Assembly (NCBI GenBank): GCA_030670545.1
Contig: DAOVBM010000001.1
Span: 17,932 to 81,931, forward strand
Source of the DNA: Candidatus Woesearchaeota archaeon
GTDB lineage: Archaea; Nanobdellota; Nanobdellia; Woesearchaeales; JAGLGH01
Direction of reading: 5' to 3'
Length of the DNA: 64,000 nt
Under the pieces are notes generated by a model. It worked only from the letters and a program-made list of their open reading frames with translations. It was not told where the DNA came from and did no database searches. How positions within the stretch are numbered: position 1 is the stretch's first letter; each line of letters opens with the position of its first letter. Shown here in pieces: positions 1 through 64,000 of this stretch. Made by a program: the position numbers and the translations under genes.

Positions 1-98
1 ACTTGGAGAGCAAAGCTCTCTAAGTTACTTGGAAAGCATAGCTTTCTAAGTTCTTAAGGAGTTTTACTCCTCAAGACTTAATGAGCTATGCTCATCAA
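1..98. repeat. Array of four tandem ~26-nt mini-hairpins. Each has a 6-7-bp stem and a 3-nt loop, and the stems differ between units by compensatory changes that keep them paired.
   Basis: The units are cttGGAGAGCaaaGCTCTCtaag, cttGGAAAGCataGCTTTCtaag, cttaAGGAGTtttACTCCTcaag and aATGAGCtatGCTCATcaag. The array sits immediately 3' of the stop of the giant gene. Confidence 0.7.
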
Positions 99-150
99 GT
101 TTTGAAGATGCTCGTGCTCCCTTATTATATGGCTTATTACATACTAAATT
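99..150. repeat. Partial copy of the MITE-like element R1, retaining its 3' half (gttttgaagatgctcgtgctcc ... ttattacatac).
   Basis: Matches 19994-20040 and 60566-60610. Confidence 0.5.
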
Positions 151-151
151 A

Positions 152-1327
152 TCAATACTTCTTCTTTTTCCAGATAAATAGTGCAAGAGCTGAGAATAGC
201 AATATAGCCTGAAGAAATGTAAACCCAAGTGGAACTATGAACACCGGAACTTCAACACGAGGAGGCCTTGGAATGCCTATTGGAATTGGGACCTCTCTTA
301 TCTCTTCTTCAACCTCTATAGGCTTTTCTTCTTCAATCTCTTCAGGCGGAATCTTCTTTTCCACTGGCGGCAACTCTTTTACAGGGATATATATAGGCTC
401 TCTTTCTTTAGGAACAATCGTATAAACCACATACAATGGGCCTCCACCACCTCTTGCAGCAACTGTAGATACACTGAATATTGTAGTTGCTGTATTGCTG
501 CTGCCTGTTGTGTCATTCGCAAACACGCTTATAATATAATCTCCAAGTTCAGTAAGATTATCAGGTCCAAAGATGAAATCAATGGATTGGTTTGTCAATT
601 GCTGCAATAGTGTGCCGTTTGGGTCTGTGACATTAGCGATAACTGAATCAAGGAAGTAGTCAGATGCATTGAAATCTATCCTGACACTTTCATTGCCAAA
701 AAGCAGTTCAGTATCATTTATTGATATGTTGATTGCTGGTGCTGTTGTGTCAGCGACATCAAATGAATCATTCTCTATATTGAACCTGCCTAATGTGTCG
801 TTTGCAAATACACTGATATTATAGATTCCTAATGATGTAAGGTTTTCCGGGCCAAGCTCTAATGTGACATTTGCATTTATTTGATTGAATAGTAAGGTTC
901 CATTGGGATAAATGATTGTGGAATTGGCAAAGTCAAGGGATGGGTCTGTTATAGTGATATTGATCAATACATATTCGTATCCAAATTCAGGAGCAGTATC
1001 ATTTATTGATATGTCCTTTGTCGGAGGAAGCGTATCATTCACATTGAAGTATGCTATTGATGTGTTTGTATTTCCTGATGTGTCATTCGCAAACACTGTT
1101 ATATTATATCTTCCTAACTCTGTGAGATTAGCTGGTACTAAGATTATATTCTGGCTTTGATCTGTGAACTGTCCCAAGAGTGTACCATTAGGATACGTGA
1201 CATTAGCAATTACTGAATCAATAAATTGATCAGATGCATTGAAATCAATGCTTACAGATTCAATGCCATATTCTGCTTCTGTGTCATTGACTGAGATATT
1301 TATGGTAGGAGAGATTGTATCATTCAC
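152..1327 (-). CDS. C-terminal continuation of the giant surface protein in another frame. It carries three more ~95-aa repeats, a Pro/Glu/Lys-rich stalk, a C-terminal TM helix (PLGFTFLQAILLFSALALFIW) and a KKKKY tail. It is either separated from the upstream ORF by a 7-nt frameshift or is a separately initiated small protein.
   Basis: Translation continues the repeat consensus exactly (YFNVNDTISPTINISVNDTEAEYGIESVSIDFNASDQF). Relative to neighbouring repeat copies, a 7-nt segment (atgctat/GCATATT) is missing at about 1325-1330. Confidence 0.7.
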   Translation of the reverse strand: MNDTISPTINISVNDTEAEYGIESVSIDFNASDQFIDSVIANVTYPNGTLLGQFTDQSQNIILVPANLTELGRYNITVFANDTSGNTNTSIAYFNVNDTLPPTKDISINDTAPEFGYEYVLINITITDPSLDFANSTIIYPNGTLLFNQINANVTLELGPENLTSLGIYNISVFANDTLGRFNIENDSFDVADTTAPAINISINDTELLFGNESVRIDFNASDYFLDSVIANVTDPNGTLLQQLTNQSIDFIFGPDNLTELGDYIISVFANDTTGSSNTATTIFSVSTVAARGGGGPLYVVYTIVPKEREPIYIPVKELPPVEKKIPPEEIEEEKPIEVEEEIREVPIPIGIPRPPRVEVPVFIVPLGFTFLQAILLFSALALFIWKKKKY

Positions 1328-4300
1328 ATTGAAGTTGAGGTGTTTGTATTTCCTGATGTGTCATTCGCAAACACTGTTATGTTGTATCTCCCAAGCGCTG
1401 TAAGATTGGCTGGCACTAAGATTATATCCTGGCTTTGATCTGTGAACTGCCCTAATAGTGTTCCATTTGGATATGTCACATTAGCAATAACTGAATCAAG
1501 ACCAACATTTGATACATTAAAGTCTATTTGTATAGACTCAACTCCATACTCCACGTCTGTGTCATTGAGTGATATATTGATAGTAGGCGCGATTGTATCA
1601 TTCACATTGAAGTATGCTGTTGAGGTGTTTATATTTCCTGATGTGTCATTCGCAAACACTGTTATGTTGTATCTTCCAATTGCTGTCAGGTTAGCTGGGA
1701 CTAATAGGAAATCAACAGATTGATTTGTCAACTGCTGCAGCAATGTTCCATTTGGATATGTTACATTAGCTATTACTGAATCCAGTAATCCATTAGATGC
1801 ATTGAAATCTATTTGTATAGACTCAACTCCATACTCCACATCTGTATCATTCACTGATATATTGATAATAGGCGCGATTGTATCATTTACATTGAAGTAT
1901 GATGTCGATGTGTTTGTGTTCCCTGCTGTATCATTCGCAAACACTGTTATGTTGTATCTTCCAATTGCTGTCAGGTTGGCAGGCACAAAGATAAAATCAA
2001 TTGACTGGTCGGTCAATTCCTGAAGCAAAGTGCCGTTAGGATATGTCACATTCGTTATAACTGAATCAAGGTTAGGATCTGATGCATTGAAATCTATGCT
2101 CACAGACTCAACACTATACTCTACATCTGTACCATTCACAGATATATTGATTGTCGGAGAATCTACATCCACCACTGTCCCTGTCACATAGGCATTGTCA
2201 ATCTGGCAGATTTCATTATTGCTGCTTGACAAGCACCTGAACCTTATCTTAAGATCATGATTATTGTCTGCATTGCTTGTGAGATTATAACTGTAAAGGG
2301 TATAATCTGTAATATCTTCGATACTAAGCACATTTATCCAGGCTGTGCCATTGTACCAGTCAGCTGCAATATATTCGCCTGCATCAAGCCTTTCAGTATT
2401 TGCATAGAAGCTGAAACTTATGTTAATATATCCCCATGTGCTGATATTTGTCTCAACTATGCTTTCTCCTACTGTGTTCTCTGCTTCAGCATTATATATG
2501 CCGGCAAAAGGGCTTGTACTTGCAATGAACCATGCAACTCCAGCTCCACTTGTTGTCCAGTTGTTTGTTGAGAGATTGCCTGATTCAAAATCCTCAAAGA
2601 ATGTGCCATTTCCTTCACTAAGCGCAGGGTCTCCAGGGCTGAAAGTATAATTCGCATAATCAGAAGATTTTATATTGAACCAAGGCCGCCATACTCCCAA
2701 ACAAGTGTAATTCGATAGGTTGTAGGTTCCGTCGCACTTGAAGAATATCTGATTCTCTGTGCTTACAGGCTTTTTCTCAATTACAAGACTATCGTAATTC
2801 AATCCAGATGGATCAATTATGGAGTGCGCAAGGCTTGCATTGTATCCCCCCATTATGGTGTCTGTCATGTTCGTGTTGTTGAATAATCCCCTTATCCAAT
2901 AATTGTCAATAGTCGGATCATACATAGCAGTCACCTGCATGTCATATTCTTCTGTGCCTGAGAAATTAAAATCATATGACTCATTTGAAGAATATACAAG
3001 ATGGCCTGTTGAGTTGTATATCATGAATGATGCATTAAGGAAATTTCCATCCCCATCTACAAGAGTGCCGTTTAATGTGTAATTTGCAAGAGGGATTATA
3101 TCATAAGTCCACTGCTCGCTGGTGTACCATGTGCTGTTTGTATCATTTGCATAGCTTCTCCATATATAGCTGCCTGGCTGGATGTTTGTGTAGTTGTAAT
3201 AGAACTCCTGACTCTCATTGCCTGTTGCTGAATAGTTCTGCAATGTTCCAGTGAAGTTATGCTCGAAATAGACAGTATCTGCAGTCAGGTTCCAGCTTAT
3301 ATTGAACTGGTAGCTATTGTCTGGTATGTAATATACTATTCCTGAAGGATATGTCCTGTTGTCATACCATTTAAACACAAAGACATCAAAACCTGATGCA
3401 GATATATTTGCATTTCCAAAAGTGTCATTCGCAAATACTGTTATATTGTATCTTCCGACTGCTGTAAGGTTAGCAGGAGCAAAGATGAAATCAACAGACT
3501 GGTTGGTCAATTCCTGAAGCAGAGTGCCGTTAGGATATGTCACATTTGCTATAACTGAATCAAGATCAAGGTCTGATGCATTAAAATCTATGCTCACAGA
3601 TTCCACTCCAGATTGAAGATAAGAATCATTTATAGATATGTTTATTTCAGGAGGCTCTGCCTCAATTGTGATTGTAAAGTTATTATCATCCCAGCCTGAA
3701 TTGCCAAGCGAATCATAAGCAAGACAGTTCCAGATATAGCTTCCGTCAGCTATTCCTGTTAAGGAGAATGTGCTGGAATTTGACAATCCTGATACTGTAT
3801 CAGTTTCATTTGCCGCAAAGCTGCCGCTGATATTATGATATAATGTTATGTTGGTAAGAGCAGCCATGTTCTCTGTTGCATTGCATATAAACTCTACTGA
3901 GCTGTTTAATATGGTAGTTGCATTTGGCGGAGAGGAAAGTATCACCCCAGGAGCAAGATTGTCGATTGATATTGTCCTGTTATCTGAGTAGCCAGTAATA
4001 TTGTTAGCGTCAGTGCATTCAATATGCCATAGGAAGGTCTCATTCTGCCTGTCAGTAAGATTGATGTAATTTGTTCCGTTTGTGACTACAGATGACTGGT
4101 TTGATACATTGAAAGTGGAGTTCAGGTACACGAGGCAGCTGTATATCTCATTGCTGAGGTCGCTGGCATTGAAGCTGAATGTTATATTGCCGTTATATGT
4201 GCCGTTTACTGGAGCTATCAACGTTATGTCAGGAGGTGTTGTATCTGAAGTATTGATTGTGTTTATGAAAACATTTGCACCCTCATAATACTCTTTTGAG

Positions 4301-7300
4301 CAGAGAATCTGAGGTGAGTACTGCCCAGTCTGGTTAAAGTTGATAACTACCTGATAAACTGAAACATTAGTTTCATCCATATCATAAGTTCCCATACCAG
4401 GTATGTCCACATCGCAGTTTGCTCCGGATATTGATATATTTGTATCTGTATCTGTGTAATTTGCAGTTATCAGTACAGAATCCCCCAGTTCAATAGTTGA
4501 GGTATTCTCCTCTCCTACCACCTTTGTCGGATGATTAATAACAGTAACAGTTCTGGATATAGTATCTAATCTCTGATAATTTTCCTTTGAGCAGTTGAAA
4601 GTATGCGTTTTAGCGCCAAGGATAGTCCAGTTGAAATTTTTTGAATAATTCCCATCTTCTACAGGCAGGTCAGGAAGGATAGATGAAGGGCTGCCTGATA
4701 TTGAGCAGTTCGCTCCAAGAATAGGATTGTCATCCTCATCTGTATAATATGCCCAGATTATGTAATTGTTGTTAGGCGCAGGCCCTGCATATATTGTTGC
4801 ATTGGCGCTTACGCTGAGGTTTGCAGGCTCCACATTTATCTCAACATCTGATGAGTTTACTGGAACTCCGTAGCTTATGCTGTCATACGGCGTGACTTCG
4901 CAGAGCCACTGATCTCCAATCGAGGTGTTTTGGTATGAGACTGTTGCGCCTGTAAATGAAGTAAGAGTATCATTTCTATACCATGCAATTGTGCTTTGGT
5001 CTGGGTCTCCTTCAGTATCATTATATGTGTAATTGCATGTCATGTTATTCAGAGTGCTGACATTTGCTCCGTCATAAGTCGGGCTTATTGTGACATTCGT
5101 GACATTCGGCGCTGTCTGTGTCCTTACATAGAATGTCACATCCTTCTCGTCTATATTATTTGATGTGTCATTGATCCACATTGTGATGTTGTTCCATGCA
5201 GATTCTATTGCGGTGAAATTCACGTAAAGGCTGCTGCAGTCGGATATTGATGTATTTGTTGCATTATTGTTAAGATTATACCAGCACTTGTCAGGATAAT
5301 CTTCTGTATATGTCCAGTTCAGTGTGAGGTTCAGGCTGTAATATGTTGAATTGTTTATAGGATATGTTATGTTCAGGACAGGGTCTATGTTATCCTGCAC
5401 AGTGATCTGGATTGCAGTGGAGTTGATGTTGTTGGATGTATCATTTACAGATATGTTCAGGTAATATATTACTGGAGTCAGTGTTGTTGCGTTTGTTATC
5501 AGGCCAGATGAAGAGTTTATTGCAAAATTATTTGTGTCATTTATAAAATATTTATCCACAAGATAGTTGTCGCTTGCATTCACGTCATAGCTGAAAGACT
5601 CGTTGTATTCAGTTACCTGGTTTTGCGGAGTCTGGTCCCATGTCGGAGCAGTTGTATCATTCACATTAAAGAAAGATGTCGAGGTATTTGTATTGCTGGA
5701 TGTGTCATTCGCAAGCACAGTTATGTTGTATCTGCCAAGCAAGGTTAAGTTGGCTGGAACCAGAATTATATCTTCGCTTTGGTTTGTGAACTGCCCCAAT
5801 AATGTGCCATTCGGATACGTGACATTGGCGGTTGTTGAGTCAAGGAATTGGTCAGATGCATTGAAATCTATGCTTACAGACTCTATTCCATACTCTACCT
5901 CTGTGTCATTGACAGAAATATTGATTGTCGGCGCTATTGTATCATTGACATTGAAGTATGATGTTGTTGTATTGCTAAAGCCTGCTGTGTCATTAGCAAA
6001 CACGGTGATGTTGTATCTTCCAAGCGCTGTCAGGTTTGCGGGTTCAAATTCAAAATCAATTGACTGGTTTGTAAGCTGCTGGAGCAGGGTGCCATTAGGG
6101 TAAGTAACATTAGCGATGACAGAATCCAGGCATGTGTCAGAGGCATTGAAATCGATGTTTACAGATTCTACCCCATACTCTACATCTGTGTCATTCACTG
6201 AGATGTTTATTGTCGGCGTTATTGTATCATTCACATAGAAGAATGATGCTGTTGTGTTCGTGTTGCCGGATGTGTCGTTCGCAAATACTGTGATGTTATA
6301 TCTTCCAAGCGCTGTTAGGTTGGCAGACTCAAATTCAAAGTCAACAGACTGGTTTGTAAGCTGCTGGAGCAGTGTGCCATTTGGATAAGTCACATTTGCG
6401 ATGACTGAATCAAGGAATTGGTCAGAAGCATTGAAATCTATGCTTACAGACTCAGCACAATATTCTATTTCTGTATTATTCACTGATATGTTTATTGTTG
6501 GCAACGTATTGTCTATTGTAAAATTAGTGCTGCTGTTAGAGCATAGGTCACCATCATCACAACCTTCAACATAAATCATCCAATCGCCATCAGGCACTGT
6601 ACTTGAATTAAATAGCTGATTGGTCAATGAAGTGCTTGTGTTTATTGTCTGGTTGAAACTATCATCTGAATTGAATAATGAGACATTATAAGTGACAGGA
6701 TCGCCATTAGGGTCTGAAAACGCTGACCATGTTATATTTATTATTCCACTTTCATGATCCCCTTGCGCAGGATTGGTTATCTCATTAGTTATTGGAGCTA
6801 CGTTGACTGACACGATATCTAATTGAGACAATTCAAACCCATTAAGGCTTTCATCAAACTGCTCTACAGTTTCGCCAGAAGCAACTTCCAGCCACAGATT
6901 GAAAGTGTAACTATTTCCGACTGTTAAGTTTTTACATACCATGTAGATAAAAGCATTGCCTATATCTAAATCAGAACTGAGGTACCTTTCTTTCTTGGAA
7001 TAGCAAAGTGATTCCGGAACATCTGATGAGTTTATGAAATAAATCGGTGTCTGGTTTCCTGATGCTGTCCCGAATGATGAGCTCATAGAGATAAAATATT
7101 GTGTCCCATTCTGTATTGTAACTGTCTTATTCACAAGATTATGCAGCCCTGCTGAATAATTTTGGGATGAAGTCAAGTTTGTCAAAGGATTTGAGACTTG
7201 AAAATTATCAATTAGATTAAGATTATTATCTTTCAGATCAAATTCAGCCAATGCAAAATCAACTGTTACTGTCCCTGCGCTTGTTTTAGACTGGATAGTA

Positions 7301-8900
7301 TGGTTGTGAGTCCCTACATCACCAGTTTCTATATAAACCCCTGATACTGAACCTATATCCGAGGGGCTGGAAAGATATCTTCTCCAGAAGGGGGAAATTT
7401 CATTGGTACCTAAATCTTCAAAGTAATAATCTACTGTTGCTGAAGATGCATTTCCCTGGACAGTCTGTTTGGTCATAAAATATGTTGGGGCTGCATATGA
7501 TTTTGTGATTGTCCAATTAAAAGCAGGAACAAAAGATGCAGAGGAATGATTATAACTATCATTTGTCAGTTGTATCCTCACTAACTCTCCCATTGTAGTC
7601 TCGAACTTCCCAAGAAGCATATCAATATCATTTACATCTATTGAGCCGTTGCCAGTTCTCTTAAATTCTATTGTAATATTATGTTCTCCTGAACTCACAT
7701 TAATAAGGAAAGGTTTTGTGCCAGTAGAGCCTTCATCGTCAATATCTTCAACTGTTCTCAATTTCTCCTCTAATTTCGCAATATTATCTACCTTAATCCT
7801 CACCCATACATCATTAGCTCCAAGGCCTGTTAGTTTCTTGATATTCATTGAAGAAAAGAAACTTAAATTTACACTAGGTCTTGATGTGTTGAACAGCTTA
7901 AGCACGCCAATCACATAATCTGAGCTTGCAAAAGAGAAATTTGTAGTATCAAAATCAACTCCAAAGATGGAAGTATTGCCTCTGACATAAAAGTATGTCT
8001 CTTCTGTATCATTGATATTATTTGATGTATCATTGGCAGTAAATGTCATATTATACCTGCCAAGCAGGAAAGGCGCTGTGAAGGAATTATTGTACTTGTC
8101 TCCTGCTGCATTGCTCAGTTCAACCAATTCACTTGTTCCGTTCGGATAAGTGATATTGGCGCTTACATTAGCCACTGCAAAAAAATCAGTGACATTAGCA
8201 GCTATCTCTATTATATCAGAAACATTGAAGTGTGAGTCTGCTGTTGGAATAAGGTCAAATACTGAAGGTCGCGTAGTATCATTCACATAAAAGAATGATG
8301 CTGTCGTGTTTGTGTTTCCAGATGTATCATTGGCAAACACGGTGATGTTATATCTTCCAAGCGCAGTGAGATTCGCAGACTCAAATACAAAGTCAATTGC
8401 CTGATCTGTCAACTGCTGCAACAAGATGCCATTAGGATAAGTTACATTGGCCATCACTAAATCAATACCTACATTTGATGCGTTAAAGTCTATTAACACA
8501 GACTCAATACCATACTCTACTTCTGTATCATTCACTGAGATATTTATTGTTGGCGGAACAGTATCATTCACATTGAAGTATGCTGTTGATGTATTCACAT
8601 TGTTGGATGTATCATTGGCAAATACTGTAATGTTATATCTTCCAAGAAGTGTAAGGTTTGCTGGAACAAGGATTATATCTTCGCTTTGATTTGTGAACTG
8701 CCCTAATAGTGTTCCGTTCGGATACGTGACATTTGCTATCACTGAATCAAGGAACTGGTCAGATGCATTGAAATCTATGCTTACAGATTCAATTCCATAC
8801 TCTGCATCTGTGTCATTTACTGATATGTTTATCAAAGGATATACTGTATCTGTTGAATTGACAATATCCAAAGTATCGCTTGCAGTTTGGTAATACTCTT
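400..8900 (-). repeat. Intragenic tandem array of ~285-bp (~95-aa) repeats inside the giant surface-protein gene. Several copies are more than 85% identical at the nucleotide level.
   Basis: Recurrent strings such as gtgtcattcgcaaacactgttatgttgtatcttcc and ctggctttgatctgtgaactgcc appear at 1065, 1340, 1625, 1925, 3425, 5705, 6000, 6290, 8330 and 8620. Confidence 0.85.
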
Positions 8901-11900
8901 TTGAGCACGAGACAAATGGAGTGAATTCGCCAGGCTGTGTGAACTGCACAATGACTTCGTAAGTGATTGCTCCTGTCTCGGTCATATCAAAAGTGCCATA
9001 TCCTGCCAGGCTGACATTACAAGCAGCTCCTGTGAGAAGGGCGCTTGTATTTGCATCAGTGTAATTTGCTGTGAAATTCACATGGCTGCCGTATCCTATA
9101 TCAGTTGCGTTCTGCCCCCCCTCAAGATTAGTTGGATGGTTCAATACAGTCACTGTCCTTATGAGCGTATTTTGAGTCTGGTAATTTGTCTTTGAGCATA
9201 TGAAAGTATGGGTCTTTGGCCCTGTGACTGACGACTGGTAATTATGTGTATAGTTGCCATCATTATCACCATCAGAAAGAGTGACATCCGGAGTGCCATC
9301 TGTAGAACAACTAGCACCTAGTATAGCATTATCATCCTCATCTGTGTAATATGCCCAGATAGTGTAATAGTTATTTGGCTCAGGCCCCACATATATTGTG
9401 GCATTATCGCTTACAGTTATATTTGTCCTTTCTGTGCCAATCTCAGCATATGATGAATTTATTGGTGATCCATAGATTATACCATCATAAGGCGTGACTT
9501 CGCAGATCCACTGCTCTGCAAGTGAAGTATTCTGGTACTGGACAGTTGCGCCAGTAAATGAAGTTAAGACATTATTTTTATACCATGCAATTGTGCTTTG
9601 GTCAGGATCACCCTGCGTATCATTGTACGTGTAATTGCAGTGCATGTCATTCAGCGTGCTTACATAGATGCTGTTATATTTGGGCGTGATTGTGACATTT
9701 GTGATATTCGGAGCTGTCTGTGCCATGGCATAGAATGTTACATTATCTTGATTCATATTATTTGATGTGTCATTGATCCACATTGTTATGTTATTCCATG
9801 CAGAATCTATCGCAGTGAAATTAGCGTAAAGGTCACTGCAGTCAGCTATTGTTGTATTTGTCGCATTATTATTCAGATTGTACCAGCACTTGTTAGGATA
9901 GTCTTCTGTGAATGTCCAGTTCAGTGTGAGATTGAGTTCATAATAAGTAGAGCCATTTACAGGGTATGTTATGTTGATTGTTGGAGCGAGTGTATCAACA
10001 CTAAAATTTCGCGTCTCGCTTGTGTTTGCATTAGTTGCATCATCCCAGCAAGTTACATTCCAGCTATGGCTGCCATCTGCGAATCCCTGAACATCATGCG
10101 AAACTGCACTCCCATTAGGGCTATAATAATCAGACATGTTTACTATGCCATCAATTGTCAGATTACATAATAAGATAGTATCTATATTATCAGTAGCTGT
10201 CCAATTAAAGTAAACTACTGTCTCATTTGTGGTATAATCATTGTCTGGAGAATTTAATTCTATTGAGGGTTTTGTTTTATCTACTGTAAAAGTTCGCTGG
10301 TTGCTCGCAGCTGTTTCTGCAGGGTCTATACATTCAACCTTCCATGTTTGATTTGTTCCCTCAGCAATTCCACTGACTTCAAAAGTAGTATTTATGCTTT
10401 CGTTTGTAGAACTATTTGTCTGGTTTAAAATATCGTTGATATATAAAGAACAATTTAGGTTATCATGGGCAGGGTCAACAACATAAAAAGTGAAGTTTAT
10501 ATCTCCATCTTTATCTGCATAATTATTTTCTGGCGAGACAAGGTACACCAATGGAGGCACTATAGTTATTGTTATGGGAGTTGAATTGACAGAATTCCCA
10601 TCATCATCTGTTGCCTGAACAGTTATGGTATAATCACCAATATCTAAGGCAGGAGAGATACTAAGATTAGTGGAAGAGCCATTAGTAACAGTTCCGTTCT
10701 GCCCATTTGCTGTATCATTGACGAAGATGGTATAATTTATATCAGGAGTTGTATCGTCTGTTAGTACAAAAGTAATTAGAGGGCTTGGGTCAGATATATT
10801 TAAACCAGATGAAGGGTAAGTTATCTGCGCAGTTGGAAGTCCTGCAGTGATTGTGAAATTCCTGGTTTCAGAAATATTTGAATTATCTTCTGTATCTGTG
10901 CAGTTTATGAACCATGAATGGTTGCCAATAGATAATCCTGGGACTGTGAATAATGTAGTGGTATCGCTGCTGGTAGATTCATTTGTCTGATTCAGGACAT
11001 CATCAATATAGATTGAACAATTGAGTGGCGCTGAGATATCTACAGCCTTAAATGTAAAATCAATATCTGTTGGACCTGTTGTATAATTATCACTTGGACC
11101 AAGCAGGGTTATTTGAGGCAGTTCATTATCGATAATTAATGAAGCGCTTGGGAATTTTACATAAGAGTATTCAGTATTTTCCCATTGGATGTATGCAAAT
11201 TTGGCAGCAGCACCAGTTATATTAACGCAAAACTGAACACCTACTCGCTCACCAGAGCTTAGATTAAGATCATCACTGTAAGGCACATTATCACCCCAGT
11301 TATTGAAATCAGCTGCAGCGCATATATTTGAGGTTGCAGTAGTTGTGTTGAATGGATTGTATTCTGTTCCATTATATTTTAATATTTTAGCAAAAAGAAA
11401 TGCATCTGGGTTAGATGCTGAGCAATCGCCAAAAATGGAGAAGTTCCAGGTTCCATTAACTATTGTTTGTGTTGTCCAGTTTGGGGCAATCCATTTTTCA
11501 GGAAAGCATACAACACCCGGAACACTCAGGTCAAGGGGGGCAGAAGTATAACCAGTTATCCCAACGCTTTCATTCTTCATTTGATGATAAGCAGGATATT
11601 GGGAATCAGAAGCATTAAAAAGATAGTAGGTACTTTCATTTACTTCACCAAAAGCAGGATCATCCGGAGTCAATTCAAATGTGTATTCTTGTCCTGGAAC
11701 TAATCCTGTCTTAAACAGATTCCATTCACCATAGCATTCCTGCTCACTAAAGTTCCATTCCCTGCATTTATACAATGTTGTTCCTTTTGCAATCACAGTG
11801 ACATTTGCTGTTGTGAAATTCATTGCAGTCGGGTCAATAGCATAAGCCTGGACATAACTGCCCAGCTCTTCATGTTCAGATATGTTCAATTCCTCCATTT

Positions 11901-12957
11901 TTATGAATTCTTCAACATCCGAGTCTGAGATATAATCTTCTATAGTGATATTTTTGATGATATGATTTACTGGCTTGATGATGACCTTATGCTTTCCTGC
12001 ATGGAGATTTACTGCAGTCCTGTTTTTCACTTTCGTTGCTTTAAATTGATTATCCTTGTCTGCCTGTCCCCCCTCTAAGCTTATGCTCTCTTCAATATTT
12101 CCTGATGTATCATAAAATTCAATATGCGCTTCTATATCATTACCTGCTGCATCTTTTATTGTAGCATTGAATGTTATATTCATGCCTGTGATGTTTAAAG
12201 CAGCAAACTCACTCAAATTAAAGATTACTGATCTATCCTCCTGAACTGCATCAGAATCAACTATAAAGGATAGATGAAGTTTAAGGATATGGACATACAG
12301 GCCTGCAACATCATCTTCCTGGATAAGCAGCAATTCTGAAATGGGTTTCATTAGCGTAGGAAGCAGGAATTTAATAGCAGCCTTATCACTGTAATATATT
12401 TCTGAATATATATCTGTATGATCTAGGCTGTAATCGACATAAAGCAGTCTTGCAGAAATGCTATTGTTCTTAGCTATTCCATATTTACTTTCAAAAATAT
12501 ATACGTCATTATCCCATTTATCATTGGAAGGCGCAAAGTCAATAAATTCACAGCATTTTGCTGAGCCATGGCAGAATGATGTTGTGATTTCATTATCAAA
12601 AGAATAAATCTCCCAGACAGAGCAGAGGTTGGAATAGTTAAGGCGGGGTATGACAATGCTGTCATTGATAGAAAATCCAATAACCCCTGCTCTTTCCAGA
12701 TCTGAGAGATTCGAAAGAATATGAAGATCTATTTGAAGTTCAGGATCAGTATTTTTATCAGAAAATGTGAAGCAAGCAAAGCATATAAGTATAATAATGC
12801 AGCATATAAGAAATAATAAATTCTTTAAATCAATCTTAGAATCCCTGAATGCTATAAGCTTATAAATCTTATAGCTATAATTATGTTTGCTGCATAATTT
12901 TAAATGCATTGTCATGGCCTGCCTATAATAAAGTTTTATCGCCTTAAACGTATACAT
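1324..12957 (-). CDS. Giant secreted/surface repeat protein, 3877 aa. It has an N-terminal hydrophobic anchor/signal, about 25 tandem ~95-aa beta-rich repeats (consensus ...TINISVNDTEVEYGIESVSIDFNASDQFLDSVIANVTYPNGTLLQQLTNQS...LGRYNITVFANDTSGNTNT...), and a ~440-aa module duplicated internally. N-x-S/T sequons are extremely dense, which fits a heavily N-glycosylated archaeal cell-surface or adhesin-like protein.
   Basis: Single uninterrupted ORF of 11.6 kb. The N-terminal residues 47-63 (LLFLICCIIILICFACF) are hydrophobic. The repeat periodicity is visible at both the protein and nucleotide level. Confidence 0.85.
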   Translation of the reverse strand: MYTFKAIKLYYRQAMTMHLKLCSKHNYSYKIYKLIAFRDSKIDLKNLLFLICCIIILICFACFTFSDKNTDPELQIDLHILSNLSDLERAGVIGFSINDSIVIPRLNYSNLCSVWEIYSFDNEITTSFCHGSAKCCEFIDFAPSNDKWDNDVYIFESKYGIAKNNSISARLLYVDYSLDHTDIYSEIYYSDKAAIKFLLPTLMKPISELLLIQEDDVAGLYVHILKLHLSFIVDSDAVQEDRSVIFNLSEFAALNITGMNITFNATIKDAAGNDIEAHIEFYDTSGNIEESISLEGGQADKDNQFKATKVKNRTAVNLHAGKHKVIIKPVNHIIKNITIEDYISDSDVEEFIKMEELNISEHEELGSYVQAYAIDPTAMNFTTANVTVIAKGTTLYKCREWNFSEQECYGEWNLFKTGLVPGQEYTFELTPDDPAFGEVNESTYYLFNASDSQYPAYHQMKNESVGITGYTSAPLDLSVPGVVCFPEKWIAPNWTTQTIVNGTWNFSIFGDCSASNPDAFLFAKILKYNGTEYNPFNTTTATSNICAAADFNNWGDNVPYSDDLNLSSGERVGVQFCVNITGAAAKFAYIQWENTEYSYVKFPSASLIIDNELPQITLLGPSDNYTTGPTDIDFTFKAVDISAPLNCSIYIDDVLNQTNESTSSDTTTLFTVPGLSIGNHSWFINCTDTEDNSNISETRNFTITAGLPTAQITYPSSGLNISDPSPLITFVLTDDTTPDINYTIFVNDTANGQNGTVTNGSSTNLSISPALDIGDYTITVQATDDDGNSVNSTPITITIVPPLVYLVSPENNYADKDGDINFTFYVVDPAHDNLNCSLYINDILNQTNSSTNESINTTFEVSGIAEGTNQTWKVECIDPAETAASNQRTFTVDKTKPSIELNSPDNDYTTNETVVYFNWTATDNIDTILLCNLTIDGIVNMSDYYSPNGSAVSHDVQGFADGSHSWNVTCWDDATNANTSETRNFSVDTLAPTINITYPVNGSTYYELNLTLNWTFTEDYPNKCWYNLNNNATNTTIADCSDLYANFTAIDSAWNNITMWINDTSNNMNQDNVTFYAMAQTAPNITNVTITPKYNSIYVSTLNDMHCNYTYNDTQGDPDQSTIAWYKNNVLTSFTGATVQYQNTSLAEQWICEVTPYDGIIYGSPINSSYAEIGTERTNITVSDNATIYVGPEPNNYYTIWAYYTDEDDNAILGASCSTDGTPDVTLSDGDNDGNYTHNYQSSVTGPKTHTFICSKTNYQTQNTLIRTVTVLNHPTNLEGGQNATDIGYGSHVNFTANYTDANTSALLTGAACNVSLAGYGTFDMTETGAITYEVIVQFTQPGEFTPFVSCSKEYYQTASDTLDIVNSTDTVYPLINISVNDTDAEYGIESVSIDFNASDQFLDSVIANVTYPNGTLLGQFTNQSEDIILVPANLTLLGRYNITVFANDTSNNVNTSTAYFNVNDTVPPTINISVNDTEVEYGIESVLIDFNASNVGIDLVMANVTYPNGILLQQLTDQAIDFVFESANLTALGRYNITVFANDTSGNTNTTASFFYVNDTTRPSVFDLIPTADSHFNVSDIIEIAANVTDFFAVANVSANITYPNGTSELVELSNAAGDKYNNSFTAPFLLGRYNMTFTANDTSNNINDTEETYFYVRGNTSIFGVDFDTTNFSFASSDYVIGVLKLFNTSRPSVNLSFFSSMNIKKLTGLGANDVWVRIKVDNIAKLEEKLRTVEDIDDEGSTGTKPFLINVSSGEHNITIEFKRTGNGSIDVNDIDMLLGKFETTMGELVRIQLTNDSYNHSSASFVPAFNWTITKSYAAPTYFMTKQTVQGNASSATVDYYFEDLGTNEISPFWRRYLSSPSDIGSVSGVYIETGDVGTHNHTIQSKTSAGTVTVDFALAEFDLKDNNLNLIDNFQVSNPLTNLTSSQNYSAGLHNLVNKTVTIQNGTQYFISMSSSFGTASGNQTPIYFINSSDVPESLCYSKKERYLSSDLDIGNAFIYMVCKNLTVGNSYTFNLWLEVASGETVEQFDESLNGFELSQLDIVSVNVAPITNEITNPAQGDHESGIINITWSAFSDPNGDPVTYNVSLFNSDDSFNQTINTSTSLTNQLFNSSTVPDGDWMIYVEGCDDGDLCSNSSTNFTIDNTLPTINISVNNTEIEYCAESVSIDFNASDQFLDSVIANVTYPNGTLLQQLTNQSVDFEFESANLTALGRYNITVFANDTSGNTNTTASFFYVNDTITPTINISVNDTDVEYGVESVNIDFNASDTCLDSVIANVTYPNGTLLQQLTNQSIDFEFEPANLTALGRYNITVFANDTAGFSNTTTSYFNVNDTIAPTINISVNDTEVEYGIESVSIDFNASDQFLDSTTANVTYPNGTLLGQFTNQSEDIILVPANLTLLGRYNITVLANDTSSNTNTSTSFFNVNDTTAPTWDQTPQNQVTEYNESFSYDVNASDNYLVDKYFINDTNNFAINSSSGLITNATTLTPVIYYLNISVNDTSNNINSTAIQITVQDNIDPVLNITYPINNSTYYSLNLTLNWTYTEDYPDKCWYNLNNNATNTSISDCSSLYVNFTAIESAWNNITMWINDTSNNIDEKDVTFYVRTQTAPNVTNVTISPTYDGANVSTLNNMTCNYTYNDTEGDPDQSTIAWYRNDTLTSFTGATVSYQNTSIGDQWLCEVTPYDSISYGVPVNSSDVEINVEPANLSVSANATIYAGPAPNNNYIIWAYYTDEDDNPILGANCSISGSPSSILPDLPVEDGNYSKNFNWTILGAKTHTFNCSKENYQRLDTISRTVTVINHPTKVVGEENTSTIELGDSVLITANYTDTDTNISISGANCDVDIPGMGTYDMDETNVSVYQVVINFNQTGQYSPQILCSKEYYEGANVFINTINTSDTTPPDITLIAPVNGTYNGNITFSFNASDLSNEIYSCLVYLNSTFNVSNQSSVVTNGTNYINLTDRQNETFLWHIECTDANNITGYSDNRTISIDNLAPGVILSSPPNATTILNSSVEFICNATENMAALTNITLYHNISGSFAANETDTVSGLSNSSTFSLTGIADGSYIWNCLAYDSLGNSGWDDNNFTITIEAEPPEINISINDSYLQSGVESVSIDFNASDLDLDSVIANVTYPNGTLLQELTNQSVDFIFAPANLTAVGRYNITVFANDTFGNANISASGFDVFVFKWYDNRTYPSGIVYYIPDNSYQFNISWNLTADTVYFEHNFTGTLQNYSATGNESQEFYYNYTNIQPGSYIWRSYANDTNSTWYTSEQWTYDIIPLANYTLNGTLVDGDGNFLNASFMIYNSTGHLVYSSNESYDFNFSGTEEYDMQVTAMYDPTIDNYWIRGLFNNTNMTDTIMGGYNASLAHSIIDPSGLNYDSLVIEKKPVSTENQIFFKCDGTYNLSNYTCLGVWRPWFNIKSSDYANYTFSPGDPALSEGNGTFFEDFESGNLSTNNWTTSGAGVAWFIASTSPFAGIYNAEAENTVGESIVETNISTWGYINISFSFYANTERLDAGEYIAADWYNGTAWINVLSIEDITDYTLYSYNLTSNADNNHDLKIRFRCLSSSNNEICQIDNAYVTGTVVDVDSPTINISVNGTDVEYSVESVSIDFNASDPNLDSVITNVTYPNGTLLQELTDQSIDFIFVPANLTAIGRYNITVFANDTAGNTNTSTSYFNVNDTIAPIINISVNDTDVEYGVESIQIDFNASNGLLDSVIANVTYPNGTLLQQLTNQSVDFLLVPANLTAIGRYNITVFANDTSGNINTSTAYFNVNDTIAPTINISLNDTDVEYGVESIQIDFNVSNVGLDSVIANVTYPNGTLLGQFTDQSQDIILVPANLTALGRYNITVFANDTSGNTNTSTSM

Positions 12958-13090
12958 TTAAACCAAAGAACAGCGTATATATAGCTTAGGTTAAATAATT
13001 AATTAGAAAAAGGAAGAATAGTTTATTGTATACTAGCCACAGGATTAAAAAGAGGATAGATATTCATTTGCAGGAGGTTATTCTTGTGAA

Positions 13091-13498
13091 CTATTTTTTC
13101 TTCTGCTTCTTCTTTTTCATCTTCTTTGTTATGTCTATGTTTGCTCCACAGCTCTTGCAATTGAATCTGATAGTCTTGACTCCATCAATAGTCTTCATCT
13201 TGAAAGGCGCTTCTGCTTCTCCCTCTGATTTGCATTCAGGGCATGTATATTCACAGTATGCTGTAAGCCCTGCTTCATATTCCTGTTTTTCTACAGTGTA
13301 TCCGCACTCAGGGCATACATATTCTTTTGCCCTTATCTTTACCTTGCCTGTTTTTGCGTCAACAGGCTTGCCCATCTTAGCTTTATGGCACTCAGGGCAT
13401 TCCTGCTTAAATACCCATATCATTGCGCTGCCCTCTCCAACATCACGGTTGCTGAAATATACGCATTCTGCTGTAGATTCCGGTTTTTTGTAAGTCAT
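13091..13498 (-). CDS. Zinc-ribbon protein with four CxxC pairs (CPEC, CPEC, CPEC, CKSC) and a Lys-rich C-terminal tail.
   Basis: Cys spacing in the ORF translation. The true start may be the internal Met in MIWVFKQECPEC. Confidence 0.55.
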   Translation of the reverse strand: MTYKKPESTAECVYFSNRDVGEGSAMIWVFKQECPECHKAKMGKPVDAKTGKVKIRAKEYVCPECGYTVEKQEYEAGLTAYCEYTCPECKSEGEAEAPFKMKTIDGVKTIRFNCKSCGANIDITKKMKKKKQKKK

Positions 13499-13532
13499 AA
13501 TGTTTCACCTTCTTAATTTTTTAGTTTTTGTT

Positions 13533-13645
13533 TAGCATCATAAAGTCAAAATTCCTTCTATAACCCCTCCAGCTCGTCGCGGGGGGTTGTCCCTTACGGG
13601 GACGCAGAGCTTGCGTTAACCCTTTGAGAATTTTGAAGATGCTAA
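13533..13645. repeat. R1 MITE-like element copy. It has a degenerate 5' end, a GC-rich hairpin core (gctcgtcgcggggggttgtcccttacggggacgcagagc) and the ttttgaagatgct arm.
   Basis: Alignment with the copies at 19872-20040 and 60435-60610. It overlaps the last codons of the gene at 13616..14464. Confidence 0.65.
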
Positions 13646-14464
13646 ATCAATAAATTCTTTATATGTATCATCAGTAAATAATCTCTTTATCTCAATGCTG
13701 ACAGCATTGCAGTCTACCCTTATATATCTGGGGCAGATAGTGTATTCAAGATTGTTTGAATGGCAGTAGTTTATAACTTTTTCTTTTTCTTCATCATTGC
13801 TGAAGCAAACTGCTATGTTTATGCCTTCTTTGCCTGGATGGATAATCTTATACCCCTCAAGGTCTTTTATTATCATGCTGCGTATGTCTCTAATCTTTTG
13901 CAGTCTCTCATCCAATGTTTTCAGCCTTTCAGCCAGACTCTTGTCTGTAGCAATCTCTTCTATCACAATTATGCCAAAATAATTCTTGTCTTTTACTCCT
14001 ATGAATGCTCCTTCTCCATAACTTACAGGCTTGTCTTTGCCAAAAGAGCATACGACAATATCTCCATACTTTGCATTATCTGTTCCAATTGAGCCTGTAA
14101 TGTCATTTATAATAAGACATCCTTTATCCATGCATATTTTTTCAACTGCCTGCATATCCTCAAGAGCAAGATAGCCAGGCATTGAATTTATAAGAAGAAC
14201 AGAATCATTATCTGCTTTTGAAAAAAGTTCATCTTTGTCTGTTATGCCAAAATCTGTCTTCAGCTCGACTGTATCCATCTTCATGCGAAAGGGATACTGT
14301 CTATAGGTTATCCAGCCGCCCTGATCCTGTATAATGACCTTTGTCCTGCCTAAAGCCTTTGCTATCCTTAATGCATAAAGGATTGCTTTGTTTCCTCTTT
14401 TGACAAGTTTTATGTCCGCGCATCCTGTAAGTTTCAGTAGCTTATCCTTAATTTCTTCCAACAT
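13616..14464 (-). CDS. Short PLP-dependent-enzyme-like protein. It has fold-type-I / DegT-ArnB-like motifs: GCADIKLVKRGNKAILYALRIAKALG and a candidate PLP-lysine in CSFGKDKPVSYGEGAFIG.
   Basis: Motif resemblance only. At 282 aa it is shorter than canonical family members. Confidence 0.35.
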   Translation of the reverse strand: MLEEIKDKLLKLTGCADIKLVKRGNKAILYALRIAKALGRTKVIIQDQGGWITYRQYPFRMKMDTVELKTDFGITDKDELFSKADNDSVLLINSMPGYLALEDMQAVEKICMDKGCLIINDITGSIGTDNAKYGDIVVCSFGKDKPVSYGEGAFIGVKDKNYFGIIVIEEIATDKSLAERLKTLDERLQKIRDIRSMIIKDLEGYKIIHPGKEGINIAVCFSNDEEKEKVINYCHSNNLEYTICPRYIRVDCNAVSIEIKRLFTDDTYKEFIDLASSKFSKG

Positions 14465-14471
14465 ATAGTAT

Positions 14472-15020
14472 ATGAAATGGTTAGGATTTATAAATCTTAA
14501 GAATAATCCACATATTATGAGCTATTATGATGACATTGCAAAAGGGTATGATGAGCTTTATAGAGAAGAGCAGCTAAAGAAACTTAATCTTATAAGAGAG
14601 AAACTTAAGGAATTTGGGATAGATATCACAAGAGACACAAAACTTCTTGATGTCGGATGCGGAACAGGCATCTCGACTGATTTCTGGAACTGCGATGCAG
14701 CAGGGATTGATCCTTCAGAATGCCTTTTGGACCAAAACAAAGGGAAGAAGTCAAGATTGATTAAGGCTTATGCAGAGGATATCCCTTTTCCTGATAATAG
14801 TTTTGATATTGTGATAAGCATAACTTCAATCCAGAACTTTTGCGATATTGAAAAAGGGCTGCAGGAAATCAAAAGAGTCGGCAGGAATTATTTTGCATTG
14901 AGTTTTTTGAAGAACTCTGAGAAAGCAGGGATGATAAAAGAATTGATTGAAAAGATATTTGATGTTAAGGAAATAGTTGAAGAAGAGAAGGATTTGATTG
15001 TGTTTGCACTTAAAAAATAA
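14472..15020 (+). CDS. Class I SAM-dependent methyltransferase with motif I LDVGCGTGIS.
   Basis: Glycine-rich motif I and the downstream acidic motif. The start may instead be Met at 14517 (MSYYDD). Confidence 0.75.
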   Translation: MKWLGFINLKNNPHIMSYYDDIAKGYDELYREEQLKKLNLIREKLKEFGIDITRDTKLLDVGCGTGISTDFWNCDAAGIDPSECLLDQNKGKKSRLIKAYAEDIPFPDNSFDIVISITSIQNFCDIEKGLQEIKRVGRNYFALSFLKNSEKAGMIKELIEKIFDVKEIVEEEKDLIVFALKK

Positions 15021-15158
15021 TGATTATATAGATCTTCAAAATAAATTATATTGCCCAAAATTTATGAATATAAAGAATTGTGCGAAATTATTCTGCCACC
15101 ATAGAAAAGCTTATATACTATAAAGTATTCTTTCGTATTTATACGTACGGAGGTTCAA

Positions 15159-15395
15159 ATGAGTCTAAAACAAATTAGCTTAAGTATGCCTGAAAAACTA
15201 TTTAGAGCATCAAAAGAATATACCCAAGAGTGTGGTTACAAAAATATACAAGAGTTTATTTTGGAACTTCTTAGGAAGAGAGTAATCCTTAATAGGGTAG
15301 AAAGATACAGCAAGATTGAAGCCCAGATGAAATCTGGTAAAAATGTAAAAAAGTTTAGTCAGGCTGAGGCTATGAAATATCTGAAGGGATTATAA
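15159..15395 (+). CDS. Putative antitoxin with a ribbon-helix-helix-like N-terminus, sitting upstream of a RelE/ParE toxin.
   Basis: 78 aa, with a 2-nt gap to the toxin ORF. A GGAGGT Shine-Dalgarno lies 7 nt before the ATG, and a palindromic TATA region (cgtatttatacgtacg) sits upstream. Confidence 0.55.
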   Translation: MSLKQISLSMPEKLFRASKEYTQECGYKNIQEFILELLRKRVILNRVERYSKIEAQMKSGKNVKKFSQAEAMKYLKGL

Positions 15396-15396
15396 T

Positions 15397-15651
15397 ATGG
15401 GTTATATTATTGAATTCAGTTTACAATTTGAAAGATCTATGAAAAAACTGAAGAAAAAAAATAAAGTTCTTTTTGAGCAAATACAGAAGAAATTGATGGA
15501 TATTGTGAGACAACCCGAACACCATAAACCACTAAGAAATGTAATGGCTGGATATAGAAGAATTCATTTTGGCTCATTTGTTTTGATTTATAAAGTTGAA
15601 GATAAAGTAGTAAGAATAATTTCTTTGAATCATCACGATAAGGCTTATTAA
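15397..15651 (+). CDS. relE: RelE/ParE-family toxin of a type II toxin-antitoxin system.
   Basis: Matches the family pattern: IEFS...LKKL near the N-terminus and ...GYRRIHFGSFVLIYKVEDKVVRIISLNHHDKAY at the C-terminus. Confidence 0.7.
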   Translation: MGYIIEFSLQFERSMKKLKKKNKVLFEQIQKKLMDIVRQPEHHKPLRNVMAGYRRIHFGSFVLIYKVEDKVVRIISLNHHDKAY

Positions 15652-15788
15652 TCTTATATCTCTTAAATAAATACAAGAACTTTTGCAGAAAAGTATGGAA
15701 TCACTTGCAAAGAAATATAGCCCAAAGCGAGTTGAAAGATTAAAGATTTCATAATATATCCTTCTCTAGGCTTGGGATGCAAAAATAA

Positions 15789-16148
15789 TTAAGCATATGC
15801 TAATGCAGGACTAGATTCCCTTATGTTGGGAATAGGTATGACTGGAGATATTTCTCTGGATTCGCCCAATAAGAAAATCTTTATCATGAGGATATTGTTG
15901 TGGGGTTTAACATCAATTTTACAATTGTTTAGATGAAACAATAATCTTTTGATAGTATTTGTATCTTCATTGATAATCTCGCTAATTAATTTAGAAGCAT
16001 TCATTATCTGGATACCTACAAGTTCCTTTTTATTATTATAATCAAAAACCAAATCACCTAATTCGATACTTCCTTTTGATTTAGACTTAGGTCTAAATAA
16101 AAATAGATTATCATATTCTTTATCATAGCTAAAATTAAATTTTCGCAT
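15789..16148 (-). CDS. DUF2283-family protein (YDKEYDNLFLF...GSIELGDLVFDYNNKKELVGIQIMNAS).
   Basis: The N-terminal 55 aa match the DUF2283 consensus. Confidence 0.5.
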   Translation of the reverse strand: MRKFNFSYDKEYDNLFLFRPKSKSKGSIELGDLVFDYNNKKELVGIQIMNASKLISEIINEDTNTIKRLLFHLNNCKIDVKPHNNILMIKIFLLGESREISPVIPIPNIRESSPALAYA

Positions 16149-16300
16149 TTGTTTTAAATAAAGATTCCTCTTTTCTTTAAATAATCTTGCAAAAGTTGGG
16201 TTTGATTTTTAGTTCTTTTAGAAATCGCGATTATATCTCATATAGATAATCAAACCACCAATCAGTAAATTATAAATACTAGTGTAATTAAAGTTGTCCT

Positions 16301-16810
16301 ATGTCAGAACTTACAGGCCCAAGCCAGGCTGTTCTTGTCACAACAAGGGCTGTCATCGAAGATAAATTCTCAACAAAAAAGATTACAAAGGATAATATAA
16401 TCACAATCGCATGGCACATGAATACATCATCCAGCCCGCAACTGTATGCAATATCTGTAGGAAAGACAAGATATTCGTACAAGATGATAAGCTCAAGCAG
16501 GGTTTTTGCAGTGAATTTCATGCCATATGATCTCAAAGAAAAGACAATCAAATGCGGCAGAGTATCTGGTGAGCATATTGATAAATTCAGAGAAGCAGGG
16601 CTTACAAAGATAGAGGCTGATAAGATTGACTGCTTATTGATCGGAGAAGCATTAGGATATCTTGAATGCGAGGTCATCAATGAGATAGAGGCAGGAGACC
16701 ATGTGATATTCATTGGCCATGTCCTCAGGTCAGAATTAAAAGAGCAGGACCACAGGTTATATCATATAACAGGGGACAAATTCACAACAACAAAAAGATT
16801 AGAATCTTGA
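16301..16810 (+). CDS. Flavin reductase-like protein with an FMN-binding split-barrel domain.
   Basis: VTTRA...NIITIAWHM...FAVNF...HIDKFREAGL...LECEV...GDHVIFIGHV pattern. Confidence 0.6.
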   Translation: MSELTGPSQAVLVTTRAVIEDKFSTKKITKDNIITIAWHMNTSSSPQLYAISVGKTRYSYKMISSSRVFAVNFMPYDLKEKTIKCGRVSGEHIDKFREAGLTKIEADKIDCLLIGEALGYLECEVINEIEAGDHVIFIGHVLRSELKEQDHRLYHITGDKFTTTKRLES

Positions 16811-16816
16811 TAGGAG

Positions 16817-17833
16817 GTGGGGCATATGACTCCAGAACAGGCAGCAAAAGTAAAAGAACTTGCTGAAACACTAAAGAACAGCGGACTTGCTGCAAGCACA
16901 TTGCAGGCAGTTGAAAGAGCAAAGGATATTATTGGGATTCCTGATGAGAATAATGAGCTTCTTGAAAAAGAGCTTGGCTTGAAAAAAGAAGAAGCAAAGG
17001 AAATAGAGAAGCAGATTGAAGATCTCAAGGAAGAGCCAGATCCAGAAGCAGCTGGACAAGTGCAGAAATGGGAAGAAGAGTTGAAAGAAGATGTTGGAGA
17101 GTTGGAAGAGCAGAAAGAGAATATAGATACAGTTGAGGAAACTGCTGCAGAAGAAACTGAAAGCGAAGAAGATACAACCGAAGCAGAAGAAGAGACAGAA
17201 GAGACAGAAGAGACTGAAGAGACTGAAGAACAACCCGAGGAAGAAGATACAACAGAAACTGAGGAAGAAACTGAAGAGGAAGTAGAAGAACAGCCTCAGG
17301 AAGAAGATACAACCGAAACAGAAGAAGAGACTGAAGAGGAAGTAGAAGAACAGCCCGAGGAAGAAGATACAACCGAAACAGAGGAAGAAACAGAAGAGGA
17401 AGTAGAAGAGCAGCCTCAGGAAGAAGATACAACCGAAACAGAGGATGAGACTGAAGAGGAAGTAGAAGAACAACCAGAGGAAGAAGATACAACCGAAACA
17501 GAAGAAGAGAGAGAAGAGGAAGTAGAAGAACGACCAGATGAAGAAGAAACACCTGCTGCACAAGAAGAATTAGATGAGTATGAGAGAGAATTCCAAAAAG
17601 CTGAAGAAGGAACAAGAGAAATGGCAGAAGAGTTAGAAGAAACACAGCAAGAGGAAACTGAACAACAAGATGCGCCTAAAGAAAACAACAATGAAATCAT
17701 GACAAATTCTGATAAAATATTAAATCAGACTGAAGAGAATAGTCAGAATTATGACATATCCAATGATGTAAGGACTGTTGATGAGATATTTGCAGAACTA
17801 GATACCTCTGTCAGGAAAGATGAACCGCAGTAA
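16817..17833 (+). CDS. Highly acidic Glu/Thr-rich repeat protein of unknown function. The N-terminal ~90 aa are helical and the centre is a low-complexity E/T/D array.
   Basis: A strong Shine-Dalgarno (taggaggtgggg) lies 5 nt upstream of the ATG. There are five tandem 60-bp units. Confidence 0.6.
   Translation: MGHMTPEQAAKVKELAETLKNSGLAASTLQAVERAKDIIGIPDENNELLEKELGLKKEEAKEIEKQIEDLKEEPDPEAAGQVQKWEEELKEDVGELEEQKENIDTVEETAAEETESEEDTTEAEEETEETEETEETEEQPEEEDTTETEEETEEEVEEQPQEEDTTETEEETEEEVEEQPEEEDTTETEEETEEEVEEQPQEEDTTETEDETEEEVEEQPEEEDTTETEEEREEEVEERPDEEETPAAQEELDEYEREFQKAEEGTREMAEELEETQQEETEQQDAPKENNNEIMTNSDKILNQTEENSQNYDISNDVRTVDEIFAELDTSVRKDEPQ
17225..17530 (+). repeat. Five tandem 60-bp units encoding EEDTTETEEETEEEVEEQP(Q/E).
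   Basis: Near-identical 60-nt periodicity. Confidence 0.85.
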
Positions 17834-17926
17834 GGCATTCCAAAGATAAATGCTTATGACAAAAGCGTAAGGCTGGATGATGGAGAGAGCAACGAAAGCT
17901 CGTTTGATGATTTAGTAGACGAGTGA

Positions 17927-18577
17927 TTAATTATTTCTTATAAATTCAATTATTTTTTCTTTTTCCTGCAGGCTTTTAACAACAATATCAGCTTCTGCCA
18001 GATCTTTTTCAGGGAAGCTTGTCTCGACTGCAATGCATTTCATGCCTGCATTCTTTGCTGCCTTAACCCCAGTAAGAGAATCTTCAAACACAACGCATTG
18101 AGATGGCTCAACTCCCAGATGTTTAGCAGCTTTCAGGTAGATGTCAGGCTCTGGTTTGTGATTTTCTATGTCTTCCAGACCAAGAATCGCAGAGAAATAG
18201 GAATCAACAGAGAATCTCTTAAGGAGATGCATAACATTATTACGCCATTCGCTTGAACCTACTGCAAGCTTGTATCCATGGTCATGGAGAGCCTTAAGCA
18301 GCTCTTTGGCTCCCTTAAAAAGATTTAAGTCTGAAGTATAAAGTTTCTCTGTGATATCATGTTTCCTGTCCCTTAACTCAATGGGGTCAAGATCCAGACC
18401 TCTTGACTCATTAATATGCCTTATGAAGTCAGGCCCGATTCTGCCAATAAAAGGCATCCATTCCTTATATTCTATATCGACTCCGCATTCCTTAAGGACA
18501 TTTTTCCATATGTTGAAATGCATGGGTATGCTATCTGCAAGAACACCATCCACGTCAAAAATTGCTGCTTTTATCAT
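17927..18577 (-). CDS. HAD-superfamily hydrolase, beta-phosphoglucomutase/phosphatase-like.
   Basis: N-terminal motif I AIFDVDGVLADS and a C-terminal Asp motif. Confidence 0.8.
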   Translation of the reverse strand: MIKAAIFDVDGVLADSIPMHFNIWKNVLKECGVDIEYKEWMPFIGRIGPDFIRHINESRGLDLDPIELRDRKHDITEKLYTSDLNLFKGAKELLKALHDHGYKLAVGSSEWRNNVMHLLKRFSVDSYFSAILGLEDIENHKPEPDIYLKAAKHLGVEPSQCVVFEDSLTGVKAAKNAGMKCIAVETSFPEKDLAEADIVVKSLQEKEKIIEFIRNN

Positions 18578-19809
18578 CTTTTTACAATCTTCACTTCAAG
18601 AACCTTGTTTTTTGTCGCTTTTTCTACAATTATATCATATTTCCCTGTTGATACCTTGTCTCCATGCTTAGGTATTTTCTCAAGCTTGTGCATGATCATT
18701 CCAGAGATTGTGTCATAGGAATCATTCTGCCTGAATCTTGTGCCAAGCTCTTTGTTTATTTCATCAATCCTTGCTTTTCCCCTGACAATTGCTGTTGTCT
18801 TATTGATTTTTCTGATAGGATGTTCTTTTATATCTTTCTCATCATATATCTCGCCAACAATCTCTTCCAAAAGGTCCTCTATGCTTACTATTCCTGCAAC
18901 ACCGCCATGCTCATCAATAACAACTGCCATCTGTATCTTTTTGTCCTGGAACTCTGTAAGCATGTCATCTATCTTTTTTGAATCAGGAACCAGATAAGAA
19001 TCATGCATTATATCTTTAAGCACGTCATCTTTTTTATTTTTCACTATAGCACTGAGTATATCCCTGATATGGACAATACCAATTATATTATCTGTTTCAC
19101 CGTTATATACTGGAATTCTGGAGAACTTCATTGACATTACTTTTTCAAGCGCATCAGCAATTTTTATTCCAGCATTAAGGCGGAACATATCTGTTCTTGG
19201 TGTCATCACCTCACCGACACTTATGTCATTGAACTTGAATATGTTATGTATCATTTCTTTCTCTTCTTTTTCTATTGAACCAACCTCTTCGCCAAGCTTT
19301 ATTATTGATTCTACTTCTTCTTCAGTTATCTGGAGAGATCTTTGATTGTCATCTCTCTTTGTTATCTTCTTTGACATCCAGTCCAGCATTATTATCAAAG
19401 GATAGAATAATACCATCAAAATCCTCATTAATTTGGCAGTCGCAAGGCATATCTTTTCCTTATGGAGCATTGCAAACGATTTTGGGGTGACTTCTCCAAA
19501 TACAAGCAATATCAATGTCACTGAGCCAGTTGCTATTGATATGCCCCATGATGCTGAAATCTCAAGAGCAATAGAAGTAGCTATAGCTGAAGCTGCAACA
19601 TTTACAAGATTATTGCCTACCAATATTGCAATAATAAGCTTGTGCATATCATGCTTTAGTCTTTGGATAAGGTCTGCGCCTTTTACTTTTTTGTCTACAA
19701 GATGATGAATCCTTAATCTGGAAAGAGATAAAAAAGCTGTCTCAGTCATAGAAAAGAATCCTGAAAAGAAAAGCATTATTACAAACATCAGAATCTTATA
19801 CTTTATCAT
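18574..19809 (-). CDS. CNNM/CorC-family membrane protein with a DUF21 TM domain, a CBS pair and a CorC_HlyC C-terminal domain. Likely a Mg2+/Co2+ efflux or hemolysin-family transporter.
   Basis: Domain order in the translation; TM-rich N-terminus. Confidence 0.8.
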   Translation of the reverse strand: MIKYKILMFVIMLFFSGFFSMTETAFLSLSRLRIHHLVDKKVKGADLIQRLKHDMHKLIIAILVGNNLVNVAASAIATSIALEISASWGISIATGSVTLILLVFGEVTPKSFAMLHKEKICLATAKLMRILMVLFYPLIIMLDWMSKKITKRDDNQRSLQITEEEVESIIKLGEEVGSIEKEEKEMIHNIFKFNDISVGEVMTPRTDMFRLNAGIKIADALEKVMSMKFSRIPVYNGETDNIIGIVHIRDILSAIVKNKKDDVLKDIMHDSYLVPDSKKIDDMLTEFQDKKIQMAVVIDEHGGVAGIVSIEDLLEEIVGEIYDEKDIKEHPIRKINKTTAIVRGKARIDEINKELGTRFRQNDSYDTISGMIMHKLEKIPKHGDKVSTGKYDIIVEKATKNKVLEVKIVKR

Positions 19810-19871
19810 TTGGAATCAGCTATTATGATTTTATTTTCATACTTTAATAATCTTTGCATTGAATATATCTA

Positions 19872-20040
19872 TCTAGTCTATTATTTAAGGAGCACCAGCA
19901 TCATCACGTCAAAACTCCTTCAATTTTTGAAGTCTTGCTCGTCGCGGGGGGATGCCCCCTGCGGGGACGCAGAGCCGTCTAAAAATACTTCCTGAGTTTT
20001 GAAGATGCTCGTGCTCCTTTATATCTGACTAAATACTTAC
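19872..20040. repeat. R1 MITE-like element copy with the aggagcaccagcatc arm, the core hairpin gctcgtcgcggggggatgccccctgcggggacgcagagc, the arm gaagatgctcgtgctcc, and the 3' TIR gactaaatacttacc.
   Basis: Alignment with 60435-60610. Confidence 0.75.
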
Positions 20041-20047
20041 CATTGAA

Positions 20048-21742
20048 TTACATCTCCTCTGGCGCTTCTATGCCAAGAAGAGCTAATCCATTCTTTAATA
20101 CCTGCCTTACAGAGTCTGCCAAAGCAAGCCTTGCTTTCATTACATCTTCTTCAGCTCTAAGGATTGGGCAGTTATGGTAAAACTCATTGAATTGCTGTGC
20201 AAGATTAAGCAGGTAGTGGCATATCATTGAAGGCTTGTAATGTTCAGCGCTGTCATTGATTAATCCAGGGAATTGCTTAAGCAGTATAACAAGCTTTTTT
20301 TCATAGTCTGAATTAAGCAGTGAATAATCAGCATCATAATCAATATCCTTTCCATACTTTCTGAATATGCTGCATATTCTTGCATGAGCATATTGTACAT
20401 AAGGCCCTGTCTCGCCTTCAAAAGATATAGACTCCTTAGGATTATAGAGGAAATCTTTTGCTGGTTCATATTTAAGGATATAAAACTTCAATGCTCCTAT
20501 TCCTATCTGAACTGCGCGTCTTTTGATTTCATCTTCAGGAAGGTCATGCCTTTTTTTGATCTCTGTTTCAGCGAGCTTTTCCATATCATCCATCAGGTCA
20601 TCAGCATTAACAACAGTGCCTTCTCTGGACTTCATCTTGCCTTCTGGAAGATTAATCATGCCATAGATTAGATGATAGCATTTCTTTGCCCATTTATGTC
20701 CAAGCAGCTTGAGTATAACAAAAAGCTGCTGAAAATGAAGATTCTGTTCTGATGCGACAACATATATGCTTCTGTCAACCCCAAACTCTTTTTCCTTAAG
20801 CTCAGCAAGATATATATCCTGTGTTATGTAAAGTGATGTGCCATCTGACTTGAGAAGCACTTTATTAGGAATTTTGAATTTTTCAAGATTAGCTATTACA
20901 GCTCCCTCATCTTCCTCAAAGATTCCTTGTTTCAGGCCTTTTGCGACTATATCCTTTCCTTTCTTGTATATCCTGGTTTCATAGTATATCTTATCAAAGA
21001 CACATCCCAGCCTCTTGTATGTAATATCATAGCCATCATATACCCACTTGCTCATCTTTTTCCATAGTTCTATTGTCTTTGGGTCACCTTCCTCAAAGAG
21101 CTTGTTCAGTTGCTTTGCTTTGTCTTCAAGCTCAGGATCATCTTTTGCCCTGCTGCCGAATTCAATATACCATTTGGCAACAAAATGATCGCTTTTAATG
21201 TCTGGCTCCTGATTATTGCCCCATAATCTATATGCAAGCATTGATTTTGCAACTCCCATCCCTTTATCATTCATAAGGCATGTCTTTATTACCTTATAGC
21301 CTGAAAATTCAAGAATATTAGAGAGCGCAATACCTAAAAGATTGTTTCGCACATGCCCTAGATGCTGCGCCTTGTTTGTGTTTGGAGAAGAATATTCAAT
21401 CATAATCTTTTCATCTTTGGATTTTTTGGAGCCGTACTTTTCTTTATGTTTCTGGATATCTTTAAGTGTTGTTTCTCTAAGCAAATTCTGATTTACAAAG
21501 AAATTAAGATAGGGGCCTGTTGGTTTTGCTTCAGAGAGATATTCCGTTGGCCTGAATTTGGCTGCAATATCTTTTGCTATATCATTAGGACTTTTCTTCA
21601 GCTGTTTTGATAATGCAAAGCATGGAAATGCATAGTCTCCCATCTTTGGATCAGGAGGTATCTCTAGGGGGATATCTTTGAGTTTTGTCTCTGTTTTAAG
21701 GAAGTTTATTGCATCCTGCCTGAATTTATCCATTCTTCTCAA
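20048..21742 (-). CDS. argS: Arginyl-tRNA synthetase.
   Basis: HIGH-type motif SSPNTNKAQHLGHVRNN, an MSK-like motif KMKSREGTVV, and an ArgRS-type C-terminus. Confidence 0.85.
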   Translation of the reverse strand: MRRMDKFRQDAINFLKTETKLKDIPLEIPPDPKMGDYAFPCFALSKQLKKSPNDIAKDIAAKFRPTEYLSEAKPTGPYLNFFVNQNLLRETTLKDIQKHKEKYGSKKSKDEKIMIEYSSPNTNKAQHLGHVRNNLLGIALSNILEFSGYKVIKTCLMNDKGMGVAKSMLAYRLWGNNQEPDIKSDHFVAKWYIEFGSRAKDDPELEDKAKQLNKLFEEGDPKTIELWKKMSKWVYDGYDITYKRLGCVFDKIYYETRIYKKGKDIVAKGLKQGIFEEDEGAVIANLEKFKIPNKVLLKSDGTSLYITQDIYLAELKEKEFGVDRSIYVVASEQNLHFQQLFVILKLLGHKWAKKCYHLIYGMINLPEGKMKSREGTVVNADDLMDDMEKLAETEIKKRHDLPEDEIKRRAVQIGIGALKFYILKYEPAKDFLYNPKESISFEGETGPYVQYAHARICSIFRKYGKDIDYDADYSLLNSDYEKKLVILLKQFPGLINDSAEHYKPSMICHYLLNLAQQFNEFYHNCPILRAEEDVMKARLALADSVRQVLKNGLALLGIEAPEEM

Positions 21743-21779
21743 AAAGTTGATGGTTGTTTATTAAGTTTTTGGATTTTTC

Positions 21780-23096
21780 TTATTCTTCCTTATTCAGCAG
21801 CCAGAACCATATAGGCCTGACCTTAATATCATAGCCTTGAGATTTAAGGTTATCAAAATCATCCTTTGTCAACAATAAACCTTGCCTAAGATCATACTTT
21901 TCCAGTGCGTCCTTAAGACCTTTTATTTCCCTTTCTTTTGTTTTCTCATCCTTTAATGTTTTTGTTACCTGGATAACTTGAGTTATTTTAGTTCCTTTCT
22001 TAATTATGAAATCGCATTCGCTTTTTGCTTCTATGTCCTTATGGTAATATATCTCACTTTCAACCCTTTTGAGTTCAATAAATACAAGATTTTCAAGAAT
22101 CCTCCCCAAATCTTCTGAAAACCTAAACCCAAGAGTGTTAATAAGTCCAGTATCCATAGAATATACTTTTGACTGAGTCGTTATCTGCTCTTTTAATGAA
22201 TACGAGAACATGTCGAGATAAAAGAATAAATAAGAAAGTTCTAAATCAGAGAGATAAGATTGTATTGTATTTATTGAAACCCCAAATGCCTTGCTTATTT
22301 TGTTTATTGAGAACAATTTTGCGCTGTTTGTTAAGAGGAATAATGCAAGCTCCTTAATCAGTTTTGAATTCCTTATGTTGAATCTCTGAACAATATCCCT
22401 AAACAGGACATTGTCAAAATATTCATATATTCTTTCAGAAGGGTTAGGCTCATCAAGGAATTCAGGTATTGCACCTAACTTAAGGTATTGGTTAAATAGC
22501 TTCTTTACTTTAGGCATTACATGCTCAATCTCATAATATTTTTTTCCAGCAATATCTATCTTATGATAAATTAGGTATTCATCAAAAGAGAATGGCAGCA
22601 CCTCTATAGTCGATATTCTTCCTGTAAGTAGTGTCCCTAATTCCTTTGACAATAATTTAGCATTTGAGCCAGTTATAATCAACTTGATATTCTCTTCTGA
22701 GTCATATTTTGTCCTTAAGAAACGTTCAAATCCATTTATATTCTGAATCTCATCAAGGAAAAAATATACCTGTTTGTCTGGATTTATATTCTCTCTATAT
22801 ACTTCCAGAATCTCTTCGAGCAGATCAAGGGAATAATGGTCAAAGAACTTATAATATTCCAAGTTCACATAGAGTATCTGCTCCTTTGGAATATTATGTT
22901 CACCAAGGAGTCCTATTATCTGCTTTAGCAGTACAGTTTTCCCAGCTCTTCTTGGACCTTTAATTACTAATATTGATTTGGAACGGATTAATTTTGAATC
23001 AAGATATTGTCTCCTTGGGACATAGTCTAATTTAATCTCCTTATGCCAATAATTTTGTTCTCTGAGTATTGCAAATATTGTATTTTGATCAAGCAT
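21780..23096 (-). CDS. AAA+ ATPase with a DUF4143 C-terminal domain (COG1373 family).
   Basis: Walker A motif GPRRAGKT and the characteristic family architecture. Confidence 0.7.
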   Translation of the reverse strand: MLDQNTIFAILREQNYWHKEIKLDYVPRRQYLDSKLIRSKSILVIKGPRRAGKTVLLKQIIGLLGEHNIPKEQILYVNLEYYKFFDHYSLDLLEEILEVYRENINPDKQVYFFLDEIQNINGFERFLRTKYDSEENIKLIITGSNAKLLSKELGTLLTGRISTIEVLPFSFDEYLIYHKIDIAGKKYYEIEHVMPKVKKLFNQYLKLGAIPEFLDEPNPSERIYEYFDNVLFRDIVQRFNIRNSKLIKELALFLLTNSAKLFSINKISKAFGVSINTIQSYLSDLELSYLFFYLDMFSYSLKEQITTQSKVYSMDTGLINTLGFRFSEDLGRILENLVFIELKRVESEIYYHKDIEAKSECDFIIKKGTKITQVIQVTKTLKDEKTKEREIKGLKDALEKYDLRQGLLLTKDDFDNLKSQGYDIKVRPIWFWLLNKEE

Positions 23097-23253
23097 ATTG
23101 ATAAGAATAATATACTAATATTTAAGCTTTATCATTATACTGATATAATTTGTACTAAAACTATATCATTATACTGATATAGCCCAGAGATGATAAAAAG
23201 ATAATCTTGGTATCAATTATCCTTTGAAATCCTTTAATTTATAAAAATATACC

Positions 23254-23690
23254 CCGCTGCTTGCAGTGGCTGGGTATGGCTAATGATTATATGCATGGTA
23301 TATTTTTATGACCAAAAACCCAATGTAAGATTATACCCCCCTCTTGCGACGATTGGATTTTTGATTTATCTTCAATTGCTTTGTTCAGGTTTTTGATACT
23401 TAGTATACCCCCAGTCTGCGACTGGTGGATTATATTGTGGTATACTAAGCCCCAAAATTAGCAACCCTATCCTGAAAGGCGAGCATGCCACCAGTCTATG
23501 ACTGGTGGTGGTTGCTAATTTTTGACATAGTCAAATCCTATTCCATCAACCTAAAGGTTGGGGTATTTACGGATTTGACATTATTCTTGGTCAAATTTTT
23601 GGGATTAAAAATTTCGCACTAAAGTGCTAGGTATTTAAACTCCATTAGAAAATTCCACTATGCGAAATTTTCAATAAGCCTACATTCAAG
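23254..23690. repeat. R2 modular structured repeat. It has three decaying ~75-bp hairpin units, the twin-palindrome module I (23393-23527), module B, and module A in inverted orientation.
   Basis: Modules align to 59596-59895 and 36265-36420. Confidence 0.7.
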
Positions 23691-23692
23691 CC

Positions 23693-24589
23693 TTATTGCT
23701 TTTTTAAATTCTTATTGGAGACCATCTTCATTATTCTTTCCTTTCCATTCCCTATCTTTGACTTTATGTTCTCCTTGTTTACATAAAATTGTGACCTGAA
23801 TTTGTTTAGCTGGTTTCTTGATTTTATATTTCGCCTTACAGCTGTTGTCTCTTTCCCCAGCGCCTGCATTGCTTTTTTCACTATGTTGCTTTCTTTTCCA
23901 ATTACTGTTGATCTTTTCTTTATCAATGATTTAAGAAAATCTTCTATTGATTCTCCTTCTGCTATTGTTATGGCATTCCCCAGCTCACCAATTGAGTGGC
24001 CATCACTTCCTCCTGTTATCCCTTTGTTGACTTTTCTTGCAAAATCCATGGCAAACATATTTCTTGTCCTTAGGTTGAATGCATTCAGCACTTCAATGAG
24101 ATTGACAGAGTCCATCATGTCCTTGCTCCATTTTACATTGTTTATGTTTACTGAACCAGGTGAGAATGGATGAGGTATGCAGACAACACAGTTATAATCA
24201 CGCGAGCATTCCAGCACATATTTCAGGTTTTTTGATATGAAAAAAGGCATATTATAAAGCCTTGGCTTGATTGTTTTATTGTAGAAATCCTGCAGCTCAT
24301 CTAGGCTGTAGAAATATATCAGGGTATGGATACATGTGGCATCAGTAACCTCTATCCCAGGTATTACAGGAACCTCTTTTCTGGATTCCCACATCCTCTC
24401 TGCGCCTCTTATTGTATTGTGGTCTGTAATCGCGACTCCTATGCCAATCTTTTTTGCTTTTTTCACAATAAGCCTGGGCCTGGCTATGCTGTCTGTAGAA
24501 TATCTTGTATGGTAATGCATATCAATTATAGTTTTATCCTCTTTAGCAAGAGATTTAAAATCCGGTTTCCTAAAATATACTTCTGCCAT
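23693..24589 (-). CDS. PHP-domain metal-dependent phosphoesterase.
   Basis: IDMHYHTRYSTDS and ITDHN His motifs. Confidence 0.7.
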   Translation of the reverse strand: MAEVYFRKPDFKSLAKEDKTIIDMHYHTRYSTDSIARPRLIVKKAKKIGIGVAITDHNTIRGAERMWESRKEVPVIPGIEVTDATCIHTLIYFYSLDELQDFYNKTIKPRLYNMPFFISKNLKYVLECSRDYNCVVCIPHPFSPGSVNINNVKWSKDMMDSVNLIEVLNAFNLRTRNMFAMDFARKVNKGITGGSDGHSIGELGNAITIAEGESIEDFLKSLIKKRSTVIGKESNIVKKAMQALGKETTAVRRNIKSRNQLNKFRSQFYVNKENIKSKIGNGKERIMKMVSNKNLKKQ

Positions 24590-24642
24590 TTCTGCGTTAT
24601 TTAAAGATGATTGTGTTTAAATAGTTATTGATTATTGCTTAT

Positions 24643-25743
24643 TCATATCTTTTTATTCAAACCTTTTTTCGAGTATGTCCTAAACACTTTTTTCAGCATA
24701 TAATACTCTTTTTTGATTTCTATCCTTAATGGAATATGGTTTCTCTTTTTAGGGCTGATCCTGGTGGATGATAGATAACCATGGGCGATTGATGAGACTG
24801 CCTCAATATTGTCCTCAAAATAGTCTATCAATTCATGCTCCTGCCTTACCCTTGCTTCAAGCTGATCCATATGATTAATATAGGTATCCGCATCCCTTTG
24901 ACTGTCAAGATCCAGCGTACCTTCTGCATAAGGCGTGATTACAGCATTCACTCTTGCCTTAAATACCCTGCTCCCATATTTTTCTATGTCTGCAACAGTT
25001 GTTCTGTTCTTCATGAATCTGAAAAGATTATGGTATTTAGAATATGATAAGACCAAAGCGCTGAGCATCTCAACTACTTTCACAAAGCCTCCAGGACCCA
25101 GTGCCCTGAATGCTGTCATCAGAAAATTATTTGGATTGCTGTAGTTCCCAAAATCCTTATCCTGCGAATCAACTTTCCTGTTATCAGCAATATCCTGCAC
25201 ATACCTGAAATTGCATCTGTGAGGCTTTAAAAGAGTCATGCAGTTCAACCTTGTGTCAATGTCCCTTGTGAATATGTATCTCCTGTTAAAATATGGATTG
25301 AAAAACTCGATGCATTCCTTAGGCGCAAGCGGATAGAAAAAATCAGCATTGTCAAGGTCGCATCTATCAAGAAAATAGAAAAGTGATCTTTTGGTGAATA
25401 ATGGTGTATCCCCCTGCATAAAAAGCAAAGCCTCATCTTTGCCTAACTGGAATTCGCTAAGTATCTTCGATATCTTTGTGCTTAATGTGCCTTTACAGTC
25501 AATGTAATTCATGCTTTTGTCAGACCCAAGCTTGTCTCTCAGATCTTTTTCATCACCTACAATATAGATGTTTTTTGAGCCGATGTCATGAAATACATCC
25601 AGCATATATCCTAGCGCAGGCTTGCCTTTTATAGGAATCAGGCATTTGTTCATTCCATAGACTTTGGTTGAATCAGGTCCATCCCCTGCCATGAACAATA
25701 CCTTTATTGCCTTTAATTCGTCTTTTGAGATAAAGTTTGCCAT
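24643..25743 (-). CDS. Nucleotidyltransferase with a MobA-like NTP-transferase domain and an additional C-terminal region.
   Basis: VLFMAGDGPDS...LIPIKGKPAL and GDTP motifs. Confidence 0.5.
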   Translation of the reverse strand: MANFISKDELKAIKVLFMAGDGPDSTKVYGMNKCLIPIKGKPALGYMLDVFHDIGSKNIYIVGDEKDLRDKLGSDKSMNYIDCKGTLSTKISKILSEFQLGKDEALLFMQGDTPLFTKRSLFYFLDRCDLDNADFFYPLAPKECIEFFNPYFNRRYIFTRDIDTRLNCMTLLKPHRCNFRYVQDIADNRKVDSQDKDFGNYSNPNNFLMTAFRALGPGGFVKVVEMLSALVLSYSKYHNLFRFMKNRTTVADIEKYGSRVFKARVNAVITPYAEGTLDLDSQRDADTYINHMDQLEARVRQEHELIDYFEDNIEAVSSIAHGYLSSTRISPKKRNHIPLRIEIKKEYYMLKKVFRTYSKKGLNKKI

Positions 25744-26024
25744 ATTATATAAGGATTAAAGACTTGTTAGGAATTTTAAACCTTTCTTTTATTTGTTATG
25801 AATATAGGATAGTTTAAGAATCTTAGTATATCTTTTCCTATACTAGTCACAATAAACGTAACATTTATATACTAGTTATGTTTATGATATATTATGCCCA
25901 AGGGTGGCTTTGTTCAGATTCATGCTTATGAGAAGGTCCAAAGGATTTTATTCTGAATTTGTAACCTACCCCCACACAAGACAAAAACCCTAACTCTTGG
26001 GCCTTCTCTTTTTTCATCAATACA

Positions 26025-26783
26025 TTATTTGTTCCCAAACCTCTCAAAAGCTCTCAATATTTCAAGAGGCATAGCAAACACTACTGTATTGCTCTGGTCT
26101 GAGCTGATGTCATTTATGCTGTGTAGTGTCCTAAGATGAAGTGCTCCTGAGGACTTTGCAAGTGTATCAGCTGCTTTCGCAAGATTAGTTGATGCTGTGA
26201 CTTCTCCCTGGGCTTTTATTACCACTGCTCTTCTTTCCCTCTCAGCTTCTGCTTCTTTGCCCATCACTCTCTTCATCTCTCCTGGCAGCTCAATGTGCTT
26301 GAGGTCAACGCTGGTTACCTTTATGCCCCATGGATCTGTCGCTTTATCAACAATCTGTTGAATCCTGTTTGACAGCCTGTCCCTTTCTCCAAGAAGTTGG
26401 TCAAGAGTTACCTCTCCTACAACATCTCTCATTGTTGTCTGCGCAAGCTGCGAGACAGCATAGTTGAAATGCTCTACTTTAAGGATTGCGCTATCTGCGG
26501 AATCAACCTTATAATATAATACTGCATTCACATTTACGCTTACATTGTCTTTTGTTATTGCATCCTGCTCAGGCACATCAACAGCCTTTACTCTCATATC
26601 AACCCGCTGCCATGTTTGGATTACAGGAACAACAATCCGCAATCCAGGTTTCATTATGCCTGAATATTTTCCGAGTGTGAATCTTACCCCTCGCTCGTAT
26701 TCATTTACTATCTTCAGCCCGCTGGCGATAAATATTGCAATAACTGCAATCAGCCATACTAATTCCATATTATATCCCCCCAA
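26025..26783 (-). CDS. SPFH/band-7 (stomatin/prohibitin-like) membrane protein.
   Basis: N-terminal TM helix followed by the SPFH core (KIVNEYERGVRFTLGKY...). Confidence 0.85.
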   Translation of the reverse strand: MGGYNMELVWLIAVIAIFIASGLKIVNEYERGVRFTLGKYSGIMKPGLRIVVPVIQTWQRVDMRVKAVDVPEQDAITKDNVSVNVNAVLYYKVDSADSAILKVEHFNYAVSQLAQTTMRDVVGEVTLDQLLGERDRLSNRIQQIVDKATDPWGIKVTSVDLKHIELPGEMKRVMGKEAEAERERRAVVIKAQGEVTASTNLAKAADTLAKSSGALHLRTLHSINDISSDQSNTVVFAMPLEILRAFERFGNK

Positions 26784-26979
26784 TTATTGATATGGTACTT
26801 TCAGGAGAAGTCATTAATAAATGTTTTGGATTTTATTGTTTTACTTACTAACTGATGTCTATATAATTTTTTAAATACAATCAAACTCACTTTTATATGG
26901 AGCTTATACTGCATCTGCATATTTTACAAATATACGCTGTTTCTGTTCAATGCCATGCAATGCAAAAAGAGGTGAAAAC

Positions 26980-28452
26980 ATGGAAAAAAATAAAAGGATA
27001 ACACTGGAGCCTGCATACAGCTTAAGAGAATTCCGGATACTTCCTAGAAAGACAACACTGGATAATGTAATATCAGAGATAAGCCTTAAGACAAGGCTGT
27101 GCAGGAAAGGCGATGATTTCTTTTATCTTAATATCCCGTTTGTAAGCGCAGCTATGCAGGCAGTTTCAGGCACTGAGCTTGCTATTGCTCTTGCACAGCA
27201 CGGAGGCATAAGCGTAATACCCTGCAGCATACCTGTTGATGAGCAGGTAAGGATAATAACTGATGTGAAAAGGTACAAGGCGGGGTTTCAGGAAGATGTG
27301 ATATGCTTTTCACCAGGCTCAAGAATAGATGATGTAATCAGCACTATTGATCGTACAGGGTATTTTATATTCCCTGTTACAGAGAATGGAAGCTCTAAAG
27401 GAAATCTCTTAGGTATAATCACAGATAAGGATTTTACAAGGAAGTACAAGGACAACATTGTCTCAGATTATATGATTACAGAGCTTGATGTCGCATCTGA
27501 AAGGGTCAGCCTCAGTGAGGCTAATGAGCTCATGATTAAGTATCGCAGGGGGTTCCTTCCGATAGTGGACAAGAACTTTAATCTCAAGTCTGTTGTGTTC
27601 AAGAAAGACCTTGACAAAAATATTAATTTCCCTAATGAACTTAGTGACAAGAATAAGAGGTACTGCATAGCTGCTGCTGTATCGACGCAGCCAGGGGACA
27701 GGGAGAGGATCGATGCGCTTCTTGAGGCAGGGCCTGAGGTCATATTCGTGGATGCGTCAGACGGCTATTCAAGCTTTCAGGCAGATACTCTTGATTATAT
27801 AAAATCAAGGTCAGATATTCCAGTAGTTGGAGGGAACATCATAACATATGACGGATTTATGCATCTTGCAAGATCAGGATTTGATGCAGTCAAGATAGGA
27901 ATGGGCATAGGCTCAGGATGCATAACACAGGAGACAAAAGGAACCGGAAGAGGCCAGGCAACAGCATTGATGGATGCGGCTGATGCAAGGGATGATTTCC
28001 ATAAAAAGACTGATTCATACATCCCTATTATTGCTGACGGTGGCATAAGCAATACTTCGCATATGGCTGTTGCGATTGCCATGGGCGCTGATGCCATCAT
28101 GATGGGAAGGTATTTTGTGCAATACAGGGAAAGCGCAGCTCCGCAGTACAGGCACAAGAAGCACGGCTTTGTCAAGGAATACTGGATGGAGGCATCGAGC
28201 AAGGGAAGAAATTACGGAAGGTATGACAGCTCAAGTGACATATTTTTTGAAGAAGGAATAGAGGGATATGTGCCTTGTATAGGGAAGATACATGAGAGAA
28301 AGAACCTGCCAGAGACATTGCTTAAGATAAAGTCAGCAATGAGCAGCGCAGCATGCACAACAATTGACGATATGCACAGGAAATGCATAGTCGAGCTGCA
28401 ATCAGTCTATTCATTGGCAGACGGCGCAGTGCATGATATGATACTCAAATAA
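26980..28452 (+). CDS. guaB: IMP dehydrogenase-family protein (guaB-like) with a CBS pair inserted in the TIM barrel.
   Basis: IPFVSAAMQAVSG, catalytic-loop Cys in GIGSGCITQE, and IIADGGI. A Shine-Dalgarno (agaggtga) before the ATG at 26980 supports this start over 26950. Confidence 0.75.
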   Translation: MEKNKRITLEPAYSLREFRILPRKTTLDNVISEISLKTRLCRKGDDFFYLNIPFVSAAMQAVSGTELAIALAQHGGISVIPCSIPVDEQVRIITDVKRYKAGFQEDVICFSPGSRIDDVISTIDRTGYFIFPVTENGSSKGNLLGIITDKDFTRKYKDNIVSDYMITELDVASERVSLSEANELMIKYRRGFLPIVDKNFNLKSVVFKKDLDKNINFPNELSDKNKRYCIAAAVSTQPGDRERIDALLEAGPEVIFVDASDGYSSFQADTLDYIKSRSDIPVVGGNIITYDGFMHLARSGFDAVKIGMGIGSGCITQETKGTGRGQATALMDAADARDDFHKKTDSYIPIIADGGISNTSHMAVAIAMGADAIMMGRYFVQYRESAAPQYRHKKHGFVKEYWMEASSKGRNYGRYDSSSDIFFEEGIEGYVPCIGKIHERKNLPETLLKIKSAMSSAACTTIDDMHRKCIVELQSVYSLADGAVHDMILK

Positions 28453-28597
28453 GGGTATTAGATGTAGCCTCTCCAAATCTTTCCTAATTCTTTTCTTTTC
28501 CTTTGCGAATGCTAATGGCCGTCGCTGGAACAATGGTGGAAGCAGGCAAAGAATTAGATTAGGATTGATTTGAATCCTAAGAAAATCTTGAATAAAA

Positions 28598-28690
28598 TAC
28601 CTTAACTTAATGACATTGGTTGTCCCTTACAGGGACGCAGTACCTTCTATGAACAGGGCAAGGGTTTTGAAGGTATTAGTAGATGCAAAT
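28598..28690. repeat. Degenerate R1-related fragment (ggttgtcccttacagggacgcag ... gggttttgaagg).
   Basis: Similar to the hairpin core and 3' arm of the 13533 copy. Confidence 0.4.
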
Positions 28691-28731
28691 AAGGCGTAGA
28701 TTTATATATCCCTTTTTATTCTTCACATCCT

Positions 28732-29691
28732 ATGAACTTTCAGGACCTTACAAAAGTAGAAAATCCAGACTTTTACCTTGATGTAGCTTTCAGGAGAGCA
28801 AAGGAGAAATCAAAGCAGATCCGCTCTTCAAAACTTAAGGGAACAAGGATGGAGAAATCAAGATATATAGAGACAAGAAAGATTGAGATAATCAAGGATT
28901 CTCTTACTTCACCCCTTAATAAGATTGTAAGTTCATTCCCAAGCATAGATAATCTTCCTGAATTCTATATTGAGCTGATAAAATGCACATTGGATTATCC
29001 ACATCTTAAAAAATCATTAGGCGGTGTCAACTGGGCTGGAAAGCGCATAGAAGAGTTCTTTAGGATATATTCAAGCAAGATAAACAAATGCGCAGACCTT
29101 ACTAAGATAAACCAATACAGAAGAGAATATTACGGCAGGATATCTTCATTTGTAAAACAGATCAAGAAAGAGCTTGCTTTTCTTGAAGAAGCCAGAAAGA
29201 CAATGAAAGGATTTCCTACAATCAAGACCTCTATCCCTACAATAGCGATTGCAGGATTCCCAAATATCGGCAAGACAACACTGCTGTATAAACTGACCGG
29301 CTCAAAGCCTGAGATAAGCAACTATGCATTCACTACAAAAGGCATAAATGTAGCTTATTACAAGAAAGATGAGAAGAAGATACAGCTGCTTGACACACCA
29401 GGTACCTTGGACAGGTTCAATAAGATGAATTACATAGAGAAACAGGCATACCTTGCAATAAAGCTGCTTGCTGAGAAGATCATCTATATCTTTGACCTGA
29501 CTGAGTCTTACCCTATCGAGTCGCAGCTGAAGCTTTACAATAGCCTTAAGAAGCTGGAAAAGCCGATAATATGCTATCTGTCCAAGACTGATATTATTGA
29601 TAAGAAAATAGTTGATAAGTTCCTGAAAAAGCAGAAGTGCATTAAGGATATTAAAGAATTGGAGAAGGAGATTATTATTCCAGAAGATTAA
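28732..29691 (+). CDS. NOG1-family GTPase, the archaeal Nog1-like GTP-binding protein.
   Basis: G1 IAGFPNIGKTTLL, G3 LDTPG, and an N-terminal NOG1-type helical domain. Confidence 0.8.
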   Translation: MNFQDLTKVENPDFYLDVAFRRAKEKSKQIRSSKLKGTRMEKSRYIETRKIEIIKDSLTSPLNKIVSSFPSIDNLPEFYIELIKCTLDYPHLKKSLGGVNWAGKRIEEFFRIYSSKINKCADLTKINQYRREYYGRISSFVKQIKKELAFLEEARKTMKGFPTIKTSIPTIAIAGFPNIGKTTLLYKLTGSKPEISNYAFTTKGINVAYYKKDEKKIQLLDTPGTLDRFNKMNYIEKQAYLAIKLLAEKIIYIFDLTESYPIESQLKLYNSLKKLEKPIICYLSKTDIIDKKIVDKFLKKQKCIKDIKELEKEIIIPED

Positions 29692-29724
29692 GTGATTAAT
29701 TTTCATGATGTTATTATTCAATAA

Positions 29725-48130: not shown

Positions 48131-48973
48131 TTATCCCCTTGGGAATCTAGGCATTCTTCTATTTGGCAAAAACCATTTATACAAATAACGATAAGAATAT
48201 GTTATTTGTCTTTCTATAACACTATCTGTAAATCTATTTCCTGTAGGGATATGAACATCTTGATTTCTCCAGTTTCTTGCAATTTGTAAGCCAGCAATAA
48301 CATAATATTCGAAATATTTCTTTTCAACTCTTTGTGGCTTAATTTTGGGCAGAATATCAATAAAATTTCCTAATGTATGTGTATCAGTTTGAATATATCT
48401 TCTTTTAAATGTTCCTAATCTTATTGGAGTTTTAGGATTACGTAACTGATCTTTTCTATTTTGGTCATAATCAAATTTATTGATTAAATAACCCTTTTTT
48501 AAAAAAATCCCTTTTAGCAAAAATTCAAATCCCAATCCAAGATACACTCGATTCAGATAGTTTCTATCAAAAAAACTCACAAAATCAAAAGGACCATGAT
48601 ATAACCCGAAAAAATACTCTGCTTTTTCAACAAATTGAATCCAATCATTCTTTTTATATTTATAATATACTTGTTTTGTTTTTTTATTAAACTTTACCAA
48701 ATCAAATGTAGCATTTGGGATCTCATCTTTTATTTTTCTTCTAATTTTATTATCTATCTTGCTTCGTCGCATATTTATAAGACGCAGGATCTCATAATAA
48801 TAGTATAATGATGTTGTATTCTCAATAGAATTAATATAACCATTAACAATTGATCTATGATTTGCTGGCTTAGCACACTCTATATGCAAAACATCTATAA
48901 GCTGTCTAATTTCTATAGGAGTAAGTATATTTCTTATTTTTTTACAAATCATAATACCCATAGTTATGCTCAA
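48131..48973 (-). CDS. Hypothetical protein (280 aa) in the AT-rich insert.
   Basis: Continuous ORF. It has an RNWRNQDVH segment, which is only a weak HEPN-like Rx4H match. Confidence 0.45.
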   Translation of the reverse strand: MSITMGIMICKKIRNILTPIEIRQLIDVLHIECAKPANHRSIVNGYINSIENTTSLYYYYEILRLINMRRSKIDNKIRRKIKDEIPNATFDLVKFNKKTKQVYYKYKKNDWIQFVEKAEYFFGLYHGPFDFVSFFDRNYLNRVYLGLGFEFLLKGIFLKKGYLINKFDYDQNRKDQLRNPKTPIRLGTFKRRYIQTDTHTLGNFIDILPKIKPQRVEKKYFEYYVIAGLQIARNWRNQDVHIPTGNRFTDSVIERQITYSYRYLYKWFLPNRRMPRFPRG

Positions 48974-49070
48974 TTATATAAATTAATTGTAAATTATTCA
49001 AAAAACTTATGCTATCACGCTTAATAATCACATTTAAATATTTTTAGATAATCTCATCTATTCAAAAACT

Positions 49071-49937
49071 TCATTTAATTAATTCTTTAATCTCCTTATA
49101 GCTTTTTTCATATTTTTCCTTTCTTTTTCGAGATTTCTCATTTATATAAGCACAAATGTAATAAGAATGGATGATTGTTCCAATCTTAAGATTCTTCAAA
49201 AAATTATCATGAACATAAATTTTATTATTTGAATTTTTATACAATCCTGATTCAAAAAAAGCTAATATTAGATATGGAGGAATAATAAAATAATCTGGGA
49301 TAGATAATATAAAACATTGTTTTAATTCATCATATTTTTCCAGTTGTTTATTAGAGATGTTATCATTTATCCATTTTAATCCGCGATTAATATCAAATAT
49401 AGCCTCCAAAATTGGCTTTAAAATTAAATCTTTATAATAAGATGATCGCTCAAACTCTTCCAGAGTTATAATTGAATTGTTATTAGAAATAATTTCTTTT
49501 AATAATTTACAAATGGTCTCCATGTCTCTTTTTACTCTATAAAAATTCATTTCCTTACCTTTTTTTGTAAGAATTGCATATCCTAATATTTTATTATTTT
49601 CTCCTCTTTCCCTACTTGTTAAATCATTTAATTTATCAAAATTTTCTTTTGATAGGTTATTTAGTTTTAAAAAAGTGTTTTTATCGATTGTTTCTTCCTT
49701 GATAAATATTCTTAATTTCTCTTTCTCACAGAAATTAAATTCTTGACATAATCTTTTGTCTAAATAAGTATCACTATGAGAATCAATAACTTTTTTAGTA
49801 TTTATATCTCTCATTGCATGATATACTGGAACAAAACCACCCACTAATCTTTCAGGTATTTTATCCGCTTTATAATCTCGGATTTTATCATAATTTAAGA
49901 GGGTTTTGAGTATCTTCCAATCTTTTTTTGACGTCAT
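49071..49937 (-). CDS. Hypothetical protein (288 aa) in the AT-rich insert.
   Basis: Continuous ORF. Confidence 0.45.
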   Translation of the reverse strand: MTSKKDWKILKTLLNYDKIRDYKADKIPERLVGGFVPVYHAMRDINTKKVIDSHSDTYLDKRLCQEFNFCEKEKLRIFIKEETIDKNTFLKLNNLSKENFDKLNDLTSRERGENNKILGYAILTKKGKEMNFYRVKRDMETICKLLKEIISNNNSIITLEEFERSSYYKDLILKPILEAIFDINRGLKWINDNISNKQLEKYDELKQCFILSIPDYFIIPPYLILAFFESGLYKNSNNKIYVHDNFLKNLKIGTIIHSYYICAYINEKSRKRKEKYEKSYKEIKELIK

Positions 49938-50273
49938 TGTTCTTCTTTAAATTTTAATTTAAAGTAATATTTAAACTTTCCGAGATTGTGAGGTTACTAT
50001 GTCTTGATATGACAAATAAATCCCAAAATTTTGCCATTCAATTTTTATATAGATTTTTGTTAAATCTTACTATGATTCAACGGAATTTAATAAACAACGG
50101 ATTCAGCCTTATGGTTTGATTGATAAGATATTGGATCCTGAAAAATGAGTAAGGGAATCATTATCTAATAATTTAAAGCAATCAGGAGGTGAAAAAAATG
50201 AATAATGATGAAGAATTAAAAGATAAACTTGAAAAAATGCCAAACATTGTTTTTGTTACATTAAACCTTGATT

Positions 50274-50492
50274 TTAATCTTTTTTCTCATCCTTTTTTTG
50301 ACTTAATTTTTTATTTAATTCTTTTAGTTCTTTCATTTTTTCTTTATGTCTTCTATCAGCTTCAAACATTATTATTAATACAACCCAGATAATAAAACCA
50401 ATTAATCCTAGTGTTGATGTTAAAATAAATAAACCCAAAAAAGCAATAGCTACAGTAATAAATTGTCCAAGTGTTTCAGTTAAATCTACCAT
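50274..50492 (-). CDS. Possible small 2-TM membrane protein. It conflicts with a Shine-Dalgarno-led plus-strand ORF at 50198..50392.
   Basis: Both frames are hydrophobic in AT-rich DNA, so this is ambiguous. Confidence 0.25.
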   Translation of the reverse strand: MVDLTETLGQFITVAIAFLGLFILTSTLGLIGFIIWVVLIIMFEADRRHKEKMKELKELNKKLSQKKDEKKD

Positions 50493-50555
50493 TTTTTCTT
50501 TCCATTTAATCTATACAATATAATTAATTAATTTTTTCTTCATAATGACTTATAA

Positions 50556-50939
50556 TCATCTACTAAATTCTTCAAATCCTTCATCAGTCTCTACTTGAAC
50601 TGAATATATCATATTTTGATTAACTGCAAATTTATTACAAGTTACTGCATTCACAGTAATAGATTCACTAGGTTTTAAAACATCTGTCTCCCAACAAGAA
50701 TAATAATCATTAACAGTAATATTTACATTATGCCAATCATAATCATTTCTATTTATAACACGAATAATAGTACCCATTGAGCTAAGTTCACCAATCTCTA
50801 CTTCTAATTGTGCTCTCTTTACAGGCTGGCTTTTAGAATCACTATTGTCTATTGTATAACTTGTTTCTCCACAGCCATAAAGAACCAATAGACTTAATAT
50901 ACATATTCCAAATATCAGTTTTTTGTCCATAATTATCAC
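50556..50939 (-). CDS. Secreted/lipoprotein-like small protein with a signal peptide and a Cys (LVLYGCG).
   Basis: N-terminal hydrophobic segment followed by Cys. Confidence 0.45.
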   Translation of the reverse strand: MIIMDKKLIFGICILSLLVLYGCGETSYTIDNSDSKSQPVKRAQLEVEIGELSSMGTIIRVINRNDYDWHNVNITVNDYYSCWETDVLKPSESITVNAVTCNKFAVNQNMIYSVQVETDEGFEEFSR

Positions 50940-51026
50940 CTATTACTTCAATCCTTTTTATAGATTGGGGTATCTTCCACAATATAGTGGAATACTAATA
51001 TATAAATCTTTCCACAATATAGTGGT

Positions 51027-51245
51027 ATGCCTAAGAGAACACATCAAGAAATTAGAAAAACGATATTAAAAGCACTAATTGATGGAAAAGAATGTACTTA
51101 TGGATCTTTGGAGAGAAAAGTAAACACAAATTGGCAAACCATAAGAAAACATTGCAAAGATTTACTGCTCTTTGATGCAGTTACTATTTCTAATGATAAA
51201 ATCAAAATAACAAAAGAAGGCAGAGAACTTCTGAAAAAGCTTTAA
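51027..51245 (+). CDS. Small winged-helix DNA-binding protein.
   Basis: 72 aa; helix-turn-helix-like segment ECTYGSLERKVNTNWQTIRKHCKDL. Confidence 0.45.
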   Translation: MPKRTHQEIRKTILKALIDGKECTYGSLERKVNTNWQTIRKHCKDLLLFDAVTISNDKIKITKEGRELLKKL

Positions 51246-51304
51246 TTTTGGAATAATATATTTAAAGAAGTAAACATTATATAAAAATATAGGAGGTACA
51301 TTAA

Positions 51305-51478
51305 AATGAATGATGATGAATTATTGAACGAAACAGCAAGAGCATTGTATAATTCAAATAAACAATCTGGGCACAGGAAGATTCCTTCTTTAAAGGGTAT
51401 TTCTGAGAAGGAATCAATCAAAGAGATTAAAAAAATGCTGATAAAACTAAAGGAAAGGTGGGAAAAGAAAGATAGTTA
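51305..51478 (+). CDS. Small ORF (57 aa) with a strong Shine-Dalgarno (aggaggt), absent from the ORF track.
   Basis: Its N-terminus MNDDELL and its upstream region are paralogous to 50183-50222. Confidence 0.35.
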
Positions 51479-51624
51479 AGTTTTTCTAAAGTCTTAATTA
51501 ATCCAGAAATGTCTTAGTTTTGTAATTTCTACTTGGTTTGTTCTTCAATTATCTCTAAGTCTGTGGGATTGTCAAGACTCCAATGCTTTGCCTTTTTATT
51601 GTACTGCACTACAACAGAATGAGT

Positions 51625-51701
51625 TTATGACCGTGAACTGAAGTAATATTTTCCAGTTATGACACCGAATGATATGCCTATGATGATGGCAAGGATTATC
51701 T
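51625..51701 (-). pseudogene. Truncated N-terminal remnant of a TctA-like gene (MFTQIILAIIIGISFGVITGKYYFSSRS*).
   Basis: 80% nucleotide identity to the TctA 5' end at 47781-47840. Confidence 0.65.
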
Positions 51702-51760
51702 GAGTGAACATGTATTATGTGATTTGGAGTGGGTTTATATGTTTGTGGGGGTTAGATTCG
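51662..51760. repeat. Right copy of the ~100-bp direct repeat.
   Basis: See 47781-47880. Confidence 0.75.
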
Positions 51761-51785
51761 GAAGATTTACAAGAAGTTGTTTTTG

Positions 51786-52370
51786 TTAATCCAGCATGCT
51801 TATTCCGTCCCTCTTAATCTCAGTGGTTAGTTTATTTTTGTTATTGAAAGATTTTTCAGTGAAATAATGTACTTGTATCTCTTTTCTGAACTTTTGTTCC
51901 AGCTTTTTTACAAATCTGGTAATCTCTATTTCTGACCTAATTTCCTTTTCAAAGATTACTGCCAAATCAATATCAGATCTTATAGAAGCAGTTCCTTTAG
52001 CCCATGAGCCAAATAATATTACTTTCCTGACATCCGTTGTATATAATAATTGTCTTATAAATTCGGAAACTATTATTTTCACATCATAATCCAAGAATCT
52101 AGTATTTTTTTTTTCACTTTCCCATAATTCTCTTATCAATTTTGTGTAATTATTATCCATATTAATATAATAGAACTCTTTTTTTCCTTTTTTTTCCAGA
52201 AATATTATGCCTGCTTTAACAAGCCTTGATAAACCTTTGCTCAAAGGGGCATTGCCCAGTTTTGTAAATTCAAAAAGTTCTTTTCTGCTAACTAATTTTC
52301 GTGGAGTTTCAAATAATAATGAAAGAATTCTCAACGATGATTTATAACCCAGTATAGGTTCAATCAGCAT
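51786..52370 (-). CDS. Minimal nucleotidyltransferase (MNT) with an N-terminal winged helix (ILFGSWAKGTASIRSDIDLAV).
   Basis: GSxAxG...SDIDL motif. Confidence 0.65.
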   Translation of the reverse strand: MLIEPILGYKSSLRILSLLFETPRKLVSRKELFEFTKLGNAPLSKGLSRLVKAGIIFLEKKGKKEFYYINMDNNYTKLIRELWESEKKNTRFLDYDVKIIVSEFIRQLLYTTDVRKVILFGSWAKGTASIRSDIDLAVIFEKEIRSEIEITRFVKKLEQKFRKEIQVHYFTEKSFNNKNKLTTEIKRDGISMLD

Positions 52371-52969
52371 TTTAATCTCTCCATTATTAATGTATATGGT
52401 TTTACAACAGCATTGATAAAAATTCTTGCTTCATTAAGCCTGTCATCAGCCTTAGGCAAATTTCGATCAGAAGAATAATAAGTATATCTTTTTCTCTTAT
52501 CAGCACTTTGCTTTAGCATTACAGGCAGAGTTTCTTCAGAATTTTTCTTTAAGACAGTAAAAGAATTAAACTCTTTTTTTGCTTCTTCCAATAAGTTCAA
52601 TATTTTCTTTTTTAATCTCTTGTCTTTTACAAATTCATCAAGGACTATTAAACAATTAGTATGCACGCCAATATCTTTCTCGCTTATTTTCAGATTAAAG
52701 TACTTTGCAAGATTCCATAGAGTAACATTCAAGACTGCATAATAGCCCGCAATTACTGCGTATTTAGAGTTACCTAATTCCAAAAAAGTTTCAGAGCTTC
52801 CTAAATCAATCTTATAATTATCCAGATGGAAAGAAACGTACTTTTCTTTTTCAACCTTTTCCAGCTTTTTAATAAGCTGCCTTTGCAACAATTCTTGGTA
52901 TGTTACCATTTTTGGTTCATTTTTATACTGATAATGGTATACTTGTATATAAATATTTCGATTATACAC
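52364..52969 (-). CDS. HEPN-domain protein (GYYAVLNVTLWNLAKYFNLKISEKDIGVHTNCL), forming a HEPN/MNT pair.
   Basis: Motif resemblance, plus a 7-nt overlap with the MNT gene. Confidence 0.5.
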   Translation of the reverse strand: MYNRNIYIQVYHYQYKNEPKMVTYQELLQRQLIKKLEKVEKEKYVSFHLDNYKIDLGSSETFLELGNSKYAVIAGYYAVLNVTLWNLAKYFNLKISEKDIGVHTNCLIVLDEFVKDKRLKKKILNLLEEAKKEFNSFTVLKKNSEETLPVMLKQSADKRKRYTYYSSDRNLPKADDRLNEARIFINAVVKPYTLIMERLKC

Positions 52970-53176
52970 TATTTTTGGTTTATACTTGGTTGAAAAGTAA
53001 TTTAGAGGGATTCTTATTTTCCACTGCTACTATCTCACTCTAATTGCATCATATGCGTTGCTTATACTTATTTCTTCAATCTCTCTGGCTGCCATCAATC
53101 CCCTGAATTTAAGATTATTTATATACTTATATGAGAAAAAACCAGAGATATTGCGATAACACCCAACTACAGAACT

Positions 53177-54007
53177 TTATGACTGGTAAAACTCGTAACA
53201 GAATCCGCACTTGCCATATCCAGCAATTAAATCTTCTACATCCCTCTCTTTCCATCCGTCATGGACTGCCAGGCTTTCAAGTCCTTCATTGTTCATTATC
53301 ATTAATCTTTCATCCTTTTTTGCTTGTCTGACAATCTCAACAAGAGGTTTTTCTATGACATTCCCCGGCAACTCAAAAAAACTGAAACAGCAGAGATAGA
53401 CCTTTCCATCTTCCCTTATTGAAATGTCATATCTATCCAGACTATTTTCACAGTAATCATAGTCTATATAACAATTTTTTAAATTCCTGCCTTTTGCCCT
53501 TCCTATAGGCATAACAGAACGATTTGATGCGCCTCTTAGTGAGACCGAAAGTAATCCACTTTCTTCAGCTTTCTTTTTTAATAGGTTCAGATTCTTTCTC
53601 TTAATCCCCCACTCTCTATGATATTTGTCATTTGAAGTTATGTCCAGGGCTTTGACATCCAGATCAACCAAATCATTCAATGTAGATTTTATTTTTTTAT
53701 AATTCTCTGCCCAGGATGCGTTAGTCTGTAATATTACCTCTATTCTTCCTTGTCTTTTAGATAATCTTTCAATATTCCTGGATTTAATATACTCCAGATA
53801 GCTGAAAAGAGTATCTTTTATAGTAAACACTTCTCCTCCAGTCAGAGTCAATTCAAGAGAAACTTTTGGAAGGTGATCAATCACACTTTTAAATCCATCT
53901 GCGCTGATTGTCGTATCCAGATTGTCAGGTCCTGCTTCAAGATAGCAATGCCTGCATCTGAGATCACAATTTTTGGTTATTACAAAGTAAATGTCAGGTT
54001 TTTCCAT
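53177..54007 (-). CDS. Radical SAM-domain protein (CDLRCRHC Cx3Cx2C) with additional C-terminal Cys residues.
   Basis: Canonical cluster motif; family not assigned. Confidence 0.65.
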   Translation of the reverse strand: MEKPDIYFVITKNCDLRCRHCYLEAGPDNLDTTISADGFKSVIDHLPKVSLELTLTGGEVFTIKDTLFSYLEYIKSRNIERLSKRQGRIEVILQTNASWAENYKKIKSTLNDLVDLDVKALDITSNDKYHREWGIKRKNLNLLKKKAEESGLLSVSLRGASNRSVMPIGRAKGRNLKNCYIDYDYCENSLDRYDISIREDGKVYLCCFSFFELPGNVIEKPLVEIVRQAKKDERLMIMNNEGLESLAVHDGWKERDVEDLIAGYGKCGFCYEFYQS

Positions 54008-54128
54008 TTTTGATAGGCTAAAAAATAAATTATCTTAATAAGAATATTATTAGATTTATAAATGTTGAGTCATATAATCCCCTAGAGTAGTCTATAATTC
54101 ATCCAGCTCAATTCTGAACGTAGTGCGT

Positions 54129-54944
54129 TCACTTTAACCTTGGTTTATTCTTATTCTCAACTTTCTTAATACTATCGGTTGGAGGCAGATTTTCAGGCAT
54201 AGTCCCACCTAACTCCTTTATTGTCTGCCTTATTTTTTTGCCAACCGCGAAATGAGTTTTATTAGCTTTATCTTTCCCTTTTATTTTTTCACGCCTTAAT
54301 TTTTCTTCGGTTTGTGTTGCTCTAAACAGATTTGCTGCAAGCTCAGTAGTTCCCATGTGGTCAAGTATTCTTTGGCTTTTCTTTAGCTCTTTTTTAGCTT
54401 GAATCTCCTTACTTCCTAATCCCCCATAAAGCCCTTTGTAGCCATGATTTTGAAAAATAGAATATTCTCTTGGGCTTACAACTCCTGCTTTTTTTGCAGA
54501 TTCTGCTAGTTTCTTATTATGGGTTCGCATCTCATTTCTTAAGAACAATCTTTTTTCTTCTTCTGATTTAAATTTTAAATACTTGTTCTGTTCTAGGATT
54601 TCCTGTTTTCTGGTTTGTACTGCAAAATAAGTCTGTCCAAGAGCTACAATCTCCTTGGAAGGATCTGCATTCTGGACAATCAAATAACATGCATAACGAG
54701 ACAAAGCATAATCCTCTATCTCCCTTTTTGCTCCAGAGCCTAACTCAACCTTTTTGGCTAGGTGGACAAAATGGTCTACAACATCTTGATTTGAGTTAAA
54801 GCAGGATTTTTGGGCCTTCTTAATAACATTCTCAAACTTTCGCCATTCAGCATAATCTAATGCTTTCTGTAAATCTCTTGCAGACCAGAAATAATTGCCA
54901 AACTCATTGACTTGCTTGATATTTTCAAAGATTAATTGATTCAT
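54129..54944 (-). CDS. DinD-like protein (DNA-damage-inducible protein D family; Bro-N-like N-terminus, SRYACYLIVQNADPSK).
   Basis: Recalled similarity to DinD N-terminal region. Confidence 0.5.
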   Translation of the reverse strand: MNQLIFENIKQVNEFGNYFWSARDLQKALDYAEWRKFENVIKKAQKSCFNSNQDVVDHFVHLAKKVELGSGAKREIEDYALSRYACYLIVQNADPSKEIVALGQTYFAVQTRKQEILEQNKYLKFKSEEEKRLFLRNEMRTHNKKLAESAKKAGVVSPREYSIFQNHGYKGLYGGLGSKEIQAKKELKKSQRILDHMGTTELAANLFRATQTEEKLRREKIKGKDKANKTHFAVGKKIRQTIKELGGTMPENLPPTDSIKKVENKNKPRLK

Positions 54945-55096
54945 TTTATATTCTCTGTTTTATGCTATTAGTAATATTTGGATGTATACTTAACATGTTA
55001 TTGTGGTAGCATTTATATGTTTATCGTCTTTAAAATCGGAAAATCTCCGAAAGACTTGAACTTGCTCTAAATGTTTCAATTACAAATTAATAAACA

Positions 55097-55423
55097 TCAT
55101 CCAATAACCCTGATCCTCAATGCAATAACATCATCATCAGAAACAGTTCCTATTATCTCAACCTTGTCTCCTACATCAATACTGACATTATCAAAAGCTA
55201 TCACATTTACTGTCTGTGGTTCAGACACTGAAATGAATGTTATGTTCTCATTTGAATGCAGCCCATCAACAACACCAATAAGCTTTATCTTATCATCCTC
55301 TGGGATGTCATATATCCTGCCAATATCAATATGTTCATAATCAAGATACTCTGAAATAAAAAATAATGCCAATATTCCAATAATTGCAGTAATAAACGAC
55401 AATTTCAGCAGCTTTTCTTCCAT
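55097..55423 (-). CDS. Membrane-anchored small protein with a beta-rich, possibly OB-like domain.
   Basis: N-terminal TM helix. Confidence 0.35.
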   Translation of the reverse strand: MEEKLLKLSFITAIIGILALFFISEYLDYEHIDIGRIYDIPEDDKIKLIGVVDGLHSNENITFISVSEPQTVNVIAFDNVSIDVGDKVEIIGTVSDDDVIALRIRVIG

Positions 55424-55523
55424 AAATCCCAGGAATGCAGTAGTTTTAATAAAGCCTATCCTCTTTTTTTCGAAATCTTTTTAAACATCCTGCAAATTCT
55501 TTGTATTATGGAGATGATATAAT

Positions 55524-55778
55524 ATGGAAGAGAAATATCCAACACCTATAGAAACCCTGCATAAGCTTAAAGGAAGTGAAGTGGTAGTAGAACTCAGGAA
55601 CAAGGAAAAAGTAAGCGGAAAGCTTGTCGCTTTTGACCTTTATATTAATATCACGCTTGATACTGACAAGGGCACAAGATTTCTGCAGGGAACTTCTGTC
55701 AATATAATATACAGGAAAGATGCCAGCAAAGAAGAGATATCCCACTTGCCACAGGACACTCCTGCACAAACCTTATAA
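55524..55778 (+). CDS. Sm-like archaeal protein (LSm).
   Basis: Sm1/Sm2 pattern (VVVELRNKEKVSGKLVAFDLYINITLD...VNIIYR). Confidence 0.7.
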   Translation: MEEKYPTPIETLHKLKGSEVVVELRNKEKVSGKLVAFDLYINITLDTDKGTRFLQGTSVNIIYRKDASKEEISHLPQDTPAQTL

Positions 55779-55801
55779 ATGTCAATATCTTCTAAAATCA
55801 C

Positions 55802-56617
55802 ATGGCAAGGAAATATGAATCACCTTCTTCAATAAATACCTATAAGCAGTGCCCAAGAAAGTATTATTATTCTTATATCGCAAAATACCCTATTATTCCA
55901 AACATACATCTTATAAGAGGGAACGTTGCGCACAGCGCTCTTGAGCATTTCTATGACATAAGCGATGAAGACATTGAGAAGATGACTACCAATGATTATG
56001 AGATTGTCTTGAGGACAAGGATAAAAAGGCTTTTGAAATCATTCTGGTTCAGTAATATAAAAAAGTTCAGGAAGCTTGATATATCCAATGACCAGCATCT
56101 TTTCTATTTCAAGGAAACGCAGGAAATGATGCAGAACTGGATGAATATATTTCTGGAGAAGCTTAGGAATAAGATAGAAGAGACAGGAAATCTTATGGCT
56201 GCCTTTAAATCATTGGTACCTCAGAGGGAAAAGGGGTTTGTATCAGAAGCATTTAAGGTTAGGGGCTTTATTGATGTCATTGAGGAGATAGACGATAAGA
56301 TAAGGCTAATGGACTATAAGACAAGCAAAAGCCCTCATATAAACGAAGCATACAAGCTACAGCTGGCAATATACTCGCTTCTTTATTATGAACAGCACGC
56401 TAAGTTGCCTGATGAAGTAGGAATATATTTCATTAAGCACAATGAGCAGAGCTTTTCAGCAGATGAACAGCTGTTGGAGTTTGCTAAACAGGAATGCAAA
56501 TTGATGCAGGAGAATACAAAGACAGATGATCTCAATGATTATCCTAAAAAAAAGGGCCCTTTGTGCAAATATTCAACAGGTCAGTGCGATTTCTATGATT
56601 TGTGTATGGATAAATAA
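55802..56617 (+). CDS. Cas4/RecB-like PD-(D/E)xK nuclease with a four-Cys cluster (N-terminal CPRK, C-terminal CKYSTGQCDFYDLC).
   Basis: Cys arrangement and the D...E.K motif IDVIEE...MDYKTSK. Confidence 0.6.
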   Translation: MARKYESPSSINTYKQCPRKYYYSYIAKYPIIPNIHLIRGNVAHSALEHFYDISDEDIEKMTTNDYEIVLRTRIKRLLKSFWFSNIKKFRKLDISNDQHLFYFKETQEMMQNWMNIFLEKLRNKIEETGNLMAAFKSLVPQREKGFVSEAFKVRGFIDVIEEIDDKIRLMDYKTSKSPHINEAYKLQLAIYSLLYYEQHAKLPDEVGIYFIKHNEQSFSADEQLLEFAKQECKLMQENTKTDDLNDYPKKKGPLCKYSTGQCDFYDLCMDK

Positions 56618-56735
56618 TTCTCATATCTAATAAGATTACTTCCTCCCTAAATTCATAACATTTATTAATTAGGACAATATTTAAAATTCATTGAATCATA
56701 TATATTTATATAGTTAAATCTACGGGGGGATAATA

Positions 56736-57773
56736 ATGAACAAAATCAACAATCTGGCAAAGATTATAATTATATGCACAATCCTTGTTGCTGCTCTTGC
56801 TCTTGCAGGGTGCAATATCAAGGATTTAACAGGAAAGTTCCTTGCAGGAGACAAGGAAGATGTTTCTGACAAGGCAGCAGATGCTGCTGCGATTGTAAAT
56901 GGAGAAGCAATAGATGCAGAATATTTCGAAAGGCAGTATAATATGATATCCAGTAGGTATGAGATGTATGGTATGGAATTGTCAAGGCTGCAGCTTCTTG
57001 AAGATGCAATGATACCTCAGCTTTTACTTGTGCAGGAAGCAAAAGAACAGGGCGTAGAAGTGAGTGATGAGGAGGTTGAAGAGTTTATAGATGCTGAGAT
57101 GGAAAAAGTCATGCAGGCATTACCAGAAGAGCAGCTGCAGGCTGAGCTTGATAAGCTTGGAGTAACTATTGACGATTTAAAGTATGACAATAAGATTGCA
57201 TACAGGACGCAACTCTATATAGAAAGGCTTTTGGATAAGGTTGTGTGGTCTGATATTGAAGTAAGTGAAAAGGAAATAACTGACTATTACGAGAACAATC
57301 CTGAGATGTTCATGACTGGAGAGCAGGTAAGGGCAAGCCACATACTTGTAGAGACAGAGGAAGAAGCAGAAGATATGCTTAAATATCTGGAACAAGGTAA
57401 AGACTTTGCTGAACTTGCAGGAGAATATTCTACATGTGACAGCGCTGCGCAGGGAGGAGATCTGGGATATTTCGAAAAAGGCCAGATGGTGCCTGAATTT
57501 GAGGAAGCAGCATTTTCTATAAATGTGGGACAGATATCTGATACTGTAAAGACACAGTTCGGCTATCACATAATAAAGCTCACTGCAAAGAAGCCTGCAG
57601 GCAAAGTTAACTTCGATGATATGAAAGAACAGATTAGCCAGCAGATCATGTCAGCAAAGCAGAAAGCAGCAGAAGACACATTCATTGACCAGCTTCAGAG
57701 CAAGGCAGAGGTAGAGATACTTCTTGAAGAGCCTGTAAAAACAGATGCTGTTGAAGAACTTGTAGTAGAATAA
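56736..57773 (+). CDS. Parvulin-type peptidyl-prolyl isomerase (PrsA/SurA-like), secreted or lipid-anchored.
   Basis: Signal peptide plus LAGC, and the rotamase domain (ASHILV...GGDLGYF...GYHIIK). Confidence 0.8.
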   Translation: MNKINNLAKIIIICTILVAALALAGCNIKDLTGKFLAGDKEDVSDKAADAAAIVNGEAIDAEYFERQYNMISSRYEMYGMELSRLQLLEDAMIPQLLLVQEAKEQGVEVSDEEVEEFIDAEMEKVMQALPEEQLQAELDKLGVTIDDLKYDNKIAYRTQLYIERLLDKVVWSDIEVSEKEITDYYENNPEMFMTGEQVRASHILVETEEEAEDMLKYLEQGKDFAELAGEYSTCDSAAQGGDLGYFEKGQMVPEFEEAAFSINVGQISDTVKTQFGYHIIKLTAKKPAGKVNFDDMKEQISQQIMSAKQKAAEDTFIDQLQSKAEVEILLEEPVKTDAVEELVVE

Positions 57774-57836
57774 GATTTAATCTTTTTCTTTTTTTTAAAT
57801 TTATATTCTTATAAAAAATTATAAAAAAACAAAAAA

Positions 57837-59093
57837 TTAAAGATCATTGATTGTCATAAGCCTTATCCTTGTCTCGTTCTGCTTGACTTTAGTGTCCATG
57901 CCTATAAGGTATTTTACCCTAGCTCTTTCTGCAACCTGTATCATTGCTTTATCTACAGATCCGTCAAGAACAATCGCATTAACTCCCATTGGAAGGCTCT
58001 TTATTGTTGCAGCAAGTTCTGTGATTGGAACTTTTCCAAGCTTGTTCATCTTGTCGTCAAGGAAATATGCACCCTTTGTTCCTATAAGGTCTTCAATCAT
58101 GCTTTTGAACTTTTTCTTCTGGTCTGCAGACAGCACAGCAGGTTTTGACACCCTCTGCGCAGGCGCTGATGTCCTTACAGACACGCTCTTTGTTCTTGTA
58201 TTAGTATTGGGAGCGTACTTTGGGCGGAAATGTTCTTTCTGGCTGAGGCTTTCAATATCCTTGCCAAACTCAAGTTTTGCCTGTTCAGCAGCAATCCTTG
58301 CGCGCAGGGCCTTATGTATCTCTTTCTGAGTCAGTTCCTCTACTTCTTTTCCGTCAGGAGCTTTTGTTACAAAGTCTATATCTGCTACCTGCAAAAGCTC
58401 TTTTATGTTCAGGTCTCCTCCCCTGTCACCATCAACAAATACTGTAGTATTTTTCTGTTTAGAGACTTCTATGATTGTCTGGGGGCAGCTTGTGCCGTTC
58501 ATGGCAATAGCATTCTTTATGCCATGCTTAAGTAAATTGATGACATCAGCTCTGCCTTCAACGATTATGATCTCATCGCTTTCTTCAATACCCGGTCCTG
58601 CTGGAAGCCTGTCCTTGCCATATTCCCTTATCTCCATCACTCTCACAGAATATGCAACTTCATCTGCAATCTCCTGTGAATCTGGCAGCATTGTATTGAT
58701 AAGTGTTGAAAGCAGCTCTTTTGCTCGCTCTACTACAAATTTCCTTTTTGATACCCTTACATCCTCTATTTTGCTTACCTTTATCTTCGCATTGCAAGGT
58801 CCTATCCTCTGGATAATCTCCAGCGCAGCTCCTACAATAGCTGTCTCTGCTTTGTCAAGAGATGAGGGTATTATTATATTTCCTGATGTTTTTCCACTTC
58901 TTGTTTCTGTTGTAACTTCTATTCTCCCTATCCTTCCGCTCCTTTGTAGCTCTCTCAGTTCAAGATCTGTTCCAAGAAGACCTTCTGTTTGTCCGAATAT
59001 TGCGCCTATTACATCAGGCCTGTCAACAACGCCTTCAATGTTTATATTTGCGTGAACAATGTATTTTGCAGATACTGGGCTTATTTTTCCCAT
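57837..59093 (-). CDS. dnaG: Archaeal DnaG-type primase (TOPRIM).
   Basis: KYIVHANINIEGVVDRPDVIGAIFGQTEGLLG and the TOPRIM acidic motifs. Confidence 0.85.
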   Translation of the reverse strand: MGKISPVSAKYIVHANINIEGVVDRPDVIGAIFGQTEGLLGTDLELRELQRSGRIGRIEVTTETRSGKTSGNIIIPSSLDKAETAIVGAALEIIQRIGPCNAKIKVSKIEDVRVSKRKFVVERAKELLSTLINTMLPDSQEIADEVAYSVRVMEIREYGKDRLPAGPGIEESDEIIIVEGRADVINLLKHGIKNAIAMNGTSCPQTIIEVSKQKNTTVFVDGDRGGDLNIKELLQVADIDFVTKAPDGKEVEELTQKEIHKALRARIAAEQAKLEFGKDIESLSQKEHFRPKYAPNTNTRTKSVSVRTSAPAQRVSKPAVLSADQKKKFKSMIEDLIGTKGAYFLDDKMNKLGKVPITELAATIKSLPMGVNAIVLDGSVDKAMIQVAERARVKYLIGMDTKVKQNETRIRLMTINDL

Positions 59094-59595
59094 CTTATTC
59101 GCCTCCGATAAATCTATTTTTGATATCCCTATCTTTGAAGTACAAGAAGGAGCACATTATCACATATCAGGCCTGAGATTATTCAGTACTAACTATTTTT
59201 CCTTAATTTAATGCAAGTGATAAATATGATCTTAATACCCCTTCTATATAACCAGAACTAGTAACTTTTAACTTCAATTAGCTTGATATTCCCTATTTTA
59301 CCCAATTACTTCCCAAATCAAGCGTATTTAGTCAATCTAACGTGAATAATGAATTTAATATTAAAGTTCTGTCCTGGTTATCCTTCTTTATTGAAATATG
59401 AATATTATTAAGGTTTGTTGCCCGTTTCACTAACTCCCATGTTCCTTGCTTGGATTTGCCGTAAACTCCCATGAGTACTCTCGTGACGGGCTGTGTTATA
59501 CAAGAGTGTCTTAAAATCACAGCTAAAACACGAGTTTTAAGCTCATTTAAGGACCCATTTGTATAGCTAAAGTAAATGTGTTGAGATATTTAAAT

Positions 59596-59895
59596 GTTTT
59601 TATTATCGAAAATTTCGTAAGAAATTTTATTGGGGTTTAATACCCCTCACTTCAGTGCGAAATTTTGGATTCCAAAAATTTGATACTTAGTATACCACCA
59701 GTCTGCGACTGGTGGATTATATTGTGGTATACTAAGTCCCAAAATTAGCAACCCGAGCCTGAAAGGCGAGCATGCCACCAGTCTATGACTGGTGGTGGTT
59801 GCTAATTTTTGACAATCTATAATGCAAATCCTATCCCCACCATAAATTTGGGGATATTACAGATTTGCTATCAATAAATTGTCAAATTTTTATTA
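59596..59895. repeat. R2 copy with all modules: A, the twin-palindrome insert I (59685-59815), and B.
   Basis: See 23254-23690 and 36265-36420. Confidence 0.8.
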
Positions 59896-59905
59896 TTAAC
59901 ATTAT

Positions 59906-60184
59906 TCATCCGATAGCTCTTCTCACATCAGTAATCTCAACTGAGCCAACTTCATCAAATTCACTGATGCTTTTCTCAAGTTCTTCTGTAGACCCTAAGC
60001 TTTCATCCATGACAAAGATTATCTGCAGTGCTTTCAGGCCGAAAGCTATAGGCTGCTGCTCTACTATCATTTCTCCTTCGCCTGCAAATTGTACAATGAG
60101 TTTCTTTGCCTTTGTCTCAATCTCTTCAAGATTGACATCAACTCCCTTAGGCATTAACTTTAATGTGATTATTACTTGCGCCAT
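59906..60184 (-). CDS. ef1b: Translation elongation factor aEF-1 beta.
   Basis: MAQVIITLKLMPKGVDVNL...PIAFGLKAL...SVEITDV family pattern. Confidence 0.85.
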   Translation of the reverse strand: MAQVIITLKLMPKGVDVNLEEIETKAKKLIVQFAGEGEMIVEQQPIAFGLKALQIIFVMDESLGSTEELEKSISEFDEVGSVEITDVRRAIG

Positions 60185-60206
60185 TGTTAATCATACCCCT
60201 TCTGTT

Positions 60207-60377
60207 TCAGTTAGGTCCTGTAAATCCGCATTCATGGCATTTATATTTTGCCGCTATCTCCCTGCAGTTCCTGCATCTTGTTATTGTGCTTTTTCCGCAT
60301 TTAGGGCATTTGAATTGGACTGACCCATCAATATTTAGTATTGTCTTTTTACAGGATGAGCATACATTCTTTTCCAT
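60207..60377 (-). CDS. Small four-CxxC zinc-ribbon protein (56 aa) upstream of aEF-1beta, absent from the ORF track.
   Basis: A ggaggt Shine-Dalgarno lies 9 nt upstream. Translation: MEKNVCSSCKKTILNIDGSVQFKCPKCGKSTITRCRNCREIAAKYKCHECGFTGPN. Confidence 0.6.
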   Translation of the reverse strand: MEKNVCSSCKKTILNIDGSVQFKCPKCGKSTITRCRNCREIAAKYKCHECGFTGPN

Positions 60378-60434
60378 TTTACAAAACCTCCTTCCATTAT
60401 GGTTTTGCGATGGGTTTATAAAAGTTTTGCAAAA

Positions 60435-60610
60435 GGGTAAGTAAAAAGTCTGCTATTCAAGGAGCACCAGCATCATCAGTCAAAACTTAATCTTTTTCCT
60501 TATCCTGCTCGTCGCGGGGGGAAGCCCCATCCGGGGACGCAGAGCCTTCTAATAACTCATCCCAAGTTTTGAAGATGCTTGTGCTCCTTTGCATCTGACT
60601 TTTTACTTAC
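60435..60610. repeat. Best-preserved R1 MITE-like element. TIRs are GGTAAGTAAAAAGTC/GACTTTTTACTTAC, the inner inverted arms are GGAGCACCAGCATC/GATGCTTGTGCTCC, the core is a GC hairpin, and it is flanked by the 7-bp direct repeat GCAAAAG.
   Basis: Read directly from the sequence. Confidence 0.8.
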
Positions 60611-60701
60611 GCAAAAGCTGTTGTAACTATCCTAAAATAGGAACATTTAAATAATAATAAAATTATAAAAAAATCATAATTAACATCAGGGGGGATTAGA
60701 A

Positions 60702-62342
60702 GTGAATGAGGATGACAGGAAGATTATTTCTGCGCTTGAAGAGCAGCTTAAAGAGTCAATGAAACTGAAGTTAAGACAAAAAAGACCAGGGAAAAAAAAG
60801 CAGGAGATATTCAAACCATTTTTTCTCTCATATTCAGCCAAAGATGTTTATGGTATCGAGGTGATTGCAAAAAATAATTCAATATTCAGGATGTCTTCTG
60901 ATGACAAGCATAGGTCAAAGCTTATTAAAGGAGAACTAAGAATTGGTGATTATACAGGAGGATGCGGAGTAGGTTTATTCTTTGGGATAGCTCCCTGTGA
61001 CACAAATGAACTTGCAATCAAGAGAGAAGTATGGACTTTTACAAATGAAGCGATGTGGGAAGCTGTCAAAGATTATGAGAGTAAGTTTATAGAATCAATT
61101 GGGTTTAATCAGAAAAATGGCAAGTATTCTTTGTTTTCAAAAGAGAAGAAATCTATATCTGACAATATAAATAATGGGGATTGCCCTCTGGAGAAGCTAG
61201 ACAAAGGTTACTGGGGCAATATACTTAAAAAAGTGTCAAAAATACTTGCAAGGGATGATATATACGATTCAGATGCAAGTCTTGGAGTGTTTTACAAGAA
61301 GAGGTATTTTGTGAATTCTGAAGGCACAAAGATAATTGATGACTTTATCAGATACAATATATCCCTTAATGTTGCTACTGCAGACAAGCGGAATCTTGTA
61401 TTGGGGAACAATGAATCATTCTGGGGAATAGACCTAAGCAAGATGCCTTCTGAAGAGACCTTATGCATTGCTGCAGAAAATATGATAAAAGATTTATATG
61501 ATATAAGGAATGCAAAGCAGCAGGAAGCTGGAAGTTATCCAACCCTTATAGATGGTGAGAATCATGGAGTCATATGGCATGAAGCTATAGGCCATTCGCT
61601 TGAGGGCCATAGGCTTGATGAAGATAGTGATGAGAGTTTATTCTCCTCAGGCACATCGCTGACTTTCAAGAACAAAATTGGAAAAAAGATTGCGCCTGAA
61701 TTCTTTACAGTCTATGACGACCCTACTGACAAGAAGCTTGATGGCTATTATATGTACGATGAAGAGGGTGTAAAAGGAAACAAAATCTGCCTGGTGAAGA
61801 ATGGAATATTAAGGAATTACCTGCTCTCAAGGGAAAGCGCGGGGAAACTCAAAAAGAAATCAAATGGCCATGCAAGATCTGATAGCATAAGCGACCCCAC
61901 TCCAAGGATGAGCAATATAAAAGTATATTCAGATAATGAGTATTCTATTGAAAAGCTGAAAGAGATGCTTATCCATGAATGCGAAAAGCAGGGAAAAGAA
62001 TATGGGTTAATTTTTGGAGGCACTCTTGGAGGATATACTGATACAGAAGAAAGCTATTTCCACACTGTCCCTAAAAAAATCTTCAGGCTTTACAGGGATG
62101 GCAGAATGGAGCAGGTAAGAGGGATATACCAGACAGCAACCCCTTATCAGATGTTAGAGAACATAATCGCGACAAGTGATGATTATAGTGTATTTAATGG
62201 TGTGTGCAGCGCAGAATCTGGGTCTGTCCCTTCTACACAGACAGCTTCTGATGCGCTTGTAAGATCAATGGAGATAGGCAGGATTCCAAAAGCAAATTAT
62301 GACAAGAGATATAAGCTGCTGTCAAATCCACCCAAAGAATGA
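60702..62342 (+). CDS. TldD/PmbA-family metallopeptidase, with a GTG start.
   Basis: HEAIGHSLEGH motif, and RSDSISDPTPRMSNIKV in the C-terminal region. Confidence 0.7.
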   Translation: MNEDDRKIISALEEQLKESMKLKLRQKRPGKKKQEIFKPFFLSYSAKDVYGIEVIAKNNSIFRMSSDDKHRSKLIKGELRIGDYTGGCGVGLFFGIAPCDTNELAIKREVWTFTNEAMWEAVKDYESKFIESIGFNQKNGKYSLFSKEKKSISDNINNGDCPLEKLDKGYWGNILKKVSKILARDDIYDSDASLGVFYKKRYFVNSEGTKIIDDFIRYNISLNVATADKRNLVLGNNESFWGIDLSKMPSEETLCIAAENMIKDLYDIRNAKQQEAGSYPTLIDGENHGVIWHEAIGHSLEGHRLDEDSDESLFSSGTSLTFKNKIGKKIAPEFFTVYDDPTDKKLDGYYMYDEEGVKGNKICLVKNGILRNYLLSRESAGKLKKKSNGHARSDSISDPTPRMSNIKVYSDNEYSIEKLKEMLIHECEKQGKEYGLIFGGTLGGYTDTEESYFHTVPKKIFRLYRDGRMEQVRGIYQTATPYQMLENIIATSDDYSVFNGVCSAESGSVPSTQTASDALVRSMEIGRIPKANYDKRYKLLSNPPKE

Positions 62343-62347
62343 TTTAT

Positions 62348-63391
62348 TTATTTATTTAGAATTTCTTTCAACCTATCCTCTCCAATATCAGACCTTATGC
62401 CATAAGGGGAGAAATGAGTATCGCTTACCTTGAACCCCCTGTTGGTTATCTCTTCCTTTATTTCCTTTGTCTTCTTTAATTTTAGCTTGCGCTTTTTGCA
62501 GAATGCATGCAGATGGTAGAATCCTGCTATATCTATCTTTGATTCCCCTTCTATGATCCCCAGAAATTTAGACAGCTTCTCATCTTTGTTAAGCTTTGCT
62601 ATCTTTGCAGCAAGCCCTGGCTCCCACAATCTTCCAAGCCACATAGGGCCTGCATCATTGAAATTGCCATGCTGCTTCTGCATCTCATCAACATGTGATT
62701 TCCCTTTCCTGCAGATAAAAAATATTCTCATGTAATGCTTGCTTGCATAGCTGAAAACAGGAATCAATGCTTTATCATACTGCGCTCCTATAAGCTGTAC
62801 TTTCCTTATAAGTATGCGGATGCCTGTCTCATGCATGATTTCATCGCGCCTTGGCACAGCCCAGTATTTCCTTATGCATGCTTTTGGATATGTGCCGCAC
62901 AATGCTGAAGTATCTGTTGCAGTGACTGCAAGAATCCCGTCTCTGGCTATTTTTTTTGCAGCAGAATCAAGATATGGATTGGGAGTCCCAAAAGGGTCGA
63001 TATCTATGTAATGGAAGCCTTTTGACTGCATCAGGAATATATTTGCATCATTAGTGGAGATGGTTATTCTTTTGTCTTTGCCAAGCTTGTTCAGATTAAG
63101 ATTGTCTCTTATCTGATTGATTGCTTTATCTGAATAGTCATTTATATGGATATTTTTGATTATGCCTTTTTTCAATTCTTTGATGAATCGTATTGAGCGC
63201 ACTCCGCTTCCTGCCATAGGGTCAGCGATAATGATCTCTTTTTTTCCGAGCGCATTTAACAGTAGAATTGATATGTCCCTGTTCATCTTCATTGCAGGAT
63301 TATAGAATACTTGAAGTTCTTTTGAAATCTTTTGTGAACTGAAAACTTTTAAGTCTGCGTTTCCTTCTCTTATCTGGATAACTTTTGCCAT
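62348..63391 (-). CDS. trm1: tRNA (guanine26-N2)-dimethyltransferase Trm1.
   Basis: VFYNPAMKMNRDISILLL, DPMAGSGVRSIRF, IDIDPFGTPNPYLDSA. Confidence 0.85.
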   Translation of the reverse strand: MAKVIQIREGNADLKVFSSQKISKELQVFYNPAMKMNRDISILLLNALGKKEIIIADPMAGSGVRSIRFIKELKKGIIKNIHINDYSDKAINQIRDNLNLNKLGKDKRITISTNDANIFLMQSKGFHYIDIDPFGTPNPYLDSAAKKIARDGILAVTATDTSALCGTYPKACIRKYWAVPRRDEIMHETGIRILIRKVQLIGAQYDKALIPVFSYASKHYMRIFFICRKGKSHVDEMQKQHGNFNDAGPMWLGRLWEPGLAAKIAKLNKDEKLSKFLGIIEGESKIDIAGFYHLHAFCKKRKLKLKKTKEIKEEITNRGFKVSDTHFSPYGIRSDIGEDRLKEILNK

Positions 63392-63467
63392 AATTAAGAA
63401 AGATAAGGCATGATATTTAAATTATGCTAAATAAATGAGAAAAAATAAGAAAATTCAATAAAAAAAA

Positions 63468-63833
63468 TCAGACAATGGTGATATGCCTGTATGTTGAAGT
63501 CCTGTGGTCTTTGCTGAATGACCTTACTCTTACAAGGTACTCTCCAGGCTCTACGTCATCTTCAAGGTCAAAGAACATCATTTTTCCATAAGAAGAGCCT
63601 TCATCAATATCAATTCCCCTGTATGGTATGTATAATCCAAGTTCTGGGATATATACTGTCATCCTTACGTCCTCAACATCCTGGGTTCCCCTGTTGATTA
63701 TGTTTGTGTGCATCTCTACCTCGCTGCCAGGACTGAATATATCGTCAAGAAATCGAATCTGGCCGATTCCATTGACTCCTGCCATGAGCATCATTGCAAT
63801 AAATGCGAAAGTAATAAATTGTGTTTTGTGCAT
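63468..63833 (-). CDS. Small secreted hypothetical protein. The start is taken at MHKTQF, which gives a signal peptide.
   Basis: Hydrophobic N-terminus FITFAFIAMMLMAGVNG. Confidence 0.4.
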   Translation of the reverse strand: MHKTQFITFAFIAMMLMAGVNGIGQIRFLDDIFSPGSEVEMHTNIINRGTQDVEDVRMTVYIPELGLYIPYRGIDIDEGSSYGKMMFFDLEDDVEPGEYLVRVRSFSKDHRTSTYRHITIV

Positions 63834-63898
63834 GTTTTCATCCCCCTTAGGTTTGATACTATTATAGAATACTAACTTATATATAAACATTTTGGTGA

Positions 63899-63950
63899 AT
63901 AGGTAAGTAAAAAGTCTGCTATTCAAGGAGCACCAGCATTATCAGTCAAT
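63899..63950. repeat. 5' part of another R1 element copy (aggtaagtaaaaagtctgctattcaaggagcaccagcattatcagtcaa).
   Basis: Matches 60436-60485. Confidence 0.6.
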
Positions 63951-64000
63951 AGAGGTTCATATTAGCCCTTAATTCCACAAATTATTTATACTATTCTTCT

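Follow-up and report, generated by a model that had tools for sequence, protein, structure and literature searches.

A giant surface-protein gene followed by four short hairpins

The window, by which we mean the whole 64-kb stretch of DNA analyzed here, encodes several archaeal-type proteins: a NOG1-type GTPase, a TFIIB-like zinc ribbon, a Toprim-domain protein that we took to be a DnaG-type primase and, near the far window end, Trm1. A giant gene occupies positions 152-12957 of the minus strand. It comprises ORFs of 3877 aa and 391 aa with N-glycosylation sequons throughout, and it is split by a frame change at 1324-1327, within 285-nt tandem domain repeats. This frame change could be a real frameshift, the mark of a pseudogene or a misassembly of the repeats. 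The closest homologues of the giant protein are annotated as Nanoarchaeota and Woesearchaeota. Homologues of its N-terminus are partial proteins, found mostly on short contigs (the longest is 15 kb), and a protein search with its C-terminal 131 aa returned no matches. The following features lie between the window start and the C-terminal end of this gene.

1-25: mini-hairpin u1, ACTTGGAGAGC-AAA-GCTCTCTAAGT; stem position 5 is G.T on the + strand
27-51: mini-hairpin u2, ACTTGGAAAGC-ATA-GCTTTCTAAGT; stem position 5 is G.T on the + strand
52-76: mini-hairpin u3, TCTTAAGGAGT-TTT-ACTCCTCAAGA; stem position 5 is A.C on the + strand and G.T on the - strand
76-100: mini-hairpin u4, ACTTAATGAGC-TAT-GCTCATCAAGT; stem position 5 is A.C
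98-144, + strand: right arm and degenerate right terminal inverted repeat (TIR) of R1 copy A; AAGTTTTGAAGATGCTCGTGCTCC is identical to the other copies
145-152: candidate right target-site duplication of R1 copy A, TAAATTAT, proposed because copies B, C, L002 and L003 carry such duplications; the matching left copy would fall upstream of position 1
152-1327, - strand: ORF encoding the C-terminus of the giant Ig-repeat surface protein, including a C-terminal membrane anchor; stop codon at 152-154

A hairpin scan identified four adjoining 25-nt palindromic units in window positions 1-100, which read ACTTGGAGAGCAAAGCTCTCTAAGT-T-ACTTGGAAAGCATAGCTTTCTAAGT-TCTTAAGGAGTTTTACTCCTCAAGA-CTTAATGAGCTATGCTCATCAAGT. 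The first-pass annotation of this DNA had reported four hairpins at the 3' end of the giant gene, and both the hairpins and the minus-strand stop codon are where it placed them. It had described self-complementary stems of 6-7 bp set between shared flanks. The self-complementarity was borne out; the stems, in contrast, measure 11 bp, because the ctt...aag "flanks" are themselves outer pairs of the stem (the outer four, ACTT/AAGT). Each stem consists of 10 Watson-Crick pairs and one non-Watson-Crick pair and closes a 3-nt loop. The spacers between units are variable and only 0-3 nt long (TTA, TT, A), which gives a unit-to-unit spacing of 24-26 nt, and Tandem Repeats Finder (TRF) reported tandem periods of 26 and 24 nt at the array. 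The outer half-sites of the units (ACTTRR / YYAAGT) are conserved and the centers vary.

The hairpin array is far beyond chance. A degenerate two-unit pattern matched four times at the array compared to 0.00 matches expected from 100 shuffles, and only about 12 hairpins with at least nine Watson-Crick pairs occur outside the array in 64 kb. Relative to shuffles, the 160-nt region that includes the array folds more stably whichever strand is used, with z = -6.0 for the + strand and z = -8.3 for the - strand. When folded alone as single-stranded DNA, each unit reaches -5.0 to -7.6 kcal/mol, and the units are stable on either strand. In the minus-strand RNAfold prediction for the array region, the R1 right arm pairs with u1.

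Several known types of array and motif were considered and rejected. A coding region at the array is contradicted by stops in all six frames of 1-153; an upstream + strand gene could end, at most, within the first 57 nt of the window. CRISPR arrays do not match, as the units are not identical and have only 0-3 nt between them. An integron attC array was rejected for lack of cassettes between the units and of an integrase among the scanned ORFs. Hammerhead, C/D-box, k-turn and bulge-helix-bulge motifs were compared by eye with the R1 stem and the units; none fits, and Rfam returned only noise for them.

R1 is a family of MITEs

The array lies within a copy of a repeat that we call R1. R1 is an imperfect palindrome of ~175 bp (174-176 bp) without coding capacity. 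Its 14-bp TIRs, GTAAGTAAAAAGTC...GACTTTTTACTTAC, are perfect in copy C and are present in copies at the related loci L002, L003 and L004. A profile search with nhmmer found six R1 copies and fragments in the 64-kb window, all of them on the + strand. These are listed here together with the target-site duplications of the complete copies examined.

Copy A, 96-147, + strand: right arm only, E = 9e-8 (nhmmer)
Copy B, about 19864-20046, + strand: complete; target-site duplication CATTGAAT/CATTGAAT (8/8)
Copy C, about 60435-60614, + strand: complete, with perfect 14-bp TIRs; target-site duplication GCAAAAGG/GCAAAAGC (7/8)
Copy D, about 63902-63963, + strand: left end only, then unrelated sequence to the window end
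Copy E, 13533-13644, + strand: inner arms and GC-rich core, without outer arms or TIRs
Fragment F, 28618-28674, + strand: decayed core and right inner arm
Copy L002: target-site duplication TAATGCTC/TAATGCTC (8/8)
Copy L003: target-site duplication TTATTATT/TTATTCTT (7/8)

All four complete R1 copies examined (B, L002, C and L003) carry 8-bp target-site duplications. R1 is a MITE because it has TIRs and target-site duplications and is small, non-coding and multicopy. Compared with described MITEs by its features, it is a previously uncharacterized family in Nanoarchaeota. This fits the very high MITE densities reported for DPANN archaea, with 105 MITEs/Mb in one Woesearchaea genome (PMC11602168). 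Among 185,579 species-representative genomes, a 22-nt R1 arm pattern matched only two Nanoarchaeota MAGs (JAGLGH01 and JAYEPB01). The R1 copies in these MAGs are ~90% identical and all have canonical cores; two of the four copies are located at the ends of contigs. The R1 arm pattern had no matches in JGI metagenomes, nor did the R1 core pattern in IMG/VR. The left-arm pattern did match IMG/VR 37 times, but the right arm was nearby in none of these cases, and the matches appear to be due to chance.

R1 breaks assemblies and adjoins genes. The related assemblies L001, L004 and L005 break inside R1, and a 2.4-kb Logan contig from a near-identical strain (SRR26080965) spans window positions 17479-19912, with its end in R1 copy B. 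The window itself starts and ends inside R1-type elements (1-144 and 63903-64000). The left arm of copy D breaks off at GTCAA, after which come 51 nt of unrelated sequence. We considered whether copies D and A could derive from a single insertion, as its two ends, or from a circular junction, and rejected this: their flanks, GTGAATAG and TAAATTAT, agree at only 3/8 positions, and the D arm is truncated. If orientation were random, the uniform + orientation of the six copies and fragments would have a probability of ~3%; it could reflect a replication-direction bias or chance. The orientation of R1 copies relative to neighboring genes is not consistent.

The R1 left arm reads …GGAGCACCAGCATCATCAGTCAAAACTT. 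The canonical interior contains two C/U-rich stretches and an invariant core, GCTCGTCGCGGGGGG-N11-GGGGACGCAGAG. In six aligned copies, the GC-rich core and inner arms (AGCATC..GTCAAAA / TTTTGAAGATGCT) are invariant. The CCCC/GGGG hairpin of the core has a constant stem and a loop that varies (AUAC, AUCC, CUGC, UUC, UUAC), and it has no Rfam match. The TIRs, by comparison, decay: the left TIR of copy B is mostly gone and copy E lacks its outer arms. Plain MITEs do not usually have an interior that is more conserved than the ends, and this pattern suggests that the R1 core may be functional itself, as an RNA or as a binding site.

The ends of R1 offer a lead on its origin. IS66 terminal inverted repeats begin GTAAGCG and IS66 insertions have 8-bp direct repeats, with most members of the family being proteobacterial (PMC11946415). 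R1 is similar in that it begins GTAAGTA and carries 8-bp duplications. However, the agreement at the terminus extends over 5-6 bases only, and an IS66-type transposase was not seen in the window. The IS66 family may be the source of the R1 ends, which we regard as a lead rather than an assignment. No transposase of any kind was found among the 57 window ORFs scanned. TIRs together with 8-bp target-site duplications are the signature of DDE-type, double-strand transposition and not of HUH-type transposition through single-stranded DNA.

The array lies inside R1 copy A

The right end of R1 copy A directly follows the array. The right arm (98-144) ends in GGCTTATTACATAC, which fits the R1 TIR at 11/14 positions, and a 28-nt stretch of copy A (98-125) recurs at 19995 and 60565 in copies B and C. 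The copy A TIR, TAAATTAT and the minus-strand stop codon at 152-154 follow one another, which places the MITE directly behind the giant gene. Copy A is known from its right end only, since the left end lies beyond the window edge. In this copy, the four hairpins occupy the place of the GC-rich R1 core, in agreement with the first-pass annotation, which had recognized the array as a replacement of that core. The 3' half of u4 runs straight into the R1 right arm (…GCTCATCAAGTTTTGAAGATGC…). Two u4 sequences, ACTTAAT and CTCATC(C)AAGTTTT, recur at the inner ends of R1 copy C, and the 5' and 3' halves of u4 are complementary to each other. Outside such short matches, neither the left arm nor the core of R1 is significantly similar to the interior 1-97, and for this reason the descent of u1-u3 from R1 is only inferred. 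We rejected u1 as a diverged R1 left arm, as its local alignment was no better than those of shuffles.

The position of the array at the window start raises the question of whether the palindromes are an assembly or sequencing artefact and absent from the real genome. Window position 1 coincides exactly with the first stem base of u1, and an artefact would be in keeping with R1-type elements at both window ends and with the breaks inside R1 in related assemblies. Known end artefacts, however, are long perfect fold-backs, whereas this array consists of four different short palindromes with compensatory differences. The units are unlike familiar adapters, and the array runs without a break into an R1 arm that is genuine and diverged. 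We therefore consider an artefact very improbable.

The stems covary and keep a non-Watson-Crick pair

We compared the four stems pair by pair, with pairs 1-11 numbered from the outside.

u1: AT CG TA TA GT GC AT GC AT GC CG
u2: AT CG TA TA GT GC AT AT AT GC CG
u3: TA CG TA TA AC AT GC GC AT GC TA
u4: AT CG TA TA AC AT TA GC AT GC CG

Two-sided changes are found at five of the 11 stem positions and one-sided changes at none. Paired cells make up 95.5% of this table, and the observed covariation score was reached in only 1 of 500 column shuffles. The covariation among the four units is real. The first-pass annotation had reported this stem-preserving covariation correctly and had concluded that it implies selection on structure, a conclusion that does not necessarily follow. 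Template switching in quasi-palindromes copies one arm to the other and generates compensatory changes as single mutational events (PMC8794818, PMC3820800). Because arm-to-arm template switching also yields two-sided changes, such changes need not mean structural selection.

Stem position 5 is never a Watson-Crick pair in any of the four units; u1 and u2 have G.T at this position, and u3 and u4 have A.C, which reads as G.T on the opposite strand. The loops are rich in A in u1/u2 and in T in u3/u4. Since both the position-5 pair and the loops swap strand, u3 and u4 resemble strand-flipped versions of u1 and u2. u1 is identical to the reverse complement of u4 at 20/25 positions, compared to 17/25 in direct orientation. 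Simple quasi-palindrome correction should erase the position-5 mismatch, yet all four units keep it. The retained mismatch hints at a constraint beyond template switching. The units have also diverged strongly, with identity down to 11-12 of 25 positions while pairing is retained, and this requires either very efficient arm-to-arm copying or real selection. Because the non-Watson-Crick pair at position 5 is kept in all four units and is poorly explained, we reserve a minor but substantial share of probability for explanations with selection on the structure itself. Selected hairpins would point to an undescribed hairpin-recognizing system in DPANN archaea.

The palindromes could also be read as duplex DNA. 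The four units would then be operators with half-sites ACTTRR / YYAAGT for a dimeric protein, for example subterminal transposase sites of a larger R1-related element upstream. Conserved outer half-sites around variable centers count in favor of such operators. The units adjoin a transposon end, the upstream side is hidden by the window edge, and copy D provides an instance of an R1-type end joined to other sequence. A dimer needs no central complementarity, though, and positions 6-8 and 11 covary perfectly. The spacing of 24-26 nt is irregular, and canonical R1 transposes without such sites, as its target-site duplications indicate. We give this explanation a low probability.

No transcript contains four clean hairpins

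The array follows the stop codon of a very long gene at a distance of 52 nt, and it could function in RNA. It might be a 3'-UTR structure that acts as a barrier to 3' exonucleases or as a termination or processing signal, as REP sequences do in E. coli mRNAs, or it might give rise to a MITE small RNA. Several of the observations above speak for this explanation: folding is far above shuffles on both strands, all changes between units are two-sided, and the conserved position-5 pair is a G.U, which RNA tolerates, in two units per strand. The same pair also creates a difficulty. G.U falls on opposite strands in u1/u2 and in u3/u4, so neither transcript contains four clean hairpins. On the sense strand of the giant gene the A.C mismatches are in u1/u2, and on the other strand they are in u3/u4. 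This strand asymmetry argues against function in one particular RNA strand. Moreover, the minimum-free-energy fold of the sense strand is one long hairpin between units rather than four local ones.

We searched for terminators and known RNA families at the array. A G+C-rich stem followed by a T-run was not found on either strand of 1-400, and no run of at least five T on the sense strand of the gene was seen by eye at the array. Rfam 15 at the gathering threshold gave no match in the whole window. Within 1-160, only generic hairpin models (miRNA models) matched, at no more than 22 bits compared to gathering thresholds of 62-250. Together with the lack of a strand with four clean hairpins, these results speak against the first-pass proposal of a terminator or 3'-UTR stability element. 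An RNA element is further disfavored by the location of the array inside a mobile element whose other copies have no fixed orientation to neighboring genes, and by the lack of a second example in IMG/VR, JGI metagenomes and 88.6 kb of sequence from this and related genomes. Overall, we regard an RNA element as unlikely.

No further units were found

We looked for relatives of the hairpin units beyond the array. A covariance model of the four units, run with filters off, detected no further unit in 88.6 kb comprising the window and five related loci. A scan of the same 88.6 kb for the unit frame combined with a palindrome was also negative, and the two-unit hairpin pattern had no matches in IMG/VR. 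The pattern did match 29 loci in JGI metagenomes. We rejected these loci as relatives of the array: most belong to an unrelated 26-nt satellite that is not palindromic, and L063 is a tandem TTGACA repeat of 24 nt. The array is thus unique so far, within the sequence covered. The annotation had proposed, as a check, a search for more units sharing the ctt-stem-loop-stem-taag frame; their absence from the 88.6 kb, IMG/VR and the JGI metagenomes counts against a dispersed family.

These searches bear on the possibility that the units are single-stranded DNA substrates. In this explanation, the units are palindromes like those of REP/BIME or IS200/IS605 elements, they are recognized by a HUH (Y1) transposase encoded elsewhere, and the mismatch marks strand or orientation. 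The units are indeed imperfect palindromes, each with a single mismatch that is conserved at one stem position, each is stable as single-stranded DNA, and the unit pairs have opposite "orientation", as in BIMEs and REPINs. Strand bias is a known trait of single-stranded DNA transposons, and the six R1 copies are all on the same strand of the window. Against these points, neither a Y1/HUH nor any other transposase was found among the 57 ORFs, and no other units occur in 88.6 kb, whereas REP sequences tend to be present in very many copies. The TIRs and 8-bp target-site duplications of the host element are not products of HUH transposition. RAYT/REP systems are not known in archaea. Single-stranded transposition substrates therefore seem quite improbable, and the first-pass suggestion of a substrate for a hairpin-recognizing transposase is weakened as well.

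A related idea keeps the hairpin as the selected feature. The 25-nt units would be a structure-selected module, an archaeal counterpart of REP/BIME or boxB sequences that amplifies within MITEs and is read in its folded, single-stranded form by a dedicated protein, with the G.T/A.C pair as a recognition or orientation mark. We assign this idea a small chance. If it is true, such a dedicated hairpin-module system would be the first described in DPANN archaea.

A rearranged MITE interior is the preferred reading

We favor the reading that the array is the rearranged interior of an old R1 copy, copy A of a MITE family of a Nanoarchaeota/Woesearchaeota-type DPANN archaeon, that inserted directly behind the stop codon of the giant gene, and we put its probability at roughly 55%. 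An R1 copy inserted behind the giant gene, as the homology of the arm and TIR shows. The GC-rich core would then have been lost from copy A, and the innermost arm sequence (ACTT...AAGT) may have closed into a short perfect palindrome, u4, whose 3' half is still similar to the inner right part of R1. Slippage between the ACTT/AAGT(T) edges could have amplified this palindrome in tandem into at least four units with irregular spacers of 1-3 nt. The variable spacers (TTA, TT and A) are as expected after slippage and indels. The units would subsequently have diverged while each stayed self-complementary, either because template switching within hairpins copied or reverted changes in the arms, because of weak selection on the hairpin or cruciform, or through both. 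The array would have no dedicated cellular function on this reading, and any effect on the 3' end of the giant-gene mRNA would be incidental. The array is most likely an unusual variant of an ordinary element, namely a MITE copy with a tandem-hairpin interior.

If the preferred reading is true, a transposon relic can become an array of short hairpins. It would also mean that "compensatory" stem changes may build up without an RNA function, which calls for caution in covariation-based RNA discovery in repeat-rich DPANN genomes.

Comparison with bacterial repeat elements

We compared R1 and the array to repeat elements of bacteria. R1 resembles the pneumococcal BOX elements (boxA-(boxB)n-boxC) and the Correia elements of Neisseria in being short, non-coding, multicopy and intergenic, in having inverted repeats and target-site duplications, and in folding into a long hairpin. 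The number of internal modules in BOX elements varies through tandem duplication. Unlike in BOX and Correia elements, tandem modules occur in one R1 copy only, and each module is a near-perfect palindrome that differs from the others by compensatory changes.

REP, BIME and REPIN sequences are imperfect palindromes of ~25-35 nt in head-to-tail clusters, often just downstream of genes, and they can stabilize mRNA. The array units are similarly ~25-nt imperfect palindromes that are clustered, alternate in orientation and have a conserved stem imperfection. They differ from RAYT-associated REP/BIME sequences in several ways: there is no RAYT/Y1 gene in the window, no GTAG-type head and no multiplicity in the sequence covered, and the array is archaeal and lies inside a transposon with TIRs and target-site duplications. 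Quasi-palindrome correction, by contrast, is a mutational mechanism and not an element family, and alone it explains neither the position-5 mismatch nor the tandem amplification.

Other features of the window

The window contains a second intergenic repeat family at 59597-59868, 23392-23645 and 36257-36399, with segments that are 92-97% identical and with inverted partial copies. It includes perfect hairpins with 9-bp stems, CCACCAGTCT-NNN-GACTGGTGG, at 23488, 59695 and 59775. This family is probably another MITE-like element.

Five tandem minus-strand genes encoding proteins of 311-428 aa lie at 31728-37643. Four of them (31728-32663, 32656-33909, 33902-35188 and 36402-37643) have DNA segments in common that are 64-84% identical, and they match nothing in Pfam or NCBIfam; the fifth (35181-36239) matches DUF6638 only. 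A 60-nt tandem repeat at 17207-17551 (5.8 copies, 88% matches) encodes an acidic E/T-rich stretch of an ORF without family matches (16817-17833). Two closely spaced genes, at 42296-43270 and 44010-44960, have Fic/DOC domains. Near them are a gene with a Bro-N domain (54129-54944), a PD-(D/E)XK/Cas4-like nuclease gene (55802-56617) and a stretch of 25-29% GC at 48-52 kb. The stretch that holds the Fic/DOC, Bro-N and nuclease genes may be an integrated mobile or defense-related region.

Follow-up and report, generated by a model that had tools for sequence, protein, structure and literature searches.

A 7-nucleotide deletion that probably truncates the gene of a giant Ig-like surface protein in a Woesearchaeota-like archaeon

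Two reading frames of one gene

In the DNA analyzed here (64,000 nucleotides, hereafter the window), two minus-strand ORFs meet at a GTGA, and the second one carries a membrane anchor. Is the second ORF a gene in its own right, or was it cut off from the first one? It was found that the two ORFs (12957..1324 and 1327..152) are pieces of one gene of about 12.8 kb in total, and that the break lies close to its 3′ end. The ORFs and the repeat alignment agree with the original prediction that ORF1 ends in the middle of a repeat, which ORF2 resumes in another frame. M17 at 12909 is a conserved alternative start of ORF1. The features of the break are as follows.

12957..1324, minus strand: ORF1, 3877 aa, C-terminus ...NTSTSM and stop
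1327..152, minus strand: ORF2, 391 aa, −1 frame relative to ORF1, GTG start, C-terminus ...PLGFTFLQAILLFSALALFIWKKKKY and stop
1332..1336, minus strand: deletion site, AGCATAC (gene strand) absent between 1334 and 1333
1324..1326, minus strand: premature TGA of ORF1, overlapping the GTG of ORF2 as GTGA

In the last repeat array, the VFANDT motifs are spaced by 285, 285, 278, 285, and 285 nt, and it is the junction-spanning repeat that has 278 nt instead of the usual 285 nt. When the junction unit was aligned to the neighboring units and to the ortholog in locus L001, a single 7-nt gap was revealed, CCTCAAC[AGCATAC]TTCAATG, where the assembled junction reads CACCTCAACTTCAATG. Reinsertion of AGCATAC in silico yields one stop-free ORF of exactly 4270 aa, and both the 7-nt loss and the length of about 4270 aa had been predicted correctly. 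The deletion had been placed at 1325–1330, but it actually lies between 1334 and 1333. An AC microhomology leaves the exact breakpoint ambiguous by ±2 nt. The ORF1 stop codon follows 7–9 nt (about 2.7 codons) past the deletion. These are the marks of a truncated allele: the indel is not a multiple of three, it lies near the stop, the frame comes back when it is undone, and the orthologs are single ORFs. Simple read-through of the TGA was also considered and rejected, since the ORF1 frame meets a TAA seven codons on.

How likely is it that ORF2 is open by chance? Off-frame stop codons occur at a rate of 0.08–0.10 per codon in this giant gene, and the probability that a frame of 391 codons is open by chance is P < 1e-13. 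It is unlikely that these 391 codons would have stayed open if unselected, and therefore the break is recent.

Domain architecture of the restored protein

Only two hydrophobic segments were found in the whole restored protein, at about aa 44–66 and at aa 4241–4265. The first is N-terminal, and thus the claim that ORF2 bears the only C-terminal TM anchor was upheld. ORF1 contains the N-terminal hydrophobic segment, a head of about 600 aa that has no family match, and several kinds of Ig-like domains. ORF2 contains three full repeat units and the stalk, followed by the TM anchor and the cytoplasmic KKKKY tail. The whole gene has 12 strong 95-aa units; nine of the 12 are in ORF1, the ninth being incomplete. 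The features of the protein, in gene coordinates, are as follows.

12760..12828, minus strand: N-terminal hydrophobic segment LKNLLFLICCIIILICFACFTFS, aa 44–66, about 20 residues
8266..8832, minus strand: first block of 95-aa units, two strong copies
8217..7981, minus strand: degenerate third copy of the 95-aa unit after the first block
5644..6498, minus strand: second block of 95-aa units, three copies
3370..3645, minus strand: lone 95-aa unit, single copy
455..2154, minus strand: last array, six 95-aa (285-nt) Ig-like units
1584..1307, minus strand: third unit of the last array, 278 nt, which holds the break
245..466, minus strand: Pro/Glu/Ile-rich stalk (TVAARGGGGPLYVVY...PRPPRVEVP), from the last repeat to the membrane anchor
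155..244, minus strand: C-terminal anchor, TM helix VFIVPLGFTFLQAILLFSALALFIW (244..170) and basic tail KKKKY (169..155)

Tandem Ig-like β-sandwich domains make up most of this protein of more than 3000 aa. The Pfam matches are Big_3_3, Big_13, and Big_12. The AF2 model of the repeat unit is an all-β Ig-like sandwich with a pLDDT of 94, and its structural neighbors in Foldseek are SiiE BIg, PKD, CARDB, and complement MG domains. The break falls inside the last β-strand (NTSTAYFNVND) of the third unit of the last array. The restored protein is also rich in N-glycosylation sequons, with 323 N-X-S/T sites.

The N-terminal hydrophobic segment could be a signal peptide or an uncleaved signal anchor, and a hydrophobic stretch is also kept at this place in the L003 ortholog. 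With a predicted export signal at the N-terminus and a predicted cell anchor at the C-terminus, the layout is that of a cell-anchored adhesin, and the protein presumably acts as one.

The protein ends 5 residues beyond the TM helix. Like the archaeosortase-type signals PGF-CTERM and Heimdall-CTERM, this tail has the tripartite organization of an archaeal glycoprotein C-terminus, namely a VPLGF motif, a hydrophobic helix, and a basic cluster. However, the resemblance to Heimdall-CTERM (NF045529) is weak, with 18.3 bits and E = 0.0023, and does not reach the curated cut-off of 24. No match to PGF-CTERM was found for the tail even at E ≤ 10, and a Pfam scan found no archaeosortase gene among the 40 other ORFs of the window.

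Directly past the stop codon, at 1..125, lies a cluster of palindromic hairpins in units of 23–26 nt, which continues beyond the edge of the window. The same hairpin units were found downstream of the L001 ortholog. The cluster may be a terminator or an intergenic repeat element.

Orthologs, selection, and alternative readings

Is the split shared by related genes? Orthologous loci were compared, as had been suggested. In L001, L002, and L005, the repeats, the stalk, and the same C-terminal anchor follow one another in a single frame, and none of these orthologs has a separate anchor gene. The closest ortholog, L001 (P0014), is 93.7% identical over 1452 nt. L005 is Nanoarchaeota MAG014 and has an open frame of 2403 aa, while the frame of L002 (P0017) is interrupted only by a 100-N scaffold gap. 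This interruption was considered as a third frameshift and was rejected for that reason. MAG014 was the sole match in a genome scan. In a metagenome scan using the C-terminal alignment and degenerate patterns, only distant relatives with at most 50% identity were among the matches listed, and L001 was absent from them. Many partial homologs of the gene are on contigs of 1–2 kb. The relatives of the ArgRS that have names are Woesearchaeota/Nanoarchaeota MAGs.

The dN/dS value against L001 is 0.119 for the detached part (393 codons) and 0.114 for the upstream part, with a dS of about 0.22. Since purifying selection is equal in the two parts, the break is recent. Of the explanations that had been offered, this equal selection and the three single-frame orthologs best support a genuine mutation that inactivates or truncates the gene. 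Judging from the sequence, the locus probably represents a giant Ig-like adhesin gene of a DPANN archaeon that a deletion has recently truncated, and the deletion probably exists in the DNA itself rather than in the assembly alone.

Could ORF2 instead be a membrane anchor subunit for the ORF1 product, translated by termination-reinitiation at the GTGA (1327–1324)? The overlap of stop and start codons is the geometry of translational coupling in bacteria and archaea. Furthermore, a public collection lists ORF2 as a gene of its own, with P0001 as its separate protein. However, the GTG is the Val codon of the repeat consensus FNVNDT, found in most units, and the split would lie inside a β-strand of a domain. 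No ortholog has such a two-gene arrangement. ORF2 has neither an internal Met nor a Shine-Dalgarno-like sequence before the GTG. Because it also has no signal peptide, its product would not be exportable even if reinitiated at the GTGA, and the Ig domains of ORF2 would never leave the cytoplasm. A working two-gene arrangement is thus highly improbable.

Another possibility is programmed recoding, in which a −1 ribosomal shift in the 12-codon overlap before the TGA would produce the full-length anchored protein. The downstream −1 frame is indeed open from 36 nt (12 codons) before the GTG at 1327, or 37 nt before the ORF1 stop, and a −1 shift was proposed for split BAP genes (PMC4647330). However, there is no X XXY YYZ heptamer in GAC ACA TCA GGA AAT ACA AAC ACC TCA ACT TCA ATG TGA. 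The region 1375..1230 (146 nt), which covers the site and its immediate downstream flank, folds no more stably than shuffled versions do, with an MFE of −24.3 kcal/mol where the shuffles average −25.6 (z = 0.33). Moreover, the frameshift is not conserved, since L001, L002, and L005 are single-frame at the site. Programmed recoding is largely refuted by these results and is hardly credible here.

Is the deletion a product of the assembly? A collapse of near-identical repeats had been suggested. It was revealed that the repeats are not near-identical; the units share 52–83% DNA identity, and no exact repeat in the gene is longer than 47 nt. In addition, an assembly collapse would drop whole 285-nt units and not 7 nt. 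The break itself shows just 2 nt of homology, far under any k. Such diverged repeats offer no route to a 7-nt collapse. Other artefacts would leave the true gene intact, the gap having been made during library preparation (for example, by a template-switching chimera), by the consensus or polishing of a strain co-assembly, or by gap closing. A repeat-rich target in metagenomes with several related strains is a plausible place for such errors, and ORF2 is perfectly intact with a normal dN/dS. This intactness is predicted equally by an artefact and by a very recent mutation. On the other hand, de Bruijn graph assemblers can only output k-mers that are in the reads, and 7-nt deletions are not a usual Illumina error. 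The rest of the contig looks error-free; ORF1 runs for 11.6 kb without interruption, the neighboring genes are full length, and over 2540 nt the sequence matches independent Logan contigs of SRR26080965, the probable source run, with 100.000% identity. The k = 31 unitig around the junction would span just 295 nt, and therefore the break has no second, independent assembly. When ORF2 and a 400-aa segment of the restored junction were used as protein queries, no Logan-derived fragment across the junction was retrieved, and exact-sequence look-ups of ORF1, ORF2, and P0001 gave no match. Since a protein search returned ORF2 and not the 3877-aa ORF1 product, there is no independent copy of ORF1 for comparison. 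An artefact is possible but unlikely in my view, and a real truncating deletion is preferred.

L001 was found to carry a 7-nt frameshifting deletion of its own at another site, independent of the present one; this second deletion lies near position 2024 of contig Ga0366838_1036112 from JGI metagenome 3300033144. The two 7-nt deletions are the only internal indels in an alignment of 3.7 kb, which has no in-frame indels. No shared motif, hairpin, or direct or inverted repeat was found at both sites. That the two deletions have the same unusual length hints at a shared technical or mechanistic cause, and this coincidence is left unexplained by simple random mutation. A systematic technical cause would fit a second deletion in an independently assembled ortholog. 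The mechanistic option would be a reversible variation between anchored and shed (on and off) forms, in which the gene is a deletion hotspot and the frame is restored by gene conversion from adjacent units. Phase variation classically acts on surface adhesins. Two independent frameshifting deletions without any in-frame indel are what such variation may leave behind. Both broken genes are otherwise intact, and therefore both deletions are recent. Donor templates are next door, with up to 82% identity and near-identical flanks of 20–40 nt. However, the sample is two events, and neither simple-sequence tracts nor a shared motif or inverted repeat mark the two sites. Beside the gene, no diversification machinery such as an invertase or a DGR was seen, and the repair by gene conversion is purely conjectural. 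I consider reversible variation improbable. In the neighboring operon, PADLOC and Pfam analyses revealed nothing relevant to the frame break.

A slippage-based switch that releases an anchorless form had also been proposed. Contingency loci such as the Neisseria opa genes with CTCTT repeats and the 7-bp repeats upstream of Haemophilus influenzae hmw vary by slipped-strand mispairing. They resemble the present case in that a short indel puts a surface adhesin gene out of frame, and hmw provides a precedent for a 7-nt unit. In contrast, there is no tandem 7-nt tract here; AGCATAC occurs as a single copy at the site in the intact copies, flanked only by a 2-nt AC direct repeat. Thus, the deletion is not readily reversible by slippage, and the proposed switch was not borne out. 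The wider idea would be that lineage-specific recurrent 7-bp deletions in the giant adhesins of Woesearchaeota-like archaea switch cells between an anchored state and an anchorless or absent one, restorable by gene conversion and independent of any simple-sequence tract. This idea is very improbable at present.

The probable truncated allele and comparable systems

How may a recent truncating deletion have arisen, and what would it do? A 7-bp deletion flanked by a 2-bp AC microhomology would have removed AGCATAC from the last β-strand of the unit, a pattern that replication slippage or end-joining would fit. The frame would then shift, and translation would stop about 8 nt on. The 3877-aa product would have neither the stalk nor the anchor and would be three repeats short; before glycosylation, its mass would be about 425 kDa, compared with about 470 kDa for the full-length protein. 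Such a protein may be released, or it may be kept at the cell only via its N-terminal hydrophobic segment. Thus a shed anchorless form, as originally proposed, is possible, and release is only one of the possible fates of the truncated protein. The remaining 391 codons would be a very recent and still intact remnant.

Frameshifts commonly split the giant Ig-repeat adhesin genes BAP and BLP of Acinetobacter into two or more ORFs (PMC4647330). Acinetobacter BAP, BLP1/BLP2, and the BAP pseudogene of Salmonella LT2 likewise consist of tandem Ig-like modules of about 80–110 aa encoded by a multi-kb gene (PMC4647330). As in the present case, a small frameshift generates N- and C-terminal ORFs in some strains while other strains have an intact gene, and the same question of real mutation versus sequencing error arises. 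Unlike BAP and BLP, which depend on type I secretion and outer-membrane retention, the present protein belongs to an archaeon and has a C-terminal TM helix as its anchor. The lesion in its gene is a loss of 7 nt, and only one broken allele per lineage has been seen so far.

A similar truncation is found in the premature-stop alleles of Listeria monocytogenes inlA, natural strain polymorphisms that yield a truncated, secreted internalin A without the LPXTG anchor. There too, the lesion is small, lies close to the 3′ end, and costs the adhesin nothing but its cell-anchoring module. On the other hand, internalin A is about five times smaller and uses sortase and LPXTG where the present protein has a TM helix, and the phenotype was demonstrated in Listeria while it is predicted here.

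Giant anchored surface proteins are a known trait of DPANN archaea (PMC10266531). The SPEARE-type proteins of nanohaloarchaea, SVXNc_0300 and BNXNv_0298, are encoded, as here, by the largest gene of a small DPANN genome (PMC10266531). They likewise have an N-terminal Sec-type signal and tens of tandem Ig-like domains of about 100 aa followed by a TM segment, and a role in host-cell attachment is presumed for both kinds. However, SPEARE-type proteins have a cytoplasmic VirB4/TraG-like ATPase domain past the TM segment (PMC10266531), and none was found here by Pfam. The present protein is less than half their size, has no sequence-family match to SVXNc_0300 or BNXNv_0298, and belongs to a Woesearchaeota-like lineage rather than to Nanohaloarchaeota.

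The event is ordinary in itself; in bacteria, many giant adhesin genes split by frameshifts are on record. Its importance would be raised only by the unexplained recurrence of a 7-nt deletion in the closest ortholog. For the annotation of MAGs, the locus is a caution, as a 391-aa "gene" has already been filed publicly as a separate protein. If the deletion is real, this would be a natural allele of the protein that most likely mediates the attachment of a DPANN episymbiont to its host. Such an allele would drop the membrane anchor and retain almost all of the ectodomain, and may thus offer a way to study how host attachment varies between strains.

A split giant gene and its 7-nt gap

The following ORFs, the N-terminal and C-terminal pieces of one giant surface-protein gene, abut on the minus strand.

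12957..1324, minus strand: ORF1, 3877 aa, C-terminal end ...GNTNTSTSM before the stop
1327..152, minus strand: ORF2, 391 aa, GTG start, -1 frame, C-terminal end ...VPLGFTFLQAILLFSALALFIWKKKKY before the stop
1326-1324, minus strand: premature TGA of ORF1, 8 nt past the break

In the last array of the 95-aa (285-nt) Ig-like repeat unit, the VFANDT motifs are spaced by 285, 285, 278, 285, and 285 nt. Thus, the unit across the ORF boundary is 7 nt short. When this unit was aligned with the neighbouring units and the closest ortholog, one gap was found, CCTCAAC[AGCATAC]TTCAATG, within the final beta-strand (NTSTAYFNVND) of the tenth unit. It lies between positions 1334 and 1333, not at 1325-1330 as originally predicted, with an uncertainty of 2 nt owing to the AC on either side. 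Restoring AGCATAC gives a single ORF of exactly 4270 aa. The 278-nt unit, the single gap, and the restored ORF together bear out the predicted split of one ~4270-aa gene by a 7-nt deletion.

Protein architecture and gene neighbourhood

Hydrophobic segments number only two in the restored protein. One covers aa 44-66 (LKNLLFLICCIIILICFACFTFS); the other, at aa 4241-4265, precedes KKKKY and places the C-terminal TM anchor on the ORF2 side, as had been proposed. There are 323 N-X-S/T sequons, and 31.6% of all residues are N, T, or S. Its Pfam matches are confined to bacterial Ig-like families (Big_3_3, Big_13, and Big_12). An HMM built from the repeat found 12 strong units in four blocks, the last of which is followed by a stalk, a TM helix, and a basic tail.

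8832-8266, minus strand: unit block 1 (repeat HMM)
6498-5644, minus strand: unit block 2 (repeat HMM)
3645-3370, minus strand: unit block 3 (repeat HMM)
2154-455, minus strand: unit block 4, the last array (repeat HMM)
466-245, minus strand: Pro/Glu-rich stalk
244-170, minus strand: TM helix

The structure model of one unit is an eight-strand beta-sandwich (pLDDT 94), with Ig-like domains of a generic sort as its structural neighbours (complement MG, PKD, SiiE BIg, and CARDB). The C-terminal tail scored 18.3 bits against the Heimdall-CTERM sorting signal, below the cut-off of 24 bits, and the protein is not demonstrated to be an archaeosortase substrate. SPEARE-type proteins differ in having a cytoplasmic ATPase domain after the TM helix; none follows the helix here, and this identity was rejected. 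The N-terminal hydrophobic segment, of 20 residues, keeps its hydrophobic character in L003, a locus of Nanoarchaeota MAG014 encoding the N-terminal 1829 aa of the giant protein. The annotated ATG at 12957 is possibly not the true start. Since the L003 alignment begins only at a conserved TMH(L/I)K motif, M17 (12909) is a candidate start. A TATA-like CTATATATA lies at ~12975-12985.

The neighbours are ordinary archaeal housekeeping genes, encoding ArgRS, IMPDH, a NOG1-type GTPase, Trm1, and a CNNM/CorC transporter. Every ArgRS relative that carries a name comes from a Woesearchaeota/Nanoarchaeota MAG, and the best non-self match has only 70% identity. Together, the two hydrophobic ends, the Ig-like units, the housekeeping neighbours, and the ArgRS kin identify the product as a giant anchored surface protein with Ig repeats from a DPANN archaeon; such proteins are already known in DPANN (PMC10266531).

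Palindromic hairpin units of 23-26 nt (e.g., ACTTGGAGAGCAAAGCTCTCTAAGTT and CTTGATGAGCATAGCTCATTAAG) are clustered at 1-125, directly 3' of the giant-gene stop, and are kept downstream of the ortholog in L001 (L001:6765-7135). The cluster runs past the window edge. Its units, found nowhere else in the window, may serve as a terminator or form an intergenic repeat element. An apparent operon at 31728-41094 on the minus strand consists of nine closely spaced ORFs (116-428 aa), most of which overlap; for these, a Pfam scan gave no family except one weak DUF6638 match and a PADLOC scan gave no defence-system match. Two paralogous Fic/DOC-domain genes lie close together on the minus strand (42296-43270 and 44010-44960), near genes for a BRO-N protein (54129-54944), a PD-(D/E)XK nuclease (55802-56617), and an AAA_14/DUF4143 ATPase (21780-23096). 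This region may be a mobile or defence-related neighbourhood.

Orthologous loci and the age of the break

The public protein collection lists ORF2 as a protein of its own, 391 aa long (P0001, NCBI, 84-kb contig). Its 90% cluster mate P0014 (1536 aa), from the closest ortholog locus L001 (JGI contig Ga0366838_1036112), is continuous across the junction (...GNTNTSTAYFNVNDTISPTINISVNDTEAEYGIES...) and has the same anchor at its C-terminus. Over window 1587-152, L001 has 93.7% DNA identity, and the 7-nt gap is the only indel apart from the extreme 3' end, where the L001 frame is three codons longer (...KKKKDYAK versus ...KKKKY). Repeats, stalk, and anchor also share one frame in L005 (contig JAYEPB010000107, MAG014), whose 2403-aa open frame runs off the contig, and in the ENA scaffold L002. 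The L002 protein P0017 begins mid-domain (MDDTTPP...); a frameshift was rejected as the cause, since the sole interruption is a 100-N scaffold gap (L002:9867-9966). The sequence upstream of this gap has another open frame, of at least 3368 aa, which the gene caller left unreported. In the ortholog comparison called for originally, no locus with a separate anchor gene was found. Given the shared frame of L001, L002, and L005, the single ORF is ancestral and the split in the window derived.

The module order differs between window 152-12957 and L001:869-6642; a large RIKVD...EEKLRTV module with flanking repeats (window ~8839-5925) directly precedes the terminal repeat array in L001. This indicates modular rearrangement or duplication within the giant-gene family. 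A 459-aa fragment of the same archaeal repeat protein, P0002 (MCK5712166.1), comes from a 1380-nt contig that NCBI assigns to a Hyphomicrobiaceae bacterium; the contig is probably mis-binned.

Between the window and L001 (dS ~0.22), dN/dS is 0.119 downstream of the break (393 codons) and 0.114 upstream (84 aligned codons). Stops occur at 0.08-0.10 per codon in the off-frames of the giant gene, and the chance of an unselected 391-codon frame staying open is <1e-13. Given the similar dN/dS on both sides and the open frame, the anchor segment was translated in frame for essentially the whole divergence time. The break is either very recent or not real.

Origin and consequence of the deletion

The original prediction considered an assembly collapse in near-identical repeats. 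However, a collapse would take out whole repeats of 285 nt, and the copies here are too diverged for it, with unit-to-unit DNA identity of 52-83% and a longest exact repeat of 47 nt in the whole gene. The slippage-based switch also proposed finds no substrate, since AGCATAC is single in the intact copies; a simple-sequence contingency locus was rejected because its defining tandem tract is absent and there is only a 2-nt direct repeat. Programmed -1 frameshifting was dismissed: the 12-codon frame overlap has no X XXY YYZ slippery site, local RNA folding at the break is no better than that of shuffles (z = 0.33), and the frameshift is not common to the orthologs. Read-through of the TGA would gain nothing, since a TAA follows seven codons later in the ORF1 frame. 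The ORF1 stop and the ORF2 GTG overlap as GTGA (1327-1324), the geometry of translational coupling, and reinitiation is conceivable. The GTG merely encodes the Val in the repeat consensus FNVNDT, and the overlap is a by-product of AAT GTG AAT GAT. ORF2 is very unlikely to be a separate anchor gene, having neither a signal peptide nor an internal Met and being split off inside a beta-strand; it is best regarded as a remnant, untranslated or at least non-exportable.

The L001 gene is itself split, into 678-aa and 1536-aa ORFs. Alignment with the window, L002, and L005 shows that exactly 7 nt are missing from L001, ATT[GARCTKG]GTGATT, independently of the break in the window.

L001:2015-2035 (window 4478-4472): 7-nt frameshifting deletion in L001

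Global alignments of the window and L001 gave two collinear blocks, of 2240 columns at 84.5% and 1452 columns at 93.7% identity. The only internal indels in these 3.7 kb are the two 7-nt gaps, one per genome, and no in-frame indel occurs. No motif, hairpin, or repeat common to both sites was found. By rough estimate, a second frameshifting indel would share the 7-nt length by chance in a few percent of cases (n = 2 events). The coincidence may be chance, or could come from a mutational bias specific to the lineage or from a technical cause common to both; this recurring length is the one feature of the locus out of the ordinary.

Is the gap in the DNA at all? The undisturbed downstream frame is exactly as an error predicts, and the second deletion also speaks for an artefact. 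On the other hand, De Bruijn graph assemblers output only k-mers present in reads, the sequences flanking the break share 2 nt of homology, and neither the 11.6 kb of ORF1 nor any neighbouring gene is interrupted. Independent contigs assembled from SRA run SRR26080965 in the Logan collection match window 25950-28489 (2540 nt) with 100.000% DNA identity, and the ArgRS protein that they encode (window 20048-21742) is also identical; the run very probably contains the source population. I consider an artefact rather unlikely and a real deletion, fixed or polymorphic, the reasonably probable case, in keeping with the genuine inactivating mutation among the original readings.

The deleted allele would yield a 3877-aa exported glycoprotein without three repeats, the stalk, and the anchor, its last Ig domain lacking half of the final strand. 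Whether the truncated protein is shed or tethered would depend on cleavage of the N-terminal hydrophobic segment. Premature-stop alleles of Listeria inlA, which release an anchorless adhesin, are one of the closest precedents for this allele. The other is the frameshift-split giant adhesin genes BAP/BLP of Acinetobacter, for which the same ambiguity between mutation and error has been discussed (PMC4647330). The original observation was correct: a giant surface-protein gene of a DPANN archaeon carries a recent 7-nt frameshift, of a kind already known.

Follow-up and report, generated by a model that had tools for sequence, protein, structure and literature searches.

The window, by which we mean the whole 64-kb stretch of DNA analysed here, carries genes for EF-1beta, a DnaG-type primase, Trm1 and ArgRS, an archaeal set. 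By DnaG similarity the nearest named relatives are Woesearchaeota and Nanoarchaeota, and this similarity places the window in a DPANN lineage that is Woesearchaeota-like. The spacer between EF-1beta and dnaG contains one copy (copy 59) of a repeat, R2; two further copies (copies 36 and 23) are present, and all three are intergenic. R2 consists of a palindromic backbone, A-B, which in copies 59 and 23 is accompanied by a shorter segment with twin palindromes, module I (Table 1). The twin palindromes, the three copies and the contrasting A-B and A-I-B junctions were found at the positions given in a preliminary description of this DNA.

No transposase gene was found within the 64-kb window, where a Y1/tnpA probe was also negative, and no recombinase or invertase gene adjoins any of the three copies. 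Scans of the window with Rfam at the gathering threshold and for tRNA genes gave nothing meaningful, and a permissive Rfam scan of 59300-60700 gave chance-level matches only, with E up to 10.

The EF-1beta/dnaG interval also contains a non-coding block of ~150 nt on the minus strand (59400-59550), nearly unchanged in the relative at 78% in DnaG. It folds with two long helices, has no Rfam match and may represent a small RNA or a leader. Six paralogous genes (311-428 aa) stand in tandem at 31715-38908, with copy 36 between two of them; one has a weak DUF6638 match and the other five are without a Pfam match. Elsewhere, a minus-strand ORF of 3877 aa (1324-12957) is made up mostly of 285-nt (95-aa) tandem repeats, and a further repeat array has a 60-nt unit (17105-17638). 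A separate repeat family of ~190 bp is found at 60420-60615 and 19848-20045, and in incomplete form at 63886-63949 and at 13534-13610. A GC-rich hairpin (GCTCGTCGCGGGGGG...CCGGGGACGCAGAGC) lies between its long terminal inverted repeats (GTAAGTAAAAAGTC...AAGGAGCACCAGCATCATCA / ...GACTTTTTACTTAC), and the family is probably another miniature transposon.

Table 1. Positions of R2 features in the window
Feature	Position	Strand	Remarks
Left 10-bp direct repeat TTTTTATTAT	59597..59606		Read as target-site duplication; single in L121 vacant site
Composite element, copy 59: A-B (CGAAAATTTCG...TTGTCAAA) carrying module I	59607..59886	+	Absent from L121 and L123 orthologous spacer
TTGAT target pentanucleotide	59680..59684	+	Directly 5' of module I, copy 59
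Module I, copy 59	59685..59813	+	129-nt PATE, read as left end fused to right end
Left-end subterminal hairpin CCACCAGTC-TGC-GACTGGTGG	59695..59715	+	Inside outer stem cttagtatacc/ggtatactaag
Right-end subterminal hairpin CATG-CCACCAGTC-TAT-GACTGGTGG	59775..59795	+	Inside outer stem ttagcaacc/ggttgctaa, then tttttgac
B palindrome core hairpin GCAAATCC...GGATTTGC	59824..59868		Inner ~30 nt inverted relative to copies 36 and 23
Right 10-bp direct repeat TTTTTATTAT	59887..59896		Flanks composite element
A-B element without I, copy 36	36267..36417	+	Flanks TTTTATTTAT (36257-36266) and TTTTTGTTAT (36418-36427)
Module I, second copy	23398..23526	+	~97% identical; 3' of TTGAT 23393-23397; hairpins 23408-23428 and 23488-23508
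Older A-B element, copy 23	23527..23673	-	76.5% to copy 36; other arm upstream of I to ~23375
Two possible decayed left-end-like hairpin units	23246..23370		Seen by eye

Module I and its backbone

The palindrome CCACCAGTC-N3-GACTGGTGG occurs four times in the window, three times perfectly and once with a single mismatch (23408-23428), compared to an expectation of 0 matches in shuffled sequence. Two palindromes belong to each copy of module I, and the two copies are ~97% identical over 129 nt. Folded as single-stranded DNA, module I reached a predicted -35.6 kcal/mol (z = -8.9) and formed two domains, in each of which an outer stem encloses a 9-bp hairpin; the longer nested stems described earlier are thus real. 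The sequence of the window leaves a 1-nt ambiguity in the boundary, with 59686-59814 equally compatible. The right boundary after ...TTTGAC is set by near-identical full-length elements at three loci (L164, L166, L172), and module I therefore takes the coordinates given in Table 1, each copy directly 3' of TTGAT. The hairpins lie 10 and 18 nt from the element ends, the termini (ACTTAG.../...TTTGAC) are not inverted repeats, and 129 nt is too short for a transposase gene.

Copy 36 provides the vacant site for this insertion. Its A and B modules abut directly (tgata/atcta), as described previously, and module I sits at exactly that point in copy 59. The vacant sequence reads TTTGATAATCTA, with its TTGAT at 36340-36344, and the filled sequence of copy 59 reads TTTGAT[A...TTGAC]AATCTA, with no target duplication. 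TTGAT lies 5' of both copies in the window and of related elements at loci L038 and L089; other subfamilies of the hairpin element have TTTAA or TAAAA as the left flank. A profile search found no module I copies in the window beyond these two. The two decayed hairpin units proposed upstream of copy 23 can be made out by eye, with ~67% identity to the left half of I, but were not detected by the family profile; at most they might be remnants of left-end-like units.

The boundary drawn earlier between A and B proved to be merely the insertion point of module I. The natural units of the backbone are an A stem-loop and a long B palindrome, AAAAATTTGATAATCTATAATGCAAATCC-core-GGATTTGCTATCAATAAATTGTCAAATTTTT, the left arm of which includes the last 12 nt of what had been called A. 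Both arms contain TTGAT, and both module I insertions follow a TTGAT inside the backbone arms. Copies 36 and 59 are 97-99% identical in module A. In copy 23 the order is, as reported, module I, then B, then inverted A, and the minus strand at 23672-23512 can be aligned with the A-B element of copy 36 at 76.5%. Identity is ~97% between the two I copies and 76% between their host backbones, which indicates that I moved independently of the backbone and later.

The preliminary description had also raised the possibility of an invertible segment. This idea did not survive the comparison: copy 23 is a whole A-B in the opposite orientation, with I placed after another TTGAT in the other arm, no invertase gene is present, and only the ~30-nt B core runs in opposite directions in copy 59 and in the two other copies. 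This inner part is 83% identical when flipped compared to 64% in direct orientation, and an inverted alignment of the core region is 82% complementary. The flipped core is a small inversion and not evidence of a switch. We also noted that, compared with 36355-36399 and 23531-23578, the inverted core is bounded by the 8-bp stem GCAAATCC/GGATTTGC and is more diverged than the flanking element.

Comparison with close relatives provided a second vacant site. In the orthologous EF-1beta/dnaG spacers of L121 (98% in DnaG) and L123 (78%), the whole 59.6 kb copy is absent, and the vacant site reads AAATG-TTTTTATTAT-TTAACATT, with a single TTTTTATTAT where the window has two. This indicates that A-B is a second mobile element, ~150 bp without I. 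At copy 23, homology to a 98% relative (L207, position 1405) stops exactly at the backbone terminus, 23673; the L207 sequence diverges completely at this terminus, and no vacant site could be reconstructed for copy 23. Beyond 23673, L207 has a different convergent gene, and the window has a repeat cluster and a gene for an AAA_14/DUF4143 ATPase.

Like classical MITEs, the backbone is ~150 bp long, gene-less, strongly palindromic and polymorphic between close relatives, and like those that duplicate their target it has a 10-bp direct repeat on either side, of which the vacant site holds one copy. It departs from classical MITEs in its weak terminal inverted repeats (CGAAAATTT... against ...AAATTGTCAAA, ~9/14 positions matching) and in that no parent element was found in the window or among the loci examined. 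We found only three backbone copies, all in the window and none elsewhere in the loci examined. The 10-mers flanking copy 36 match at only 8/10 positions, although the element is ~98% identical to that of copy 59, which brings in a conserved target or an att-like core repeat as an alternative to a classical target duplication. The similarity of the flanking 10-mers between independent backbone copies likewise suggests a strong target preference or a core-type repeat.

The hairpin family and its association with TnpA

We looked for the palindrome, with its 18 fixed bases, in 596 Gb of reference genomes (one per species), where by our estimate ~9 matches would arise by chance, and found it at 119 loci or more. 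The matches listed are mostly in bins of Woesearchaeota, Aenigmatarchaeota, Nanoarchaeota, Altiarchaeota and Methanosarcinales, often at contig ends. Among the same listed matches, a few fall in GC-rich bacterial contigs without the family flanks and are probably due to chance. Separately, in Armatimonadota and other bacterial bins (L005, L020, L085, L102) the palindrome lies in a repeated element with its own common flanks, agcatgctttagcatgc...ttagtagCCACCAGTCTCGGACTGGTGGaatttgaaaatt, and the hairpin family may extend to bacteria through these. A scan of viral contigs gave one locus only, and the element is therefore not viral.

The copies elsewhere are two-hairpin elements of 105-220 bp. They have a defined right end and a short left flank that is conserved, and they do not duplicate the target. 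Their left unit has an outer stem around a CCAC...GTGG hairpin, and their right unit ends in CATG-hairpin-TT(C/T)TTGAC or in ...TTCTTTAG. One Woesearchaeota genome has more than 20 copies with sharp boundaries and the conserved short left flank; the flanks are otherwise unrelated, which indicates that no target is duplicated. Extra hairpin modules in this genome make its copies mosaic as well. In a Woesearchaeota JAZDHV genome, the left terminus TAAAATGTCAGAATT is tandemly duplicated just before a complete element (L068, L073), and other copies lack the left unit or have extra hairpin modules, giving a mosaic population of variants.

Across 28 elements, 93.9% of the cells in the predicted helices are paired, and 16 of the 26 pairs have changed on both sides. 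None of 500 shuffles reached the observed values, and slid controls were 22-48% paired. Compensating changes have preserved the outer stem and inner hairpin on the left and the inner hairpin on the right; the way in which the loci were selected biases the result for the right hairpin, but not for the left helices.

All-against-all clustering of the 492 ORFs within 1.2 kb of palindromes gave no recurrent protein beside the hairpins, and the ORFs upstream of right-end motifs are housekeeping genes. Probing with Y1 transposases gave three cases directly at a hairpin. At L070, AATTCCACCAGTC-TCT-GACTGGTGGAATT is followed by a gene for a 148-aa Y1_Tnp protein (Pfam E = 4e-18) and then by AAAATTCCGCCAGTC-TCT-GACTGGCGGAATTTT. 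L029 belongs to the copy-rich Woesearchaeota genome, and here a Y1_Tnp gene (E = 5e-30) precedes a two-hairpin element by ~90 bp; at L120, tnpA is followed by CATG-CCACCAGTC-TGT-GACTGGTGG-TTCTTGAC. Only two of these loci are among the 119 palindrome matches listed and the third is from the viral-contig scan; most copies of the hairpin element among the palindrome matches listed are orphans. There was no recurrent large ORF adjoining the hairpins that would represent a tnpB or iscB (omega RNA) module, and no Rfam match.

As an independent test, we chose 80 metagenome loci by similarity to the TnpA protein alone. With the hairpin defined as CC[AG]C, a 9-bp stem and a 3-nt loop, 50 of the 51 hairpins in these loci lie within 400 nt of tnpA. 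A profile built from the short gene-less copies was then split into its left-end and right-end halves. The right-end half matches just downstream of tnpA in 50 of the 80 loci and the left-end half upstream of it in 27, with both halves present on the tnpA strand in 18. The right ends at five loci (L153, L164, L166, L170, L172) match the window in the order outer stem, small GC hairpin, CATG, hairpin, outer stem, TTTGAC. The linked genes form compact units of ~700 bp, left end-tnpA-right end, which recur in many contigs and contexts. In long Woesearchaeota variants ~70 nt still match the tnpA 3' end, as would be the case in deletion derivatives.

A probable nested pair of miniature elements

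We favor the reading that R2 is made up of two gene-less mobile elements that are unrelated to each other, with module I, a PATE of the IS200/IS605 family, nested inside the A-B miniature element. We put the probability of this reading at about 0.85. The vacant and filled sites, the element boundaries, the linkage of the hairpin to TnpA and the compensatory conservation of the hairpins support it directly. PATEs were defined in Haloquadratum walsbyi, where they derive from IS200/IS605-type transposons; they have palindromes near their termini, no inverted terminal repeats and no target duplication, are too short for a transposase and are related to IS605-type ends (PMC3119063). The elements described here are likewise short and gene-less, without terminal inverted repeats or target duplication. 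They have near-identical palindromes by both termini and a short conserved oligonucleotide in the 5' flank, share their ends with transposase-carrying elements, point to an origin by deletion of the core and are frequently nested. In contrast to the H. walsbyi elements, with their IS1341/tnpB-type parent, the parent here comes from DPANN archaea and is IS200-like, ~700 bp long and tnpA-only, each hairpin lies inside a second, covarying outer stem, and the sequence of the 9-bp stem hardly varies among several archaeal phyla. To our knowledge, no such outer stems around each hairpin have been described for IS200/IS605 ends. The earlier view of module I as a small hairpin-type mobile insertion is thus borne out by vacant copy 36 and filled copy 59, and can be narrowed to an IS200/IS605-type PATE.

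ISDra2, a member of the same family, inserts 3' of TTGAT (PMC2806898), and TnpA acts on IS608 and ISDra2 as a dimer bound to the top-strand hairpins of the left and right ends (PMC5934647). Module I resembles these elements in having subterminal hairpins at both ends on one strand, in its insertion 3' of a fixed short sequence, the pentanucleotide being identical to that of ISDra2, and in the absence of a duplication, with a right-end cleavage point a few nt past the hairpin (PMC2806898, PMC5934647). Unlike them, it is associated with no tnpB, the window copies are non-autonomous, and its hairpin is a perfect 9-bp stem with a 3-nt loop and not an imperfect palindrome. Inspection by eye of the nucleotides 5' of the hairpins against the flanks and ends gave no convincing rule for guide/cleavage-site pairing of the IS608 type.

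On our reading, module I arose when the left and right ends of an IS200-like insertion sequence became fused after loss of the transposase gene. By analogy with these systems, its hairpins, on the single-stranded top strand, would be the binding sites of a dimeric Y1/HUH transposase, TnpA, acting in trans in this genome. TnpA would excise module I as a single-stranded circle and insert it 3' of TTGAT without target duplication ('peel and paste'). The suggestion in the preliminary description that a dimeric protein binds the twin palindromes would then hold as far as the protein is concerned, since dimeric Y1 TnpA binds end hairpins (PMC5934647), but the sites would be single-stranded hairpins and not a double-stranded operator. 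A-B is a separate miniature element of ~150 bp, composed of a stem-loop unit and a long palindrome and inserting at T-rich sites. The three arrangements represent the backbone alone (copy 36), the backbone with I in its left arm (copy 59), and an older, reversed backbone whose other arm holds I (copy 23).

Rival readings and meaning of the finding

The rival that comes closest, although we consider it quite unlikely, is an archaeal counterpart of REP/BIME sequences, in which REP-like units are spread and maintained by a single-copy domesticated Y1 transposase of the RAYT kind and not by a true insertion sequence. The resemblance to bacterial REP/BIME mosaics and REPINs extends to intergenic palindromic units in variable order and orientation and to the link with a Y1 transposase. 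The palindromic units form mosaics in varying combinations both in the window and in Woesearchaeota, most copies among the palindrome matches listed are orphans, and the tnpA of L029 lies between short gene-less copies (a cut right end upstream and a complete copy downstream) and not between clean ends of its own. Against this, the TnpA genes are found in the recurring ~700 bp left end-tnpA-right end units, as for an active IS200-like insertion sequence, which sets them apart from the transposases that mobilise REPs and REPINs, and a probe with E. coli RayT detected no relative in 880 kb of loci. The units also differ from REP/BIME and REPIN units in that they are not inverted doublets folding as one long hairpin. 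A conserved archaeal RNA, whether a small RNA gene, a cis-regulatory RNA or a terminator, would fit the very stable predicted structure of module I, the covariation behind its helices and the T-runs that follow the hairpins. A DNA hairpin predicts covariation equally, however, and there is no Rfam family at the gathering threshold, with only the chance-level matches (E up to 10) noted above. The element is present or absent from copy to copy and from relative to relative, occurs many times per genome beside unrelated housekeeping genes, and its halves flank a transposase gene; we therefore regard an RNA as very improbable.

Even less probable is that the twin palindromes are double-stranded operators of a dimeric DNA-binding regulator and R2 a regulatory region. 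Operators typically have perfect palindromes of the 9-3-9 form, and the copies lie between genes, but the stem differs in sequence among elements through changes that compensate each other (for example CCACTCGTC/GACGAGTGG and CCACCATTC/GAATGGTGG), which indicates that a structure and not a fixed recognition sequence is preserved. The flanking genes are also unrelated, and the element is dispensable in close relatives. We see almost no chance that the three copies are immobile sequences left to diverge after an ancient segmental duplication. The preliminary description had favored this view in case only these three copies existed and showed no structural heterogeneity, and the backbone does occur in three copies only, all in the window. 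Relatives of module I are nevertheless present in many genomes. The precise vacant site with one flanking 10-mer, in a 98% relative that lacks the 59.6 kb copy, contradicts a duplication, and module I is precisely inserted within otherwise near-identical backbones and is far better conserved between its two copies than are the host backbones.

The reading as nested mobile elements can be extended, although we regard the extension as doubtful. The IS200-like element and its two-hairpin derivatives would form one lineage with an almost invariant hairpin that crosses distant archaeal phyla, and the outer stems might be a structural switch. Such a lineage may include Woesearchaeota, Aenigmatarchaeota, Altiarchaeota, Methanosarcinales and a few bacteria; if true, it could serve as a marker of DNA exchanged between symbionts of the DPANN group and their hosts. 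The switch would use alternative pairings that the outer stems offer among three CCAC/GTGG half-sites, and it might control excision or have been co-opted by the host.

The literature searched contained no paper linking IS200 elements to DPANN groups; searching by sequence string returned primers only, and a search on archaeal miniature elements returned nothing useful. This kind of element is already known, and the present example comes from an archaeal group that has been little studied: module I, a PATE whose IS200-like family is common in DPANN archaea, is lodged inside a lineage-specific miniature element. These findings leave the current understanding of the IS200/IS605 family unchanged. 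For annotation, they mean that such intergenic repeats in DPANN genomes are transposon debris and not regulatory sites or RNA genes, and for assembly and genome comparison the elements account for contig breaks and synteny breakpoints. For experiment, they offer a compact and well-defined combination of a Y1 transposase with a perfect 9-bp hairpin, for which the target is apparently TTGAT. For the biology of the organisms, they indicate that the very small, streamlined genomes of DPANN archaea still carry active-looking single-strand transposons together with their miniature derivatives, nested as in haloarchaea.

Follow-up and report, generated by a model that had tools for sequence, protein, structure and literature searches.

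The repeat at positions 60437–60610 of the window, the whole 64-kb stretch of DNA that was analysed, raised the question of whether a short, strongly folded sequence is a mobile element, a structured RNA or a regulatory site. The repeat, which we termed R1, was 174 bp long on the + strand and contained no ORF of at least 50 aa in the ORF list. A preliminary description had placed here a MITE-like element of about 175 bp with perfect terminal inverted repeats (TIRs); the place and the perfect repeats were borne out, and the precise length was found to be 174 bp. The parts of this copy and its immediate flanks were as follows.

60429–60436, no strand: left 8-bp target-site duplication, GCAAAAGG, its last base mutated from C by comparison with L010 and the L011 empty site
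60437–60610, + strand: complete young copy of R1, the probable MITE, 174 bp, ORF-free, one long hairpin
60437–60450, + strand: left TIR, GTAAGTAAAAAGTC, from the TIR motif scan
60461–60474, + strand: second arm stem, 5′ strand, GGAGCACCAGCATC, pairing with 60574–60587 at 13 of 14 positions
60480–60488, + strand: third arm stem, 5′ strand, TCAAAACTT, pairing with 60564–60572, the sole stem with double-sided changes elsewhere
60506–60545, + strand: GC-rich core, TGCTCGTCGCGGGGGG-AAGC-CCC-ATC-CGGGGACGCAGAGC, 40 nt, 75% GC, its two short loops variable
60564–60587, + strand: 3′ strands of the third and then the second arm stem, AAGTTTTGA, one unpaired A, GATGCTTGTGCTCC
60597–60610, − strand: right TIR (GACTTTTTACTTAC on the + strand), the reverse complement of GTAAGTAAAAAGTC
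60611–60618, no strand: right 8-bp target-site duplication, GCAAAAGC, present as a single GCAAAAGC at the L011 empty site

The TIRs were 14 bp long and perfect, and they were retained in the related loci L001–L004 and L010. The base just outside GTAAG differed by copy (G, C, C, T, A), which indicated that the end of R1 is truly GTAAG and that the TIR of 15 bp proposed earlier has to be shortened to GTAAGTAAAAAGTC and its reverse complement. The left duplicate in the window carries a C-to-G change, and this explains why the element had been read with a 7-bp duplication, GCAAAAG, and a repeat of 15 bp; the duplication in fact spans 8 bp, GCAAAAGG on the left and GCAAAAGC on the right. The second inverted arm pair described previously was present with one mismatch (GGAGCACCAGCATC/GATGCTTGTGCTCC). 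The arms, approximately 50 bp and AT-rich, folded back around the 40-nt core, whose GC content of 75% compared with 36% in the whole window agreed with the earlier account of a very GC-rich core in an AT-rich genome. The core motif occurred three times in the window, against zero expected.

A search of the 64-kb window by BLAST and nhmmer --max recovered six copies or remnants of R1, two of them young and four decayed or truncated, and nhmmer --max found no copy in the window beyond these six. The five further copies listed in the preliminary description all existed, with the following boundaries.

1–144, + strand: variant copy, cut by the window edge; it keeps the 3′ arm of R1, and its right TIR, GGCTTATTACATAC at 131–144, is decayed
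13534–13643, + strand: old remnant, inner part only (AGCATC...core...GATGCT), 74% identical
19857–20048 including duplications, element 19865–20040, + strand: older complete copy, 81% identical, with decayed TIRs ATATCTATCTAGTC and GACTAAATACTTAC
28598–28680, + strand: oldest remnant, consisting of the 3′ half of the core and the inner 3′ arm, approximately 55% identical overall
63903–63949, + strand: 5′-terminal segment of about 48 nt of a young copy, 98% identical, with an abrupt end

The family thus made up approximately 1% of the window in copies of several ages. The view that these copies are progressively degraded did not hold for the copy at 63903, which was 98% identical over about 48 nt and then stopped abruptly; this copy may have been truncated or interrupted, or it may be the terminus of a longer element that extends beyond the window. 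The copy at 19865 had decayed TIRs and a perfect 8-bp duplication, CATTGAAT, at 19857–19864 and 20041–20048, the right duplicate overlapping the TAA stop codon of the arginyl-tRNA synthetase (ArgRS) gene. In the variant copy at 1–144, the core was replaced by four tandem palindromic units of 24–26 nt. These units had the form ACTTRR-stem-loop-stem-YYAAGTT, and their stems differed by paired changes.

The window genes identified by Pfam or homologue search (TldD/PmbA, ArgRS, IMPDH and NOG1) were archaeal housekeeping genes, and the best protein relatives of the window genes were labelled Woesearchaeota or Nanoarchaeota. Further neighbour genes, judged from their translations, presumably encode a DnaG-type primase, aEF-1beta, a zinc-ribbon protein and a Trm1-like methyltransferase. 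R1 insertions lay outside coding sequence and close to genes. The intergenic placement noted in the preliminary description was borne out. The 3′ part of the 13534 remnant supplies the ORF at 13616–14464 (− strand) with its stop codon and the eight codons before it. The 28598 remnant was placed between the IMPDH and NOG1 genes, and the 60437 copy lay between divergent genes, just outside sequences on each side that appeared TATA-like by eye. All six window copies were oriented the same way round (p approximately 0.03), a point that counts against reading R1 as a MITE. In six of seven unambiguous cases from the window, L001 and L003, R1 was antisense to the neighbour genes, a tendency that was suggestive and not significant. 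A composite transposon made of the copies at 60437 and 63903 was considered and rejected, because these copies are direct rather than inverted and flank housekeeping genes.

Orthologues of the adjacent TldD gene were used to find the insertion site of the 60437 copy in other strains. In L010, a JGI contig whose TldD was 94% identical, R1 was found at the same place with a perfect GCAAAAGC on both sides. In L011, an ENA contig with a TldD of 86% identity, the same intergenic sequence contained a single GCAAAAGC without R1 and read ...ttttGCAAAAGCagttgtaac... The filled site of L010 and the empty site of L011 together established that the duplication is 8 bp and that the boundaries of R1 are GTAAG...CTTAC. 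Each of the four complete copies, two in the window and two in other Nanoarchaeota MAGs, had its own 8-bp duplication, and the duplications differed by site: GCAAAAGC at window 60437 and L010, CATTGAAT at window 19865, TAATGCTC at L002, and TTATTATT/TTATTCTT at L003, the last with the pattern TTATT(A/C)TT. A second empty site was provided by L012, in which a single AAAGATAA was present within ...cataAAAGATAAggagttga..., and at the same position in L003, R1 lay between AAGAATAA and AATAATAA. The S2 ribosomal protein of L012 was 96% identical to that of L003, and the upstream leader was near-identical. Insertion polymorphism was therefore observed at two orthologous sites, L011 compared with the window and L010, and L012 compared with L003, and R1 is mobile.

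R1 was short and non-coding, had TIRs and a duplication that varied with the site, was polymorphic for insertion and occurred as multiple dispersed copies. We consider it to be a MITE, that is, a non-coding DNA transposon that is unable to move alone and is mobilised in trans, with a probability of about 0.88. The non-autonomous MITE reading of the preliminary description thus gained support from the precise empty sites in L011 and L012 and from the site-specific 8-bp duplications. That description had also held that other copies without GCAAAAG flanks would speak against a mobile element; this expectation was misplaced, since the flanks of a mobile element are expected to change from one insertion site to the next. 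In the mechanism that we propose, a transposase of the DDE type encoded elsewhere would bind the 14-bp TIRs, excise or copy R1 and place it into a target cut with an 8-bp stagger; repair of the cut would leave the 8-bp direct duplication. The GC-rich core and the long fold-back arms would most simply be passenger or structural sequence of the active lineage.

Two contigs ended inside R1, L014 (a Logan contig of the same strain) and L001 (a MAG contig). A solo R1 end of 27 nt (TAAGTAAAAAGTCAGATGTAAGGAAC) was also seen at L012:5112–5140, exactly where the synteny between L012 and L003 stops, and this is consistent with an R1-mediated rearrangement.

Among GTDB-representative genomes, the R1 3′ arm was found only in two Nanoarchaeota MAGs, JAGLGH01 and JAYEPB01, and R1 was present on three contigs of JAGLGH01. 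The young copies (window 60437, window 63903, L010 and L001–L004) were 88–95% identical to one another across three genomes, and the older window copies were 54–81% identical in the identity matrix. Between genomes, R1 identity was 91–94%, the window 60437 copy having 93.6% identity with the L002 copy and 91.3% with the L003 copy. The TldD of L012 was only 59% identical to the window TldD; this was the only pair for which protein divergence could be gauged, and L012 stands here for the L003 lineage, because its physically linked S2 gene is 96% identical to that of L003. At such a TldD distance neutral DNA would be saturated, and the similarity of the copies points to recent activity of R1 in both lineages. 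On this comparison of sequences, R1 has probably spread horizontally between Woesearchaeal lineages, by movement of either the element or its helper. R1 had no match in phage and plasmid collections by blastn, and none in IMG/VR by scans with the TIR, the core or the 5′ arm. Five loci (L005–L009) obtained from metagenome and IMG/VR scans with the 3′ arm were rejected as chance matches of 20 nt in coding sequence (peptide FEDAGAP) without a partner arm. The orthologous R1 copies of the window and L010 had eight differences, five of which clustered in the core loops (window 60516–60531, L010:194–209). In L010 these loops were changed from AAGC to TTGT and from ATC to TTA, which is the core type of the 13534 and 28598 remnants, a switch most simply read as gene conversion among the copies or as a chimeric assembly.

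If R1 is a MITE, it requires a helper. Pfam scans of 30 window ORFs and ten ORFs of L001–L003 revealed no transposase domain, and neither a Y1 transposase nor a DDE_Tnp_IS66 domain was present among the scanned ORFs; for the window, this agrees with the absence of a transposase noted earlier. Neither the window nor 16 loci yielded an autonomous element with R1 TIRs, and the sole extra TIR match in the window was the truncated copy at 63903. Because R1 has no coding capacity, the Pfam scans were free of transposases and the only extra TIR match was that copy, we infer that the helper is encoded elsewhere. In the IS66 family, the terminal inverted repeat starts with GTAAGCG and the direct repeats are 8 bp (PMC11946415). 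ISDge4, a member of the single-ORF ISBst12 group, has the TIR GTAACTGCTCAGCA and an 8-bp direct repeat (PMC12898284), and Pseudomonas IS66 members have ends of this type as well (PMC12888890). A census of archaea records every one of the 27 annotated IS families, IS66 included, in Nanobdellota (PMC13343696). The R1 end GTAAGTA matched the IS66 consensus GTAAGCG at five of seven bases, in GTAAG only, and the 8-bp duplication of R1 agreed with the direct-repeat length of IS66 and ISBst12. To our knowledge, no other family in the ISfinder family table combines GTAA ends with an 8–9-bp duplication. Since R1 shares its GTAAG ends and its 8-bp duplication with the published signature of IS66/ISBst12, our best guess, which we hold tentatively and at a little under even odds, is that an IS66/ISBst12-like transposase of the same genome acts in trans to drive R1.

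The MITE may instead be moved by a non-IS66 family that duplicates 8 bp (IS1595, ISL3, IS256, IS6, ISH6 or IS1) or by an undescribed archaeal family, a possibility to be taken seriously and one that we put somewhat below even odds. Several IS families make 8-bp duplications in the ISfinder family table, R1 agrees with the IS66 end consensus in GTAAG only, and no IS66 gene was found among the ORFs scanned in the window and L001–L003, all of which favour such a helper. However, the ends of IS1595, ISL3, IS256, IS6, ISH6 and IS1 are GG..., GGnnnTG or similar and not GTAA, and the base outside GTAAG is unconserved, so that GTAAG is the real end to be accounted for.

The strong fold of R1 raised a further question, whether the core has been retained for a function of its own. 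R1 folded as a single long hairpin with z = −6.9 on the + strand and −5.7 on the − strand against shuffled controls. The consensus fold was judged on a nine-copy alignment, in which 94% of cells pair. Double-sided changes occurred in five pairs in this alignment, against 1.5 in shuffles and one to three in slid controls; two of the five were in the arm stem TCAAAACTT/AAGTTTTGA and came from the copies at 13534 and 19865, and none fell in the central GGGG/CCCC hairpin of the core. The cores differed among copies in their loops (AAGC/ATGC/TTGT and ATC/ATA/CTT/CTG/TTA) and by one change from G-C to G-U. Compensatory substitutions had been claimed for the core hairpin, but its stem showed only the G-C to G-U change and the variation lay in the two loops, so the claim was unsupported. 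Among young copies, 14 of 104 paired columns were variable compared with 25 of 70 unpaired columns (p = 0.0008), a difference that is biased because the fold was predicted from the same sequences and that is therefore only a hint. To that extent this difference, together with the few double-sided changes in the arm stem, hints at a constraint on the fold of R1 beyond what the footprint of a transposase needs, and it counts against reading the fold as passenger sequence alone. Counts of G-U against A-C, which are biased by the derivation of the structure, gave no clear strand for a putative RNA.

The oldest remnants, at 13534 and 28598, had no TIRs and kept GTCCCTTAC(G/A)GGGACGCAG nearly intact, and GGGACGCAG was invariant in all nine copies. 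Such retention would be expected if the core of the MITE had been co-opted as a selected structured RNA or protein-binding hairpin (serving as a terminator, a stabiliser or a regulatory RNA) that persists after the ends decay. The lower variability of stems than loops, a fold much stabler than that of shuffled sequences, and the presence of the L003 copy in the rpsB leader, 12 nt from the Shine-Dalgarno sequence and without obvious harm, fit this explanation as well. We regard co-option as unlikely, because the core stems had no compensatory change, there was no Rfam match, orientation to the neighbour genes varied, and the two old remnants, the only ones of this kind, are both explicable by partial deletion and chance. 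A more elaborate form, in which the 40-nt core would be a selected module (an RNA or a protein-binding hairpin) carried on a transposon shell, crossing divergent Woesearchaeal genera and kept as a remnant, seems to us quite improbable. If it were true, the variant copy at 1–144 would be an example of a modular system with a hairpin cassette in a MITE shell.

The fallback suggested earlier, that R1 is a structured RNA gene that has spread, fared poorly. Rfam 15 at gathering thresholds gave zero matches over the whole window, a relaxed Rfam search of R1 gave only C/D snoRNA models with E values of 0.4–0.95 and less than 40% of the gathering score, and ARAGORN detected no tRNA genes in the window. 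A K-turn or C/D box based on the CUGAUGA/UGAAGA motifs was rejected by hand, because the GA·AG geometry and the C-to-D spacing were absent on both strands. We judge it very improbable that R1 is a small structured RNA gene family or a retro-transposed SINE-like RNA: the strong predicted fold on both strands and the weak C/D-box-like matches can be cited in favour, but the Rfam matches are at chance level, the core shows no covariation, R1 has no promoter or terminator architecture in common with a known family, insertion was precise at both ends at the L011 and L012 sites, and TIRs with 8-bp duplications are hallmarks of a DNA transposon moving by cut-and-paste or copy-paste. It is barely credible that R1 represents a fixed palindrome with a cis-regulatory role, or a repeat of the REP/BIME type that spreads through a Y1 (RAYT/IS200-type) enzyme or by recombination that leaves no duplication: R1 is intergenic and palindromic and other hairpin-module clusters exist in the same genome, but REP and IS200/IS605-type elements make no duplication whereas every complete R1 copy has one of 8 bp, two empty sites show a single target, no Y1 was found among the scanned ORFs, and a regulatory site would be expected to stay at orthologous positions, whereas R1 is polymorphic there.

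Several other features of the window and the related loci were recorded. A conserved, hairpin-rich stretch of about 100 nt, possibly a leader or a small RNA, lay between a strong TATA-like box and the start of rpsB (S2) in L012 (5180–5265) and L003 (3535–3620). The R1 copy of L003 was inserted between this stretch and the Shine-Dalgarno sequence. A second repeat family, composed of consecutive hairpin modules and without an Rfam match, was found at 59597–59900, 36257–36405, 23392–23680 and L012:4975–5110. Its module A (59597–59685) was 97% identical to 36257–36345, and module B (59679–59831) was 92% identical to 23392–23544 and missing from the 36257 copy, so that it looks like a nested insertion; the module junctions read AAAATTTGAYA and TGTCAAATTTTT. 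In a giant ORF of 3877 aa and an adjoining ORF of 391 aa (152–12957, − strand), a repeat of 285 nt (95 aa) occurred at least 11 times, and the product of the giant ORF is probably a surface or adhesin-like protein. At 31728–40707 (− strand), about eight genes of 237–428 aa stood in tandem, and at least five of them were clearly paralogous. The genes of this array had common internal repeats (families D4, D7, D9 and D19), and Pfam gave no match for the five array genes searched. The region 47779–55049 was low in GC (25–29% at 48–52 kb) and carried a conserved motif of about 50–110 nt (TGATTTGGA...TTTATATGTTT...) four times beside minus-strand genes, possibly as a shared promoter or leader. At least seven tandem 60-nt repeats were located at 17105–17638 inside the ORF at 16817–17833 (+ strand), where the region has a strong purine skew. 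Two paralogous Fic/DOC-domain genes (42296–43270 and 44010–44960, − strand) lay about 1 kb apart, and a 44-nt sequence was repeated near both, at 43971–44014 and 44979–45022.

With R1 read as a MITE, its significance lies in ongoing transposon activity in a reduced, streamlined DPANN genome and in its consequences: it breaks contigs (L001 and L014), marks a synteny break (L012), has reshaped the 3′ end of a gene and occupies the leader of a ribosomal gene. Near-identical R1 copies at 59% protein identity could serve as a marker of recent DNA exchange among uncultivated Woesearchaeales. Among known systems, REP/BIME units and the Correia elements of Neisseria are short palindromes of intergenic regions, and they can be co-transcribed and influence neighbour genes; REP elements have no target-site duplication and depend on RAYT, and Correia elements have TIRs and a target-site duplication, as R1 does, but duplicate TA only. 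R1 has in common with both the shape of a short intergenic palindrome, whereas it duplicates 8 bp and is archaeal. IS66 and ISBst12 elements resemble R1 in the first five bases of their ends, 5′-GTAAG (family consensus GTAAGCG or GTAA), though not in the two bases that follow, and in the 8-bp target repeat; they are 1.3–3 kb long with a transposase, in contrast to the 174 bp of R1, which has no transposase gene. R1 is a well-documented but ordinary kind of element that leaves knowledge of the MITE mechanism unchanged. MITEs have been reported in bulk for DPANN genomes, and like R1 the catalogued prokaryotic and DPANN MITEs are shorter than 300 bp, non-coding and intergenic, with TIRs, a target-site duplication and a fold-back structure (PMC11602168). 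The density of R1 in this window, approximately 94 copies or remnants per Mb, compares with 105 MITEs per Mb in one Woesearchaeal genome (PMC11602168). The same census stresses the taxon specificity of DPANN MITEs (PMC11602168), whereas R1 is 91–94% identical between genomes, although the TldD of L012, which is linked to the L003 lineage, has diverged to 59% identity with that of the window.
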